DNA of 64,000 nt from Chloroflexota bacterium (lineage in GTDB: Bacteria > Chloroflexota > UBA11872), in contig OZ244806.1 in assembly GCA_965220075.1 (NCBI GenBank), positions 392,332 to 456,331 on the forward strand, in the 5' to 3' direction. The notes beneath the pieces are model-generated. The model was not told where the DNA came from, did no database searches, and was given only the letters and a program-made list of their open reading frames with translations. Both the position numbers and the translations under genes were made by a program. The first letter of the stretch is position 1. Every line of letters begins with the position of its first letter. Below are positions 1-64,000 of the stretch, piece after piece.

Positions 1-456
1 TACCTCAGCGTCAACCCGGGTCAGCCGCCGCAACCGCTCGATCGGGTGGCCTCGGGCGGCGAGGTTTCGCGCATTCTGCTCGGTCTCAAGTCGGTGCTGG
101 CGGGCGAGGACCAGACGCCCGCGCTGGTTTTCGACGAGATCGACATCGGCGTGGGAGCGCGCGGAGGCCGGGTCGTGGGCCAGAAGCTGGCCCGTCTCGC
201 GCGCGCCCATCAAGTTCTCTGCGTCACGCACCTGCCCACCGTGGCCGCCTTCGCCGACGCTCACTTCGTGGTGGAGAAGGACTCCGCCGAGGGAACCACC
301 GTGAGCAGTCTCAGGCGTCTGAGCGGAGACGCCGTCGTTGAGGAGCTGGCCCTGATGGGCGGCGCGCGCGGCGCCGCCGCGCGCGAGCTGGCTTGCGACT
401 TGCTCACCTCCGCGCGCGGCTGGAAGCGGCAGGCCGCGGCCGCGCAATCCCAGTAG
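1..456 (+). CDS. recN: DNA repair protein RecN, C-terminal part (5' truncated by window edge)
   Basis: Frame 1 reads YLSVNPGQPPQPLDRVASGGEVSRILLGLK...LVFDEIDIGVG...QVLCVTHLPTVAA: RecN signature, Walker B and H-loop. Confidence 0.95.
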   Translation, partial: YLSVNPGQPPQPLDRVASGGEVSRILLGLKSVLAGEDQTPALVFDEIDIGVGARGGRVVGQKLARLARAHQVLCVTHLPTVAAFADAHFVVEKDSAEGTTVSSLRRLSGDAVVEELALMGGARGAAARELACDLLTSARGWKRQAAAAQSQ

Positions 457-479
457 GAGCGGGTATCAAACCCGCCTCC
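453..479 (+). repeat. GTAG-type REP-like palindrome
   Basis: GTAGGAGCGGGTATCAAACCCGCCTCC; GTAG head followed by hairpin; related to copies at 24470, 63580 and 63864. Confidence 0.7.
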
Positions 480-614
480 ACATCCTTGAGCCCGCAAGGA
501 AACTCACAGGGCGCCAAACACCCCGGTGCTAGGCTGGCCTTCCGGAGTCGTCCACAGCATGCGAGCGCGGCGCCGCGCTTAGCCCCTGCCCGCGCGCGCC
601 TCTGACGCGTTTGA

Positions 615-2192
615 ATGAGGCTTAGGACCGCAGAGCTGGCGTTGAACGCGCCTTGGCCGCTCAGCCCGCGGCGCTGGCGCATCGCGCCGCCCGCTTTCAC
701 CACGCGCGCCTACGCGCGCGACGAGCTGGGCCGGCGGATTGGCAAGTTCGCCCGCCGCCGCCAGCTGGCCATCGTGGTGAGAGCGGCCCCGCGCGTGCTG
801 ACCGGGGGCATGGCGCTGATCCTCGTAGGCGCGGTGGTGGCCGTGCTGCTGGACGCCGCGGCCGCCTTGCCCTTGCTGGCCGCGGTCGTCGGTGCGCTGG
901 CGGCGGCCGCCCTGCTCGCGGTTGCGGGCGCCGTTCCCAGCATGCGGCGGGCCGCGCTGGCGGTGGACCTGCGCCTCCAGCTGCACGAGCGACTCTCCAC
1001 CGCGGTAGCCGGCTTGCCGAACGGCGACGAGATGGTCCTGGCGCAACGCGCCGACGCCTTGGCCGCCGCGGAGTCCGTTCAGCCCCGCGAGGCCTTTCCG
1101 CTGCTCGTAGACAAGCGCGACGTGCTGATGGTCTGCGGCGCCCTCGGGCTGGTCGCTCTCTGGCTTTGGGTCGCCGCCGTAACGCCGCTGACGGGTTTCT
1201 TTGCCCCGCGCGGCGCGCCGCTCGGGCCGCAAGAGAGGGCGGGACAGTCGCAGGCCCCCGGCGCGGCTTCGCCCCAAACGTCTTCCGCCGAGTCGCCGCC
1301 CCAGCTCGCCGCGCAAATGGAGCGCCTCAACCGCGCCGTCGACCAGCTGCGTGCCCAGATCGATCCAGAGGCGCGCACCTCGCAAGAGCAGTTGGGCAAT
1401 ATCGCCGAAGGCTTGCGGCGCTCGTCCGAAGCCCGCCAGCTCGGGCGCGCGCTGGAAGGTCGGGACCTGGAGGCCGCGGCGGCCGAAGCGCGCCAGCTGG
1501 CCAACCGGATCGCGGACCTCAACTCGGGCCAGCTCGAAGAGCTGGCGGGCAGCCTCGGCAGGGCCGCTGAGGAGGCCTCGGCCGACCCGGCTCTGGCCGG
1601 CCAGTTGGAGAGCGCCGCCCAGGCCGTACAAGACAGTCGGCTTGGCGAGGCCCGCGAGGCGCTGCGAAGACTCGGCGAAACGCTGGCGGCCATCGACTCC
1701 GCCGCGGCCGGCAATCGCGCCCTGGAGCGTGAGATCGCCGGGCTCGAACAGGACCTGGCGGAGTTGCAGACCCAGGCAGAGGGCGCCGGCACTGCCTCCT
1801 CCTCCGACACGCTCACCATCGAGAACCCCAACGGCGGCGCGGCGATGAGCGCGGCCGGGGACGCCGGGGCGGGCGCCGGACGTGCCGACGGGCAGGTGCG
1901 CGGCGGCGGCTACTCCTCGGCCGCTGGCCAGGAGCTCCCCGGTCCACCGGAGACGCTTGCTCCGCAGCAGCGCCTGGCCGCCGACGGCCGGCTCGAGATC
2001 ATCGAGTTGGCGCCGACCGACGAAGGTAGCGAGCAGGTGCAGCGCCCGGCCCTCGAATTAGGCGCCGGCACTGGCCCCAGCTTCGACCCCGCGGCCGGTT
2101 CAAGAGGATTCGCGGCCGGACGCGGCGATGTGTCGCGGGCGGCGCCCCTGGAGCTGCGGGCCGTTCTCGACCGCTACTTTTCCTCGCCCTGA
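615..2192 (+). CDS. Membrane-anchored coiled-coil protein associated with MoxR/VWA operon (start uncertain)
   Basis: N-terminal TM segments, L.ERLSTA motif, long Ala/Glu/Gln coiled coil, Gly-rich tail ending ..V..YF; 9 bp before the MoxR gene. Confidence 0.7.
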   Translation: MRLRTAELALNAPWPLSPRRWRIAPPAFTTRAYARDELGRRIGKFARRRQLAIVVRAAPRVLTGGMALILVGAVVAVLLDAAAALPLLAAVVGALAAAALLAVAGAVPSMRRAALAVDLRLQLHERLSTAVAGLPNGDEMVLAQRADALAAAESVQPREAFPLLVDKRDVLMVCGALGLVALWLWVAAVTPLTGFFAPRGAPLGPQERAGQSQAPGAASPQTSSAESPPQLAAQMERLNRAVDQLRAQIDPEARTSQEQLGNIAEGLRRSSEARQLGRALEGRDLEAAAAEARQLANRIADLNSGQLEELAGSLGRAAEEASADPALAGQLESAAQAVQDSRLGEAREALRRLGETLAAIDSAAAGNRALEREIAGLEQDLAELQTQAEGAGTASSSDTLTIENPNGGAAMSAAGDAGAGAGRADGQVRGGGYSSAAGQELPGPPETLAPQQRLAADGRLEIIELAPTDEGSEQVQRPALELGAGTGPSFDPAAGSRGFAAGRGDVSRAAPLELRAVLDRYFSSP

Positions 2193-2201
2193 GGCGCGCC
2201 T

Positions 2202-3200
<999 letters not shown>

Positions 3201-3203
3201 CCG

Positions 3204-4097
3204 GTGGCGGACGGGTCCGCCCGGCGCCTGGCTCCCGAACCCGGACTGCGGGCGCGCCTCGAGCGGCTCTCCATCGTGTCCATGCGGCCTCACGGGCACC
3301 TTCACACGGGTGGGCGCCGCAGCCGCGCCACCGGCTCCTCGATAGAGTTCGCGGATCACCGCGCCTACAGCCCGGGCGATGATTTCCGCCAGATCGACTG
3401 GAATATCTACGCCCGCTCCAACCAGCTTTTCGTCAAGGTGCGCGAGTCCGAGGAGACGCTGGTGGCGCACCTGCTGCTGGACACCAGCGCCTCCATGGCC
3501 GCCGGCCGTCCCTCCAAGCTCGAGGTCGCGCGCGACGTGCTGGCCGCGCTTGCCTGGGTCGCCGCAACGCGCGGCGACTTCGTGGCCGGCGCGGTCTTCG
3601 GGCCGGGACTGGGCGAGACCTTCGCGCCGGCGCAGGGAGTGTCCGCCGCCGACCGCTTCCTTGAGTTCCTGTCGCGCCAGCAGGCGGCCGGGGGTACCGG
3701 TCTGGCCGAGGCCGCCCGCGCCTACAACGCCCACCGTCTCCCACATGGCGTGGCGGTGCTCGTCTCCGACCTTCTTTCCGAGGACGCCAGCGACGCGGTC
3801 GAACGGCTGGCCGAATACGGCAACGAGTTGACGGTTGTTCACGTGCTCGATCCTGACTTCCTCTCACCGGGGTTCGCGGAGGAAGTGGAGCTGCTGGACG
3901 CGGAAGGCGGGGAGAGCGTGAGCGCGTTCGTGGACGGCGATCTGCGGGACGCCTACCGCCGCACCGTCGGCCGCTGGCGTGAGGACCTCGAACGCTTCTG
4001 CCACGGCCGCGGCGTGCGCTACGTGCCCGTCGAGTCCGACTGGGGGGTCGAGGACATCGTGCTCGGCCACCTGCGCCAGCACCGGGTCCTGGCGTGA
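3204..4097 (+). CDS. DUF58 family (VWA-like) protein
   Basis: GSSIEFADHRAYSPGDDFRQIDWN, LLLDTSASM, LVSD. Confidence 0.92.
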   Translation: MADGSARRLAPEPGLRARLERLSIVSMRPHGHLHTGGRRSRATGSSIEFADHRAYSPGDDFRQIDWNIYARSNQLFVKVRESEETLVAHLLLDTSASMAAGRPSKLEVARDVLAALAWVAATRGDFVAGAVFGPGLGETFAPAQGVSAADRFLEFLSRQQAAGGTGLAEAARAYNAHRLPHGVAVLVSDLLSEDASDAVERLAEYGNELTVVHVLDPDFLSPGFAEEVELLDAEGGESVSAFVDGDLRDAYRRTVGRWREDLERFCHGRGVRYVPVESDWGVEDIVLGHLRQHRVLA

Positions 4098-5929
4098 GCT
4101 GGGCCGCGCCGCTCGCCCTCGGCTGGCTGGCGCTGATCCTGCTCGTATTCCTCCTCTACCTGCTGCGGCCCGCGCGTCAGCGCATTCAAGTCGCGTCGGT
4201 TCTTCTTTGGCGCCGCACTCTGGCGCGCCGGCATGAACGCTCCTGGCTGCAGTGGCTGAAGCGCCATCTGCTCTTGATCCTGCAGGCGCTGGTGATCGCG
4301 GCTCTGGCGCTGGCCCTGGCGCGCCCCGAGCAGTCCGTCAGCCAGACCACGCAACCGCCCGTGAGCGTGGTGGTTGACGCTTCGCTGTCCATGCTGATCG
4401 AGGACGTGGCGCCCAACCGGCTGGAGGCCGCCAAGCAGCGCGCCGTGCAGTTCGTGCGCGGCCTGCCGCGCCAGACGCCGGTGTCGGTCATCGCGGCGGC
4501 GGGAACCGTGCGCCCGCTGACCATCGGCGCGACCGATCGATTCGGGATCGAGGGTGCCATCCGCTCCATCCGGCCCAGCGCGGCCGAAGGCCGGCTGGCC
4601 GACGCGCTCGACACCGCCCTTTCGCTGGCCCCGGCCGAGTCGGGAGGGTCGGTCGCGCTGTTCTCGGACGGCGTGACCGCGCTCGAGCCGCGCCCCGACT
4701 ACGCCCGCGTCCGCGCCTTCAACGTGTCCGGCGACGCGCGCAACGTGGCGATCGAGCAGTTCGCCGTTCGTCGCCGCCTCGACGATCCCTCGATGGTGGA
4801 GGCTTTGGTGGCGCTGCGCAATCAGGGCGCCGTACCGGTTTCGGTCCCCGTGAGCGTGGAATCCGGCGGCGATCGGGCGCAGGCCAACGTGGTACTGGCC
4901 GCCGGAGCGCGTGAAGTGCTCGTCTTCACCGAGCTCCCGCCGGCGGCCGGATATGAAGCCGGCATCGCCCCCCCGGATGACGGGCTGGCCGCCGACAACC
5001 GGGCCTTCGCCGAGCTTGCCGATGCGCGCGAGCTGACGGTGCTGGTGGTGGCTGAGGAGCCGAGTCTGATCACGCGCGCGCTTGCCGCCCTGCCGGGCGT
5101 GCGCGTGTCCGGGATCACGCCGGCCCAGGCGCAGCGCGCCGACCCGCACGACATCTACGTGTACGTCGCCGCCGTCCCCGATCCCCTCCCGAACGGCTCC
5201 ATCGTGCTGGTGCGCCCGGGCGGCAATGAGGAGCTCGGCATCGAGGCCCCGGAGACGGCCGCGTCCGTGCCGCGGCCGGTAGCGGAAAGTCCGCTGGCGG
5301 CGCGGCTCGACGCTCTGTCGCTTGCCGCCGGCGATAACCTGGCCTACTCCCCGCCTGGCTGGGCGCGGCCCGATCTGAGCGTTGGCGAGAGGGCCGTGCT
5401 GGCGCATGGCACGCACGCCGGCCGCCGCCTGGTGCTGGTGGGTCTGGACGTGCAGGCGCCGGGCGTCGCGCTCGCCCCTTGGTACCCGGTTTTCTGGAGC
5501 GACGTCGTGCGCTGGGCCGACCCCTTCGATCCGCGGCCGGAGGGCGCGCCCCTGCGTCCCGACCAGGCAGTGGTGCTGGTCCCGCATCCGCTCGCCGAGC
5601 GTGTGGAGATCGTCTCGCCCGACGGTGAACGCACGTCGCGAACCGCGGCCCAGTCGATGGCCTTCACGCCTCACGAGCTGGGCGTCTACGTGGTCCGCCA
5701 GTTCAGAGGGGAGGCGCTGCTCGCGCAGGCGCGCCTGCCGGTGGACGCGCCAGGCCTCCCGAGCGCGCGGGCGCTTGCGCAAGCATTCGGTCCACCGGCC
5801 GCGCCGGCTCGCGCCGAGCCCTTGCGGGTGGACCGCATCGAGGAGCGCTGGCCGTGGTTCGCGGCCGTCGCGCTGGTCCTCCTGGCCGCGGAGTGGTGGT
5901 GGTTCCACCGTGTGAGAGGGCTGCGTTGA
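4094..5929 (+). CDS. BatA-like N-terminal membrane anchor plus VWA domain protein
   Basis: LLYLLRP..VASVLLW..LALARP BatA-type N-terminus; MIDAS DASLSM; LFSDG; DDGLAADN; C-terminal TM ending AEW; GTGA overlap with DUF58 gene. Confidence 0.88.
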   Translation: MSWAAPLALGWLALILLVFLLYLLRPARQRIQVASVLLWRRTLARRHERSWLQWLKRHLLLILQALVIAALALALARPEQSVSQTTQPPVSVVVDASLSMLIEDVAPNRLEAAKQRAVQFVRGLPRQTPVSVIAAAGTVRPLTIGATDRFGIEGAIRSIRPSAAEGRLADALDTALSLAPAESGGSVALFSDGVTALEPRPDYARVRAFNVSGDARNVAIEQFAVRRRLDDPSMVEALVALRNQGAVPVSVPVSVESGGDRAQANVVLAAGAREVLVFTELPPAAGYEAGIAPPDDGLAADNRAFAELADARELTVLVVAEEPSLITRALAALPGVRVSGITPAQAQRADPHDIYVYVAAVPDPLPNGSIVLVRPGGNEELGIEAPETAASVPRPVAESPLAARLDALSLAAGDNLAYSPPGWARPDLSVGERAVLAHGTHAGRRLVLVGLDVQAPGVALAPWYPVFWSDVVRWADPFDPRPEGAPLRPDQAVVLVPHPLAERVEIVSPDGERTSRTAAQSMAFTPHELGVYVVRQFRGEALLAQARLPVDAPGLPSARALAQAFGPPAAPARAEPLRVDRIEERWPWFAAVALVLLAAEWWWFHRVRGLR

Positions 5930-8580
5930 CGCTTGACCGGCCCTGGCTGCTGATTCTCTTTGCCTTGACCCCGCTCTTCATATGGGCGGCAATGCGCAGC
6001 CGAGCGCGGCTCTCCGCGCGGCGCGGCGCGCTCTCCGCGGCCCTGCGCGTCGGCGCGTTCGTAGCCCTGGTTCTGTCCCTGGCCGGGCTGGGCGTCGGCG
6101 GATCAGTGCGGGCGCCCGCGGTCTTCGCGATCGATACGTCCGAAAGCGTGCTGCTCTCCGAGCAGGCCAACGCCTTTGACTTGGTGGACTTCTTCGTGCG
6201 CGGCTTCGGCGCCGATACGCCGGTGGGAGTGGTCCAATTCGCGGGGCGCGCGGCTGTCCTGGCTCCGCCCGGACGGCTCACCAGCGCTCCCCCGCCCAGA
6301 GCCGGTCTGGAGGGCCGCAGCAGCGATGTCGGCGCCGGGCTGGCCGCCGCTCTCAGCCTTGTCCCCGCAGGCGCGGGGGGGAACGTCGTGCTCATTAGCG
6401 ACGGAAACGCCACGACCGGCGGCGTCGCGGCCGTGCTGCAGGAAGCCGTGGCCCGCGCGGTCCCCGTTTCGGTCGCGCCGGTGCGGTCGCTGCGCGGCGC
6501 CGACCTGGCCGTCAGCGCCCTGCACGTGCCCACCGACGCGCGGCTGGGCGCCCCGCTGCAGGCGCGCATCGGCATCACCTCCGGCCGGCTTGCCAGCGCG
6601 CGCCTGCGTGTCTGGGATGGCAACCGGCTTCTGAGCGATAGTCCCGTGTCGATCGAGCCGGGCGCCCAGGATTTCGCGGTGGACCTAGGCGGCCTTGCGC
6701 CCGGTTTTCACCGTCTCCGCGCCGAGCTGCTGGAGGACGCGGATCTCCAGCTGGCCAACAACGTAGCGGAGGCCTTCGTGCGGATCAGCCCGCCCGGAAC
6801 GCTCCTGAGCATCGACTCCTCCCCCGGCGACAACGCGGCCGCGGAAACCCTGCGCGATCTGGGCTTCCAGGTCACCAGCGTCGACCCGCAGGGAGCGCGC
6901 GCCGCAGAGCTGGAGGACTACGACGCCGTGCTGATCACCAATCTGGCCGCCGGCGCTTTGGGCGAGCCGCTCGTGCGGCGGTTGCAGGCATACGTCCGCT
7001 CCGGCCACGGCCTGGCCGTGGTGGGCGGTCCCGACGGCTTCGCGGCCGGCGGATACGACGAATCGCTGCTGGACGAGGTGCTGCCAGTCTGGTCCGACCC
7101 GACCGGAAGGCGCCCGGAAGCGCGCCTGGCGCTGGTGCTGGCGATCGACAAATCGTCCAGCATGATGATCGAGGACGAGCGAGGCGTTCGGCGCATGGAC
7201 CTTGCCGTCGAAGCCGCTGTGGAGGCCATCGAGCTGCTCGAGCAGGGCGATATCCTGGGCGTGCTCGGATTCGACTCGGAGGCGCAGTGGGTGGTGCCGC
7301 CGCGCCCGCTGGGCGATGCCGCCGACCTCAGCCGGGCCATTGATCGCGTGCGCGGCCTTCAGGTAGGCGACGCCACCGACATCTTCAACGCCATGCGCAG
7401 CGCGCGCAGCCGCCTCCTGCAGACCGAGGCCTCGATCAAGCACGTGGTCCTGCTGACGGACGGAAAATCGCGGCGCGGTGACTTCGAGGGTCTGACCCGC
7501 GACATGCGCCGCCGCGATATCACCGTCTCCACCATTGCGCTGGGCGACGACGCCGATCAGGAGCTCCTGGAGCGGATCGCCTTGCTCGGCGAGGGCCGGT
7601 TCTACTACGCGCCCGCGGCCTCCGACATCCCGCGCGTGCTCACCCAGGAGACGCGCGTGGCGGGCGAGTTCGCGGTCGTCGAACGTGAGTTCCAGCCCCG
7701 CATGGTGAATCCCAGCCCGATACTGAGCGGCGTGCTGCAGGGTCTGGAGCTGCCCAGGCTGCACGGGTTCGTGCGCACGCGCGCCAAACCCACGGCCGAA
7801 GTAGTGCTGGCCGCCGACAGCAACGAGCCGCTGCTGGCGCAGTGGCAGTTCGGCCGCGGGCGCGCGCTGGCCTGGACCTCCGACGGCGGCGCGCGCTGGG
7901 CCGCCCGCTGGGCCGGCTGGAGCGCCTTCCCCACGTTCCTGGGCCAGGCGATGGCCTGGGTGATGCCCGCCCCCGGTGACGTTGCGCGCACCGGTCTCGC
8001 GGTCGACGTCGAGGTGCGCGATGGGCGCGGGAGCATCGTGATCGACTCGGTGGACGCGGCCGGCCGTTTTCGCAATGGGCTCTCCACCGCCGTGCGGCTG
8101 ATCGGCCCGGACGGCTCGGAGCTGAGCCTCACCGCGCCCGCGGCCGCTCCGGGGCGCTACCAGGTCGAAACACCCGCGCTGGCGCCGGGTGTGTACGAGG
8201 TGGTGGTCGAGCAGCGCGCGGGTTCGCAGCTCGTGGCCTCCACGCGGACCGGCTTGGTGGCGCCGGCCGGGGCGGAGCTCAGCCGTCCCGCGCCCGACCT
8301 GGCCTTCTTGCGGCGCGTTGCCGCCGCGACCGGCGGGTCGGTCATCGAGTCGCGCGCCGATCTTGCCGCCCTGGCCGCGCGGGCGGACTCGGCGCCCAAG
8401 CTCGACTGGGTGCTGTTGCTAACCGTCGGCTTGCTGCTCTACACCTGCGACGTGGGCGTGCGGCGGCTGCGCGGAACCCCGCGCGAGATCCTCGCTCGCG
8501 TAGGAGAGCGAGCTGGTTCGCTGCGCGCGGGCGTGGCTGTTTGGCGCCGCCTGCGCGTGTTCCGACCGGCCCGCCGGTAG
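5926..8580 (+). CDS. Large membrane protein with two VWA domains and glutamine-amidotransferase-like segment
   Basis: TTG start overlapping upstream TGA; MIDAS motifs DTSES and DKSSSM; LISDG and LLTDG; GGPDGFAAGGY; QWQFGRGRALAWTSD; terminal TM segments. Confidence 0.88.
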   Translation: MTLDRPWLLILFALTPLFIWAAMRSRARLSARRGALSAALRVGAFVALVLSLAGLGVGGSVRAPAVFAIDTSESVLLSEQANAFDLVDFFVRGFGADTPVGVVQFAGRAAVLAPPGRLTSAPPPRAGLEGRSSDVGAGLAAALSLVPAGAGGNVVLISDGNATTGGVAAVLQEAVARAVPVSVAPVRSLRGADLAVSALHVPTDARLGAPLQARIGITSGRLASARLRVWDGNRLLSDSPVSIEPGAQDFAVDLGGLAPGFHRLRAELLEDADLQLANNVAEAFVRISPPGTLLSIDSSPGDNAAAETLRDLGFQVTSVDPQGARAAELEDYDAVLITNLAAGALGEPLVRRLQAYVRSGHGLAVVGGPDGFAAGGYDESLLDEVLPVWSDPTGRRPEARLALVLAIDKSSSMMIEDERGVRRMDLAVEAAVEAIELLEQGDILGVLGFDSEAQWVVPPRPLGDAADLSRAIDRVRGLQVGDATDIFNAMRSARSRLLQTEASIKHVVLLTDGKSRRGDFEGLTRDMRRRDITVSTIALGDDADQELLERIALLGEGRFYYAPAASDIPRVLTQETRVAGEFAVVEREFQPRMVNPSPILSGVLQGLELPRLHGFVRTRAKPTAEVVLAADSNEPLLAQWQFGRGRALAWTSDGGARWAARWAGWSAFPTFLGQAMAWVMPAPGDVARTGLAVDVEVRDGRGSIVIDSVDAAGRFRNGLSTAVRLIGPDGSELSLTAPAAAPGRYQVETPALAPGVYEVVVEQRAGSQLVASTRTGLVAPAGAELSRPAPDLAFLRRVAAATGGSVIESRADLAALAARADSAPKLDWVLLLTVGLLLYTCDVGVRRLRGTPREILARVGERAGSLRAGVAVWRRLRVFRPARR

Positions 8581-8581
8581 G

Positions 8582-9976
8582 ATGGCCGCTATGAACATCC
8601 CGACCGGCCGCATCGCGCAAGTCTTCAACCAGGCGGGGTTCCAGCTGTTCCTCGTGGGGGGGCCGGTGCGCGATCGCATCATGGGCAGGGCTGCCCACGA
8701 CTTCGACTACGCCACCGACGCGCGCCCCAACCGAACCAAAGTGCTCGTGCACCGCGCCGGCGCGGACGCCGTCTACGGCGTGGGCGAGCGCTTCGGCACC
8801 GTGGGGGCCAGGTTCGGGGACGCTCAAGTCGAGATCACCACCTTTCGGGCCGAGTCCTATCAGCCCGATTCACGCAAACCCGACGTCACGTTTGGCGACT
8901 CGCTGGAAGCCGACCTGGCGCGCCGCGACTTCACCGTCAACGCGATCGCGCAGAACGCCCGCACGGGGGAGATCATCGATCCCTTTGGCGGCGTCCGCGA
9001 CATCGTCGCGCGCGTCATCCGCGCGGTTGGCAACCCCGACCAGCGATTCCACGAAGACCCGCTGCGGGTGTTGCGGGCGGTGCGCTTTGCCATCCAGCTC
9101 GAATTCGACATCGACGCTGACACGGCCGCCGCGATTCGACGCAACGCGCGGCGTCTCGGCGCCATCAGCGCCGAGCGTATCGGGGCCGAGCTGCAGCTCA
9201 TCATGATGGCCCGGCGCCCCGACCGGGCCGTCGTCACGATGCGCGATCTGGGGCTGCTCAGCTTCACCATCCCGGAGCTGATCCCGATGCAATCGACCGT
9301 CCAGGACGAGCGCCACGAGCACAAAGACGTGTTCGCGCACACCATGCGCGTGCTCTCTGCGGTCCCCCCGATCGCCCCCCTGCGCTGGGCCGCGCTGCTG
9401 CACGACGTGGGCAAGCCGGCCACCAAGTCGACGCGGCGCGGGCGGGTTCGATTCCACGGGCATGAAGAGGTTGGCAGCCGCATCACGGGTGACATCTTGC
9501 AGCGGCTGCGATTCGACAACCGGCTGACCGAGCGCGTCAGCCACGCCGTGCGTCTGCACATGCGCACCAATGCGTACGACCGCGATTGGACCGATGGCGC
9601 CGTGCGCCGCTTCATCCGCGAAGCCCGCGACAACCTGGCCACGCTCATCGCGCTATCGCGCGCCGACATCACCAGCTACCGGCCGCGCCGCGTTGAGACC
9701 GGTCTGGCGCGCGTGGCCGAGCTGGACGCGCGCTGCGAGACGCTGCAGGCCCAGCACGACGTGCGCGCGCTCGAGAGCCCGCTCGACGGACATCACCTGA
9801 TGGAGCTGTTTGACCGCCCGCCCGGGCCCTGGATCAAACCCATCAAGCAGCACCTGCTGGATCTGGTCCTGGACGGAGAGCTGGCGCCGCAGGACACCGA
9901 GGGCGCCGGGCGCGCGGCTCTTGAGTTCGTGCGCCGCGCGGTTCCCGAGGCGGTCTCCTCCGCGTCCGAATCATGA
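8582..9976 (+). CDS. cca: Class II tRNA nucleotidyltransferase (CCA-adding type) with HD domain
   Basis: VGGPVRD, DFDYATD, EITTFR, DLARRDFTVNA, EDPLRVLRAVRF, LLHDVGK; flexible loop present. Confidence 0.88.
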   Translation: MAAMNIPTGRIAQVFNQAGFQLFLVGGPVRDRIMGRAAHDFDYATDARPNRTKVLVHRAGADAVYGVGERFGTVGARFGDAQVEITTFRAESYQPDSRKPDVTFGDSLEADLARRDFTVNAIAQNARTGEIIDPFGGVRDIVARVIRAVGNPDQRFHEDPLRVLRAVRFAIQLEFDIDADTAAAIRRNARRLGAISAERIGAELQLIMMARRPDRAVVTMRDLGLLSFTIPELIPMQSTVQDERHEHKDVFAHTMRVLSAVPPIAPLRWAALLHDVGKPATKSTRRGRVRFHGHEEVGSRITGDILQRLRFDNRLTERVSHAVRLHMRTNAYDRDWTDGAVRRFIREARDNLATLIALSRADITSYRPRRVETGLARVAELDARCETLQAQHDVRALESPLDGHHLMELFDRPPGPWIKPIKQHLLDLVLDGELAPQDTEGAGRAALEFVRRAVPEAVSSASES

Positions 9977-10323
9977 GCGATAGCAGCGCGGCCGCGCCTG
10001 AGCCCGACCCCGACGAGCGCTGGGAGCGCCTGCACGCCTGGCTGCTGCGCAAGCTCGATCAGATGGAGAAGGGCGACTTCGAGCGCCTGCCCGCCAGCTT
10101 CAAGGCCGACGGCGGCCGCCTGGCGGCGCAAGCCTACGAGACCGTGCTGGTGGCGATGCAGGTTCTGGAGGGCCGCCGCACGCGCGGCAAGCAGCGGGCG
10201 CCCACTAAGACGCAGGTCACTCTGCGGCTCGACGCGGATATCGTGACCCACTTCCGCGAGAGCGGGAGGGGCTGGCAAACACGCCTGAACGACACGCTGC
10301 GGCGCACGGTGCTCGACAACTGA
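9973..10323 (+). CDS. BrnA-antitoxin-like protein
   Basis: C-terminus RTRGKQRAPTKTQVTLRLDADIVTHFRESGRGWQTRLNDTLR matches the BrnA pattern; ATGA overlap with cca. Confidence 0.8.
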   Translation: MSDSSAAAPEPDPDERWERLHAWLLRKLDQMEKGDFERLPASFKADGGRLAAQAYETVLVAMQVLEGRRTRGKQRAPTKTQVTLRLDADIVTHFRESGRGWQTRLNDTLRRTVLDN

Positions 10324-10324
10324 C

Positions 10325-10348
10325 CGGGCGCTGAATGTTCGGCGCCCG
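10325..10348. terminator. Stem-loop after BrnA-like gene (possible terminator, no U-tract)
   Basis: CGGGCGCTGAA-TG-TTCGGCGCCCG immediately after the stop codon. Confidence 0.4.
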
Positions 10349-10443
10349 CTCGGTCACCCCGTCACCCCGGCGGGTTCCCATCCATCCGTACTGCCAAGCA
10401 CCCCCACGCGCCGCTATAGTCGGAGGTACATACGGAGTAGCCG

Positions 10444-11202
10444 ATGTTGCACGAGTTCATCGCTTCCCCGCGCGCGCTTGGCGCCGTGGCCAAGATTGTG
10501 GTGGCGTTGTGGTTCGTGCTCTTCATGGTCGGCCTGCTGGATTTCACCCACCTGGCGACGTTGATGCTGCTGTCCGCCGGCGCCTTTGTCCTGTACGAGG
10601 CGGGCGTGCGAAGCGAGTTGGGCTGGTCGCTGGTCGCGGCCGGCCTCACGGCCCAACTGACCCGGATTGAGGGCATTCCCATCGAGGGACGCGTGGCTAC
10701 GTGGATCGCCCTGCCGCTGGCCGTGGGGCTCGTGGCCTATTTTCGCGGCACGCTCAGTGCGCGCGCCGTCGTCAACGTTGTCGGGAGCGACGGTTTCGAG
10801 GTGACCACGCCGGTGGGCGCCTCCTCGCACACGCTGCACGGCAGCCTTACGAGCGGCGAGGTCAGCGCCGTGTTCCGCAAGACCGTGGCCGACTTGCGCG
10901 GCGTCAAGCTCGCGCGCCGACCGGCGTTCCTCGACGTGAACTGCGTGTTCGGCGAAGTGGAGGTGCGCGTGCCGTCGCACTGGCTCGTCCACCACAAAGT
11001 AGACAGCCTGCTGAATCGGATCCGTCTGGAGTTCGGCGGCGCCCTGCATTCGATCGGCCCCCTCAGCGTGGCGCGCCCCAGCGAGCCGCCGCAGGCTGAT
11101 CTCGGGCTGAAGGACCTCACGGCGCCGGAGGACGATCCCGGCCTGCCGCATCTGCTCATCCAGGGATCGGTGGTCTTCGGCCGCCTGCTCATAACCGACT
11201 GA
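10444..11202 (+). CDS. LiaF-like/DUF2154 membrane protein
   Basis: About four N-terminal TM helices; C-terminal AVF..DLR..VNCVFGEVEVRVP..W..G.VVFG; GGAG SD upstream. Confidence 0.75.
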   Translation: MLHEFIASPRALGAVAKIVVALWFVLFMVGLLDFTHLATLMLLSAGAFVLYEAGVRSELGWSLVAAGLTAQLTRIEGIPIEGRVATWIALPLAVGLVAYFRGTLSARAVVNVVGSDGFEVTTPVGASSHTLHGSLTSGEVSAVFRKTVADLRGVKLARRPAFLDVNCVFGEVEVRVPSHWLVHHKVDSLLNRIRLEFGGALHSIGPLSVARPSEPPQADLGLKDLTAPEDDPGLPHLLIQGSVVFGRLLITD

Positions 11203-11305
11203 GGACCGCCGTTGGCGGGCGGCGGCGGCGGCTCCACCGCACGTCGCTTTTCCCCGCTCTGTGCATAATGGCGTTGCTCTGACCGCCAGCGCTTGACGGG
11301 AAGTT

Positions 11306-11998
11306 GTGATGCCGGTGCACCACAGTGGAGGGTCCGGTCGGGTTTTGCTCGGCGCCATCGTCGTGCTTGGCGGGCTGTGGCTGCTGCTCGACAACCTGGA
11401 CGTGATCGACCTGGGCGCGCCCTGGCGCTGGCTGCCCCTGGTTCTGGTCGCGCTGGGAGTTTGGGCGCTGCTGCGCAGCGGCTTTCGCCAGGTGCTGGGG
11501 CCTCTCATCCTCATTCTGATCGGCGTTGCCGTCCAGCTGGTGGCGCTGGAGCAAGTTCCGGACCAGGTGAAAGTGAGCATCTGGCCGGCCGTGATAATTC
11601 TTGCCGGTGCCGTGCTGGTGTTCCGCGGCGCCGGGCATAGAGTGAGTCGACCGGCCGCCGCCGGGTCGCGGGATCTCTCCATCACCTCGGCTTTCTCAGC
11701 GGCAAACGAGCGCGTCGACGGCGAGTTTCGCCGTGGCCAGGCCACCTGTGTTTTCGGGAGCGCCGAGATTGACTTGCGCGATGCGCAGATATCGCACCCT
11801 CCGGCCGTGGTCGACATCAGCTGCATATTCGGCGGCGCCGAGCTGCGCGTTCCTCGCGGCTGGGTGATTCGCAACGACGTGATCGGGCTGTTTGGCGGGG
11901 TGTCCGACGAGCGGCGCGGAGACGCGGAGGCGGGCGGCTCGCCGCGCCTGTCGGTGCAAGGCGCGGTGGTCTTCGGCGGGCTGACTCTCAAGGACTGA
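11306..11998 (+). CDS. LiaF-like/DUF2154 membrane protein
   Basis: GLWLLLDNL..WLPLVLVALG TM region; VFGSAEIDLRDA, CIFGGAELRVPRGW, LFGGVSD, GAVVFGG. Confidence 0.85.
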   Translation: MMPVHHSGGSGRVLLGAIVVLGGLWLLLDNLDVIDLGAPWRWLPLVLVALGVWALLRSGFRQVLGPLILILIGVAVQLVALEQVPDQVKVSIWPAVIILAGAVLVFRGAGHRVSRPAAAGSRDLSITSAFSAANERVDGEFRRGQATCVFGSAEIDLRDAQISHPPAVVDISCIFGGAELRVPRGWVIRNDVIGLFGGVSDERRGDAEAGGSPRLSVQGAVVFGGLTLKD

Positions 11999-12003
11999 GT
12001 CAG

Positions 12004-12075
12004 GCCGCGCTCGGCTGCGCGCCTCGGCCGGCTTCCACGCGGAGCCGGCCACCCCCGCGGACGGCCGAGCGTGGC
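12004..12075. other. Long imperfect stem-loop downstream of second LiaF-like gene
   Basis: Outer GCCGCGCTCGGC/GCCGAGCGTGGC and inner GGCCGGCTTC/GGAGCCGGCC arms. Confidence 0.5.
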
Positions 12076-12081
12076 AGGTCT

Positions 12082-12173
12082 CCGTCGTTCCGGCGACAAG
12101 CCTGTCCCATGCTCGATACGGGGTCTCATACGTGCGGGGACGGACCTGGACCCGGCTTTCGCCGGGCTGGCGG
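12082..12173. repeat. Degenerate inverted pair of CGTC-type palindromic repeats with ~25-bp cassette in the first loop
   Basis: CCGTCGTTCCGGCG-[AAGCCTGTCCCATGCTCGATACGG]...CTGGACCCGGCTTTCGCCGGGCTGGCGG; same layout at 60681-60836. Confidence 0.65.
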
Positions 12174-12190
12174 AAGGATGGGCTACTCTC

Positions 12191-12345
12191 CGTCACTCCC
12201 GCGGAAAGAGACCTTTGCGTAACCCCTCGTCATTCCCGCGCACGCGGGAATCCAGGCCCCACCCAACCTGGAATCGCGCAGGGTTCTCCGCGGATATCCT
12301 TAGCCTGACCGGGTTATGCAAACGTCTCCGAAAGCGGGAATCTAG
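12191..12345 (+). repeat. CGTC-type palindrome interrupted by a MITE
   Basis: CGTCACTCCCGCGGAAA | insertion | CGAAAGCGGGAATCTAG rejoins to approximately CGTCACTCCCGCGAAAGCGGGAATCTAG. Confidence 0.7.
12208..12328. mobile_element. 121-bp MITE with IS5/IS1106-like terminal inverted repeats, carrying an internal CGTC palindrome
   Basis: Left end GAGACCTTTGCGTAACCC, right end GGGTTATGCAAACGTCTC (16/18 match); flanks GGAAA/CGAAA; internal CGTCATTCCCGCGCACGCGGGAATCCAG at 12228-12255. Confidence 0.7.
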
Positions 12346-12783
12346 ACCCACCGACCTCTAAGCGAGAAGTTCCGGTTGGCAGCCCCGCTCCCTATGCGCT
12401 CCCTTCAACCGCAAGGATCAGTGACTTCGGGAGGCTTGTGATCGTGCGCACATACCGTCAAGGCCCTAAATAGCAGTCCCCCTGGCAGTGCCGGCGTACG
12501 TTTGTCGCGGGGCGCAGCCAGACGGACATCTCGCAAGACGGCGCGGCTGAACCGTTCGGGCTTATCTATCTAAGGGCAAGGCTAACCTTGATGATAAACC
12601 CGCGGACTAGAGCCATGGCGCGCCTGCCCGCAGATAGGTCGGTACGGTCTCGCTGGCCATAAATCAAAAGACCACAGTCGTGTACGGACCGAATCCTGAA
12701 ACTGGCCGACCGGCCAATCAGACCTTAGCTGCCGCCCGCTGCGCCCGACGCGCTATTGGCTTCGTTTACCGTCCGCGGCGGAG

Positions 12784-13047
12784 CTAACCAGCCTTTTGCA
12801 CGCCGAGATCACCCGCGCGCATCTCGAACTTAACTTTGATCCCGCGCTGGATGGCCGCCGTCTCGATCCGCCCGCGGATCGTGGGCTGCCGCTTCTTTTC
12901 CTCTTCCGACAGGCCGACGACTACCCATTCTCCGGGCTTGGTCTTAGCCACGGACCTTACGATTTCGCGAATCTCGGGGCTGATGCGCCGTGCTCGCTGC
13001 GGCCGCTGCGCCCATTCGCCCCCGTCGACTACCTCTTTGATCTTCAT
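12784..13047 (-). CDS. Small basic hypothetical protein (87 aa), possibly nucleic-acid binding
   Basis: ATG preceded by AGGGGGA SD; Lys/Arg/Glu-rich, protein-like composition unlike the shadow ORFs; own promoter-like element upstream. Confidence 0.7.
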   Translation of the reverse strand: MKIKEVVDGGEWAQRPQRARRISPEIREIVRSVAKTKPGEWVVVGLSEEEKKRQPTIRGRIETAAIQRGIKVKFEMRAGDLGVQKAG

Positions 13048-13088
13048 TGAGCGTCCCCCTATGCGCGGGCCTTCTCAAGGCCTGCACT

Positions 13089-13119
13089 GTAACCCCGAGA
13101 GCACATCATAGCAGGTTAC
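13089..13119 (-). promoter_or_regulatory. Putative extended -10 promoter flanked by GTAACC/GGTTAC inverted repeat
   Basis: Minus strand TG-C-TATGAT (13113-13105) lies between GTAACC (13089-13094) and GGTTAC (13114-13119). Confidence 0.45.
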
Positions 13120-13336
13120 GGATGTACCAACACGTTCCCAGTAAGGACCGGGTGGCCGCGTGGCTTGCGTTATCCGTCCCACTGGTGTTACGAGGTATAG
13201 ACGAGCCCGTGCGCAGCTTGCCAGTGATCGTGCGCCGCACGTCCTCAAACTATTCTGGCCGGTCCATTGGGGCCGAGTAGCCGGGAGATCGAGTCGACCG
13301 CAAGCACGCACTTCGGAGTCGCCTGGCGGAGCTATG

Positions 13337-14139
13337 TCACCAAGCGTGTCTCCACTCCCAGGTTAACTCCCGCTGGGAAAACACCGGGCCCTCTTTGCAA
13401 ACCCGCTCTATGCCGGCGGTCGTCTTGACTACACACGAATAGCAAACGCCCATCGCGCAGCCCATTCGCGCCTCCAGTGAAAAGTGAATGGACTTCGCTT
13501 CAGAGCCGCAATCCAGCCGGGCGGCAAGCTGTGCCATGGCCTGCATCATGGGCTCGGGACCGCACACGAAAACCTGATCGGCCCAGGCGTAGCGCTCCCC
13601 CACCAGCTCGGTGACCAGTGCGCGGCGCCCCAGGCTTCCGTCGTCCGTGGCGATGACGTAGCCGACCCGATCCGCCAGGTATTGAGCGGGCGTGATAGCG
13701 TCGCGGTCTCGTCCGCCCGCCAGTATCTCCACCTCGACCTCGTGCGCCGCCGCCTCGTCCGCCAGCGCGATCAGCGGCGCAAGACCAATGCCCCCGCCCA
13801 CCATCAGGGCGCGGCGCTGGACTGGCTCGAACTCGAACCAGGTGCCCAGCGGTCCCAGGAAGCTGACCTCCGTTGCGGGCGAGCGGGTCACCAGACACTC
13901 GCTGCCGCGGCCCACAACGTCCACCAGCAGCGCCACGCGGCCGCGCGCCCGGTCGATTCGGCTGAAGCTGAACGGCCGCCGCAGCATAGGATCGAAGGAG
14001 TCCTCGGGGCCGCACAGAACATGCGCAAACTGGCCGGGACGCGCTTCGGCGGCGATCGCGGGCGCTTCGTACTCACACCACCAGAGCCGCGCGCTGATCC
14101 GTGTATTGCTTACGACGCGGGCCTGCTCCAAACGAGCCA

Positions 14140-14140
<1 letters not shown>
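13337..14140 (-). CDS. pyrK: Dihydroorotate dehydrogenase electron transfer subunit
   Basis: PGQF, LRRPFS, GPLG, GGGIGLAP, TDDGSLG, CGPEPMM, EARMGCAMGVCYSC..RVCKEGPVF [2Fe-2S] motif. Confidence 0.93.
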
Positions 14141-17370
<3,230 letters not shown>

Positions 17371-17505
17371 CGGCGTCTGATTCTCGTCGCCGCACGTTAG
17401 GCGGCTCGCTCAGTCATGCGCAGATCATCGCGCCCGCGCGCCTGCGCACTGTCCCGGGCTTGCCAGCAAGGCGTCCCTCGGGCAGGGAACCAGGCCGTTG
17501 TCACG

Positions 17506-18705
17506 TCAGGTTGACTCCCGGTTCGACGGCAGCATGTCGAGGAAGCGGTCGAAAAGATACTGGTTGTCCTGCGGCCCCGGACTCGCCTCCGGGTGGTACT
17601 GCACCGAGAAGACCGGCAACCGATCATGCGTGAGCCCTTCCACCGAGCCGTCGTTCAGGTTCGTGTGGCTCACGCGGAATCCGCTCGACGGAGGGATGGA
17701 AGCCGCGTCGACCTGGTAGCCGTGGTTCTGCGAGGTGATGTGCGTGCGGCCGGTGGCCAGATCCTTGACGGGGTGATTGGCGCCGCGATGTCCAAACGGC
17801 AAGCGGCTGGTGGTGGCGCCGATCGCCAGACCTAGAATCTGATGACCCAGGCAGATGCCCATCAGCGGGTAGCGGCCGATGAGCTGGCGCGCGGTGTCCA
17901 CCGCTTGCCGCGACTGCACCGGATTGCCCGGGCCGTTGCAGATCACCACGCCGTCCGGCGCCGTGGCCGCGATCTCGCCCGCGCCGGCGCCGTAGGGCAG
18001 CACCCGCACGCGGCAACCGCGGCGCACCAGCGACCGCACGATGTTTGATTTCACGCCCACGTCCAGCAGCGTGATGCGCGGCGTCCAGGTGCGCACCGGG
18101 GGCGCCGGCCAGGGCCCCCAGGCGGCCTCGCGCGCCTCGAAAGGCTCCGGCACCGAGACTTCGGGAACGAGCTGCTGGTCGTCGTAGGGAGCGGCCCGCC
18201 GGGCCGCTTGGACGTGCTCTTGGGCCCACTCTCGGGCGGCCGGCAGGCGCCCGCTCGACCACTGGTAGGGACTTGCTCCGCGCGCTAGCGCGGCGGGGGC
18301 GCGCGCCAGGACGGCGCGCTGCGGCCCCAGCGTGCGGATGACGCGGGTCAGCGCGCGCGTATCCACGCCCTCGATCCCCGGTATCTCGTGGCTGGCCAGA
18401 AACGCGTCCATCCCGCCGCTGCGCCGCCAGTGGCTGGGGCTCTCGGCCAGCTCGCGAACGGCCAGCCCCGCGATCCACGGCCGCCGCGACTCCAGGTCCT
18501 CGGGGCTGACGCCGTAGTTGTCGATGAGCGGGTAGGTCAACGTCACGATCTGGCCTCGATACGACGGGTCGGTGGAGATCTCCTGGTAGCCCGTCATGCT
18601 CGTGTTGAACACCACTTCGCCCGACCCGGCAGCGGCGCTCCCGAAGCCGAATCCGAAGAAGAGATCGCCGGTTTCCAGCGCCAGCACCGCCGGGCGCACG
18701 CTCAT
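17506..18705 (-). CDS. carA: Carbamoyl-phosphate synthase small subunit
   Basis: GEVVFNTSMTGYQE..TDPSY, NGPGNP, GICLGHQ, FSVQYHPEASPGP. Confidence 0.97.
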   Translation of the reverse strand: MSVRPAVLALETGDLFFGFGFGSAAAGSGEVVFNTSMTGYQEISTDPSYRGQIVTLTYPLIDNYGVSPEDLESRRPWIAGLAVRELAESPSHWRRSGGMDAFLASHEIPGIEGVDTRALTRVIRTLGPQRAVLARAPAALARGASPYQWSSGRLPAAREWAQEHVQAARRAAPYDDQQLVPEVSVPEPFEAREAAWGPWPAPPVRTWTPRITLLDVGVKSNIVRSLVRRGCRVRVLPYGAGAGEIAATAPDGVVICNGPGNPVQSRQAVDTARQLIGRYPLMGICLGHQILGLAIGATTSRLPFGHRGANHPVKDLATGRTHITSQNHGYQVDAASIPPSSGFRVSHTNLNDGSVEGLTHDRLPVFSVQYHPEASPGPQDNQYLFDRFLDMLPSNREST

Positions 18706-20057
18706 ACGGGTGCCAGGGAATCGGCCTGGGAACGATCGAAGACGACCTTCCCCCGCACGATCGTGCGGCGCACGACTCCCCTCATCGGCAGGCCCGCCAG
18801 CGGCGTGTTTTTTCCCCTGGAGCGGAATGAGCCGGCGGGGTCGACTACGAACTCCTCGTCAGGGTCGAACAGAGTGACGTCGGCCGGGGCGCCGGGCCGC
18901 AGGGATCCGTAGGGAAGACCGAAAGCCCGTGCGGGCGCGCTGGTCAGCGCTTCGACGGCCTTGGGCAGCTCCAGCTTGCCCGCGTGCACCAGGCTCAGAA
19001 CGCTCGCCAGGGCCGTCTCGAACGCGCTGAAGCCCACCGGCGCATCCGCAAACTCCACGTCCTTCTCGTGCCGAGCGTGCGGCGCGTGGTCGCTGGCGAT
19101 GCAGTCGATGACGCCCTCTATCAGCGCCGCGAGCAGGCTGTCGCAATCAGTGCGTTCGCGCAGCGGCGGCGCCACTTTCGTGTTGGCGTCGTAGGGGCCG
19201 AGCGCCGCGCTGACCGGATCGGCGCGTCCTCCCACCAGGTCGGCGGTGAGCGTCAAGTGATGCGGCGTCACCTCGGCCGTCACGTTGATGCCGCGATCCT
19301 TGGCGCGCCGGATCAGGTCCACCGATCCGGCCGAGCTCACGTGCAGGCAGTGATAGCGGCCGCCGGTCAGCTCGGCCAGAAGCAGATCGCGCGCCAGCAT
19401 GATCTCTTCCGATTGGCGCGGCGTGCCGGCAAGCCCCAGGCGCGTGGAGACCAGACCCTCGTGCATCGCGGCCTCCGCGTACAGCTCGGGGTCCTCGCAG
19501 TGGTTGCTGACCGGCACGCCGAACTGACGCGCATACTCCAGCGCGTGGCGCATGAGAGAGGTGCTGGCCAGGGGAATGCCGTCGTCGCTGAATCCGATCA
19601 CGCCCGCGTCCGCCAGGTCTCCCATCTCCACCAGCTGTCGGCCCGCCTGGTTGACGCTTATGCACGCGTGCATGAACACGCGCACCTTGGCCCGCGCGCT
19701 GACCTGCTCCATGAGGCCCTCCACGACGCTGCGGTTGTCGATTACAGGGTCCGTGTTGGGCATGCAGCAGACGGTCGTGAATCCTCCCGCCGCCGCGGCG
19801 GCCGTGCCGCTGGCGATGTTCTCCTTGTACTCGAATCCGGGAACGCGCAGATGCGCGTGCAGGTCCACAAACCCGGGCGTGACCACCAACCCGGCCGCGT
19901 CGATGATCTCGGTCGCGCCCAAGGGGAGCTGCTCGCCGGCGTCGCCGACCGCGCGTATCAGCCCGCCTTCGATCACGACGTCGCTCACGCGGTCGAGTCC
20001 TTGGGCGGGGTCGATCACCCGGCCCCCGCGTATGAGCAGCCGTTTCTCGGAGCTCAT
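18702..20057 (-). CDS. pyrC: Dihydroorotase (multifunctional-complex type)
   Basis: Start MSSEKRLLIRGG; PGFVDLHAHLR, MPNT, FSDDG, HCED, AEVTPHH, SDHAPH, SRGKNTP. Confidence 0.96.
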   Translation of the reverse strand: MSSEKRLLIRGGRVIDPAQGLDRVSDVVIEGGLIRAVGDAGEQLPLGATEIIDAAGLVVTPGFVDLHAHLRVPGFEYKENIASGTAAAAAGGFTTVCCMPNTDPVIDNRSVVEGLMEQVSARAKVRVFMHACISVNQAGRQLVEMGDLADAGVIGFSDDGIPLASTSLMRHALEYARQFGVPVSNHCEDPELYAEAAMHEGLVSTRLGLAGTPRQSEEIMLARDLLLAELTGGRYHCLHVSSAGSVDLIRRAKDRGINVTAEVTPHHLTLTADLVGGRADPVSAALGPYDANTKVAPPLRERTDCDSLLAALIEGVIDCIASDHAPHARHEKDVEFADAPVGFSAFETALASVLSLVHAGKLELPKAVEALTSAPARAFGLPYGSLRPGAPADVTLFDPDEEFVVDPAGSFRSRGKNTPLAGLPMRGVVRRTIVRGKVVFDRSQADSLAPV

Positions 20058-20671
20058 TGCTCGGCGCGCTCCAGGTACTCGGCCAGCTCCGCCTTGGCGG
20101 TGTCTAGCACCGGGTCGCCATGGCCCACCGCCAGGCTGGTGAAGTTCAAGTCCAGCAGCCGGCCCAAGGACCGCGGCGGGCGCATGCGTGGATGCGCCCC
20201 CAGGCGGCTCTCGCCGTGCGTCCAATAGCTGACGGTTCCCAGCGCGTCGCCCACGAAGAGCACGCCGCGCTCCTCCGGCCAGAGCAACGCGTGCTCGCCG
20301 GGAGTGATGCCCCCCAGCGCCACCGCCCGCAGGTTGCCCGGCAGGGCCGTGTCCTCGGAGTAGGCGTGGTCGGGCACGACCGCTTCGAGCTCGCGCACGT
20401 CCGCGGCCGGCGCCCACACCTGCGCGTCCCAGCGGGCGCGCAGAATCGCCGCCGCGCGTTCGTGGTAGTGGTTGGTCAGGATGATGTGCGCTATCCGGTT
20501 CCCGCGCGCGTTGGCAAGAGAGCGCGGGCTGATGTCCTGCGGGTCGATCGCGATGGCCCCCTCGGGCCGGTCGATCAGGTAGGACTCGAGCGTGTAGCGC
20601 GGCCAGGCCACACTCCACTGATACACCCCGGCCACGACCTCGCGCACCGGCCTGGCCTTGTAGCCGCTCAT
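20054..20671 (-). CDS. Metallo-beta-lactamase-fold protein
   Basis: AIDP, IILTNHYHER, TPGE, LFVGDAL, VGHG; 4-bp overlaps with both pyrB and pyrC. Confidence 0.8.
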   Translation of the reverse strand: MSGYKARPVREVVAGVYQWSVAWPRYTLESYLIDRPEGAIAIDPQDISPRSLANARGNRIAHIILTNHYHERAAAILRARWDAQVWAPAADVRELEAVVPDHAYSEDTALPGNLRAVALGGITPGEHALLWPEERGVLFVGDALGTVSYWTHGESRLGAHPRMRPPRSLGRLLDLNFTSLAVGHGDPVLDTAKAELAEYLERAEQ

Positions 20672-21618
20672 GCGTTAGCGGCGCCCGGCCCGCTCAGCAG
20701 CAGGTAGAGGATGGCCATGCGCACGGCCACGCCATTGGTCACCTGCTCGCCGATCACCGACTGCGCTCCGTAAGCGACGTCCGGTGAGATCTCGATCCCC
20801 TGATTCATCGGACCGGGATGCATGACGATGGCGTGGCGCCGGGCGCGGCCGACGCGCGCTTGCGTGAGACCCCAGCGGCGCGCGTACTCGCGCAGGTCCG
20901 GGAGCAGACCGCCGGTCATGCGCTCCTTCTGAATGCGCAGCGCCATCACCACGTCCGCGTCCTCGATGGCGTCGTCCAGGGCGTATTCGATCCGGATCTC
21001 CGCGCCGCCGTTTGTCAGCTGTGCGAAGCCGTCCCTCAGCAAGGTCGGGGGCCCGCACAGCCAGACGTGAGCGCCCATGCGGCCGAAGGCGGCGATCACC
21101 GAGCGCGCCACCCGGCTGTGCAGGATGTCGCCCACGATCACGACCTTGCGATTGGTGAGGTCGCCCAGATGGCGCCGGGCCGTGTAGAGGTCGAGCAGGG
21201 CCTGGGTGGGGTGACCGCGCCAGCCGTCGCCGGCGTTCACCACCCCGCACGACACGTGCCGCGCGGCCAGGTCGGGCGCGCCCGAGCGCGAGTGCCGCAT
21301 CACCAGCAGGTCGGCCCCCAGCGCCTGAATGGTTTGAAAGGTATCGACCAGCGACTCGCCCTTTTCTACGCTGCTGCCGGAGGCCGCCACGTTCACCGCG
21401 TCCGCGCCCAGATTCTTGGCGGCCAGCTCGAACGACACGCGCGTGCGCGTGCTGGGTTCGTAGAAGACGTTCACCATGGTCTTGCCGCGCAGCGTCGGCA
21501 CCCGGCTGATCGGCCGCGCCAGGATCTCGCGCATGGAATCGGCCGTGTCCAACACCAGCGAGATCTCGTCGCGCGTGAAGTCGGCGATGTCGATGAGATG
21601 CTTACGGTAGAGAGGCAT
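20668..21618 (-). CDS. pyrB: Aspartate carbamoyltransferase catalytic subunit
   Basis: [44 protein letters not shown]. Confidence 0.98.
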
Positions 21619-22174
21619 CGCTCTCCCTCCGCCGGCCTATGAACACCGCGTCCTCGCCGTCGAACTCCGCCAGCCGTACGCTCACCACCTCGTCGGGCGC
21701 GGTGGGGATGTTCTTGCCCACGTAGTCGGCGCGGATCGGAAGCTCGCGATGGCCGCGGTCCACCAGCACGGCCAGCTGGATGGACCGCGGGCGTCCAAAG
21801 TCGTTGAGCGCGTCCATCGCGGCGCGCACCGATCGACCCGTGTAGAGCACGTCGTCCACCAGCACCACATCGCGCTCGCTCACGTCCACCGGGATCTCGC
21901 TCGGGTGGATGGTGGGCGCCGCGCGCCGGTCCAGATCGTCCCGATACATTCCGATGTCGAGGGCGCCGGTGGGCACGGAGACTGGTTCGAAGCGCTCGAT
22001 CTCGGCGCCCAGCCGGCCCGCCAGCGCGGGACCCGGGCGCAGGATGCCGACAAGCACCAGCGAGCCGGCGCCGCGATTGCGCTCCACGATCTCGTGCGCG
22101 ATTCGAACCACCGCGCGCCGAATGTCGTCGGCGCTCAGCACCAGCCGGCTCTGCCCCCCGATAGCCGTCACCAT
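21602..22174 (-). CDS. pyrR: Bifunctional pyr operon regulator / uracil phosphoribosyltransferase
   Basis: [49 protein letters not shown]; ATG at 22174 after G-rich SD. Confidence 0.96.
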
Positions 22175-22259
22175 TGCCCCCCGCGGACGCCGGCCCGGCG
22201 CGCGCGGCGGCAAAACAGGGGCCGCCTGCGGTCGGCGCGCGCCTGGAGCGGCGCGCGCT

Positions 22260-22291
22260 GCCTTTCCGCCTCGCCGGACCGGATTAAAGGC
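22260..22291 (-). promoter_or_regulatory. PyrR-binding RNA leader element
   Basis: Minus strand GCCUUUAAUCCGGUCCGGCGAGGCGGAAAGGC contains CUUUAA and a near match to ARUCCNGNGAGGYU inside a closing stem, upstream of pyrR. Confidence 0.85.
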
Positions 22292-22296
22292 TAAGT

Positions 22297-22302
22297 ATTA
22301 TA
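22297..22302 (-). promoter_or_regulatory. -10 box of pyr operon promoter
   Basis: Perfect TATAAT on minus strand 5 nt before the PyrR element; no canonical -35 seen. Confidence 0.7.
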
Positions 22303-22339
22303 GCCTGGCGGGCTGACGGCTCCCGCCGGCGTGACGGAA

Positions 22340-22555
22340 CGGTAAAGGCCGGGCGACGTGCAGGCCTTCAGCGGCGCGCGCCAACAGGCCGGAGCCGACC
22401 TGGGCATCTTCACCTGCTTCGAGCGGCGCGTGACGCCGCGGATGCGCGACGCGGCGGCCAGCGCCGGACGGTTTATGGGAGTGCCGGTGCGGCAGATCTA
22501 CACGGTCGAAGACTACTTCGCGGCACGGCGGCCCGTGCTCCCGACGGTGGCCTGA
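22340..22555 (+). pseudogene. Remnant resembling the C-terminus of an Mrr-like restriction endonuclease domain
   Basis: GDVQAFSGARQQAGADLGIFTCF..VTPRMRDAAASAGRF..QIYTVEDY resembles tails of methylase/Mrr-domain fusion proteins; the upstream portion is absent. Confidence 0.55.
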
Positions 22556-24018
22556 TGGTTGATCGCGGCGGCGTGCAGGATTGCAGGCGACCCATAGCCA
22601 CTAACCTTCTGGATCGATGGCACGTGGTATGGGCCGGGCGTCTGTTGCTTCTGGGCCTGGTGGCGTTCTGGTGGGGCGGATACGTCATACCCCATCTCTT
22701 CAGTCTGGTATTCCCCGAACTGCTACCGATCAGCGCCCTCCCCGCGCACCTCGACCCTGATTGGGAGGGGGCCGTTGCGAACAAGGTCTCCGCCGCCGCC
22801 TTTGCTTTAGTAGCGCTTCTGGCACTCATAAACAACATCCTCAGCCGTCTTCAGGCGGGTGGCCTGATCGTCGCTGGAGGCTGGGCCGTGTTGGCGGTGA
22901 CGGGCGCATTTCTTGCCTGGGCGGAGATAACCGACGCGCATAACGAGGCCCTGGGCATCGGGAAAGTGCTGTTCGGCCCGGGGAACGAGTATCACGTGCC
23001 CTGGCCCGTCTTGCTAGCCCCACTCATCATCGCGTTCATGGTCGCGATGGCGGTCTTTGTTCGCAGGGGGTTGCGTACCCCGGCAATCCGCACGCTCTTT
23101 ACCTTTGGCCTCATCGCCTGGCTGCTGGCCCCTTTGTATGACGCATGGTTCGAGAGCATTTTCCATTACCAAGAACCGGATACACGAATGCAACTGGGCG
23201 CGCTGCTCGAAGAGACGCTGGAGTTCGGCGGAACCCTGCTGATCGGCTGCGGTGCGGCGATCGCCTTGTGGGGCTTCACGGGATCACGGCCACTGTCCGG
23301 TGTGTTTGTTAGGCGCTGGCGCTGGTCGCTCATCGGGTCACTAGCCACCGTCGCCGTGCTTGGCGGTCTTGTGATCGCGTTCGTGTTCCATCCGCCTCTC
23401 GTTGATGCGCACACACCCACTCACATCGGCACCTTTCAGGTAACTCTCAGCGACCGGGGGGCCGTCACGCAGGAGCTCCACGTGCCTGCGGGAGTACTCG
23501 AGAAGATCAGCCTCCGGCTCGCTAATCGGGACCCAGGCGGCAACGCAGGAACCGTGATATGGCGTGTTATGGAGGGAGGAAGGTGGGGCGACATCCTGCG
23601 CGAAGGACGCCTAGATGTCGCCGCAAGGGACGGTCTGAGCTGGGAGAGCATTTTCTTTGTCCCGCCGATGATCATCGGGGCCGAAGGTCAGCGAATGGCC
23701 CTGCAGTTGGAAGCCGCCCTCGATCAACGGGCAAGCCTCCATATTGGCGCGACAAAGCTCGATCGGTACGAGGACGGTCGGCTCTGGGTCAACGAAGCGC
23801 AGGCGTGGCGGGATCAGGACCTTGAGTTCGTCGCCTATGCCGCGCCGGAGCTAACGCGCAACAAGCTGCGGGCGATCTGGCACCTTCTGACATCCGACTG
23901 GCGCTGGCCGGCACTGATGGCGAACCTGGCCTTCGAACTGACAATCATCACGCTGATCCCGGTCTTGCTGATTGGGACTGTGCTACCACGGCGTGACCGG
24001 CGCCATATGTCCTGCTGA
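22555..24018 (+). CDS. Hypothetical polytopic membrane protein with extracytoplasmic beta-rich domain
   Basis: 487-aa ORF, about 7 TM helices, LLEETLEFGG, soluble domain, C-terminal TM; codon usage visibly less GC-rich than neighbours. Confidence 0.75.
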   Translation: MVDRGGVQDCRRPIATNLLDRWHVVWAGRLLLLGLVAFWWGGYVIPHLFSLVFPELLPISALPAHLDPDWEGAVANKVSAAAFALVALLALINNILSRLQAGGLIVAGGWAVLAVTGAFLAWAEITDAHNEALGIGKVLFGPGNEYHVPWPVLLAPLIIAFMVAMAVFVRRGLRTPAIRTLFTFGLIAWLLAPLYDAWFESIFHYQEPDTRMQLGALLEETLEFGGTLLIGCGAAIALWGFTGSRPLSGVFVRRWRWSLIGSLATVAVLGGLVIAFVFHPPLVDAHTPTHIGTFQVTLSDRGAVTQELHVPAGVLEKISLRLANRDPGGNAGTVIWRVMEGGRWGDILREGRLDVAARDGLSWESIFFVPPMIIGAEGQRMALQLEAALDQRASLHIGATKLDRYEDGRLWVNEAQAWRDQDLEFVAYAAPELTRNKLRAIWHLLTSDWRWPALMANLAFELTIITLIPVLLIGTVLPRRDRRHMSC

Positions 24019-24274
24019 CGAACACAAGGCGGCCGCGCGTGTCCATATGTACGGCAGCCGACAATATGCGGTCGGCCCGCCAGCAAGACGCTTGGCGGCG
24101 GCGGGTGATCAGCGCGTGCAGGTGGTGGGTGGCCGCATCCGGGCGCGGGCGCACCGGCGGCGGGACCTCGGCGGCGAAACGGGCCAGCCCCGCGCGCGGC
24201 GCACCAGCGCGGCCTGGCCCGCGGGCGACGTCCAGGCCGAGATCCCGGGTCTGAGGCATTTCGGTACGCTCCCA

Positions 24275-24493
24275 TGGTGCGCCGGCCTCCCGCCCAGCCT
24301 TGCAAGATGCGGGCTCGCCACGGCGGCCCTGGCAACGGTTCGGGCTCCGGGCTGGCGCCAAGGGCCGGGACGACCACGCTACAGTTCGGTCTCTTGGGAC
24401 CTAGGGGCGGACGGTCTGTCCCGGCCCGGTTCCTACCCTCGGACGATCCGAGGGTCTTGAAACATACAAGTAACGGTTCGCGAACCGCCCTAC
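24275..24493. repeat. Cluster of GTAG-type REP-like palindromes and a perfect hairpin
   Basis: Minus-strand GTAGGGCGGTTCGCGAACCG (24493-24474); degenerate units at 24275-24383 and 24401-24436; ACCCTCGGA-CGA-TCCGAGGGT at 24435-24455. Confidence 0.65.
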
Positions 24494-24541
24494 GCCGGCC
24501 TCCGGGCCCTTTTCAGGTGAATTGCCCGCGTGAGGGAGGAC

Positions 24542-25849
<1,308 letters not shown>

Positions 25850-25954
25850 GAGTGACTCCTGCTTGTCGCGTTCAGGCGGCCGCTGGACGTGCGCCCGCCC
25901 GACGGCGCGGATCGCACCGCCCGCCGCGCTCGAGGCGGCGCTGCCTGGACGCGC

Positions 25955-27646
25955 TCACTCCGACATCTCCGTCACGGCCGCCGGTGTGATCGCGCGGCCT
26001 TCGACGTGCCGCATGGCGGCTTGTACGAATCCCCGAAAGAGTGGATGCGCGCGGTTGGGACGTGAGCCGAACTCGGGGTGAAACTGCGAGCCCACGAACC
26101 ATGGATGCCCCTCCAGCTCGATGATCTCCACAAGCTCGCCGTCGGGCGAAACGCCGCTGAAACGCATCCCTTGCGACTGCAGAATATCGCGGTACTCGTT
26201 GTTGACTTCCATTCGATGGCGATGCCGTTCGTCGGTGCGGTCGCGGCCGTACGTCTCGTGCACCTTCGTGCCCCTGGCCAGCTCGCAGGGCCATAGCCCC
26301 AGGCGCATGGAGCCGCCCAGGTTGGCCACGTTGTAGTACTGCGGCATCGGATGGATCACGGGGTGCTTGGCGTCGGGGTCGAACTCGATGCTATTGCACT
26401 CGTCCGTGCCCAGCACCTTGCGCGCGAACTCGATGACGGCGACCTGCATGCCTAAACACAGCCCGAGATATGGGACGCGCTGGGTGCGCGCGTAGTTGGC
26501 GGCTACGATCTTGCCCTCGATCCCGCGGCCGCCAAATCCTCCCGGCACCACGATGCCCGCGACTCCGCCGAGCAGGTCGGCCGGGTCGCGGTCCTCGAGA
26601 TCCTCCGAGTCAACCCAGCGGATCCGCGGCGCCACGCGCAACTCGATTCCCGTGTGGCGAAGGGCCTCCACCACGCTCAAGTAGGAGTCGGTCAACGTCA
26701 CGTATTTGCCCACGACGGCGATTTCCAGCCCCGGCAGCGGCGAACCCAGCACGTCCACTATCCGGCGCCATGCGTCCAGGTCGGGCGGCGCGGGGTCGAG
26801 CCCGAAGTGCTCGCAAATGAAGGCGCCCAGCCCGGCCTCCTCCAGGATCAACGGCACTTCGTAGATGTTGGACGCGTCCGGATTGGAAACCACCGCGTCG
26901 GATTCCACGTCGGCGAACAGCGCGACCTTCTCGACCAGCTCTTCGGTCAGCCGTTCGTCCGCCCGGCACACGATCACGTCCGGTTGAACGCCTACGCTGC
27001 GCAGCTCGCGCACGCTGTGCTGGGTGGGTTTCGTCTTCAGCTCGCCGGTGCCTCCGATCCGCGGGATCAGCGTCACGTGCACGAAGAGCACGTGCTCGTG
27101 GCCGGCCTCCCGGCGCATCTGGCGAAGCGCTTCGAGGAAGGGGATGTTCTCGATGTCGCCGACTATGCCCCCCACCTCGACGATCACGATCTGGGCGTCG
27201 CTGGGACCGCCCACGTCGCGGATACGCGCTTTGATCTCGTCGGTCACGTGCGGGATCACTTGAATCGTGCCGCCCAGAAAGTCGCCGCGCCGCTCGCGCC
27301 TTATCACCCGGTCGTAGACGCGGCCCGTAGTCAGGTTCGAAGCGACCGTCAGGTTCTCGTCGATGAACCGCTCATAGTGGCCCAGATCGAGGTCGGTCTC
27401 CGCCCCGTCCACCGTCACGAACACCTCGCCGTGCTGCAGGGGGCTCATGGTGCCGGGGTCCGTGTTGATATAAGGGTCCAGCTTCATGACCGAGACTCGC
27501 AGGCCGCGGCTCTTGAGCAGGCGTCCGATGCTGGCCACGCACACACCCTTGCCCACGCCGCTCACCACGCCGCCGGTTACGAAGATGTAGCGCCGCGGCT
27601 CTTTGCTGCCGGCGGCGCGCTCCGGCGGCTGCTCGCGCGTGCTCAC
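25955..27646 (-). CDS. pyrG: CTP synthase
   Basis: YIFVTGGVVSGVGKG, DPGTMSP.QHGEVFV, KTKPTQHSV, VPGGFG, GLCLGMQ, QFHPE. Confidence 0.98.
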   Translation of the reverse strand: MSTREQPPERAAGSKEPRRYIFVTGGVVSGVGKGVCVASIGRLLKSRGLRVSVMKLDPYINTDPGTMSPLQHGEVFVTVDGAETDLDLGHYERFIDENLTVASNLTTGRVYDRVIRRERRGDFLGGTIQVIPHVTDEIKARIRDVGGPSDAQIVIVEVGGIVGDIENIPFLEALRQMRREAGHEHVLFVHVTLIPRIGGTGELKTKPTQHSVRELRSVGVQPDVIVCRADERLTEELVEKVALFADVESDAVVSNPDASNIYEVPLILEEAGLGAFICEHFGLDPAPPDLDAWRRIVDVLGSPLPGLEIAVVGKYVTLTDSYLSVVEALRHTGIELRVAPRIRWVDSEDLEDRDPADLLGGVAGIVVPGGFGGRGIEGKIVAANYARTQRVPYLGLCLGMQVAVIEFARKVLGTDECNSIEFDPDAKHPVIHPMPQYYNVANLGGSMRLGLWPCELARGTKVHETYGRDRTDERHRHRMEVNNEYRDILQSQGMRFSGVSPDGELVEIIELEGHPWFVGSQFHPEFGSRPNRAHPLFRGFVQAAMRHVEGRAITPAAVTEMSE

Positions 27647-27677
27647 CGGCCGGGGTTCCAGCGGTTGCGGCGCTGAA

Positions 27678-28325
27678 TCATTGCCCGCGCGGCTCTATGA
27701 CCTGAACGCTGGTCGGGTCGGGAAGATTGTTGCGCGTGACGACCAGGCGTGCGGCGCTCTGCAGCTCCGCGCCGCTCAGCTCTTGCGCGGTCGCGCGCCA
27801 CCCCTCCAGCCCGTCCGCGCGGGCGTGGCCGCGCGGGCCGAAGGGAACCGCCACGTTTGGCTCGATCCGGCTGATGGCCTGCAGCGTGGCGTCGCTGGCC
27901 GCGCCGTTGGATTGACCCTCCACGTTTATGAGCAGCACGTGTATGGCCCCCAGCGCGTCCAGCAGATCGTCGCTTGGTTCATTGTTCAGGGTGGCCACGT
28001 AGCCTACCGATATCCGATCGATCTCGATCGTGAAGAGCGTAGTCGACGAGCGCGCGCCGCTGGGATCCTCGGCGACCGCGTGCACGTACACGCCGGCCAC
28101 CTCGTATTCGCCGGGACCGGACACGACGAAGGGCTCGCGGCCGTCCTTGTGCGGGCGCACCAGAGAGGCGGGCGCGTCGGCGGGAAGCTCCTCACTCAGC
28201 GTCACCAGATCGGCTTTGGGGCGCGCACTGCGCGGCATGCTTGCGGCCGTGTGGGGGTCCGTGGCGACGGCTGCGTCGCGTCCGCGGAGACGGAAGCACG
28301 CGCCGCCAAGCCACGTTACTTCCAT
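27678..28325 (-). CDS. MBL-fold protein (Lactamase_B_3-like), metal motif degenerate
   Basis: MEVTWLGGACFRLRG..TDP..SGPGEYEVAGV..IEPNVAVP; the expected His-rich motif reads SEELPADA. Confidence 0.8.
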   Translation of the reverse strand: MEVTWLGGACFRLRGRDAAVATDPHTAASMPRSARPKADLVTLSEELPADAPASLVRPHKDGREPFVVSGPGEYEVAGVYVHAVAEDPSGARSSTTLFTIEIDRISVGYVATLNNEPSDDLLDALGAIHVLLINVEGQSNGAASDATLQAISRIEPNVAVPFGPRGHARADGLEGWRATAQELSGAELQSAARLVVTRNNLPDPTSVQVIEPRGQ

Positions 28326-28456
28326 CCGCGCCTACTGTTCCATGGGCGGCGCGGTCGGGCGACCCGCCGGCAAATTGTAGCATGGGGCTCCTTCCCGACC
28401 GTTCGCGCCTCCAGTTTGGGATACACTCGAGCGGAGCTTTGCGGCGGTTTTGTACT

Positions 28457-29293
28457 GTGTTTGTTGCCACAAAATTCCCAACCAATTTAGCCCATCGAGT
28501 CGCCTCCGCGGCGCGTGAGCTGGCCGCCTACGGCGACCTCCTGCGCAACCTGGTAGCGCGCGACCTCAAGCTGCGCTACCGCGGCTCGGCGCTCGGTTTT
28601 GCCTGGTCGCTGCTGAACCCCTTGCTCATGACGGGGGTGTTCACGATCGTCTTCGGCGTCCTCTCTAAGAGCGAGATCGAACGCTACCCGCTGTTCCTGA
28701 TGGCCGCGCTGGTGCCCTGGCTCTTCACCCAGCACGCGCTGACGGCCGCCATGCGCAGCGTGACCTCCAACGCCCAGCTCATCAAGAAAGTGTACTTCCC
28801 GCGTGAGCTGCTGCCGGTCAGCGCCGTGCTGGCCAGCTTCGTCAACTTCCTGCTGGCCTACGGCGTCTTCTGGATCATCGGCCTGATATTCGGCGTCGGC
28901 AACACGCGCGCCATGGCCTTCGTGCCCCTCGTAATGCTGCTGCACCTGGCTCTGATAATGGGCCTGGCGCTCATCCTGGCCACCGCCAACGTCTTCTTTC
29001 GCGACACCGAGCACCTGGTGGAGATCGGCCTGCTGGCCTGGTTTTTCCTCACGCCCATCTTCTACAAGATGGACATCGTTCCCAACAACACGTTTCTCGG
29101 TCTCGACGTTCACCGCTGGGTCTTCTCGCTCAACCCCATGGCTACGCTCGTGACCGACTATCGCTATGCCGTGATGTCGGGCGACTTTCCCATCAGGCAC
29201 ACCATGGTCACCGTCGCCACCGCGCTGATAGCGGTCTCCGTCGGCTGGTATCTGTTCCGCCGCTTCGCGCCACGCTTCGCCGAGGAGCTCTAG
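28457..29293 (+). CDS. wzm: Polysaccharide ABC transporter permease (start approximate)
   Basis: RDLKLRYRGSALGFAWSLLNPLL, LIKKVYFPRE, FFRD, FFLTPIFY, LNPM, FAEEL. Confidence 0.95.
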   Translation: MFVATKFPTNLAHRVASAARELAAYGDLLRNLVARDLKLRYRGSALGFAWSLLNPLLMTGVFTIVFGVLSKSEIERYPLFLMAALVPWLFTQHALTAAMRSVTSNAQLIKKVYFPRELLPVSAVLASFVNFLLAYGVFWIIGLIFGVGNTRAMAFVPLVMLLHLALIMGLALILATANVFFRDTEHLVEIGLLAWFFLTPIFYKMDIVPNNTFLGLDVHRWVFSLNPMATLVTDYRYAVMSGDFPIRHTMVTVATALIAVSVGWYLFRRFAPRFAEEL

Positions 29294-29294
29294 G

Positions 29295-31004
29295 GTGACC
29301 GCGCCCGCCATCGAGCTGCGCGGCGTGCGCAAGCGTTTCGTCATCCGCCACGCCGCGGCGCGCTCGCTGCAGGGCACCCTGCTGGCCTTCCTGGGCCGCC
29401 GCGACATCCGGCACGAGGAGTTCTGGGCGCTGGACGGAGTGGACCTCACGGTTCCGCGCGGCGAGACCTTGGGCATTATTGGACCTAACGGCTCCGGCAA
29501 GACCACCGTCCTCAAGCTGCTGGCGCGCACCATCCAGCCCACTTCCGGCGCCATCCACACGGGCGGCAAGGTGTTCGGTTTGCTGGAGCTGGGCGCCGGC
29601 ATGCACCCCGATCTGACCGGCCGCGAGAACATCTTTCTCAACGGGGCGTTCCTGGGCCTGCGGCGCCGCACGATTCAGGATCTCTACGACCGCATCGTCG
29701 ACTTCGCCGAGCTGCACCAGTTCATCGACACGCCGGTCAAGCACTACTCGTCCGGCATGTTCATGCGCCTCGGCTTCGCGATCGCGCTCAACGTCGATCC
29801 CGACATTTTGCTCATCGACGAGGCGCTGGCGGTCGGCGACGCGCGCTTCACGGCCAAGTGCTACGCGGCGCTCTCCGAGGTCAAGCGCAAGGGACGCACC
29901 ATCGTCTTCGTCTCGCACGACCCCATCCAGGTGCGGCGCTTTTGCGACCGCGTGCTCTGGCTGGACGCCGGGCGGGCGCGCATGCTGGGCGACCCGCGCG
30001 AGATCATTCAGGCCTACATTCGCAACATGCGTATCGAATCGGCGCCGGCCCAGCCCTTGCCTAGCCGCACTCCGGTCGCCGAGGGTTCCGGCGAGGCGCG
30101 CATTCGAGCCGCTCTCCTGCTCGACGAAGATGGAAGGACGGAGCGCCACGACTGTCTGCCCGGCGGCCACGCTCTCCTGCGGCTGGAGTTGGAAACGGAC
30201 CGCTATATCGAGGACGTGGTGGTGGGGTTCGGGCTGCGCCGCAGCGACGGGCTGCTCGTGTGGGAGTCATCCACCGCCTCCACGATCGGCCCCGTGGAGC
30301 TCATGCCCGGGCGCACGCAGATCGATTGCCGGCTGGGGCCGTTGCCCTTGGGCGCCGGCGCCTATCACGTCTCGCTGGGCGCCTGGCCCGCCAGCGACCG
30401 CATGCGGCCGTTCCACGTCTGGCCCAACGCGCTCTCGCTGTTCGTGGCGCGCGCCGCCGGCACGCAGCGCGGAAGCGCGGTGGTGCCCGCGCAGTGGCGC
30501 GTGAGCGCCTCCGCCGCGCACGCCCCGCTCGAGTCCGCCCGCGATCCGGTGCCCCAGCCCGACATGGTCACCGTCGACGGTGGTCCCATCTGGTCGCCGC
30601 CGCCCGACCGCATCACGATCGGCGACAAGGATGACGAGTGGCTGGGCGCCGGCTGGTATCCGCCCGAGGATTGGCCGCCGCACGTGCGCTGGACCACCGA
30701 TAGCGCCCGCGCTTACGTCACCCAAGGCGTTGGCCAGGGCGCTCTTGTGCTCTCCGTTTGCCGCCCTCTTCATGCAGCGCACCCGGTCGCGGCCCACGTC
30801 CGCATCGACGGCAAGCGCGTCGCCACTTTCCGCGTGCACGGGATGGATTTCGAGGACGTGGTCGTCCCGCTCGATCCGGTCGACGCGCCCAGCGCGCTGC
30901 AAGTGACCATCGAGGTAGACGAGGCCCTCGTGCCGGCCGCCGTTGGGCTGGACGACGACACCCGCAGGCTCGGACTGGCGGTTCGCTCCATCCGGGTGGA
31001 ATGA
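29295..31004 (+). CDS. wzt: Polysaccharide ABC transporter ATPase with Wzt_C domain and an extra C-terminal beta-sandwich-like domain
   Basis: GPNGSGKT, YSSGM, LLIDEALAVGD, VSH; Wzt_C-like region; extra GWY..E..RWT...D.RRLGLAV domain. Confidence 0.95.
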   Translation: MTAPAIELRGVRKRFVIRHAAARSLQGTLLAFLGRRDIRHEEFWALDGVDLTVPRGETLGIIGPNGSGKTTVLKLLARTIQPTSGAIHTGGKVFGLLELGAGMHPDLTGRENIFLNGAFLGLRRRTIQDLYDRIVDFAELHQFIDTPVKHYSSGMFMRLGFAIALNVDPDILLIDEALAVGDARFTAKCYAALSEVKRKGRTIVFVSHDPIQVRRFCDRVLWLDAGRARMLGDPREIIQAYIRNMRIESAPAQPLPSRTPVAEGSGEARIRAALLLDEDGRTERHDCLPGGHALLRLELETDRYIEDVVVGFGLRRSDGLLVWESSTASTIGPVELMPGRTQIDCRLGPLPLGAGAYHVSLGAWPASDRMRPFHVWPNALSLFVARAAGTQRGSAVVPAQWRVSASAAHAPLESARDPVPQPDMVTVDGGPIWSPPPDRITIGDKDDEWLGAGWYPPEDWPPHVRWTTDSARAYVTQGVGQGALVLSVCRPLHAAHPVAAHVRIDGKRVATFRVHGMDFEDVVVPLDPVDAPSALQVTIEVDEALVPAAVGLDDDTRRLGLAVRSIRVE

Positions 31005-32443
31005 CGCCCGCGCCGCGCGCGGGCAAACCGCGCCCCGCCGGTCGTCGCGCGCCGCCGAGCGCCGCCGCCGAGCTGCCGCCGGTGCGCGTGGTCATCCTGA
31101 ACTACAACGGGGCCGGATTTATCGAGCCCTGCCTGGCCGCGGCGCTGCAGACGGACTACCCGCATGTCGAGCTCGTGGTCGTGGACAACGCCTCGACGGA
31201 CGGCTCGCCGGACTCGGTGCGGCGTGAGTTCCCCCAGGTCACGCTGGTCGAGGCCGGCGCCAACATTGGCTTCGCGCGCGGCAACAACCTGGCTCTGCGC
31301 GGCGCCCAGTGCCCCTACGTGGCCTTGCTCAATCCCGACACACGTGTGTCGCCGGACTGGCTGCGGCCTCTCGTAGAGCGTCTCCAGGCGGACCCGCTGA
31401 CCGCCGGCGTCGGCCCCAAGATTCTCTTCGACCGTGACCGCGTGGCCGTGCGGCTCACTAGCGAGACTTTCCGTCCGCACGGCGCTGACGCGCGCGAGCT
31501 GGGCGCCCGCGTCTATGCCGCACGGCTGGCGCCGCCCGCCCGCGCCGGCGCGGTGGCGTTCAATCAGGGCGTCTTTGGCCTCGAAACCGATAGCGCCGGC
31601 CGCCCGTTTCGCTGGATGAGCGGTCGGGCCGAGCTGGCTGTTCCGGTTGCCGAGGGTCCTACTCGACTCGAGCTTGAGATGAGCGCCGGCGACGGGCGCT
31701 GCGCGGTTCCCTTCGAGGCCGCGGTCGACGGGACGCCGTTGCTGCGCACCCGTTTGAACGCGCCCAATACGTCGATTGAAATCGAGATTCCGGCCAGCCT
31801 GGCGGCGCGCGCGCGGCGTCCCGTGGTGGAGAACGCCGGCATCGCGCCCCTGCCGGACGGGTCCATGCGCGACAGGGGCACGCGCGTCTCCCAGGGCAAC
31901 GTCTGGCACGAGTGGGACGGCGGCCCGTTCGACCGCCCCGGTGAGGTGTTCGCGGTCAAGGGCGGCGCCGCGCTCTACCGCAGTGCCATGCTCGAGTCGC
32001 TCGACTACCTCGACCCCGGGTTCTTCATGTACTACGAGGACGCTGACCTATGCTGGCGTGCGCGCCGGCGCGGCTGGCGCTTCTGGTATGAGCCGGCGGC
32101 CGTGGTACGGCACTCGCGCGCCGCGCTGAGCGGCGAATGGTCGCCCGCGTTCATCCGCAACGTGGAGTCGGGAATGCTGCGCATGCTTGGCAAGAACGCG
32201 CCGCTCGCCTGGATGGGGCGGCAGGCGCTGCGCGCGGCCAGGGAGAGCGTTGACGGCCTTCTCCAGGCGGGCGGCGCGCGGCTGCGCGGACAGCCCGCCG
32301 ACTCGGGCGCCGCCGCCGCGCGTGCGGCCGCGCTGGCGCGCGTGGGACGCCAGTGGAGCGACATCAGGCGCCTGCGCCGGGTCGAGCGAGAGCTGGCGCC
32401 GCTCGACGGCCGCGAGCTCGTGCCCTTTGTGGAGGCCCCATGA
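31001..32443 (+). CDS. GT2 glycosyltransferase with ~130-aa inserted domain
   Basis: VVILNYNG, VVVDNASTDGS, NIGFARGNN, LLNPD, FFMYYEDADLCWR; insertion between PKI and ENAG; ATGA overlap with wzt. Confidence 0.92.
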   Translation: MTPAPRAGKPRPAGRRAPPSAAAELPPVRVVILNYNGAGFIEPCLAAALQTDYPHVELVVVDNASTDGSPDSVRREFPQVTLVEAGANIGFARGNNLALRGAQCPYVALLNPDTRVSPDWLRPLVERLQADPLTAGVGPKILFDRDRVAVRLTSETFRPHGADARELGARVYAARLAPPARAGAVAFNQGVFGLETDSAGRPFRWMSGRAELAVPVAEGPTRLELEMSAGDGRCAVPFEAAVDGTPLLRTRLNAPNTSIEIEIPASLAARARRPVVENAGIAPLPDGSMRDRGTRVSQGNVWHEWDGGPFDRPGEVFAVKGGAALYRSAMLESLDYLDPGFFMYYEDADLCWRARRRGWRFWYEPAAVVRHSRAALSGEWSPAFIRNVESGMLRMLGKNAPLAWMGRQALRAARESVDGLLQAGGARLRGQPADSGAAAARAAALARVGRQWSDIRRLRRVERELAPLDGRELVPFVEAP

Positions 32444-34023
32444 GGGCGGCCGTATACAACCGCTGGCTGCATCAACGCGGCGGCGGCGAGCGTCACGCGG
32501 CCATGGCCGCGGCGGTCCTGGCCGAGCGCTTTCAAACCGAGCTGGTCACCCATCGCGCCATCTCGCGCGAGGCCCTGCAGGCGGCCCTCAACATCGATCT
32601 GTCGGCGGTGAACATCCGCGTGATCCCGGCGCTGCCGCCCAATCGATTCAGTTCCTTCACGCGCGCCTACGACCTTTTCGTCAACTCCTCTTTCATGACC
32701 AGCCAGCCTTCCGCCGCGCGCCGCGGCATGCTGCTGGTCCTCTTCCCCTCGCCCGTCGACCGCGGCTGGGCGGCGCGGCTGCGCCAGGCGGTTGGGCGCC
32801 TGCTCATCCGCGAGTTCCTGCTGCCCGAATGGACCGACGGCTTCTACGACGTCCAGGAGCTCGGCCGCGGCTGGTTCCGCTACACGACCGACCGCGCCAC
32901 CGTGAGCCTGCGCGTGCCGCCGGGCCGGCGCTCCGTGCCCGTCGACATCGTGGCCGGCAACTTTCGCCCCGAGGGGGACCTACGCGTGCGCTGCCGAGTC
33001 GGCGAGCACCCGGTCGGTGAGAGAGATTTCCCCCCGACGCCGGGCAATTTCGTGACCTGGCGTCTGGAGCTCGACCGGAAGTGGATCAGCAACCGCAGCG
33101 TCGAGCTCACCCTCGAGTCCCCCACCTTCAACCCCTCCGAGGGGATCGGCCGCGCTGACGACAACCGCGAAGTGGGCCTGGCGGTCACCGACGTCCGCAT
33201 CCCCCACCCGCGCCGCTACCTGCACGAGCTGCTGTTCCGCCGCGTGTTCCGCGAGCTGGGCCTGCGGCTCGAAGGACTGCCCACCCACTACAGCCTGGAG
33301 CACCTCGGCACCTACGACCTGATCTGCCCCATCTCCGAGTTCAGCCGGAACTGGATGCGCGAGTACTGGAGCAAGGACGGACCGCTGCTCTACCCGCCCG
33401 TCGACACCAGCGGGGCTGAGTCTCGCCCCAAGCAGCGCATCATCCTGGGGGTCGGTCGATTCTTCCGCGGCAGCCACGAGAAGAAGCACGGCGAGATGAT
33501 CAAGCAGTTCGTGCAGATGGTGCGTGAGGGTCTGCGCGGCTGGACGCTGCACCTGGCCGGCCACCAGAGCGGGCGCGATATCGACCTGGACTACACCGCG
33601 GAGCTGCGCCGCCGCGCGCACGGCCATCCCATCGAGATTCACGTAGACATGGACTTCGAGCGGCTGCGGCGGCTCTACGCCGACGCCAGCATCTACTGGC
33701 ACGCGGCCGGCTTCGGCGAGCGCGTCACGCGCAACCCGGTGAGGTTCGAGCACTTCGGCATCACCGTGGTGGAGGCCATGGCCAGCGCCGCCGTGCCCAT
33801 CGTGCTCGATCAGGGCGGGCTGCCGGAGTTGGTCACGAATGGCGTGGACGGTTTCCATTGGTCCACGCCGCGGCAATTGCGCGCCCGCACCTGGGAGCTG
33901 GTGCGCGATCCGGCCCGACGCGAGCACATGGCCGCGGCCGCGCGCGCGTCCAGCGAGAAGTTCAACGTGCCCGCGTTTCGCGCGCGCCTCAACGAGTTGG
34001 TCGACAGCCTTGGATTCGCCTAG
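32440..34023 (+). CDS. GT4 glycosyltransferase with inserted beta-sandwich-like domain
   Basis: GGGERH, SEFS, LYPPVD, VGRFF, EHFGITVVEAM, GGLPELV; ATGA overlap with GT2. Confidence 0.92.
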   Translation: MRAAVYNRWLHQRGGGERHAAMAAAVLAERFQTELVTHRAISREALQAALNIDLSAVNIRVIPALPPNRFSSFTRAYDLFVNSSFMTSQPSAARRGMLLVLFPSPVDRGWAARLRQAVGRLLIREFLLPEWTDGFYDVQELGRGWFRYTTDRATVSLRVPPGRRSVPVDIVAGNFRPEGDLRVRCRVGEHPVGERDFPPTPGNFVTWRLELDRKWISNRSVELTLESPTFNPSEGIGRADDNREVGLAVTDVRIPHPRRYLHELLFRRVFRELGLRLEGLPTHYSLEHLGTYDLICPISEFSRNWMREYWSKDGPLLYPPVDTSGAESRPKQRIILGVGRFFRGSHEKKHGEMIKQFVQMVREGLRGWTLHLAGHQSGRDIDLDYTAELRRRAHGHPIEIHVDMDFERLRRLYADASIYWHAAGFGERVTRNPVRFEHFGITVVEAMASAAVPIVLDQGGLPELVTNGVDGFHWSTPRQLRARTWELVRDPARREHMAAAARASSEKFNVPAFRARLNELVDSLGFA

Positions 34024-34068
34024 CTCCGTGGGTCTCGTCACCGGCTCCGCCCGGCGCCGCGCACAACG

Positions 34069-36321
34069 GTGCAAATGACTGTCGCGCGGCGTCCGCTGGG
34101 CTGGCTGGCGGCGCGTCCGGCGCTCGCGCTCTTCCTGTTTCTGGTGACCCTCTACGCGCTGGCGGCCGGCGTGAGCCGCAATAGCTTCGGCTACAGCGCC
34201 GACGGCACCTTCGCCTTCGAGATGGCCAAGAGCGCCGTGGTGGACCCCGAGCACGCCTACATCCGCGACCATCACCGCAACTTCTCGCGCTGGGGGCTTG
34301 GTCTGCCGCTCCTGCTCGCGCCGGTGGCGGCCTTCGCCGAGCCCATCGCCGCGGCCGCCCCTCAGCGCGACCGCATCCCCATCGGCGATCACGATCTGCT
34401 GCTCGTGCGCTTTCCACCGGTCGGCCGCGGCGCGCTGGCCGAGGCCGTTTCCGAGCTCGATCTCAACATCCAGCCGGGCCGCTACGCGACCATCGCGCTG
34501 CTCTCACACACCGGATTGAGCGCCGAGCTCGAGCAGGGCGCCGAGGTGGCGCGGCTGGTCATCACCGACGCCGACGGCCGCCTGATCGAGCGCCCCATCC
34601 GGGCCGGTATCGAGACCGCCGAGTGGGCCTACGACCGCGCCGAGGTGCGCGCCGTCGTCCGCCACGAGCGGCCCGAGCCGGTGGCCAAGCACATCGGCAA
34701 CCTGCGCGCCAACTATTACCTGGCGCGCTGGGAGTTCGATCCGCCGGTCGACCTGGCCTCCGCCCGCGTCTACTACCGCGCTCCGGTGGGAGACCTCTAC
34801 GTGGACGGGATCGCAATGCGGCGGCCCGATGGCGCCTGGCTCGATGGACCGGGGGTCGGCCGCGTCTGGTCGGAGCGTCAGAACGTCGAGTTCTTCCGCC
34901 GTCTGTGGGCGCCGCTCGTCAATGTCATAGCCACCGCGCTGGGTGCCGTCATCCTGTTCCAGATCGTGCGCCGGCTCGGCTACGCGGAGCGCGCCGCTCT
35001 GTTGGTCGCGCTGGCCTACGGCCTGGGGTCCATGGCGTGGCCCTACGCAAAGCTCGATTTCAGCGAGCCGATCGTCACCACCGCGCTGCTGGGTGTGGTC
35101 TGGGCGCTCCTTCTCCAGCGCCACACCGGCCTCGTGCGCTTCGCCGCGCTGGCCGGTCTCGTGGCGGTGTTCGCGGTTTTCACCAAGTACGTAACCGCCA
35201 TCGCGCTGCCTCCGCTCGCTATCTACGTCATCGTCCAGCACAAGCCGGGCCGCTCATGGCGGCAGACCTGGCAGGCGGCCCGCCGCCCCCTGCTGGCTTT
35301 CCTCCTGCCGTTTCTGGTGCTGGCGCCGCTGGTTCTGCTGGTGGCCGCGCTGGCCTTCGACATGCGGCTGCTATACGAGCGGGAGCTCATCGGCGGGCTG
35401 CAGCGTGACTGGCTGGAGCTGCCCTTCCTGCTCGGCTTCCACGGGCTCGTCACCAGCTGGGGCAAGGGGGTGCTCTGGTACAACCCGGTGCTCCTGCTGG
35501 CAATTCCCGCCATACCCTGGTTCATCCACCGGCACGGCTGGCGATCCCTGATATTCCTGGCCGTGCCCATCGTCTATCTGGCCCTCTACAGCAAGAAACC
35601 GGTCTGGTACGGCGGCAACGCCTGGGGTCCCCGTTACCTCGTGCCCACTCTGCCGTTCCTGATCGTCATGGGCGCGCCTCTGGCCGCCTGGGCCGTCGAG
35701 CGCGCTCGACGGCTCCTCCCGCGGCTGGCCCTGGCGGCGCTCCTGCTGGCCAGCGTGGGCGTTCAGTTCATGGGCGTCAGCAAGGACTTCATCGGCTACC
35801 TGAATCTCTTCCAGTTCCAGGTGGCCGGCCTGGTGTCCGAGAATGGCGCGATCTATGGCGGCGCTGAGTACCAGCGCTGGTCGTCCATCCAGCCGGAAGG
35901 CGACTTCGCGGCGGTTCTCTACGCCCATCAGTTCTCGCCCCTGCTGGCGCATGCCTGGCTGCTGCGCGCGGACGCGGTCAATCTCTTCGCGCCCGACCGC
36001 ACCGACCTCCTCGAGGACGCGCTCTACCGCTCGCCCTGGTCGCGGTTCGGCATCGACGCGCCGCCGCGCAGACCGGAGGCCGGCTTAGGACTCGACTTCT
36101 GGTCGATGACTCTGGCGGAGAGCTTCCTGGCCTACCCGTGGCTGGTGTTTTGGATCGCCGCCGCCCTGCTGGGCCTGCAAGCCCTCTCGCTGGGAGCGTG
36201 GGGGGTCGTGACGCGCCGCGTTCTGCGCGTTGGGGGCCGGTGGCGGCTCGTCCAGATGGTTCCGGTCGGCGCCTACGCCGCCGTGCTAGTAGTCTTTGAC
36301 ACTGCACATTTCATGCTCTAG
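34069..36321 (+). CDS. GT-C-like (PMT-related) integral membrane glycosyltransferase with inserted extracytoplasmic domain
   Basis: TM1 then SADG; WPYAKLDFSEP, GKGVLWYNP, WYGGNAWGPRYLVP; soluble insertion including RAGIETAEWAY. Confidence 0.7.
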   Translation: MQMTVARRPLGWLAARPALALFLFLVTLYALAAGVSRNSFGYSADGTFAFEMAKSAVVDPEHAYIRDHHRNFSRWGLGLPLLLAPVAAFAEPIAAAAPQRDRIPIGDHDLLLVRFPPVGRGALAEAVSELDLNIQPGRYATIALLSHTGLSAELEQGAEVARLVITDADGRLIERPIRAGIETAEWAYDRAEVRAVVRHERPEPVAKHIGNLRANYYLARWEFDPPVDLASARVYYRAPVGDLYVDGIAMRRPDGAWLDGPGVGRVWSERQNVEFFRRLWAPLVNVIATALGAVILFQIVRRLGYAERAALLVALAYGLGSMAWPYAKLDFSEPIVTTALLGVVWALLLQRHTGLVRFAALAGLVAVFAVFTKYVTAIALPPLAIYVIVQHKPGRSWRQTWQAARRPLLAFLLPFLVLAPLVLLVAALAFDMRLLYERELIGGLQRDWLELPFLLGFHGLVTSWGKGVLWYNPVLLLAIPAIPWFIHRHGWRSLIFLAVPIVYLALYSKKPVWYGGNAWGPRYLVPTLPFLIVMGAPLAAWAVERARRLLPRLALAALLLASVGVQFMGVSKDFIGYLNLFQFQVAGLVSENGAIYGGAEYQRWSSIQPEGDFAAVLYAHQFSPLLAHAWLLRADAVNLFAPDRTDLLEDALYRSPWSRFGIDAPPRRPEAGLGLDFWSMTLAESFLAYPWLVFWIAAALLGLQALSLGAWGVVTRRVLRVGGRWRLVQMVPVGAYAAVLVVFDTAHFML

Positions 36322-36340
36322 GTTCCAGAAAGCCCTCGTG

Positions 36341-36562
36341 ATGTCAGAAACCCCTCCCGGCGAGCTCATCCCGGCCGACTTCCTCGCGATCCTGCGCTGC
36401 GTGAACGACGCTCATCCGCGCGACGACGGCACGCTGCGCACCCGGGGCAGCCTGCTGGTGTGCACCGTCTGCGGCTACGGCTACATGGTTGACGACGGCA
36501 TTCCCAACATGCTGTGGGATGAAGCTCTGACTCCGGAGCAAGTAGAGAGCGCTGGCGCGTGA
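36341..36562 (+). CDS. Trm112-like (YcaR-type) small protein
   Basis: FLAILRC...L...LVCTVCGYGYMVDDGIPNMLWDEA; GTGA overlap with radical SAM gene. Confidence 0.85.
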   Translation: MSETPPGELIPADFLAILRCVNDAHPRDDGTLRTRGSLLVCTVCGYGYMVDDGIPNMLWDEALTPEQVESAGA

Positions 36563-37659
36563 ACACCGTCGGTCAGGCGAAGGACCTCATATTCAAGTTC
36601 CGCCGCCACCGCGCGGTGGCTCATCCACGCCTGTTCCGCTTCGCCTACCACTGGATGAAGGGCACGCAGAGTCCGCCCTACGGCCCGCTCAAGCTCCACA
36701 TCGAGCCGACCAGCTTCTGCAATCTCCGCTGCCCCATGTGTCCGCAGAGCATCGGCGCCAACGAGACCAACGGGTTCATGGAGATGGACCTCTACGACAA
36801 GATCGTCGACGAAGCCCGCCACTTCGCGCGCGAGTTCAACCTGTTCTTCCGCGGCGAGTCGCTCATGCACCAGGGCATCTACGAGATGATCGAGAAGTGC
36901 GAGCGGGCCGGGATCGCCGCGCACATCAATACCAACGCCACCCTGTGGCGCGACGAGGCCATAGACAAGCTGCTCGACGCGCGCCCCTCCAAAGTGACCA
37001 TCAGCTTCGACTCGGGCGACCCGACCACCTACGAGCAGATGCGTGCGGGCGCCCGGTACGACCTCACCCTGGAGCGCGTGCTGCGCTTCCTGTCGGAGAA
37101 GAAACGCCGCGGCCTGCGCAAGCCATACGTGGTCATGCAGGTGATCCAGCTATGGGACAAGACCTTCGCGGTCGGCGCCAAACCGACTATTCCGGCCGAC
37201 TTTCGAAGCCTCTTCGACGGTCTGCCCGTGGACGAATGGGACACTTTTTGGGCGCACGGCTGGGCGGGCACGATGGACGACTCCGCGTTCTACAACGCGC
37301 GCCCCCACGGGTCCGTCTACTTCCCCTGCAACTGGCTGTGGAAGTCGATGGCCGTCTATTGGGACGGCCGTGTGCCGTCCTGCTGCGCCGACTTCGCCGA
37401 AGACCAGATCATGGGCGACCTCAATCAGCAATCGCTGCTGGAGATTTGGGACAGCGAGCCTTACCGGGAAATCCGGCGCGCGCACGTGGCCGGAGACTTG
37501 AGCGACTACAAGCTGTGCAGGGGCTGCGACGCTGTCTGGCAGCACGACACAAACGCCTGGAAGGGATTCGCCGGCGCGCGCACGCTTGTCACCCGCGACC
37601 CATTGCCGGTCCTGCAAGAGCGCCGGCCGGCCGAGCCGGCGGCAAACGCCCCCGACTAG
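36559..37659 (+). CDS. Radical SAM enzyme with SPASM/twitch domain
   Basis: IEPTSFCNLRCPMC, GE, NTNAT, ISFDS, PCNWLW..YWDG.V.SCCAD..LLEIW..LCRGC. Confidence 0.93.
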   Translation: MNTVGQAKDLIFKFRRHRAVAHPRLFRFAYHWMKGTQSPPYGPLKLHIEPTSFCNLRCPMCPQSIGANETNGFMEMDLYDKIVDEARHFAREFNLFFRGESLMHQGIYEMIEKCERAGIAAHINTNATLWRDEAIDKLLDARPSKVTISFDSGDPTTYEQMRAGARYDLTLERVLRFLSEKKRRGLRKPYVVMQVIQLWDKTFAVGAKPTIPADFRSLFDGLPVDEWDTFWAHGWAGTMDDSAFYNARPHGSVYFPCNWLWKSMAVYWDGRVPSCCADFAEDQIMGDLNQQSLLEIWDSEPYREIRRAHVAGDLSDYKLCRGCDAVWQHDTNAWKGFAGARTLVTRDPLPVLQERRPAEPAANAPD

Positions 37660-37674
37660 CGCCGGACGGCGCCG

Positions 37675-38505
37675 CTAAGCCTGCCGCCAGCGCCAGAGCC
37701 GCTCGGCCGTACCCCCCAGAATCCATCTGCGCTCCTCCGCGCTGAGGTCCAGGCGGGTCTGGAAGATCTCCAGATGCTGCGCATAGGTCGCGCCTTGGTT
37801 GAACTCGCTGGTCGGGAAGTTTGAGCCCCACATGCAGCGCTCGGCGCCATACGCGTCGATCACCCGCCGCACCATCGCGTAGCCGTCCTCGTAGGGCCAC
37901 GATCCGTCGGTAAGCGCGTCCAGGAACGTCAGCTTGGCGTAGACGTTGGGATAGCGCGCCAGCGCAAGCACCGGCGGCAGGTTGGGCGACGGTGGGTTGA
38001 AGCTCAAGCCCACGTAGCCGCAGTGGTCCAGGATGATCGGTATCTCCGGGAACTGCTCGATCCGCGCCTCGAGCCGGGGGTACTCGTCCAGCACCGCCCA
38101 GGCGTCCACCGTTATGCCCAGATCGGCCACCGTCTCCCACAGCGGCGTGCTCACCGGATCGTCCAGCTCGACCTCGTTCAGGTCCTTGCCGTGAATGCGG
38201 ATGCCGCTGGCGCCCGCGTCCGCCAGGACGCGCAGTTTGGCGGGCCCATCCGCGGACCTGGGGTCCACCAGCACCACCACCGCCAGCCGTTCCCCATGCG
38301 CGCGGCCGCTCTCCATGTGGTAGCGGTTATCCCAGAGATAGCAGTAGGGCGAAATGACCACCGCGCGCTGCACGCCGGCCGCGTCCATCTCGGCCAGCAG
38401 CTCCGCGGGAGTGCCGGTCACGCCCGGACTGTATACGGGGCTATCCGCCAGCGGGTAACAAGGATCGTCGCCGGCGATCAGGTGAGTGTGGCTGTCGATT
38501 ATCAT
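37675..38505 (-). CDS. Amidohydrolase_2 family protein
   Basis: MIIDSHTH, GIRIH, IILDHCG, LARYPNVYAK, ERCMWGSNFP; AGGGGG SD upstream. Confidence 0.9.
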   Translation of the reverse strand: MIIDSHTHLIAGDDPCYPLADSPVYSPGVTGTPAELLAEMDAAGVQRAVVISPYCYLWDNRYHMESGRAHGERLAVVVLVDPRSADGPAKLRVLADAGASGIRIHGKDLNEVELDDPVSTPLWETVADLGITVDAWAVLDEYPRLEARIEQFPEIPIILDHCGYVGLSFNPPSPNLPPVLALARYPNVYAKLTFLDALTDGSWPYEDGYAMVRRVIDAYGAERCMWGSNFPTSEFNQGATYAQHLEIFQTRLDLSAEERRWILGGTAERLWRWRQA

Positions 38506-38605
38506 TTCGACCCCCTCGGCTGGTCTCTCTGCGGCGTTTTCGAGTGGCCAGCATACGCTCGCGCGGCGGTTGTTTCGATCCAGCGCCGGTGCTAGCGTCG
38601 CTCGC

Positions 38606-39778
38606 GTGCGAGTGACCCTCGTCTCCAATATCTTCCCGCCCGCGGTCGGCGGTCCGGCCACGCACATCTACCATCTCGCGCTCTCGCTGCACGCCGCCGG
38701 CCACGAAGTCCGCGCGGTGGTCTGCACCGACGATTCCGAGGGCCGCGTGCGCCCGCCCTTTCCGGTCGTGCGAGTTTCGTGGAGCGTGCCGGTACCGCTG
38801 CGTTACCTGCGCGTTCTCTGGCATACCTGGCGCGCCGCGCTGCGCTCGGAGGTCGTGTACATCAACGGCATCGAGCTCCCGTCCAGCCTGGGCGCGCTGC
38901 TGGCGAGACGCCCGCGTGTGCTCAAGATCGTGGGCGATTGGGCTTGGGAGTCCGCCTTGCGCCGCGGCCTCACCGACGTGGGACTGGAGGAGTTCCAGCG
39001 CGGGCCGCGCGGCCTGCGATTCAGCTTCTTTCGCGCCATCCAGCGGTTCTATTGCCGCCTGGCTTGCGTGGTGGTGGTGCCAAGCGGCTACGTGGGCGAG
39101 ATTGTGCGCGGCTGGGGCGTTCCCGCCGGCAAGATTCGCGTGATCCGCAACGCGCTCACCCACCAGCCCCTTTCCGAGGTGTCCCGCGCCCAGGCGCGGA
39201 GCGCGCTGGGACTCAGCGGGCCGGTCGTATGCAGCGTGGCGCGCCTCTACCCCTGGAAGCGCGTCGACGACCTCATCCGCATGGCGCCCGCCTTTCACCA
39301 AAACGCCGTATTGGTGATCGTGGGCGACGGTCCCGAGCAGCCCCGGCTGGAGCGGCTCGCACGCGCGATCGGCGTCGCCGATCGAACCGTCTTCGCCGGC
39401 CGCGTGCCGCTCGATCGCGTGGCGCTGTATCTTCGCGCCGCCGACGTGTTCGCGCTCAACACGCAGTATGAGGGCTTGTCCCACACGTTGATCGAGGCCA
39501 GGCACATCGAGACGCCAATCGTGACCACCGACGTAGGCGGCAACCGCGAGGTCCTGCAACACGCGCGGAACGCGCTGCTGGCTCCCTACGGCGACCGGGA
39601 CGCTTTCATCGCCGCCGTGAATCGCGTGCTCGACGACCCCGACCTGGCGCGGCGCCTGGCGGCGGCCGGCGGGCGCGATCTGGAAGAGTTCCGCTGGGAG
39701 CGGCTGGTGCGCGAGACGCTCGACCTCCTGCATGAAGTAACCGGCGCGCCGCGCCCGGCCGAGCCCCTGGGCGTGTGA
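38606..39778 (+). CDS. GT4 glycosyltransferase
   Basis: IFPPAVGGPAT, LKIVGDWAWE, VARLYPWK, YEGLSHTLIEA. Confidence 0.92.
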   Translation: MRVTLVSNIFPPAVGGPATHIYHLALSLHAAGHEVRAVVCTDDSEGRVRPPFPVVRVSWSVPVPLRYLRVLWHTWRAALRSEVVYINGIELPSSLGALLARRPRVLKIVGDWAWESALRRGLTDVGLEEFQRGPRGLRFSFFRAIQRFYCRLACVVVVPSGYVGEIVRGWGVPAGKIRVIRNALTHQPLSEVSRAQARSALGLSGPVVCSVARLYPWKRVDDLIRMAPAFHQNAVLVIVGDGPEQPRLERLARAIGVADRTVFAGRVPLDRVALYLRAADVFALNTQYEGLSHTLIEARHIETPIVTTDVGGNREVLQHARNALLAPYGDRDAFIAAVNRVLDDPDLARRLAAAGGRDLEEFRWERLVRETLDLLHEVTGAPRPAEPLGV

Positions 39779-40908
39779 ACGCCAACCTGCTAATGCTCAG
39801 CGGCGATCGGGACGTCGCCGCGGGTCGGCGCGGACCCTTCAATTACACGCTGGGAGGCTTGGCGGAGCAGTTCGCGCGCGTCGACGTCCTGACCCCGCGG
39901 GCGGCCGGCGGCGCTCCCCGACAGATTCACCAAACGGTCCACGTGCAGCCTTCTCCCAGTCCCCGGCTGCTGCAAGCCGTCTGGCTCATCCGGCGCGGCC
40001 TGGCGCTCGCCAAGCAGCGCCGCTATCACCTCATCGTCAGTCACGACTACGGCATATTCGCGAACGGCCTGGCGGCGGCCGTGCTCAGCGCCCGGCTCGG
40101 CGTTCCGCACGTGAGCGAGATTCACCACATCCCCGCCCACCCCAAGCGCGCCCAGTGGTGGGAGCCGCTGGCCAAGCTGAGCTACCGCCTCTACCTGGCG
40201 GTCATGGCGCCGCGGGTGCGCGCCATCCGCGTCGTCAATACGCGCGAGGTGCCCGACCTCATGCGTCGTTGGGGAGTGCCCACCGACAAGATCGTGACGC
40301 TGCCCTCCGCGCATGTCGACCGCGCGACCTTCGCCGACTGTAGTGACCGGCAGGTGGAGTACGAGCTCGGTTTCGTGGGCCGCCTGGTGGCCAACAAGGG
40401 CTTGCCCTACCTCGCCGCCGTGTTCGCCGCGGTCGCGGCCGACCGCCCCGACGCTAACTTCGTAGTTATCGGCCAGGGACCGGAGCTGGACGCGCTGCGC
40501 GCCTCCCTGCGCGCCCGCGGCATCCTGGAGCGCGTTCACTTCATCGACTGGCTCGATGATCCGGCCGAGCTGGCGCAGGTTTACCGGCGCATGCGCGCGC
40601 TTGTCTGTTGCTCCCGCAGCGAGGGCGGCCCGCGCGTCTGCCTGGAGGCCATGGCCTGCGGCACTCCCGTATTCGCGACGCCGGTGGGGCTGATGCCCGA
40701 GCTGATCGAGGACGGAACAAACGGCTGGATGCTGCCGTGGAGCCGCGTGCACGGGGCGTCGGTTGTCGTGCGCGCCTTGCGCGACCGCGCGGCGTTGCAG
40801 GCCGCCGGAAGACGGGCGCGGGCGGCCACCGAGCCCTACGCGCGCGATCAGGTGCTCGGCGCCTACGCAAGCGCCTACCGCTCCTTCGCGGACGCCGCAA
40901 GAGCATGA
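39775..40908 (+). CDS. GT4 glycosyltransferase
   Basis: LLMLSGDR, FVGRLVANKG, SEGGPRVCLEAMACG. Confidence 0.92.
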   Translation: MNANLLMLSGDRDVAAGRRGPFNYTLGGLAEQFARVDVLTPRAAGGAPRQIHQTVHVQPSPSPRLLQAVWLIRRGLALAKQRRYHLIVSHDYGIFANGLAAAVLSARLGVPHVSEIHHIPAHPKRAQWWEPLAKLSYRLYLAVMAPRVRAIRVVNTREVPDLMRRWGVPTDKIVTLPSAHVDRATFADCSDRQVEYELGFVGRLVANKGLPYLAAVFAAVAADRPDANFVVIGQGPELDALRASLRARGILERVHFIDWLDDPAELAQVYRRMRALVCCSRSEGGPRVCLEAMACGTPVFATPVGLMPELIEDGTNGWMLPWSRVHGASVVVRALRDRAALQAAGRRARAATEPYARDQVLGAYASAYRSFADAARA

Positions 40909-42050
40909 CGGCGTCCGCGCCCTGCTCCGATCTGCGCCTGCTGTTCATCACCCAGGAGCTGGACGCCGACAGCACCAATCTGGGCGTTGCGCACACCTGG
41001 GTGCGTCACCTTGCCGCCAAGGTCGCGGCCGTGGACGTAGTGGCGGCCCGCACAGGCCGCGTGGAATTGCCGTCCAACGTAGCGCTGCACTCGCTGTCGA
41101 GGCGGCGCCGCGCCGGACGTCTGGCGCGGTTCGTGAGTCTTACTGAGCGCTGTCGCGAGCTCATCGGACGCGGCCGGGCGAACGCCGTGCTGGCGCACAT
41201 GGTGCCCGCCTACGCGCTCGCGGCCGCGCCCTGGGCGCGCCTGCGGCGCGCGCCGCTGGTGCTCTGGTACACCAGCCACGGGCGCTCCAAGCCGTTGCTG
41301 CTTGCGCACCGGCTCGTCAACGCCGGCGCCACCGCCTCCAGCGAGAGCTATCCGCTGCGCGGCGGCAACGCTTACGTGCTTGGCCACGGAATCGACGCCG
41401 AGCGCTTCACCCCGCTGGCGGAGCGGCGCCCGAGCTCGGCGCCGCCGGTGGTCGGGGCGGCCGGTCGGGTCACGCCGCTCAAGGGCTTGCACGTGGTCAT
41501 GAGGGCAATCGCCGCCGTACACGCCGCGGGCGACCTGCGGCCGCGCCTGCGCGTCGCCGGCGAGCCCTTCTATCCCGCCGACCACGCCTACCGTGACGAG
41601 CTGGAGCGTCTGGCCTCCTCGCTCGGTATCGGGGCCTCGGTTGAGTTCGTGGGCGGCCTGCCGGCCACTGAAATGCCCGAGTTCTACCGCTCGCTGGACC
41701 TGCTGGTGAACTGGCGCGCGCGGCCCGCGCTGGACAAGGTCGGGCTGGAGGCGCTGGCCTGTGGAACGCCCCTTGTGACCAACAACCGCGCCTATTCCGA
41801 TCTGCTCGGACCGCTCGCCAACGACTTCCTGACCGGCGACTCGGTGGACGACCAGGCCCGCGCGATTGAGTCGGTGCTGGGCCTGCACCCGCGGTTGCGC
41901 GTGGCCGCGATTGAGCGGCTGCGCCGCCTCACCCTTCAGCGGCACGGCGCGGACGGGCTAACCTCTCGGTTTGTGGACCTTTTCGAGGCATTGCGTGCCG
42001 GCCGCCCGCCCTCGTTCGAGGAGGCGGCCGGCGCTGACGCGGCGCCTTGA
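40905..42050 (+). CDS. GT4 glycosyltransferase
   Basis: LLFITQELD, GHGID, AGRVTPLKG, LDKVGLEALACG. Confidence 0.9.
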   Translation: MTASAPCSDLRLLFITQELDADSTNLGVAHTWVRHLAAKVAAVDVVAARTGRVELPSNVALHSLSRRRRAGRLARFVSLTERCRELIGRGRANAVLAHMVPAYALAAAPWARLRRAPLVLWYTSHGRSKPLLLAHRLVNAGATASSESYPLRGGNAYVLGHGIDAERFTPLAERRPSSAPPVVGAAGRVTPLKGLHVVMRAIAAVHAAGDLRPRLRVAGEPFYPADHAYRDELERLASSLGIGASVEFVGGLPATEMPEFYRSLDLLVNWRARPALDKVGLEALACGTPLVTNNRAYSDLLGPLANDFLTGDSVDDQARAIESVLGLHPRLRVAAIERLRRLTLQRHGADGLTSRFVDLFEALRAGRPPSFEEAAGADAAP

Positions 42051-42133
42051 TCCGTTGCCGCCCTACCGCGGACGCGAGGTGACGATGCAACGCGGCCGAA
42101 TCCAGCCGGTCCGCGCTCCCGCGCGGCGTCTCG

Positions 42134-43948
42134 ATGAGCGTGGCTGAGGCGCCGGCCCCCCGCGCGCGGCCGTTCCAGGGCCGCCTGAGCCCGCGCGCTC
42201 TCTGGGCGCTGCGGAGCGCCTCTGATGCGTTTGAACGCGTGAGCGGCGGCGACGGCTACGCCCGCTGTCCCGAGCACGGCTTCGACCACAGCGGCGCGAC
42301 CGCGCGTTTCACCCTCATCAACTGTGCGCTCCACGCGGCCACGGGAGAAGAGAGCTACTTGCGGCGCGCGGTTCAGATTGTCCGCGCCATCACCGGCCGG
42401 CTGGGCCAGCTCGACTCGCCGGGCGGCGCCTGGGTGTTCTTCACGGGCGGCCGCGGCGCCGCCACTGTCGTCGACGCGGGCGAATGCCTGGACGCGCTGG
42501 CCACGCTGCTGGCGCACGCCGGTGAGCGTCTCGAGCCGCTCGACGCGAGCCGCGTCGAGGACGCCATCCGCCTCTGCTGCGACTCTTTCCTGATCCCCGG
42601 CGTCGCCGCCGAGCGGTCCCTCCACGAGCGCCTTTGCGGCGCCGCCGGACTGGCTTCCGCTTACGCCGCGCTCGGCGAACCGGCTTGGGCCGAGGCGTGC
42701 GGGGCCGCGCTGGAGCGTTCCCTCGACGAGATGCGGCCGGACGGCTCGTTTCCCTGCATCCACTCAGCGGCAGGCGCCGCGCGGCAAGCACTTTCCGACC
42801 TGAGCGTTCGCGAGCAGGGCCGCTGTTTGGCCTTCGCCCGCTTCGCCGCGCGTCAGATCGGCGCCGAAGAGCGCCACGCCGCCGCCCTGCGCCGCGCCGC
42901 GGATTTCCTGCGCCTGGTTACGCGCCCCGACGGCGTGAAGCCGCTTGCGCTGGAGGCCAACCGCTGGCTCTGGGACTCCGATTGGGAAGCAGGTTCGGCG
43001 CCATTTGACGCCTACGCGCTGGCGGCCGACGGGCGCGGCGAGCTGCGCGGGACCGCCGGGCGCGCCGCCGCGCGCTCCGCCCAGGCCCTCGGACCGGACG
43101 GTTTCAGCGACGCCACACCCGATTCCCATGCGCTCGTGTGCCGCCTCGCGCACACGGCCGACCTCGCCTGGCTGGCGCGCGCGCACGACGCGGCCGAGCT
43201 GGACGACCTGCCCGCCAATCCGGCCGCCGGCGCGCAGACCGCGCCGATCGTCGCGGCGGACACGGGCGTGGTCCGCCTCGAGGCCCGGCGAGCCTGCGTG
43301 ATCCTGCGCGGCGCCAAGCAACCGGCCTCGCCGCTGGCCGGTGGGCGCATCGGCGGCGGCGGCCTGGTCTACGTCGGCCGCCGGGCCGACGGCTGGCGCA
43401 ACGTGCTGCGCCACGTCCCCGAGCCTGGCGTGCCCGAGGCCACCTGGGTCACGGGCGGATACGCCGCACCGCTCAGCGGCCGGTCCATGATCCGCGGGCT
43501 TGTCGAGCGCGACGCTCTCCCGCGTCTTCGAGCCGCGCGCGTGCATTGGCGGGCGGGGCGCCGCGGCTATGCCGTGCGCATGCTCTGGCGCTTCCTGGGA
43601 CCGCCCGCCCGGGCCGCCAGGCAACGCTGGCAGTCCAACCACGCTGTCAGCGCGGAGGTCGCCGCCGCGCCCGACGCGGTAACCGTGCGCTCGCTGCTGG
43701 CCCGCCTTGACGGAACCCCCTTCGAGGGCCTGCGCACCGAGCGGCGCTATCAAATCCAGGGCGACAACCTCTTAGTCCACGACCGCCTGATCGTGGAGAC
43801 GCCGGTCACGTCGGCCGGCTACCGCCTGCCCGCGGCCGCCCAGGCGCTGGAAGTGACCTGCGACGCCTGCTGGCACCTTGCGAAAGGCTTCCTGCACGCG
43901 AGTCCGCTGGGGGCCGGCGCGTCGGTCTCCATCCACTATCGACTGTAG
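42134..43948 (+). CDS. Hypothetical protein, probable alpha-helical barrel plus beta domain
   Basis: 604-aa ORF co-directional with GT genes; repeated helical units (.TGE..YL..A, .LGE..W...C, PDG turns), then beta-rich C-terminus. Confidence 0.7.
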   Translation: MSVAEAPAPRARPFQGRLSPRALWALRSASDAFERVSGGDGYARCPEHGFDHSGATARFTLINCALHAATGEESYLRRAVQIVRAITGRLGQLDSPGGAWVFFTGGRGAATVVDAGECLDALATLLAHAGERLEPLDASRVEDAIRLCCDSFLIPGVAAERSLHERLCGAAGLASAYAALGEPAWAEACGAALERSLDEMRPDGSFPCIHSAAGAARQALSDLSVREQGRCLAFARFAARQIGAEERHAAALRRAADFLRLVTRPDGVKPLALEANRWLWDSDWEAGSAPFDAYALAADGRGELRGTAGRAAARSAQALGPDGFSDATPDSHALVCRLAHTADLAWLARAHDAAELDDLPANPAAGAQTAPIVAADTGVVRLEARRACVILRGAKQPASPLAGGRIGGGGLVYVGRRADGWRNVLRHVPEPGVPEATWVTGGYAAPLSGRSMIRGLVERDALPRLRAARVHWRAGRRGYAVRMLWRFLGPPARAARQRWQSNHAVSAEVAAAPDAVTVRSLLARLDGTPFEGLRTERRYQIQGDNLLVHDRLIVETPVTSAGYRLPAAAQALEVTCDACWHLAKGFLHASPLGAGASVSIHYRL

Positions 43949-43957
43949 GAGCGCCGG

Positions 43958-45154
43958 GTGCGTCTAGTCTTCGTCGCCAACGCACGTATCCCCAGTGAGA
44001 TGGCGCACCCGCTGCAGATCATGCACATGGCGGCCGCCTTCGCCGGATTGGGGTACAGCGTGCGCCTGATCTACCCGCGCCGCGCCAACACTGCGGCCAT
44101 GAGCTCCGTGCGCGACCCGTTTGCCTACTTTGGAGTCAGGCGCCGCTTTGGCCTGGTGGGTCTGCCCTCGATCGACTTCATCAAGCGCGTAACTGTGGAT
44201 TGGCGCTGGCTCCGCCGCCGGCCTTTTCCTCGCATCGCGCAACTCATCCAGCTCTGGAGCTTCGCGCCTTGGGTGCTCGCACTCGCGCCGCGCCTCCGTC
44301 CGGAGATCGTCTACGGCCGCGACCTGCTGCCCCTCACGCTGCTCCGTGTCGTCATGCGTTCCAGGGTGCGCTTCGGTTTCGAAGCGCACACCACGCCGGC
44401 GTCTCGGATGTCCCGCCGCTGGCACCTCTGGGCGGCGCGCCGCATGCACGGCATCGTGGTCATCACCGAAGGCCTGCGCCGCTGGTACCTGAGCGAGGGC
44501 GTGGCGCCGCACAAAGTGCTGACGGCCCCCGACGGCGTTGACCTCGCGGCGTTCGATTCGATCTCGCGCGCGCCGGCCCGCGCCGAGCTCGGCCTCGATC
44601 CGCGGGCGCCGATAGTGTGCTACCTGGGGCACCTGTACCCCTGGAAGGGCGTGGAAGTGCTCGTCGAGGCGGCGCGCGCGCTGCCGCCCGAGGCGCGCGT
44701 CTTCATCGTGGGCGGCATCTCGCCGGACCTAGAGCGGATCCGCGCGGCCGCCGCCGGGCTCTCCGCCGTCACCGTCACGGGGCATCTGCCGCCCGCGCGC
44801 GCCCGGCTTTACCTGGCCGCCTGCGACGCGGCGGTCATCCCGTTCACGGCTCGCGCGCTGATCGCGCGCGAGCACTCATCCCCGCTGAAGCTCTTCGAGT
44901 ACATGGCGGCGGGCTGCGCCATCGTCGCCAGCGACCTTCCCGCCCTGCGCGAGGTGCTGCGGCACGAGAGCAATGGCATCCTCGTCGCGCCCGACGATCC
45001 GGCGGCGCTCGCGCGCGGTATCACGCGGGTCTTGCGCGATGATGAGCTGGCCGTGCGCATTCGGCGTGCGGCGCGAGCGGAGGCTGAGTCCTTCACATGG
45101 GAGCGGCGAGCCGCATCCATCATCGAGTTCCTGAAGCCGCGCTCGACGGCCTGA
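43958..45154 (+). CDS. GT4 glycosyltransferase
   Basis: ANARIPSEMAH, PDGVD, YLGHLYPWKGV, SSPLKLFEYMAAG; AGGAG SD. Confidence 0.92.
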   Translation: MRLVFVANARIPSEMAHPLQIMHMAAAFAGLGYSVRLIYPRRANTAAMSSVRDPFAYFGVRRRFGLVGLPSIDFIKRVTVDWRWLRRRPFPRIAQLIQLWSFAPWVLALAPRLRPEIVYGRDLLPLTLLRVVMRSRVRFGFEAHTTPASRMSRRWHLWAARRMHGIVVITEGLRRWYLSEGVAPHKVLTAPDGVDLAAFDSISRAPARAELGLDPRAPIVCYLGHLYPWKGVEVLVEAARALPPEARVFIVGGISPDLERIRAAAAGLSAVTVTGHLPPARARLYLAACDAAVIPFTARALIAREHSSPLKLFEYMAAGCAIVASDLPALREVLRHESNGILVAPDDPAALARGITRVLRDDELAVRIRRAARAEAESFTWERRAASIIEFLKPRSTA

Positions 45155-47724
45155 GCCGCCTGCTCGAGCCCGGCGTTGGGGTTCTGCAGCGCGCCGACCG
45201 CGCGGGCGCCGGAGCGCATCGCGCGCTGGTTGCGCTCGGACTCCTGCTGCCGCTTGCGGTGCTCTACCGCCAGCAGCTGTTCGCGGGCGCAGGATGGCTC
45301 GACACCGACTTCCTCGTCTTGCACCAGCCTCGCTACGCGCTGCTGGCGGACGGCCTGGCCGAGGGCCGTATCCCGCTCTGGATAGAGAACCTGCTGGGCG
45401 GGTTCCCAACGCCGTTCTCCGAGTTCGGCTGGTTCTATCCGCTCACCTGGGCGCTCGCCTGGCTGCTGGGGCCTTTGCGCGGCTACATAGTCGAGGTGGC
45501 GCTGGGCGTCACGCTCGCGGCCGCCGCCGCCTACTGGCTGGGCCGCGTGTGGGGGCTCTCGCGGCTGGCCGCCTTTCTGGCCGCTTTTCTGTTCGCCTAC
45601 GGCCCCTTCTTCTTCGCTACCTCCAAGATCGTCAACTACGTCGACATCTTCTTTGCGCTGCCCGCGGGCATTGCCGCTATCGAGCTGATCGCGCGCGGAC
45701 GCCGGCGCTATGCGGCTCTGCTGGCCGCCACAGCCGGGGTCATGGCCATCGCCGGGCATCCACAGATCGCGTTTCTCTTCGGGTTTGTGTGGGCCGTGTT
45801 CGGGCTCGTGCGCGCCGTCTGGGAGTGGCGGAGCGGGAGCCGACGGCCGGCGCTGGGGCTGGTCGCATGGCTGCTGGCCTCCGCGTGCGTAGGCGTGGGG
45901 CTGGCCGCCGTGCGTCTGCTCCCCACCATTGCGGTCGCCGCCGATTCGACCCGCGGCGGCGGCCTGGACTTCAGCGCGGCCGCGCAGGACTCGCTGGCGC
46001 CCTGGAGCCTCGTGCTTGGCTACCTGTTCCCCGCCTTCGAGATCCCGCGTGTGCTGGGCGACACCCTCAACGCCGAAGAGCTCATGTATTTGGGAATCCT
46101 TACCCCCGTGCTGGCTCTGCTGGCCGTTCTCTTCAACCGCCGCAGCCGCCTGGTGCAATTCCTGGCCGTCTTGGTCGTGTTCTCCTGGATCATCGCCTTG
46201 GGGTCCTACAGCCTCGGTTTCCCGCTCCTTCACAAGCTCCCGCTGTTCAACCTCTTCCGCGCGCCCTCGCGTTTCGGGATGATCGCTTCGTTCGGGCTGG
46301 CCTTCCTGGTCGGCATGGGTTTGGACACGCTGCGCGGCGCCGACCTGCGCGGCTCGCTGGCGTTCCGCTGGATTTCACGCGGCTGGATCTGGCTGGCCGG
46401 ACTGATGGCGGCCGCGGCCATCGCCTGCACCATCGCCATAAGCGGCTTCGCCTTTCTGATCAGGCCCTACGGTTACGACTACATCGACCGCGTGATAGTC
46501 GGCTCGGAGGGACGTTTCCTCACCGCGGAGCGCTACTACCGCACCTTCGATCAGCTCTACGCGCGCCTGGAGTCGGCTTTCAGCCTGGTCGAGTGGGCGC
46601 CGCGCCTGACGGTGATCGCGGCGCTCCTGAGCGCCCTCGTGATCTGGCGCTACGCGCGCGGACGGCTAGGCGTCCGCCCGGCGCAGTGGGCCTTTGCGGC
46701 CGTGCTGGTGGGCGACGTGCTGGTGGCGCCGGGCCACGCCGCCCACACCGTCCCTACCGATTGGCACGCGCGCGAGCCTCAGCTGTCGAGTCTCGTCGGC
46801 GACGGCGGCGCGGGTCGCTGGAGAGTCTTTTCCTACCGCGGGCTGGCCCAGAAGTTCGAGCTTTCCACCGCTACCGGCACGCGTCTGGCGCGCCCGCAGC
46901 GCGATCTGCTCGAGTACGTCTTCCTCAACCAGTCGCTCTCGCCCAATCTCTCGCTCAGCCACGACCTGGCGTCCCTGGACGGCTATGAGAACCTCATGCC
47001 GCGCGCCACGGCCGAGTATCTGGCCTACGTGGGCAGCGAGCGCGCCACCGTAGCCGGCTTTGCGCGCGACTCGAGCCTTGACGCCGCGGAGCGTCAGTCC
47101 ATTCTGGCGGCGCGCGTGCACGCGCTGGCCGCCGCCAATGTTCGCTACGTCACCTCCGGCATCCCGCTCGACGTGCCAACTTTGCGCGAGGTGGAGAGCC
47201 GCTCCATCGACTTGCCCGCATGGGCCGGCGTCGAACAGCCGCTCTACTTCTACGAAGTGGAGGGCTGGCGGCCGCGCGTCTACGTGGTGCGCGGCTGGCG
47301 CCTGGCCAGCGGCGCGCGGACCATCGCGGCGCAGCTCGACGCCCTGCGCGGCGCGCCCGAGCGCGTCATCGTCGACCGCGATCCGGGCTTGACCATCCCG
47401 ACCGCGGCCGGCGCCCCCGATTCGATCGGCCCGCTGGTCGTGGGAGCGGAGCGCGCGTCGGTTGAGGTGGATATGGCCGCGCCCGGCCTCCTGGTGGTGA
47501 ACGAAGCGATGGCGCCCGGCTGGACCGCCCGCGTGGACGGGCGGCCGGCCGATCTGCTGACCGTGAACTTCATGATGCGGGGCGTGGCGCTGCAGAGCGG
47601 GCCGCACACTGTCGAGATGCGCTACGAGCCGCCCGGGTTCCGAACCGGCCTGCTTGTCACGCTGGTCGCTTTGGGGCTGGTCGCCGCGCTGCTCGCGGCC
47701 GGCCTGTGGGCGGAGCGGCGGTGA
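45097..47724 (+). CDS. YfhO-like GT-C membrane protein (start uncertain)
   Basis: GRIPLW..LLGGFP..FYP, AGHPQ, YLG, FRAPSRF, C-terminal E...PGWTARVDG..NFMMRGVAL..G.H.V..RYEP plus terminal TM. Confidence 0.85.
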   Translation: MGAASRIHHRVPEAALDGLSRLLEPGVGVLQRADRAGAGAHRALVALGLLLPLAVLYRQQLFAGAGWLDTDFLVLHQPRYALLADGLAEGRIPLWIENLLGGFPTPFSEFGWFYPLTWALAWLLGPLRGYIVEVALGVTLAAAAAYWLGRVWGLSRLAAFLAAFLFAYGPFFFATSKIVNYVDIFFALPAGIAAIELIARGRRRYAALLAATAGVMAIAGHPQIAFLFGFVWAVFGLVRAVWEWRSGSRRPALGLVAWLLASACVGVGLAAVRLLPTIAVAADSTRGGGLDFSAAAQDSLAPWSLVLGYLFPAFEIPRVLGDTLNAEELMYLGILTPVLALLAVLFNRRSRLVQFLAVLVVFSWIIALGSYSLGFPLLHKLPLFNLFRAPSRFGMIASFGLAFLVGMGLDTLRGADLRGSLAFRWISRGWIWLAGLMAAAAIACTIAISGFAFLIRPYGYDYIDRVIVGSEGRFLTAERYYRTFDQLYARLESAFSLVEWAPRLTVIAALLSALVIWRYARGRLGVRPAQWAFAAVLVGDVLVAPGHAAHTVPTDWHAREPQLSSLVGDGGAGRWRVFSYRGLAQKFELSTATGTRLARPQRDLLEYVFLNQSLSPNLSLSHDLASLDGYENLMPRATAEYLAYVGSERATVAGFARDSSLDAAERQSILAARVHALAAANVRYVTSGIPLDVPTLREVESRSIDLPAWAGVEQPLYFYEVEGWRPRVYVVRGWRLASGARTIAAQLDALRGAPERVIVDRDPGLTIPTAAGAPDSIGPLVVGAERASVEVDMAAPGLLVVNEAMAPGWTARVDGRPADLLTVNFMMRGVALQSGPHTVEMRYEPPGFRTGLLVTLVALGLVAALLAAGLWAERR

Positions 47725-48860
47725 AGCTCGCGCTGGTGGCCGACGCCTTCGACCCGACCAACGGCTGGGGCCGTTACGCCGGCGAGTTGGCGCGCGGTCT
47801 GATAGCCGCCGGCCTCGACGTTCGCCTCGTGAGCCCCAGGCGCTGGGCGCGCATGGAAGACCTGCGCGCCTATCCCGACCACTTCGAGATCCCCTCCTAT
47901 CAGCACCAGACGCGCCACTACGCCAAGCTCCTGGCCCGCTCGCTGCGGCCATTGCGCCGCGCCTTTCGAGGGGTCGACGCGATTCACTGCCTGGTCGAGC
48001 CTTACGCCCCGGCCGTCTCGCTGAGCGCCGGTCGCCGCCCCTACCTGATGTCGCTGGTAGGCACGTACGCCCGACCCTCGCGGCGCGGCGGCTTGGAGGG
48101 AAGGCTGCTCCGCCGCGCCCTCGCCCGCGCCAGGTACCTGCCTGCCATCAGCGCGTTCACGGAGCGTCGCCTGCGGGAGGAAACGGGCTTCACCCACACC
48201 GGCGTGGTGCCGCTCGGCGTACGGCCTGGCGAATTCGCGGCTCGCGGCGACCCGCCGCAGCGAGAGCCCGGTCTGATCCTTGCCGTGGGCGAGTGCAAGG
48301 CCCGCAAGGGATTCGATCTGACCGTGCGGGCGCTGGCGCGCGTCCGCGCCGACCTGCCGTCGGCGCGCCTGGCGATCGTCGGGCCCTGCCCGGCGGACTC
48401 GCCCTACGTTCGCCGCCTGCGCGAGCTCGTACGCCACCTCGATCTGGCCGCGGCCGTAACCTTCACGGGCCGGGTGGACCACCCCACGCTGGTGAACTGG
48501 TACCGACGCGCCAGCGCGGTGGTGATGCCATTCCGCGAAGCCGCCGGCGACTTCGAGGGATTCGGCCTCGTGCTGCTTGAGGCCGGCGCCTGCGGCGTCC
48601 CCGTCGTGAGCACGCGCGGCACCGCCGCGGAAGAGCCGGTGCGCCACGGCCTGAACGGTCTGCTGGTGGCGCCTGATGATCCCGACGCGCTGGTCGGCGC
48701 GGTCCGGCGAGTGCTAGTCGACGCCGACCTCTGGCGGCGCCTTGCCGAGGGCGGGCGCGCCCGCGCCGCTCAAATGACCTGGGAGCACTCCACCGCCCGG
48801 CTTCTGGACGTTTACGCCGAGACCCTGGGCCTTGGGCCGGAGCGCTCCAGGCTACCCTGA
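47721..48860 (+). CDS. GT4 glycosyltransferase
   Basis: GWGRY, VGECKARKG, FEGFGLVLLEAGACG. Confidence 0.92.
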   Translation: MKLALVADAFDPTNGWGRYAGELARGLIAAGLDVRLVSPRRWARMEDLRAYPDHFEIPSYQHQTRHYAKLLARSLRPLRRAFRGVDAIHCLVEPYAPAVSLSAGRRPYLMSLVGTYARPSRRGGLEGRLLRRALARARYLPAISAFTERRLREETGFTHTGVVPLGVRPGEFAARGDPPQREPGLILAVGECKARKGFDLTVRALARVRADLPSARLAIVGPCPADSPYVRRLRELVRHLDLAAAVTFTGRVDHPTLVNWYRRASAVVMPFREAAGDFEGFGLVLLEAGACGVPVVSTRGTAAEEPVRHGLNGLLVAPDDPDALVGAVRRVLVDADLWRRLAEGGRARAAQMTWEHSTARLLDVYAETLGLGPERSRLP

Positions 48861-48926
48861 GCGCATGGCAGCCCTGTCCGGCGCGCGCCCGCGCTTGCCG
48901 CCCAGCCCAAGGCAGACCCCCCGCAG

Positions 48927-50408
48927 ATGACCCGGACCGCAGCGACGGCCGAGCCTTCGCCGACCGCGGATCTGGGTCAGCGCGCGGTGCGAGGCCTGGT
49001 CACGCTCGGCATGCGCGAGGGCGCGCTGAAGATGGTCGCCATCGTCGGCTTCATCGCGCTCTACCGCCTGCTGACGCCGGACGACTTCGGCATCATCCTG
49101 CCGATCGCTTTTCTGGCCGGCCTGGTCAAGCTGTTCGCGGACGTCGGCCTGCAGCCGAGTCTGATCCAGCGCGGCGCGGAGCCTACCGGAGACGACCTGC
49201 GCGCCGTGTTCACCGCCCAGTTGGCGCTGGCGGCGGCGGCGGTTCTCGTCGTTTTCTTTGCCGGCCCCGCCATGGTGAACGGGTTGCTGGACGCGGAGGC
49301 CGATCCCTGGATGATCCGCGCGTTCGCGCTCAGCATCTTCTTCTCGGCTTTCCGGCTGGTTCCCGCCGCTCTGCTCGAGCGTCATCTCCAGTTTGGACGT
49401 CTCGCCACGGCCGACATCTTGAGCACTCTTTGGTTCTACTGCGCCGGCATCGGATTCGCCATCGCGGCGTACGGTGTCTGGAGCCTCGTGATCGCCCACG
49501 TAGGCGCGAGCGTCGTTTCTACTTTGGCGGTGGTAATGCTGCGGCCCTGGCGCCCCCGGCCGACCTCGCGGCTGGCGGCGATCCGACCCTACGTCAACTT
49601 CGGCGCGCAGTTTCAGGGCTCGCGGCTCGCGCTGATCCTGAAGGACTCGCTGATCCCCATGTTCTCGCCGCGCGCGTTCGGCGTCACCACCACGGGCCAC
49701 CTCCACTGGGCCAACCGGCACGCCGCGTACCCGCTGGGCCTGACTCAGCTCGTAGCGCGCGTGAGCCTGCCCGCGTTCGCGCGAATTCAGGACGAGCCCG
49801 ACCGGGTGAGGCGCGGCGCCGAGCTCAGCCTGAAGTGGAACGCCATCGTCACCCTGCCCGTCTTCGCCGCCATCTTCGCCTTCGCGCCCGAGATCGCTAG
49901 CCACATCTACAGCGATGAATGGGTGCCCGCCGTGCCGGCGCTCTATCTGCTCGCCGTCAGCGCCCTGCTGGTGCCGGTGAACGGCCTCATCACCCCGATT
50001 CTCAACGCCCTGGGCAAGACCAGGCTGGTGCTGACCGTGGCCGTCATCTGGGCGGTCGCGGCCTGGCTGCTCACGTATCTGCTGACGCTGGCCGGACTGG
50101 AGCTGCTGGCGATTCCCGTCGCCCTGGCGGCAACGCAGATTCTGGCGGCGCTGGCCCTGCTGCCGCTCGCCTACCACAATTTCGGGCTGCGTCTCCTGCC
50201 GCACCTGGGCAAGCCGCTCTTAGCCGCGCTGGCGGCCGGAGCGTTCGGCCGCTTCGTTCTGCTTCCTCTCCTGACCGACGCCCTGCTGCTGATTCAAGGC
50301 GGCCTCGTGGTGGCCGTCGTGTACGGCGCGCTGCTCTACCTGGCCGACCGCCGCGCCATCCGGGCCGAGCTTGGAACGCTGGTCCGGCGCTTCGCTCTAC
50401 CCACATGA
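48927..50408 (+). CDS. wzx: Polysaccharide flippase (Wzx/PST family)
   Basis: RLLTPDDFG, D.GL..SLIQR, LER.LQF, YGVWSLV; about 12-14 TM helices. Confidence 0.88.
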   Translation: MTRTAATAEPSPTADLGQRAVRGLVTLGMREGALKMVAIVGFIALYRLLTPDDFGIILPIAFLAGLVKLFADVGLQPSLIQRGAEPTGDDLRAVFTAQLALAAAAVLVVFFAGPAMVNGLLDAEADPWMIRAFALSIFFSAFRLVPAALLERHLQFGRLATADILSTLWFYCAGIGFAIAAYGVWSLVIAHVGASVVSTLAVVMLRPWRPRPTSRLAAIRPYVNFGAQFQGSRLALILKDSLIPMFSPRAFGVTTTGHLHWANRHAAYPLGLTQLVARVSLPAFARIQDEPDRVRRGAELSLKWNAIVTLPVFAAIFAFAPEIASHIYSDEWVPAVPALYLLAVSALLVPVNGLITPILNALGKTRLVLTVAVIWAVAAWLLTYLLTLAGLELLAIPVALAATQILAALALLPLAYHNFGLRLLPHLGKPLLAALAAGAFGRFVLLPLLTDALLLIQGGLVVAVVYGALLYLADRRAIRAELGTLVRRFALPT

Positions 50409-51562
50409 AAGTCGCCCTCAACCTGCGCAGCGCCAACCTCGCCATACCCGATGGGCACGGCGAGAGCATGCGCAACCTGACCGGCGCGCTGATCGCGGCC
50501 AACCCCGGCCACAGCATCGAGCTCCTGGTGGACGCGCCCCTGCGCTTCGGGCAGGCGCAAGATCCGCGCGCGCGGGTGCGCCGTCTCGGACCCTTTCCAT
50601 TTGGCAACCGCCGGCTGCGATCCATGCTCGGCGCCGACCCCTGGTATCGCGCGCGCGTCTGTTTCAGACCCGCCTGGCGGCGGCTTTCCGCCTACCTCCA
50701 GAGCGCTCACGAGCCGACGCCGCTGCTAAGCGGTCCGCACCATCTGGCGGTGGTGCACGACGTTGCCTTCATGCGCCCCGGGGGAGCTCGATTCTTCGAT
50801 GCGGCCACCTGGGAGTTGCTGGACCTTTGGACCGCCGAGAACGTGCACCGCGCGGCCGCCCTGGTTGCCGTATCCCCTTGGGTGCGCGATGAGGTGAGTC
50901 GCGTCTACGGCATTCCCTCCGAGCGTATTCACGTGGCACCGCACGGCGTCGACGCCCGGCGCTTCCGGCCCGACCACGATCGACAGGCGGTCGCGGCCTG
51001 CCAGGCGCGCCACGGAATCGAGCCGCCCTACGTTCTTTTCGTGGGCACGCTGCAGCCGCGCAAGAACCTGGGAACCCTGGTGGACGCATTCCTGCAAGCG
51101 CGCTCGCGCGGCTTGCGGGCCACGCTCGTGATCGCCGGCCGCAAAGGCTGGCGCTACCAGGACGTGGCGCCCCACCTGGAGCGCGGAGCCGGCGTGGGTG
51201 TGAGAGTGTTGGGCGCGGTGCCGCCGGAGGACCTTCCGCTGCTCTTCGCCGGTGCGCGTGCTTTTGCCAGCCTCGCGCTGGACGAGGGCTTCGGCATGCC
51301 GGCGCTCGAGGCCATGGCCTCGGGCGTGCCTGTCATAGTCTCCGATCAGGCTGGACTGGCGTACGTCTGCGGCGCGGCCGGCCTGCGCGTTGACCCCCAG
51401 GACCCCGACTCCGTGGCGAACGTGCTGATAGACGTGTCCGGGGACCAAGACCGGCAGCGTGAGTTGCGGGCGCGCGGGCTCGAGCGCGCGGCCGAGTTCA
51501 CCTGGGAGCGGGCCGCGCGCGCCGTCTGGCGCGCCGTGGAGCAAGCATGCGCATCCTGCTGA
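50405..51562 (+). CDS. GT4 glycosyltransferase (mannosyltransferase-like)
   Basis: VVHD, FVGTLQPRKNL, EGFGMPALEAMASG, FTWERAA. Confidence 0.92.
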   Translation: MKVALNLRSANLAIPDGHGESMRNLTGALIAANPGHSIELLVDAPLRFGQAQDPRARVRRLGPFPFGNRRLRSMLGADPWYRARVCFRPAWRRLSAYLQSAHEPTPLLSGPHHLAVVHDVAFMRPGGARFFDAATWELLDLWTAENVHRAAALVAVSPWVRDEVSRVYGIPSERIHVAPHGVDARRFRPDHDRQAVAACQARHGIEPPYVLFVGTLQPRKNLGTLVDAFLQARSRGLRATLVIAGRKGWRYQDVAPHLERGAGVGVRVLGAVPPEDLPLLFAGARAFASLALDEGFGMPALEAMASGVPVIVSDQAGLAYVCGAAGLRVDPQDPDSVANVLIDVSGDQDRQRELRARGLERAAEFTWERAARAVWRAVEQACASC

Positions 51563-52614
51563 TCGGACCGCATTGGGACACCGGCCGCTGGACCGAGTAC
51601 TGCGCGGCCGGGCTGGCCGCCAACGGCCACGCCGTGCGCGCGCTTGTGTACAGCTCGCGGCTGAGCCGTCGGGTCGGGCTCGCGGGCCGGCTTCGCCGCC
51701 GCCTGGTGGGCGCCGATCGATTTCACTTGGACCGGGTTCTGGACGCGGCGCGCCGCGACAACCTGCGAGCCTTGAAGCTCGCTCAGCGCCATCGACCCGA
51801 GCTCAGCATTGTGCTGAAGGGCGAAGTGCTCCTGCCCGAGACGGTCGATCGAATCCGCGCGCTCGGGTACGGCCCCGTGGTGCAGTGGTGCGGGGACGAT
51901 CCGTCCTGGTTTCCCAACATCATCGCGGCCGCTCACCTCTACCACCGTTTCTTCCTCGCCGAGCCGTCATACGCGGCCGATCTGGTCCGCTACGGCGTCC
52001 AGGCCGAGTTTCTTCCGCACGCCGCCGATCCGGCCGCCTGGTCGGCCGGCGCCGCGGATCCGCCGACGCCCGGTTTCGATGTCGTGTTCGTCGGGGACGC
52101 GCGTCACAACATGGGGCACCTGCCCGCCAGCCGCGAGCGCGTCGAGCTGGTCGAGGCCGTCGCCCGCGCCGGGGTGAACCTGGGCCTGTGGGGACGCGGC
52201 TGGGAGAAGCTGGAAGAACGCTACGCCGCGCGCCGTCACCATCGCGGGCCGACGCTGCTGCCCGCCTCGCGGGTAGCGGCCGTCTATCGCGCGGCCAAGA
52301 TCGTGCTCAACGTCCACCATGCCCAGATGCGCGAGGGCGTGAACATGCGCACCTTCGAGATACCCGCCGCCGGAGCGTTCCAGCTCAGCGACCACAAAGC
52401 GCGTATGCGCGAGCTGTTCGAGATCGACCGCGAGATTGCGGTCTTCCACGATCGGGCTGAGCTGGTCGATCGCGTGCATGCATTCCTGGCCGACGCCGAG
52501 AGCCGCCGCGCCATCGCGCAGGCGGGACGCGAGCGCGTGCTGCGCGACCACACCTATGCCGTACGTATGCGCCAATTCGTGGAGCGCGCCGCCGCGCTCG
52601 ATAACGCGCCATGA
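51547..52614 (+). CDS. CgeB-like glycosyltransferase
   Basis: WCGDDP, LPHAADP, DVVFVG, KIVLN, NMRTFEIPAAGAF, RDHTY. Confidence 0.88.
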   Translation: MRILLIGPHWDTGRWTEYCAAGLAANGHAVRALVYSSRLSRRVGLAGRLRRRLVGADRFHLDRVLDAARRDNLRALKLAQRHRPELSIVLKGEVLLPETVDRIRALGYGPVVQWCGDDPSWFPNIIAAAHLYHRFFLAEPSYAADLVRYGVQAEFLPHAADPAAWSAGAADPPTPGFDVVFVGDARHNMGHLPASRERVELVEAVARAGVNLGLWGRGWEKLEERYAARRHHRGPTLLPASRVAAVYRAAKIVLNVHHAQMREGVNMRTFEIPAAGAFQLSDHKARMRELFEIDREIAVFHDRAELVDRVHAFLADAESRRAIAQAGRERVLRDHTYAVRMRQFVERAAALDNAP

Positions 52615-53438
52615 CTGACCGACCCGCGCGCCACCTCCCCACCGCGCTGGCGGCGCGCTCCGACGCCGAGTTGCTGCGACTGGCGCTGCGAGCGCATTTG
52701 CACCAGCCCGCCATCGCGCTCTGGCGCGCCACCGAGTTCGTCATGCTGCGCGACGTCGCGTTCGGAGCGCCCGTGCTCGATCTCGGCTGCGGCAACGGTG
52801 AGGTTGCGCGCACGGTCCTGCGCTCGCACCGGCCCCTGGACGGCCTGGAGCTGGTGGCCAGCGAGGCGAACGTGGCCGCCGCCAGCGGCGTATTTCGCAC
52901 GGTGTTGCGCGGCGACGCCACCCGCATGCCCCTGGCCGCGCGCTCCTACGCCGCGGTCTTCAGCCAGAGCGTGCTGGAGCACATCCCCGGCGACCTGGAC
53001 GCCCTGCGCGAAGCGGCCCGGCTGCTGCAACCGGCCGGGCGTCTGGTTTTTACCGTTCCGTCGCCCGCCTTTCGCCAGCGTATTCGCGAAGGCTCCTCCG
53101 CTCACGCGGCCGAGGCGATGGACGCCCGCCTGGGCCATCACCACTACCGGTCGCTTGACGAGTGGACCGCGCTGCTGGGCGAGCTGGGGCTGACCGTCGT
53201 GCACACTTCCGGCCACCTGCCGGCCGCCACGCAGCGGGCCTGGCAGCAGCTCGACGCGCTGATGGTCCGCCGCGTGGCCGGCCGCCGCGTCCTCGACTGG
53301 CTGCGCGGCGTGCACCGCCGCCGCCTGGTTCCCGCAGGCATTTGGGTGTTGCTCTGGACCGCGCTGCTTTGGCGGCCCTTCCGCCGCCCTGCCGGCGACC
53401 CGGGCGGTTACCTCATCGTCGCCGAGCGGCCGGCGTGA
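52611..53438 (+). CDS. Class I SAM-dependent methyltransferase
   Basis: VLDLGCGNG, GDATRMP, SVLEHIP, PAGRLVFTVP. Confidence 0.9.
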   Translation: MTDRPARHLPTALAARSDAELLRLALRAHLHQPAIALWRATEFVMLRDVAFGAPVLDLGCGNGEVARTVLRSHRPLDGLELVASEANVAAASGVFRTVLRGDATRMPLAARSYAAVFSQSVLEHIPGDLDALREAARLLQPAGRLVFTVPSPAFRQRIREGSSAHAAEAMDARLGHHHYRSLDEWTALLGELGLTVVHTSGHLPAATQRAWQQLDALMVRRVAGRRVLDWLRGVHRRRLVPAGIWVLLWTALLWRPFRRPAGDPGGYLIVAERPA

Positions 53439-54514
53439 ACCGCCCGCGCGTACTCCACCTAAGCCCCACCTGGTTCGATGACGCCTCGGTGCGCGGCGGC
53501 GGCGAGCGCTACCCGCTCGAGCTGGCCCGCGCAATGGCGGAGCTGACCCCGGTTCGTCTGGTTTCATTCGGAGCGCGCGCCGGACTGCATCGGCGGGCGG
53601 ATTTCCCCGTCGAGGTGCGGCGCGCCTGGACGCATCTGCGCGGCCGGCCGCACGACCCGCTCGGACCCGGGTTTCTCGCGGCCGTGGGCTGGGCCGACGT
53701 GGTGCACTGCCATCAGGCCCGCACCGGGATCACCGCGCTGGCCGCGCTGCAGGCGCGCGTGCTGCGCAAGCGGATATTCGTGACCGACCATGGCGGCGGA
53801 GGCGTGAACTGGGTCCGCCGCCTGCGCATCGGGCGCTGGATTCACGCACACCTGGCGCAGAGCCGCTTCGCGGCCGGCACGCTGCCCTACCTGGGCCGCC
53901 GCCTCGAAGTGATCTACGCGGGCGTCGACGAGTCGACCTACCGCCCCGCGGGTCCCAAGACGCCCGGCAGCGTCGTGTTCGTGGGAAGGCTGGTGCCGCA
54001 CAAGGGCGTCGAGCACGCCATTCGCGCCTTGCCCGAAGGCGCCGCGCTCGATGTCTTTGGGCGTCCCTACGACCCTGACTACCTGGCCTTCCTGCGCGCG
54101 CAGGCCGAGGGCCGCAACGTGGCGTTCCATCTCGACGCCGCCAACGAGCGCATCGTCGCCGCGCTTCAGGCCGCCTGCGTTTTTGTCATGCCCTCGGTTT
54201 ACGACGACTACCGCGGCCGCCACCAGGCGCTCCCCGAGCTGGTGGGCCTGGCGCCGATCGAGGCCATGGCCTGCGGGACCGCGGTGGTCGTTTCGGACGC
54301 GGGGGGCCTTCCCGAGATCATCGCGCCCGAGGCGGGAGCGGTCGTTCCGCCCGGCGATCATCAGGCCCTGCGCGCGGCCCTCACGCCGCTCACCTCATCC
54401 CTCGAAACCGCACGGCGGGGCGGCGCCGCCGCGCGCCGGCACGTCCTCGAGAACTTCACGTGGTCGCGCGTTGCCCGTGCCTGCCTGGCCGCCTACCGGG
54501 CGGCGGCGGCCTAG
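53435..54514 (+). CDS. GT4 glycosyltransferase
   Basis: GGGERY, FVGRLVPHKG, ELVGLAPIEAMACG. Confidence 0.92.
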   Translation: MNRPRVLHLSPTWFDDASVRGGGERYPLELARAMAELTPVRLVSFGARAGLHRRADFPVEVRRAWTHLRGRPHDPLGPGFLAAVGWADVVHCHQARTGITALAALQARVLRKRIFVTDHGGGGVNWVRRLRIGRWIHAHLAQSRFAAGTLPYLGRRLEVIYAGVDESTYRPAGPKTPGSVVFVGRLVPHKGVEHAIRALPEGAALDVFGRPYDPDYLAFLRAQAEGRNVAFHLDAANERIVAALQAACVFVMPSVYDDYRGRHQALPELVGLAPIEAMACGTAVVVSDAGGLPEIIAPEAGAVVPPGDHQALRAALTPLTSSLETARRGGAAARRHVLENFTWSRVARACLAAYRAAAA

Positions 54515-54545
54515 AATCGGCTGGCCGACCCACCTATTCCGACCC

Positions 54546-55766
54546 ATGCGCATCGCCCTGCTGGCCGACACCTACCCGCCCGAGAATCGCGGCGGCGCGG
54601 GCGTCGTGGTCGAGCGGCTGGCGCGAGAGTTCGTGCGGCGCGGCCACTCGCCGCACGTGATCGCCACTTCGCCCGATAGCCCAGGTGAAGCGGAGCAGGA
54701 AGGCGTGCGCGTGACGCGCCTGCGCTCGCGCTATCCCGAACGCTTCCGCAACACGGTTGCCATAGCCAACCCGCTGGTTCTGGCGGGAGTCCACGCCGCC
54801 CTGAGTGACTTCAAGCCCGACATCGTGCATGCGCACAACATCCACCAGCACCTCTCCTTCGCGTCGCTCAGACCGGCTTCCGAGCTGGACGTTCCCATCG
54901 CATACACGGCGCACGATTTCCTGCTGTTCTGCTGCATAAAGTTCATCTGCACCAACGGCGCCGTGGACTTTCGGCAGCGCTGGTTCAACTGCGCCAAGTG
55001 CCAGCGCTTCCGCTGGAACCCGCTGCGCAACACTGCCATTCGGGCCCGCATGGAGGGACAGGTCGACCACCTCTTCGCCATCAGCCGCGCGCTTCAGACG
55101 GCCCTGCGCGCCAACGGCTACGGCGGCGCCGAGGTAGTTCACAACGGCGTGGACCCGGACTGGTGGGCCGCCGGCGACGGCCAGCGCTTCCGCGCCCGCC
55201 TGGGTCTCGACCGCGAGCCGCTCGTGCTGCTTGCGGCTCGGGTCGGCCGCGCCAAGGGCGCCGAAGCTGCCCTGGAGGCGCTGGCTCGCATGCGGGACGG
55301 CGAGGCGAGGCTCGTTATCGCCGGTGAGAACCCGGGCTACCTGCCCCGGTTTCGGCGCATGGCCGCCCGGCTCGGCGTGGAGCAGCGTCTCGTGCTGCCC
55401 GGCTGGCTCGATCCCGCCGAGTTGCGCGACGCCTACCGCGCCGCCGCCGTGACGATTGCGCCGTCGACCTATCCCGACCCTTTTAACCTGACTCTCATCG
55501 AGTCGATGGCGGCCGGAACGCCGGTCGTCGCCTCCGCGCTCGGCGCCGGGCCCGAAGTCGTGCCTGACGGCGAAACCGGCTACGTGGTCCATCCCGAAGA
55601 CGCTTTGGGACTGGCCGACCGCATCGACCTGATCCTGCGCGACCGCGATCACGCGGCCGCGCTCGGCGCCGCCGGCCAACGGCGCGTGGCGCAGCAGTTC
55701 ACGCTCGCCCGGCAGGCCGACCGGACCCTCGCGCGCTACGCGGCCCTGCTCGACGGCCGCGCATGA
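54546..55766 (+). CDS. GT4 glycosyltransferase with Cys-rich loop
   Basis: YPPENRGGA, VHAHN, TAHD..CC..C..C..C, DPFNLTLIESMAAG. Confidence 0.92.
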   Translation: MRIALLADTYPPENRGGAGVVVERLAREFVRRGHSPHVIATSPDSPGEAEQEGVRVTRLRSRYPERFRNTVAIANPLVLAGVHAALSDFKPDIVHAHNIHQHLSFASLRPASELDVPIAYTAHDFLLFCCIKFICTNGAVDFRQRWFNCAKCQRFRWNPLRNTAIRARMEGQVDHLFAISRALQTALRANGYGGAEVVHNGVDPDWWAAGDGQRFRARLGLDREPLVLLAARVGRAKGAEAALEALARMRDGEARLVIAGENPGYLPRFRRMAARLGVEQRLVLPGWLDPAELRDAYRAAAVTIAPSTYPDPFNLTLIESMAAGTPVVASALGAGPEVVPDGETGYVVHPEDALGLADRIDLILRDRDHAAALGAAGQRRVAQQFTLARQADRTLARYAALLDGRA

Positions 55767-56893
55767 GCGCGGGTCCGCGCGTCCTTCACGTCATCACCTC
55801 GCTCGCCGTTGGCGGCGCCCAGCGGCATTTGCTGAGCCTGCTGCCGGGCCTGGGCGCGCCGCGGACGCAGGACCTGATCTACTTTCGCGACCACGATCTG
55901 CGGACCGCCTTCGAGACGCTGGTGCGCCGCGTGCGCCACCTTCCGATGGCGGGGCGCGCGGGGCCGCTCCTTGTCCCCGCGCTCGCCGCCGTCATCGGGT
56001 CCGGGAGCTACGACATCGTGCACACCCATCTCCTGCGGGCCGACATCTACGGAGCGCTGGCCGCGCGCACGGCGGGAGTTGGCCGCGTGGTCGCAACCAA
56101 GCACAACCTGGAGCATCGCCTGGAGCGCTGGCACTGGCGGCGGGTCCACGGCGCCGCCGCGCAGCTTGTCGACCGCACCGTCTGCATCTCCCAGGCAGTG
56201 GGCGCCTGGGCCGTGCACCGCGCCGGCGTGCCTCCCGCGAGCGTGCGGGTCGTTCCCTACGGCATCGATCCGGCGCCCTACGCGGCGGCGGACCGCACCG
56301 GTGCGCGTGCGCGCCTGGGACTGCGAGACGCCGATCGGGTCGTGCTTTGCGTGGCGCGGCTCGATCCGCAGAAGAATCACTCGCTGCTCCTGCACGCCTT
56401 CGCGGCGGTCCGTCAAGCGGTGCCGCAAGCGCGCCTCTTGCTCGCCGGCGCTCCGCAGCTGGGACGGCCCGAATACGCGGAGGCGCTGCATGGCCTGGCG
56501 CGCCGGCTCGAGCTCGGATCGTCCGTGCAGTGGTTGGGAGTGCGCCGCGACGTTCCCGATCTGCTGGCCGCCGCCGACGTGGTCACGCTGGCTTCCGAGT
56601 GGGAAGGCTTTGGCTTGACGCTGCTCGAGGCCATGGCGGCCGCCAGGCCCGTGGTCGCTACGCGCGTCGGCGCCGTCGAGGAGGTGGTCGAGCACGGCGC
56701 AACGGGTTTGCTCGTCCCGCCGCGCGATCCCGCCGCCCTGGCGGAAAGCCTGACCGCCGTTCTGCGGGACCTGGATCGGTGCGCGGCGCTGGGACGCGCT
56801 GGCGCTCGGCGCGCCGAGGCGTCGTTCGGCGTCGAGCGAATGCGTGCGGCCACCCGCGCCATCTACGCCGAGCTAATGTCCGGCGGCGCCTGA
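55763..56893 (+). CDS. GT4 glycosyltransferase
   Basis: VITSLAVGGAQ, VHTH, VARLDPQKN, EGFGLTLLEAMAA. Confidence 0.93.
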   Translation: MSAGPRVLHVITSLAVGGAQRHLLSLLPGLGAPRTQDLIYFRDHDLRTAFETLVRRVRHLPMAGRAGPLLVPALAAVIGSGSYDIVHTHLLRADIYGALAARTAGVGRVVATKHNLEHRLERWHWRRVHGAAAQLVDRTVCISQAVGAWAVHRAGVPPASVRVVPYGIDPAPYAAADRTGARARLGLRDADRVVLCVARLDPQKNHSLLLHAFAAVRQAVPQARLLLAGAPQLGRPEYAEALHGLARRLELGSSVQWLGVRRDVPDLLAAADVVTLASEWEGFGLTLLEAMAAARPVVATRVGAVEEVVEHGATGLLVPPRDPAALAESLTAVLRDLDRCAALGRAGARRAEASFGVERMRAATRAIYAELMSGGA

Positions 56894-56997
56894 GACCCGA
56901 CCCGATGGTCGATACGAAGAGGTTGCCTGGAGTCCCCGGCCCATCGCGGCGGGTGCCCGAGGTTGTCCGACAGGACTCGCGTAAGCGCCGCCCCGCA

Positions 56998-57036
56998 TAT
57001 AATCCCGCTAGCGCGCCGTCGTTGCGCGCTTTTTTT
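56998..57036 (+). promoter_or_regulatory. TATAAT followed by intrinsic-terminator-like hairpin with U-tract
   Basis: TATAAT 56998-57003; GCGCGC-CGTCGTT-GCGCGC 57011-57029 followed by T7 (57030-57036); epimerase ATG at 57050. Confidence 0.55.
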
Positions 57037-57049
57037 GGCGTTTAGCCCT

Positions 57050-58024
57050 ATGCAGCGTCGTGAAGATCGGCCGGTGAGTCTTGTCACCGGCGCCGCCGGC
57101 TTCATCGCTTCGCATCTTTGCGAGGCGCTCCTGGCGCGCGGTCATCAGGTCATTGGCGTCGACGGGTTCACCGACTCGTACGACGTCGCGCAGAAGCGCG
57201 CGAACGCCCGCATCCTCGGCGCCCATCCGCACTTCGAGCCGGTCGAGGGCCATCTCGCGGAGATCGAGCTGGACCCGCTGCTACGGCGCGCCGACTACGT
57301 TTTTCACCTCGCGGCCCGCGCGGGCGTTCGCGAGGGCTGGTCGCCCGACGTCTACGCGCGCTACCTGCGCGACAACAGCGCTTCCACGCAGCGTCTGGCC
57401 CACGCGGCCTGTGAGGCCCGGATCAAACTCTTCAGCTTCGCCTCAACCTCGTCCGTGTACGGATTCGATCCCCGGCGGCCTACCCCGGAGGACCACAGCC
57501 TCAGCCCGATCTCGTTCTACGCCCAAACGAAAGTATCCGACGAGTACCTTCTGCGCGCCTACCACCGGCTCTACGGTCTGCCGCTGGTGATCCTGCGCTA
57601 CTACACCCTGTTCGGGCCCCGCCAGCGACCCGACATGCTCGCCCACATAGCGCTCAAGGCGATAGCCCAGGGCGAGCCGCTGACCGTCTTCGGCGACGGC
57701 GAGCAGACCCGCGAGTTCACCTACGTGATGGATGCCGTGGAGGCGCAGGTCCGGGTGCTGGAAGCCTTGCCGGTTGGCGAGACCTTCAACATCGGCAGTG
57801 GGCCGTGCGTCTCCATCAACCAGTTCGTGCGTGAGATGGAGGAGGTGGTCGGCCGCTCGGCGAACATCCGACACGCCGAGCGCAACCCGGCCGACCAGCT
57901 TCACAGCGACGCCGACATAGGCAAGGCCCAACGCGTATTAGGCTTCAATCCGGACACGAGCATTCGCGAAGGCTTGGAGGCCGAGTACGAGTGGCTGCGC
58001 CAAACGATCATGGCGCCCGCCTAG
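57050..58024 (+). CDS. NAD-dependent nucleotide-sugar epimerase/dehydratase
   Basis: VTGAAGFI, HLAARAGVR, ASTSSVYG, YAQTK, FGPRQRPDM, FGDGEQTR. Confidence 0.93.
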   Translation: MQRREDRPVSLVTGAAGFIASHLCEALLARGHQVIGVDGFTDSYDVAQKRANARILGAHPHFEPVEGHLAEIELDPLLRRADYVFHLAARAGVREGWSPDVYARYLRDNSASTQRLAHAACEARIKLFSFASTSSVYGFDPRRPTPEDHSLSPISFYAQTKVSDEYLLRAYHRLYGLPLVILRYYTLFGPRQRPDMLAHIALKAIAQGEPLTVFGDGEQTREFTYVMDAVEAQVRVLEALPVGETFNIGSGPCVSINQFVREMEEVVGRSANIRHAERNPADQLHSDADIGKAQRVLGFNPDTSIREGLEAEYEWLRQTIMAPA

Positions 58025-59175
58025 AGCGCACTGACGCCCGCCTGCGTGTCCTCCACGTCATGGAGGCCACCATCGGCGGGACCAAGCGCCATCTGGTCGA
58101 CCTCGCCAGCGGCCTCGATGGCGAGCGATTACGCGTCGAGGTCGCCTGCCCGCCGGTTCGCTCCGAGTCTCACGGCGACACCTCGTTCGTAGACGACCTG
58201 CGCGCCGCGCCGGTCGCGATTCACGCGCTGCCGATGCGGCGCGCCCTGCACCCGCTTCACGACGCCCGCGCCATTCTCGGCCTGGCGCGGCTCATCAGGT
58301 CGGGCGGTTACGACATCGTGCACACGCACAGCACCAAAGCCGGCGTGACGGGGCGGCTGGCCGCCGTGCTCTCGGCCGCGCGCGTCGTGCACACCCCGCA
58401 CGGCTTCTATTTCCTCAACTCTCCACGCGGCCTGCGGCGCGCCGCGTACCGCCTGCTCGAGCGCGCGCTGGGCGGCGTCACGGACCGCTTGATCGCCCTT
58501 TCCCCCAGTGAGCGGCGCGTTGCCGAATCCATCGTCTCCGCCGGCAAGGTCCGGCTGATCCCCAACAGCTTCGAGCGGTTCCAGCCGCTGGGGCGCGCCG
58601 AGGCCCGCCGCCGGCTGGGGCTTCCCGACGACGTCCCGGTGGTGGGCACCACCGCCCGCTTCACCCCGCAAAAGGCCCCGTTCGACATCGTGGACGCCTT
58701 CGCCGAGATCCACCGGCGCCGTCCCGACGTGCGCTTCGTCTGGATCAACGGCGGCGAGTTGCGCGGCGCCGTCGAGCGGCGCCTGGCGGCCCATGGCCTG
58801 CTGGAGCGCACCGCGCGGCCCGGTTACCTGGCCGACGCGCGCGCGCTGCTGCCGGCCATGGACGTGTATCTCCACCTGGCCCGTTGGGAGGGCGTGCCCT
58901 ATTCGGTCATGGAGGCCATGACGGCCGGCGTTCCGGTCGTCGGCGCGCGCGCGGTGGGCACGCTCGATCTGATCGAGGACCGCGTAACCGGCCTGCTGGT
59001 GCCGGTGGCGGACGGCGCCGGCGCCGGGCGCGCCGCCCTTCATCTGTTGACATACCCCGATGAGGCGAGCAACATCGCTCGAAACGCGCGGCGCGCAGTT
59101 GCGGACCGCCTCGATCCAACCACAATGATCCGCGCGACTGAGGCTGTGTACCTAGAGTTGGTCGGCCGCAGCTAG
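57991..59175 (+). CDS. GT4 glycosyltransferase (start uncertain)
   Basis: VLHVMEATIGG, VHTHSTKAG, HTPHG, ARFTPQK, EGVPYSVMEAM. Confidence 0.92.
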   Translation: MAAPNDHGARLERTDARLRVLHVMEATIGGTKRHLVDLASGLDGERLRVEVACPPVRSESHGDTSFVDDLRAAPVAIHALPMRRALHPLHDARAILGLARLIRSGGYDIVHTHSTKAGVTGRLAAVLSAARVVHTPHGFYFLNSPRGLRRAAYRLLERALGGVTDRLIALSPSERRVAESIVSAGKVRLIPNSFERFQPLGRAEARRRLGLPDDVPVVGTTARFTPQKAPFDIVDAFAEIHRRRPDVRFVWINGGELRGAVERRLAAHGLLERTARPGYLADARALLPAMDVYLHLARWEGVPYSVMEAMTAGVPVVGARAVGTLDLIEDRVTGLLVPVADGAGAGRAALHLLTYPDEASNIARNARRAVADRLDPTTMIRATEAVYLELVGRS

Positions 59176-59176
59176 C

Positions 59177-60589
59177 ATGCACAACCGCGTACGCGCCTTT
59201 GGCCGGTTTCTCGCCGCCGGCGACGTTGCTCTCACCCTGCTGGCGCTCTACCTGGCCGACCTGATCCGCCACTTGCTGCCCTTCGGCGCCACCGCCGAGA
59301 ACCTCGACTGGCTGGGCGGTTCCGAGTACCTGATCGTCGGGGTCATATGGGCCTTCTTCTTGCGTTTCGCCAAGCTCTACGACCACCGGCGCGTACTGCG
59401 CGTCGTCGACGAGGCCCGCGCGCTCGTGCCCGGTGTGCTCATTGCCACCGCGGCCCTGTTCGCGGCGTTCTTTCTGCTGAAGGTCGAGTTCCTCTCGCGT
59501 CTGCTGTTCGTCTACTTCGTGGTGATCGACATCGCCCTCCTGATCAACTACCGCTGGATGCTCAATCTCGCGGTGCGCAGCCGCCGCTTCGCCTCCGGCG
59601 GTCAGCGGCGGCTCCTGATCGTTGGCGCCGGTCCGGTGGGCGATCGCGTGTCGCGCATGATTCTCGACCGCCCCTGGTCGGGATTGGACGTGATCGGCTT
59701 CGCCGACGACGACGAGGCCAAGCAGAGCAACCGGCTCAACGGCCGCCCCGTGCTGGGTCTCACCACTCAGCTTCCCGCGATCGTGCAGAGCCACGCCATT
59801 GACGAGGTGGTGATCGCCCTGCCCATGCGGGCGCACGATCGCGTGCACCGGATCGCGCTCGACCTCGAACGCGAGCACGTGCGCATCCGTCTCGTGCCCG
59901 ACGTGTTCCATTTGATGCCCGGTCGCGCCGTGGCCGAAGACGTTTGGGGCATTCCCATGATCAGCGTGCGGGCGCCGGCGATCACCGGGTTCGACCGGGT
60001 CGCCAAACGCGTTTTCGACCTTGTGCTGGGGGTCTTGACCCTGGTTGTGATGGCGCCCGCCATGGGCGTGATCGCGCTCGCGATCTATGTCCAGGATCGC
60101 CGCTCGGTCATCTTTGCGCAGCGTCGCGTGGGTGAGAACGGACGGCCCTTCACCATGTACAAGTTCCGCACGATGGTCCGCGGCGTGGACGCGCGTCTCG
60201 AGGCCGAGCGGCAGCAAGGCCGCCTGGCGCGGGGCGACTACAAGCCGCTCAACGATCCGCGGGTCACCCCGGTGGGGCGTTTCCTGCGCCGCACCAGCCT
60301 CGACGAGCTGCCGCAGCTCTGGAACGTCCTGCGCGGCGAGATGAGCCTCGTTGGGCCGCGCCCCGAGCTTCCCTGGGTGGTGGAGCAGTATGAGTCGTGG
60401 CAGCGCCAGCGGCTCGCGGTCTTACCCGGCATCACCGGCTGGTGGCAAGTCAACGGCCGCAGCGAGCTGCCGCTGCGCGAAAACGTGGAGTACGACCTCT
60501 TCTACATCCAGAACTACTCACCGCTTCTAGACCTGTCGATCCTGCTGCGCACGGTCTGGGTGGTCGCGCGCGGCCGCGGCGCTTACTAG
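59177..60589 (+). CDS. Polyprenyl-phosphate sugar phosphotransferase (WcaJ/CpsE-type priming glycosyltransferase)
   Basis: Four TM helices, LIVGAG Rossmann-like domain, [50 protein letters not shown]. Confidence 0.95.
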
Positions 60590-60637
60590 CCCCGTTTATC
60601 AGCGCGCCGAGGGATAGCCAGGTTCCGTAGTCCCGCG

Positions 60638-60670
60638 CCCTCTCCCAAGGGAGAGGGTTGGGGCGAGGGT
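60638..60670. repeat. CCCTCTCCC-GGGAGAGGG palindromic repeat
   Basis: CCCTCTCCC-AA-GGGAGAGGG followed by TTGGGGCGAGGG, between convergent genes. Confidence 0.65.
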
Positions 60671-60680
60671 GTCTTTCCCC

Positions 60681-60836
60681 CTTCACTCCGGCGTGCTTGC
60701 CCGCGAGCTCGCGCAAGCAGGCGGAAGCCTGTCCCGTTCTCGATACGGAGCCGGAGTCCAGCCTTCTAGTTCCCTCAACGCGGAGGACCCCGCGGCCGGG
60801 GTCCCGCCTGGATTCCGGCGTGCGCCGGAATGACGG
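60681..60836. repeat. Inverted pair of CGTC-type palindromic repeats with nested insertions
   Basis: CTTCACTCCGGCG-[inserts]-CCGGAGTCCAG and inverted CTGGATTCCGGCGTGCGCCGGAATGACGG; central hairpin at 60785-60804. Confidence 0.7.
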
Positions 60837-60864
60837 ACGCACGCCTACCGCAACGTCAAGCCGG

Positions 60865-62244
60865 TCAGTCGAACGTTTCGAGCGTCTCCGCGATGGCCGC
60901 GTCCAGGATGTCAGCCATCTCGTCCGTCTCCTCGTCCATGGCCACCAGCGGCGGCAGGAACACGAACGCGTCGTCCCCCGCGCGCGCGATCATCCCGCCC
61001 TCGCGCGCGGCCCGTCCCACCGCGCGCCCGAACTTGCGCCCGGCTGGAAAACTGGCGTGCGTGGCGCGATCGGCCACGAACTCCACGCCCCAAAGCAGCC
61101 CGCGACCCTCCACGCGCCCAATCACGTCATAGCGGTCCGCCATGTCCAGCAGACGCGCTTGCAGTCGTTGCCCCTGCCGGCGGGCGTTGGCCAGCACGCC
61201 GTCGTCCGCGATCTGACTCACCGCCGCTACCCCGGCGGCGCACGCGACCGGGTAGCCGCCGTAGGTGTGGCCCGTGTTGAAATGGACGTTTTGCGCCGTG
61301 TCTCCCCAGAACGCGCCCGCGATCTCCTCGCGCATAATCACGGCGGCCAGCGGCGCGTAGCCGCTGCTGATCCCTTTGCCCACCGTCAGTATGTCCGGCC
61401 ACACGCCAAAAGCTTCCGCCGCGAACAGCTCCCCCAGACGCCCGAACCCGGTGACGACCTCGTCGAAGATCAGCGTCACGTTGAATCGGTCGCAGATGTC
61501 GCGAACGATCTGCAGATACTCGGCGGGCGGCACGTAGAACGTCTCCGCCGACATTACGGCCGGCTCCGCGATGAACGCCGCCACCGTATCGGGCCCCTCG
61601 CCCAGTATCACGTCCTCCAGCACCTGCGCGCAGACCACTCCGCAGTCGGGGTAGGTCAGCTTGAAGGGGCAGTGATAGCACTCCGGCGGGTGCATGTGAA
61701 CGAACCCGGCCGGCAGCGGCTCGAACTTCGATTTGCGCGCGGCGCCGCCGGTTGCCGCCAGCGTGCCCAGCGTCGCGCCGTGAAAGCTCTTGTAGCGCGA
61801 AATCACCTTGTACTTTCCCGGATTGCCCGTCTGCTTGTGGAACTGGCGAACCAGCTTGATCGCGGTCTCGTTCGCTTCCGACCCGCCGCTCGTGAACTTG
61901 ACGGTCGTGAACTCGGGCGGGGTCACGCTTGCCAGCAGACTCGCCAGCTCGATCTCCGGTTCGTTCACTGCATGCACCGGCAGCGCCAGCGCAACTCGGT
62001 CGATCTGCGCCTTCATCGCGTCGATGATTTTCCGGTTGCCGTGACCGAGCTGAATGGCGCCGATGCCCGACACTCCGTCGTAATACCAGCGCCCGTCCTG
62101 GTCCCGAATCCGAACGCCCTCGCCTTCGGTCACGATCAAGGGGTTGTCGAGGAAGTCCTTCATCTGATGAAATTGCATCATCAGATGGCGCAGTCCGGGG
62201 TAGCGGTCGGTTATCGGCGCCTGTCCGTCCATATTGGGCGCCAT
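60865..62244 (-). CDS. Class III PLP-dependent aminotransferase
   Basis: GEG...D.DG..Y.D, LGHG, SGGSEANE, SFHG.T, FIAEP, IFDEVVTGFGRLG, PDILTVGKG, GHTYGG; GAGGAG SD. Confidence 0.95.
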   Translation of the reverse strand: MAPNMDGQAPITDRYPGLRHLMMQFHQMKDFLDNPLIVTEGEGVRIRDQDGRWYYDGVSGIGAIQLGHGNRKIIDAMKAQIDRVALALPVHAVNEPEIELASLLASVTPPEFTTVKFTSGGSEANETAIKLVRQFHKQTGNPGKYKVISRYKSFHGATLGTLAATGGAARKSKFEPLPAGFVHMHPPECYHCPFKLTYPDCGVVCAQVLEDVILGEGPDTVAAFIAEPAVMSAETFYVPPAEYLQIVRDICDRFNVTLIFDEVVTGFGRLGELFAAEAFGVWPDILTVGKGISSGYAPLAAVIMREEIAGAFWGDTAQNVHFNTGHTYGGYPVACAAGVAAVSQIADDGVLANARRQGQRLQARLLDMADRYDVIGRVEGRGLLWGVEFVADRATHASFPAGRKFGRAVGRAAREGGMIARAGDDAFVFLPPLVAMDEETDEMADILDAAIAETLETFD

Positions 62245-62374
62245 GGCACTCCTCGATCCGTGTCAGCCGCATGCGCAGCCTACCCGGCAAACTCGCCTCT
62301 GTCGCCTGCCGCGCGTGCGTCCGTACTTTCCGCTACCTTGGCGCAAAGCCCTGGGTCGGCACCGGCGGGGAAAC

Positions 62375-63583
62375 GTGAGCGAGTCGGACGAGTTTCTGGA
62401 CCTGGCGCGGGACGTGGCCGGCGCCGTCGCGGCGCTGGCCGAGCCCGCCGGCGGCGGCAGCCGCTGGCAGACCTTGAGCTACTTCGGCCAACCCCAATAC
62501 ACGCCGGACATGTTCGCCGGCAGCGCGGGCGTGCCCATCCTCTTCGCGGACCTCTTCGCGGCTACCGGCGAGGCGCGCTACCGCGAGATTGCCGAGAGCG
62601 GCGCTCTCTGGATCGACCAGGAAACAAAGGCGAATCTGACGTCGGCCAGCCCCGATCCGGGTCTCTACTTCGGTCTGGCCGGGCACGGCATGACGTTCCT
62701 GCGCCTGTTCCAGGCCACTCGCCGCGCACGCTGGCTCGATTTGGCGCTGAGCCGCGCGCGCGCCCTGCAGCGTGTCGAACATGCGGAAGCCGAGCTGCTC
62801 ACCGGCGCCGCCGGCGCGGTGATATTCCTGCTCGAAATGGGTCGCGCCGCCGGTGACGCCGGGTACGTGGCCGCGGCCGAACGCGCCGGCGATGTGATTC
62901 TGAGCGCCGCGCGGGCGGACGCAAGCGGCTGGCGCTGGCCCTGGGTGCGGCGTTCCGGCACCTTCGAGGCCGCCGGCTTTGGGCACGGTGCGTCCGGCAT
63001 CGGCTACGCCCTTGCGGAGCTCTACCGAGTCACGCGGCGTCATGACTTCCGCGACGCCGTGTTGGGAGCGGCGCGCTGGATCGAGTCCCACGCGCTCGAG
63101 ACCGACGCCGGCGTCGCATGGACCCGTTACCCGGGCGATACCCGTGCGCCGCGCGTGCAGTGGTGCCACGGTTCGCCGGGCATCGGCCTGTTCGCCATTC
63201 GCGGGTTCGAGGCCGTCGGCGACGCCTCCCTGCGCGGCCTCGCCGAGCGCTGCGCCGAGGCGGTCTACGCGGCCGGTGACGTTCGCGCCAACGCCTCGCA
63301 GTGCCATGGCCTGGCCGGCAATGGTGAGCTGCTCATCGAGATGTCGCGCGTGCTTGGCGAGCAAGGCTGGATGCGGCGCGCCCGCGAGTTCGGGCGCCTG
63401 GCCACCGCCTACCGTGAGGAAGCGGGAGGCCGCGCGCGCTGGCGGTCCGACGAGCCGGGTGAATACGGTGTGGATTTCATGACCGGTTCAGCCGGGACCG
63501 GCCATTTCTTCCTGCGGCTCGCCCGGCCCCACGCCGTCGCGATGCCCCTCATGGTCACGCCTCCGAAATCCGCAGCCACGTAG
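62375..63583 (+). CDS. Stand-alone lanthionine synthetase C-like protein
   Basis: Seven GxxG repeats; GFGHGASG, WCHGSPG, QCHGLAG (Zn ligands Cys/Cys/His intact), FMTGSAG. Confidence 0.9.
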   Translation: MSESDEFLDLARDVAGAVAALAEPAGGGSRWQTLSYFGQPQYTPDMFAGSAGVPILFADLFAATGEARYREIAESGALWIDQETKANLTSASPDPGLYFGLAGHGMTFLRLFQATRRARWLDLALSRARALQRVEHAEAELLTGAAGAVIFLLEMGRAAGDAGYVAAAERAGDVILSAARADASGWRWPWVRRSGTFEAAGFGHGASGIGYALAELYRVTRRHDFRDAVLGAARWIESHALETDAGVAWTRYPGDTRAPRVQWCHGSPGIGLFAIRGFEAVGDASLRGLAERCAEAVYAAGDVRANASQCHGLAGNGELLIEMSRVLGEQGWMRRAREFGRLATAYREEAGGRARWRSDEPGEYGVDFMTGSAGTGHFFLRLARPHAVAMPLMVTPPKSAAT

Positions 63584-63604
63584 GGGCGGTTCGCGAACCG
63601 CCCT
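63580..63604 (+). repeat. GTAG-type REP
   Basis: GTAGGGGCGGTTCGCGAACCGCCC; adjacent to the RAYT gene. Confidence 0.8.
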
Positions 63605-63625
63605 CTTGACTTCGCCTCAACACGA

Positions 63626-64000
63626 TTACCTGTGCTTGGATTGCAATTCAGGATTATATCTGTCTAAATGCCACTGGATTGGATTATTGACGATGTATTC
63701 GCGAATCTTGGCCAATTCATCATTGTCTCGAATAACATGTTCATAATAATTCCGCTGCCAGATCGGGGCTCCAGGGGCTCTCCGCGCAAGGTTCACGCGC
63801 TTTGCTGCGACAGTTTTGAATGCGCCTATCAGACGCCCCACGGTTTACGGCGGTTCGAGGGACGAGCGGTTTGCGAACCGCTCCTACACAGATCGGTGAT
63901 GGCAATGATGCCGTGCATATGGTTCGGCATCACAACGTATTTGTCCAATGTCACGTAGGAATATTGGACGGTAAGCCATTCCCACGAATCCCTAACCAGA
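63626..64000 (-). pseudogene. REP-associated tyrosine transposase (RAYT, HUH/Y1), 5' truncated by window edge, frameshifted near 63840
   Basis: One frame gives SWEWL..Y.YV.LDKYVVMPNHMHGII then TGA at 63831-63829; another frame continues GRLIGAFKT..WQRNYYEHVIRDN.EL..IREYI.NNP..W. Confidence 0.88.
63864..63887 (-). repeat. GTAG-type REP inside the RAYT coding sequence
   Basis: Minus strand GTAGGAGCGGTTCGCAAACCGCTC. Confidence 0.8.

Follow-up and report, generated by a model that had tools for sequence, protein, structure and literature searches.

A predicted jelly-roll module shared by Wzt and two neighbouring glycosyltransferases of a Chloroflexota glycan assembly operon

Three consecutive genes of a Chloroflexota genome, encoding the Wzt component of an exporter, a GT2 glycosyltransferase and a GT4 glycosyltransferase, each contain a single copy of a shared domain of about 125 residues, with the copy in the GT2 being circularly permuted and inserted within the catalytic fold. 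The module is predicted to adopt the fold of carbohydrate-binding jelly-rolls and recurs on the same set of proteins in related genomes, raising the prospect that it may bind the polymer that the operon makes.

Gene organisation of the operon

The window (the whole stretch of DNA analysed, 64,000 nucleotides) encodes the following genes:

28520..29293, + strand: Wzm, ABC-2 permease of the exporter (Pfam ABC2_membrane, E 1.2e-13; start approximate, the listed ORF beginning at 28241)
29295..31004, + strand: Wzt, 569 aa (Pfam; match to 8dku_A; 43 orthologues with the same architecture)
31001..32443, + strand: GT2 glycosyltransferase (GT-A fold), 480 aa (Pfam; AF2 model, pLDDT 89.6)
32440..34023, + strand: GT4 glycosyltransferase (GT-B fold), 527 aa (Pfam Glycos_transf_1; 53 homologues)
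34069..36321, + strand: PMT_2-like GT-C membrane glycosyltransferase (Pfam PMT_2, E 1.5e-4; NCBIfam LA_3751/2 family)
36559..37659, + strand: radical SAM/SPASM protein (Pfam)

The stop codon of Wzm lies 1 nt upstream of the Wzt start, and Wzt, GT2 and GT4 are joined by ATGA overlaps at 31001 and 32440, as the first-pass annotation had claimed; the motifs it quoted for the three proteins were likewise all found where it had placed them. An ABC-2 permease adjoining an NBD with a Wzt_C domain, together with cytoplasmic glycosyltransferases, characterises ABC-transporter-dependent assembly, and judged by gene content the series Wzm-Wzt-GT2-GT4 followed by the GT-C enzyme and the radical SAM protein is such a glycan assembly operon. 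Both the GT-C enzyme and the radical SAM/SPASM protein lack the module, and synteny shows them to be kept downstream of the operon in related loci (L033, L035, L037-39 and L048-51 for the GT-C enzyme; L033, L035 and L048-51 for the radical SAM/SPASM protein).

Wzt is composed of an NBD (residues ~46-242, with Pfam ABC_tran on 46-178), a Wzt_C domain (263-385), a Pro-rich linker (386-437) and the extra module (438-569). The Aquifex aeolicus Wzt chain 8dku_A aligns with residues 35-380 (E 4.5e-70), the solved A. aeolicus protein ending before the region equivalent to the extra module. In the GT2 the catalytic fold is split by Pfam into residues 26-151 and 310-370 (Glycos_transf_2 on 30-145 and Glyco_trans_2_3 on 310-370), followed by a C-terminal helical region (~382-476), and the closest solved folds are those of ppGalNAc-transferases, enzymes that carry a lectin domain. 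Pfam coverage of the GT4 is confined to the C-lobe (329-502).

Homology, predicted fold and permutation of the three copies

The three copies of the module lie at:

30606..31001, + strand: module copy 1, collinear, at the C-terminus of Wzt (independent profile; AF2 model)
31439..31822, + strand: module copy 2, permuted, in a loop of the GT2 fold, residues 147-274 (split reversed-order matches; doubling test)
32794..33207, + strand: module copy 3, collinear, in the GT4 N-terminal lobe, residues 119-256 (hhalign; independent profile)

No Pfam or NCBIfam model covers these segments in the Wzt, GT2 and GT4 of the window, and pairwise BLASTP was marginal with E 0.002 over 35 aa for the Wzt segment against GT4, E 0.091 for GT2 against GT4 and E 0.16 for the Wzt segment against GT2. 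Comparison of orthologue profiles by hhalign linked Wzt to GT4 with 96% probability (E 3.3e-9, 116 columns) and GT4 to GT2 with 78% probability (E 1.9e-5, 82 columns), a second match between the latter pair (E 1e-3) placing the C-terminal motif upstream in GT2. The direct comparison of the Wzt and GT2 profiles was weak (E 3.5e-3), with these copies being linked via GT4 and the superfamily profile. Profiles from single orthologue sets each found their own gene alone in the genome, and for this reason iterated and independent profiles were used. The independent profile, built from 253 domain stretches taken exclusively from unrelated database proteins, matched three of the 20,475 ORFs (at least 80 aa) in the 3.1-Mb genome of the window at E<=10, these being the adjacent ORFs for Wzt (7e-28), GT4 (3.6e-15) and GT2 (4.7e-12). 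The module is missing from some ten further GT4 genes that lie at 38-59 kb of the window. A profile derived only from the methyltransferase copies found in relatives (see below) recovered Wzt at 2.6e-22 and GT4 weakly at 0.025 in the same genome, missing GT2. The profile-level matches among all three proteins confirm the first-pass proposal of one domain family with one copy in each protein, for which G..E, RW and D-x-R-x-LG are the invariant residues common to all hosts, the invariant positions being G16, E21, R28/W29, D118, R120 and G123. The proposal that the modules are aromatic-rich was not borne out, the aromatic fraction being 0.06-0.09; they are acidic, with a median pI of 4.9-6.1.

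AF2 modelled the Wzt copy as a beta-jelly-roll of nine strands (pLDDT 94.7, pTM 0.88) and the GT2 insert as all-beta (pLDDT 86-97), in keeping with the beta-sandwich-like module first suggested. Searching the PDB with the Wzt copy using Foldseek gave 32 matches at E<=1e-3 with CBM6E, CBM36, CBM35 and CBM6 on top, the E values of the CBM-type matches ranging from 6e-5 to 1e-3. In VIA comparisons the best carbohydrate-binding fold was CBM22 (Z 11.7, 115 aa aligned, rmsd 2.6), with CBM35 (Z 10.7), CBM36 (10.1), the BcsB carbohydrate-binding domain (10.0) and CBM6 (9.5) close behind. The CBM6/22/35/36 matches span the whole module (Z 9.5-11.7, rmsd 2.5-3.1, 107-117 of 132 residues), a result that applies to the Wzt copy only, and for this copy non-CBM jelly-rolls such as reelin repeats and toxin domains were almost as good (Z 9.4-10.7). 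On the model of the Wzt copy the predicted fold is that of carbohydrate-binding jelly-rolls; a common fold does not establish a common function, and the module is a candidate for glycan binding. The module differs from CBM6/22/35/36 in showing 6-14% identity and no sequence-level membership, with a module-profile search of PDB sequences finding nothing at E<=10, and whereas known CBMs reside on secreted glycoside hydrolases the present copies are on cytoplasmic biosynthetic proteins. Wzt_C (PF14524) is also a jelly-roll attached to Wzt, but the extra module stands apart from it as a further domain, its origin as a duplicated Wzt_C being rejected by an hhalign probability of 1% against the protein's own Wzt_C region.

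The first-pass annotation had treated the GT2 copy as the same module in the same order; the identity of the module stands while collinearity does not. The split, reversed-order matches and the doubling test indicate that this copy is circularly permuted, the AF2 models of the Wzt copy and of GT2 giving a strand order in the insert of b8-b9 and then b1-b7. In the doubling test all 25 GT2 orthologues examined gained a contiguous full-length match with an increase of 7 to 31 bits, the copy in the window rising from 36.6 to 56.2 bits. A natural GT2 orthologue in locus L001 has 5 aa in place of the 128-aa insert, in an operon in which Wzt and GT4 still carry modules, indicating that the module is dispensable for the GT2 fold. 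The GT2 copy is as such a clean natural case of a permuted domain insertion, with the insert-less orthologue setting its boundaries. A precedent for this arrangement would be CBM60, which is circularly permuted relative to CBM36, and CBM60 matches were found in three members of the module family (P0122, P0141 and P0189), overlapping the module stretch in P0122 only.

Conservation, descent and the wider superfamily

The gene order Wzm-Wzt-GT2-GT4-(methyltransferase)-GT-C-radical SAM is kept in several Chloroflexota families, and in all 26 genomes of the window's own family module matches in Wzt and GT4 lie ~2 kb apart. Among 13 loci with a module-bearing Wzt, 10 have a module-bearing GT2 and GT4 alongside, with 6 of these 10 also having a module-bearing methyltransferase; the loci were chosen via module matches, so that these counts do not represent an unbiased sample. 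At L042 and L044, where Wzt bears the module, no module-bearing neighbour was present within the ~10 kb covered. The search for related loci returned 1 locus, and in one lineage there is a further GT2 with a C-terminal module. Co-occurrence in Wzt and the neighbouring glycosyltransferases, as had been anticipated, is therefore kept in relatives and the module is not scattered within the genome of the window. The methyltransferase, a SAM-dependent enzyme encoded after GT4 in relatives and absent from the window and its family, carries the module at its C-terminus and by analogy is probably the chain-capping terminator. At the level of sequence, every soluble cytoplasmic component of the operon carries one copy, including the methyltransferase where present, and the placements comprise the C-terminus of Wzt, an insert in the GT4 N-lobe, a permuted insert in a GT-A loop and the C-terminus of the methyltransferase.

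The description of the module as grafted onto three proteins holds in so far as the domain is shared, while recent copying does not, since copies from the same operon are not most closely related to one another and are better regarded as an old domain that was separately inherited. The GT4 copies group in a clade to themselves (SH-aLRT 98). Recent copying within the operon was rejected, with a tree uniting the 36 operon copies being 303 log-likelihood units worse (p-AU 1.7e-73). For this test the operon-copy group was drawn up in the light of an initial tree, proteins of Wzt and methyltransferase type from further lineages are among the representatives, and alignment columns are few and branches long.

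The module is not particular to the Wzt-GT2-GT4 triplet and by profile searching is part of a large superfamily, the A1 profile matching 12,511 representative clusters at E<=1e-3. Among 91 representatives scanned the partner domains were Wzy_C (11), GT4 (10), methyltransferase (8), ABC/Wzt (6), GDSL/AlgX (6), LtaS-like sulfatase (4), radical SAM (4), PMT_2 (2) and protein kinase (1), while 34 had no Pfam partner. Glycan enzymes, which may lie inside or outside the cell, thus accompany the module in most representatives that have any Pfam partner, with the superfamily also found on protein kinase and radical SAM proteins. The module is extracytoplasmic in proteins of the kinase-TM-module, 5TM-sulfatase-module and signal-GDSL-module types and cytoplasmic in the present operon, which fits a ligand found on both sides of the membrane, that is a glycan. 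The module may be repeated in tandem up to 8 times, and many members are secreted multi-copy proteins.

Ten of the 91 representatives pass the cut-off of Pfam DUF7024 (PF22895; 24.4 bits) over stretches shared wholly or partly with the module, the agreement spanning the full length in 7 of these 10 (for instance 734-854 against 735-853 in P0187), and DUF7024 is present in 14% of the members of the top protein-atlas cluster. The copies in the window fall short of the gathering score of the Pfam model, which gave no match to the three proteins at E<=0.1, and only 2 of 46 aligned modules match DUF7024 at all, with a best E of 0.14. The homology is instead transitive, in that the profile built from such unrelated representatives matches the three ORFs of the window, and on this profile evidence the module family is a divergent branch of DUF7024, an uncharacterised Pfam family to which no function has been assigned. 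The name DUF7024 was not found in any paper of the literature searched, and the operon would represent the first functional context for the superfamily. The residues of the window's copies that are conserved are conserved superfamily-wide and as such may be structural rather than ligand-specific, being silent on which glycan might be bound.

Candidate roles of the module

Known coordination in ABC-transporter-dependent assembly involves protein-protein complexes with a coiled-coil ruler and the cap-reading domain of Wzt. In A. aeolicus the Wzt CBD binds the methylated terminus of the chain (PMC9445017). In Staphylococcus aureus TarS, a GT2 enzyme, tandem CBMs are tied to polymer binding and processivity, with truncation reducing intrinsic processivity (PMC5156392). 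TarS and the ppGalNAc-transferases resemble the present GT2 in being GT-A transferases that act on a polymer and have a sugar-binding-type domain, but in them this domain follows at the C-terminus and has a different fold (CBM48/68-like and ricin-type), whereas in the present GT2 it is a permuted insert within the catalytic fold and recurs on the partner GT4 and the exporter. The terminator ORF6 of the Klebsiella pneumoniae O7 system, likewise an ABC-transporter-dependent pathway, has a predicted CBM, and only one terminator was known to have a CBM according to a 2024 paper (PMC11231755). There the domain has an immunoglobulin-like fold, is confined to one protein and acts with a coiled-coil ruler, in contrast to a module on every soluble component in the present operon.

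The reading favoured here, with moderate confidence, is that the three segments derive from a single ancient beta-jelly-roll domain and that each copy would bind the backbone of the polymer made by the operon, such that transferases, terminator and exporter would all stay on the same nascent lipid-linked chain. Chain binding might confer substrate targeting and processivity on the transferases, with Wzt gaining a second grip on the chain beyond its cap-reading Wzt_C domain. A bolder version, which is conceivable if rather doubtful, is an assembly line scaffolded by its own substrate, in which the nascent chain would gather the module-bearing transferases, the capping methyltransferase and the exporter. 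The chain would then replace the coiled-coil ruler complexes of proteobacterial systems, and competition for it between module-bearing proteins would set chain length and hand-off to Wzt. The shared module thereby offers a testable hypothesis for substrate-mediated coordination of glycan assembly, with a single domain of predicted CBM fold, built in three ways, being common to all soluble components of a pathway kept in Chloroflexota.

Alternatively, the copies could interact with each other, or all with a single partner protein, and so dock the two transferases, the methyltransferase and Wzt in a complex for synthesis and export. One copy on every soluble protein of the pathway and the translational coupling of the genes are in keeping with this, as are the trimer interface formed by the CBM-like domains of TarS (PMC5156392) and the statement in PMC11231755 that polymerase-terminator complexes are the rule in ABC-transporter-dependent systems. 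However, a cytoplasmic docking code makes no sense of tandem arrays and extracytoplasmic enzymes, the operon copies are mutually distant, with a well-supported GT4 clade and a single operon clade rejected, and the GT2 insert is missing from one orthologous operon, making docking unlikely. Quite improbable is a role as a membrane or lipid-carrier anchor, holding enzymes at the membrane or at a polyprenyl-(pyro)phosphate carrier, perhaps via a C2-like bound metal. Most partners do act on substrates that are lipid-linked or close to the membrane (Wzy_C, LtaS-like sulfatase, PMT_2, Wzt and the glycosyltransferases) and the invariant E21, D118 and R120 might together coordinate a metal or phosphate; nevertheless, the acidity of the modules argues against simple electrostatic membrane binding, no C2 or lipid-binding domain is among the matches listed (the best 50 by VIA, and Foldseek), and many superfamily members are secreted multi-copy proteins. 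It is equally hard to credit that the module is an inert spacer or stabilising domain without a ligand, retained by descent, even though one GT2 orthologue manages without the insert and the conserved residues may be purely structural. Against this, the invariant motif residues are present in the insert of all 25 GT2 orthologues, the module is kept throughout the 26 genomes of the window's family, and its company in most superfamily representatives with any Pfam partner is glycan enzymes.

A module shared by Wzt, GT2 and GT4

The window has a G+C content of about 70% and carries a row of plus-strand genes at 28.5-37.7 kb running from Wzm through to a radical SAM/SPASM protein:

about 28520-29293, plus strand, Wzm (start approximate)
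29295-31004, plus strand, Wzt (569 aa)
31001-32443, plus strand, GT2 (480 aa)
32440-34023, plus strand, GT4 (527 aa)
34069-36321, plus strand, PMT_2-like GT-C membrane protein
36559-37659, plus strand, radical SAM/SPASM protein

In Wzt, Pfam identifies ABC_tran (residues 46-178) and Wzt_C (263-385), while the catalytic fold of GT2 is split into 26-151 and 310-370 and only the C-terminal lobe of GT4 is matched (329-502). No Pfam or NCBIfam model matches Wzt 386-569, GT2 about 150-310 or GT4 about 1-328. The solved Aquifex aeolicus Wzt (8dku_A) matches Wzt residues 35-380 (E 4.5e-70), such that the last 190 or so residues lie beyond the known architecture. The C-terminal 95 or so residues of GT2 (about 382-476; window 32144-32428) form long helices with a conserved LAPLDGREL motif at the C-terminus, and might represent an oligomerisation or membrane-association region.

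By pairwise BLASTP the relationship between the three segments was marginal (Wzt segment against GT4, E 0.002 over 35 residues; GT2 against GT4, E 0.091; Wzt segment against GT2, E 0.16). Orthologues were then gathered for each protein and segment profiles compared (43 Wzt, 53 GT4 and 16 GT2), with Wzt and GT4 matching at 96% probability over 116 collinear columns (E 3.3e-9) and GT4 and GT2 at 78% over 82 columns (E 1.9e-5), the direct match between Wzt and GT2 being weak (E 3.5e-3 and 1.4e-2). A second GT4-GT2 match (E 1e-3) paired the motif at the C-terminal end of GT4's copy with a stretch located upstream in GT2. A locally iterated profile matched only the three adjacent ORFs in the 3.1-Mb genome, and since it included the window's own sequences an independent profile was built from unrelated database proteins (253 domain stretches), leaving out window and operon sequences. 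At E<=10 this profile matched three of 20,475 ORFs in the genome, namely Wzt (7e-28), GT4 (3.6e-15) and GT2 (4.7e-12), the GT2 match consisting of two pieces in reversed order. A profile built solely from methyltransferase modules matched Wzt (2.6e-22) and, weakly, GT4 (0.025), with no match to GT2 in the same genome. The proposal of the first-pass annotation that Wzt, GT2 and GT4 carry the same module is thus borne out and sharpened, and the ATGA overlaps that it described are present at both the Wzt/GT2 and GT2/GT4 junctions.

Circular permutation of the GT2 copy

In GT2 the D-x-R-x-LG motif (D163, R165, L167, G168) precedes the G...E...RW motif (G190, E195, W205), these seven residues being invariant across 25 orthologues. 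When each GT2 insert was doubled by script and searched with the independent profile, the partial match (profile about 20-107) became a single contiguous match across the junction (about 20-145) in all 25 orthologues, with a gain of 7 to 31 bits (36.6 to 56.2 bits for the window's copy). In an AlphaFold2 model of the whole GT2 (pLDDT 89.6, pTM 0.87) residues 147-263 form nine strands, the order of which fits strands 8-9 of the Wzt copy followed by strands 1-7. Sequence and model together indicate that the GT2 copy is circularly permuted. The GT2 orthologue of the related locus L001 (48% identical) aligns to window GT2 residues 17-146 and 275-452, with five residues of its own in place of the stretch between them, which puts the insert at residues 147-274, seated in a loop. 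In this MAG (L001 8618-11502) the GT4 stop-to-stop frame (869 aa) overlaps the insert-less GT2 gene in another frame.

Conservation, age and genomic setting

With the Wzt copy as query, matches were found in 47 of 401 phylum genomes, including all 25 of the window's family and 4 of 11 in genus g7, with none in the five genomes of genus g5. With A1, the profile of 46 collinear copies, the figure was 96 of 401 (a tally that takes in G000 and one unpublished genome, G038), and Wzt and GT4 matches lay about 2 kb apart in 26/26 genomes of the window's family. The search for other Wzt-GT2-GT4 triplets that the first-pass annotation had suggested found adjoining module-bearing GT2 and GT4 genes in 10 of the 13 fetched loci with a module-bearing Wzt, counts that are not unbiased since loci were picked via module matches. 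In L001 the module is on GT4 and absent from GT2, while L042 and L044 have no module-bearing neighbour within the stretch fetched. The next gene encodes a SAM methyltransferase with a C-terminal module in six of the ten loci and in a further three (L037-39), and in one lineage an additional GT2 bears a C-terminal copy. Downstream of the operon, GT-C and radical SAM genes recur in several Chloroflexota families, with pyrG as a flanking gene in two. An 883-aa fusion of a type I phosphodiesterase domain and a GT2 lies between Wzt and the module-bearing GT2 of one relative (L035 7395-10043).

Trees of module copies, whose representatives took in Wzt- and methyltransferase-type proteins from other lineages, put the GT4 copies in a single well-supported group (0.999 by FastTree, SH-aLRT 98), separate from the copies on Wzt and the methyltransferases. 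Placing the 36 operon copies in one clade was rejected (log-likelihood lower by 303, p-AU 1.7e-73), in trees with few columns and long branches and with the constrained group named after the first tree was seen. The trees nonetheless argue against recent copying of the module within the operon.

Directly downstream lies a second, Wzx-type polysaccharide cluster (38486-60589), in which no gene, including some ten GT4 genes at 38-59 kb, carries the module by profile search. Its other genes include:

45097-47724, YfhO-like membrane protein
48927-50408, Polysacc_synt_3 flippase
52611-53438, methyltransferase
56963-58024, epimerase/dehydratase
59177-60589, Bac_transf initiating transferase

Beyond it are an ORF of 732 aa that Pfam does not match (60658-62856) and, at the window end, a LanC-like (lanthionine synthetase C-like) protein (62234-63583). 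Upstream (615-25855) are housekeeping genes, with a MoxR/DUF58/VWA (Bat-like) cluster, CCA-adding enzyme, carAB, dihydroorotase-like and aspartate carbamoyltransferase genes, and three ORFs of 441-571 aa with no Pfam match (10417-12129 on the minus strand, 22555-24015 and 24530-25852).

Predicted fold, wider family and possible role

The Wzt copy, modelled from A1, is predicted to be all-beta (pLDDT 94.7, pTM 0.88). Foldseek against the PDB gave 32 matches at E<=1e-3, led by CBM6E (8j3x, 6e-5), CBM36 (1w0n), CBM35 (2w3j), CBM6 (1gmm) and BcsB. VIA-align over 48,161 chains gave CBM22 (2w5f; Z 11.7, 115 aa, rmsd 2.6), CBM35 (10.7), CBM36 (10.1), BcsB (10.0) and CBM6 (9.5), in a list that also holds reelin repeats (10.7) and toxin domains (9.4-9.8). 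No sequence relation was detectable between the extra module and Wzt_C of the same protein.

Representative clusters matched by the A1 profile numbered 12,511 at E<=1e-3, falling to 2,365 with a threshold of 1e-10 and to 78 with one of 1e-30, and tandem arrays of 2-8 copies occur in many of them. Pfam scanning covered 91 representatives from the top 150. Of these, 25 were scanned at E<=1e-3 and 66 at E<=1e-5, the 66 being taken by rank, leaving out proteins below 250 aa and any pushing the batch past 49,000 residues. Among the 91, partner domains were Wzy_C (11), GT4-type (10), methyltransferase (8), ABC/Wzt (6), GDSL/AlgX (6), LtaS-like sulfatase (4), radical SAM (4), PMT_2 (2) and protein kinase (1), with no Pfam partner in 34. 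Ten passed the cut-off for DUF7024 (PF22895) on stretches coinciding or overlapping with the module, and three had CBM60 matches, one of which overlapped it. The module family is already in Pfam as an uncharacterised DUF, for which a literature search found no mention by name in the papers covered; DUF7024 occurs in 14% of members of the top protein-atlas cluster, and the window's three copies do not reach the DUF7024 model in the Pfam scan. In the wider superfamily PMT_2 and radical SAM proteins are themselves fused to the module. Simple hydropathy places the module outside the cell in a kinase (one membrane helix, then three modules), a sulfatase (five membrane helices, sulfatase domain, then three modules) and a GDSL protein (signal-like helix, GDSL domain, then two modules), and it is cytoplasmic in Wzt, glycosyltransferases and methyltransferases.

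The Wzt CBD is described as recognising a chemically capped chain end, a methylated sugar in A. aeolicus (PMC9445017), and CBM-like domains of TarS, a GT2, as contributing to processivity (PMC5156392). Polymerase-terminator complexes with a coiled-coil ruler are described as the norm, a CBM having been noted in one terminator only (PMC11231755). Given the predicted fold, the domains that accompany the module and its occurrence both inside and outside the cell, the simplest interpretation is that of a putative polymer-binding accessory domain on each soluble component of the pathway. A docking role is possible. The copies are acidic (median pI 4.9-6.1), which is weak evidence against their binding the membrane directly. 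Of the earlier glycan-reading or docking interpretation, the shared domain, its predicted CBM-type fold and its retention in adjoining genes stand, the rest being interpretative. The new elements are the module's pathway-wide distribution, its occurrence as an insert in two forms, and the circular permutation.

In family f14, where the module was matched in 25/25 genomes, two loci (L040 and L041; genomes G117 and G343) have two to three adjacent PMT_2 and/or TPR membrane-protein genes each ending in the module, a second kind of co-occurrence in neighbouring genes, probably extracytoplasmic.
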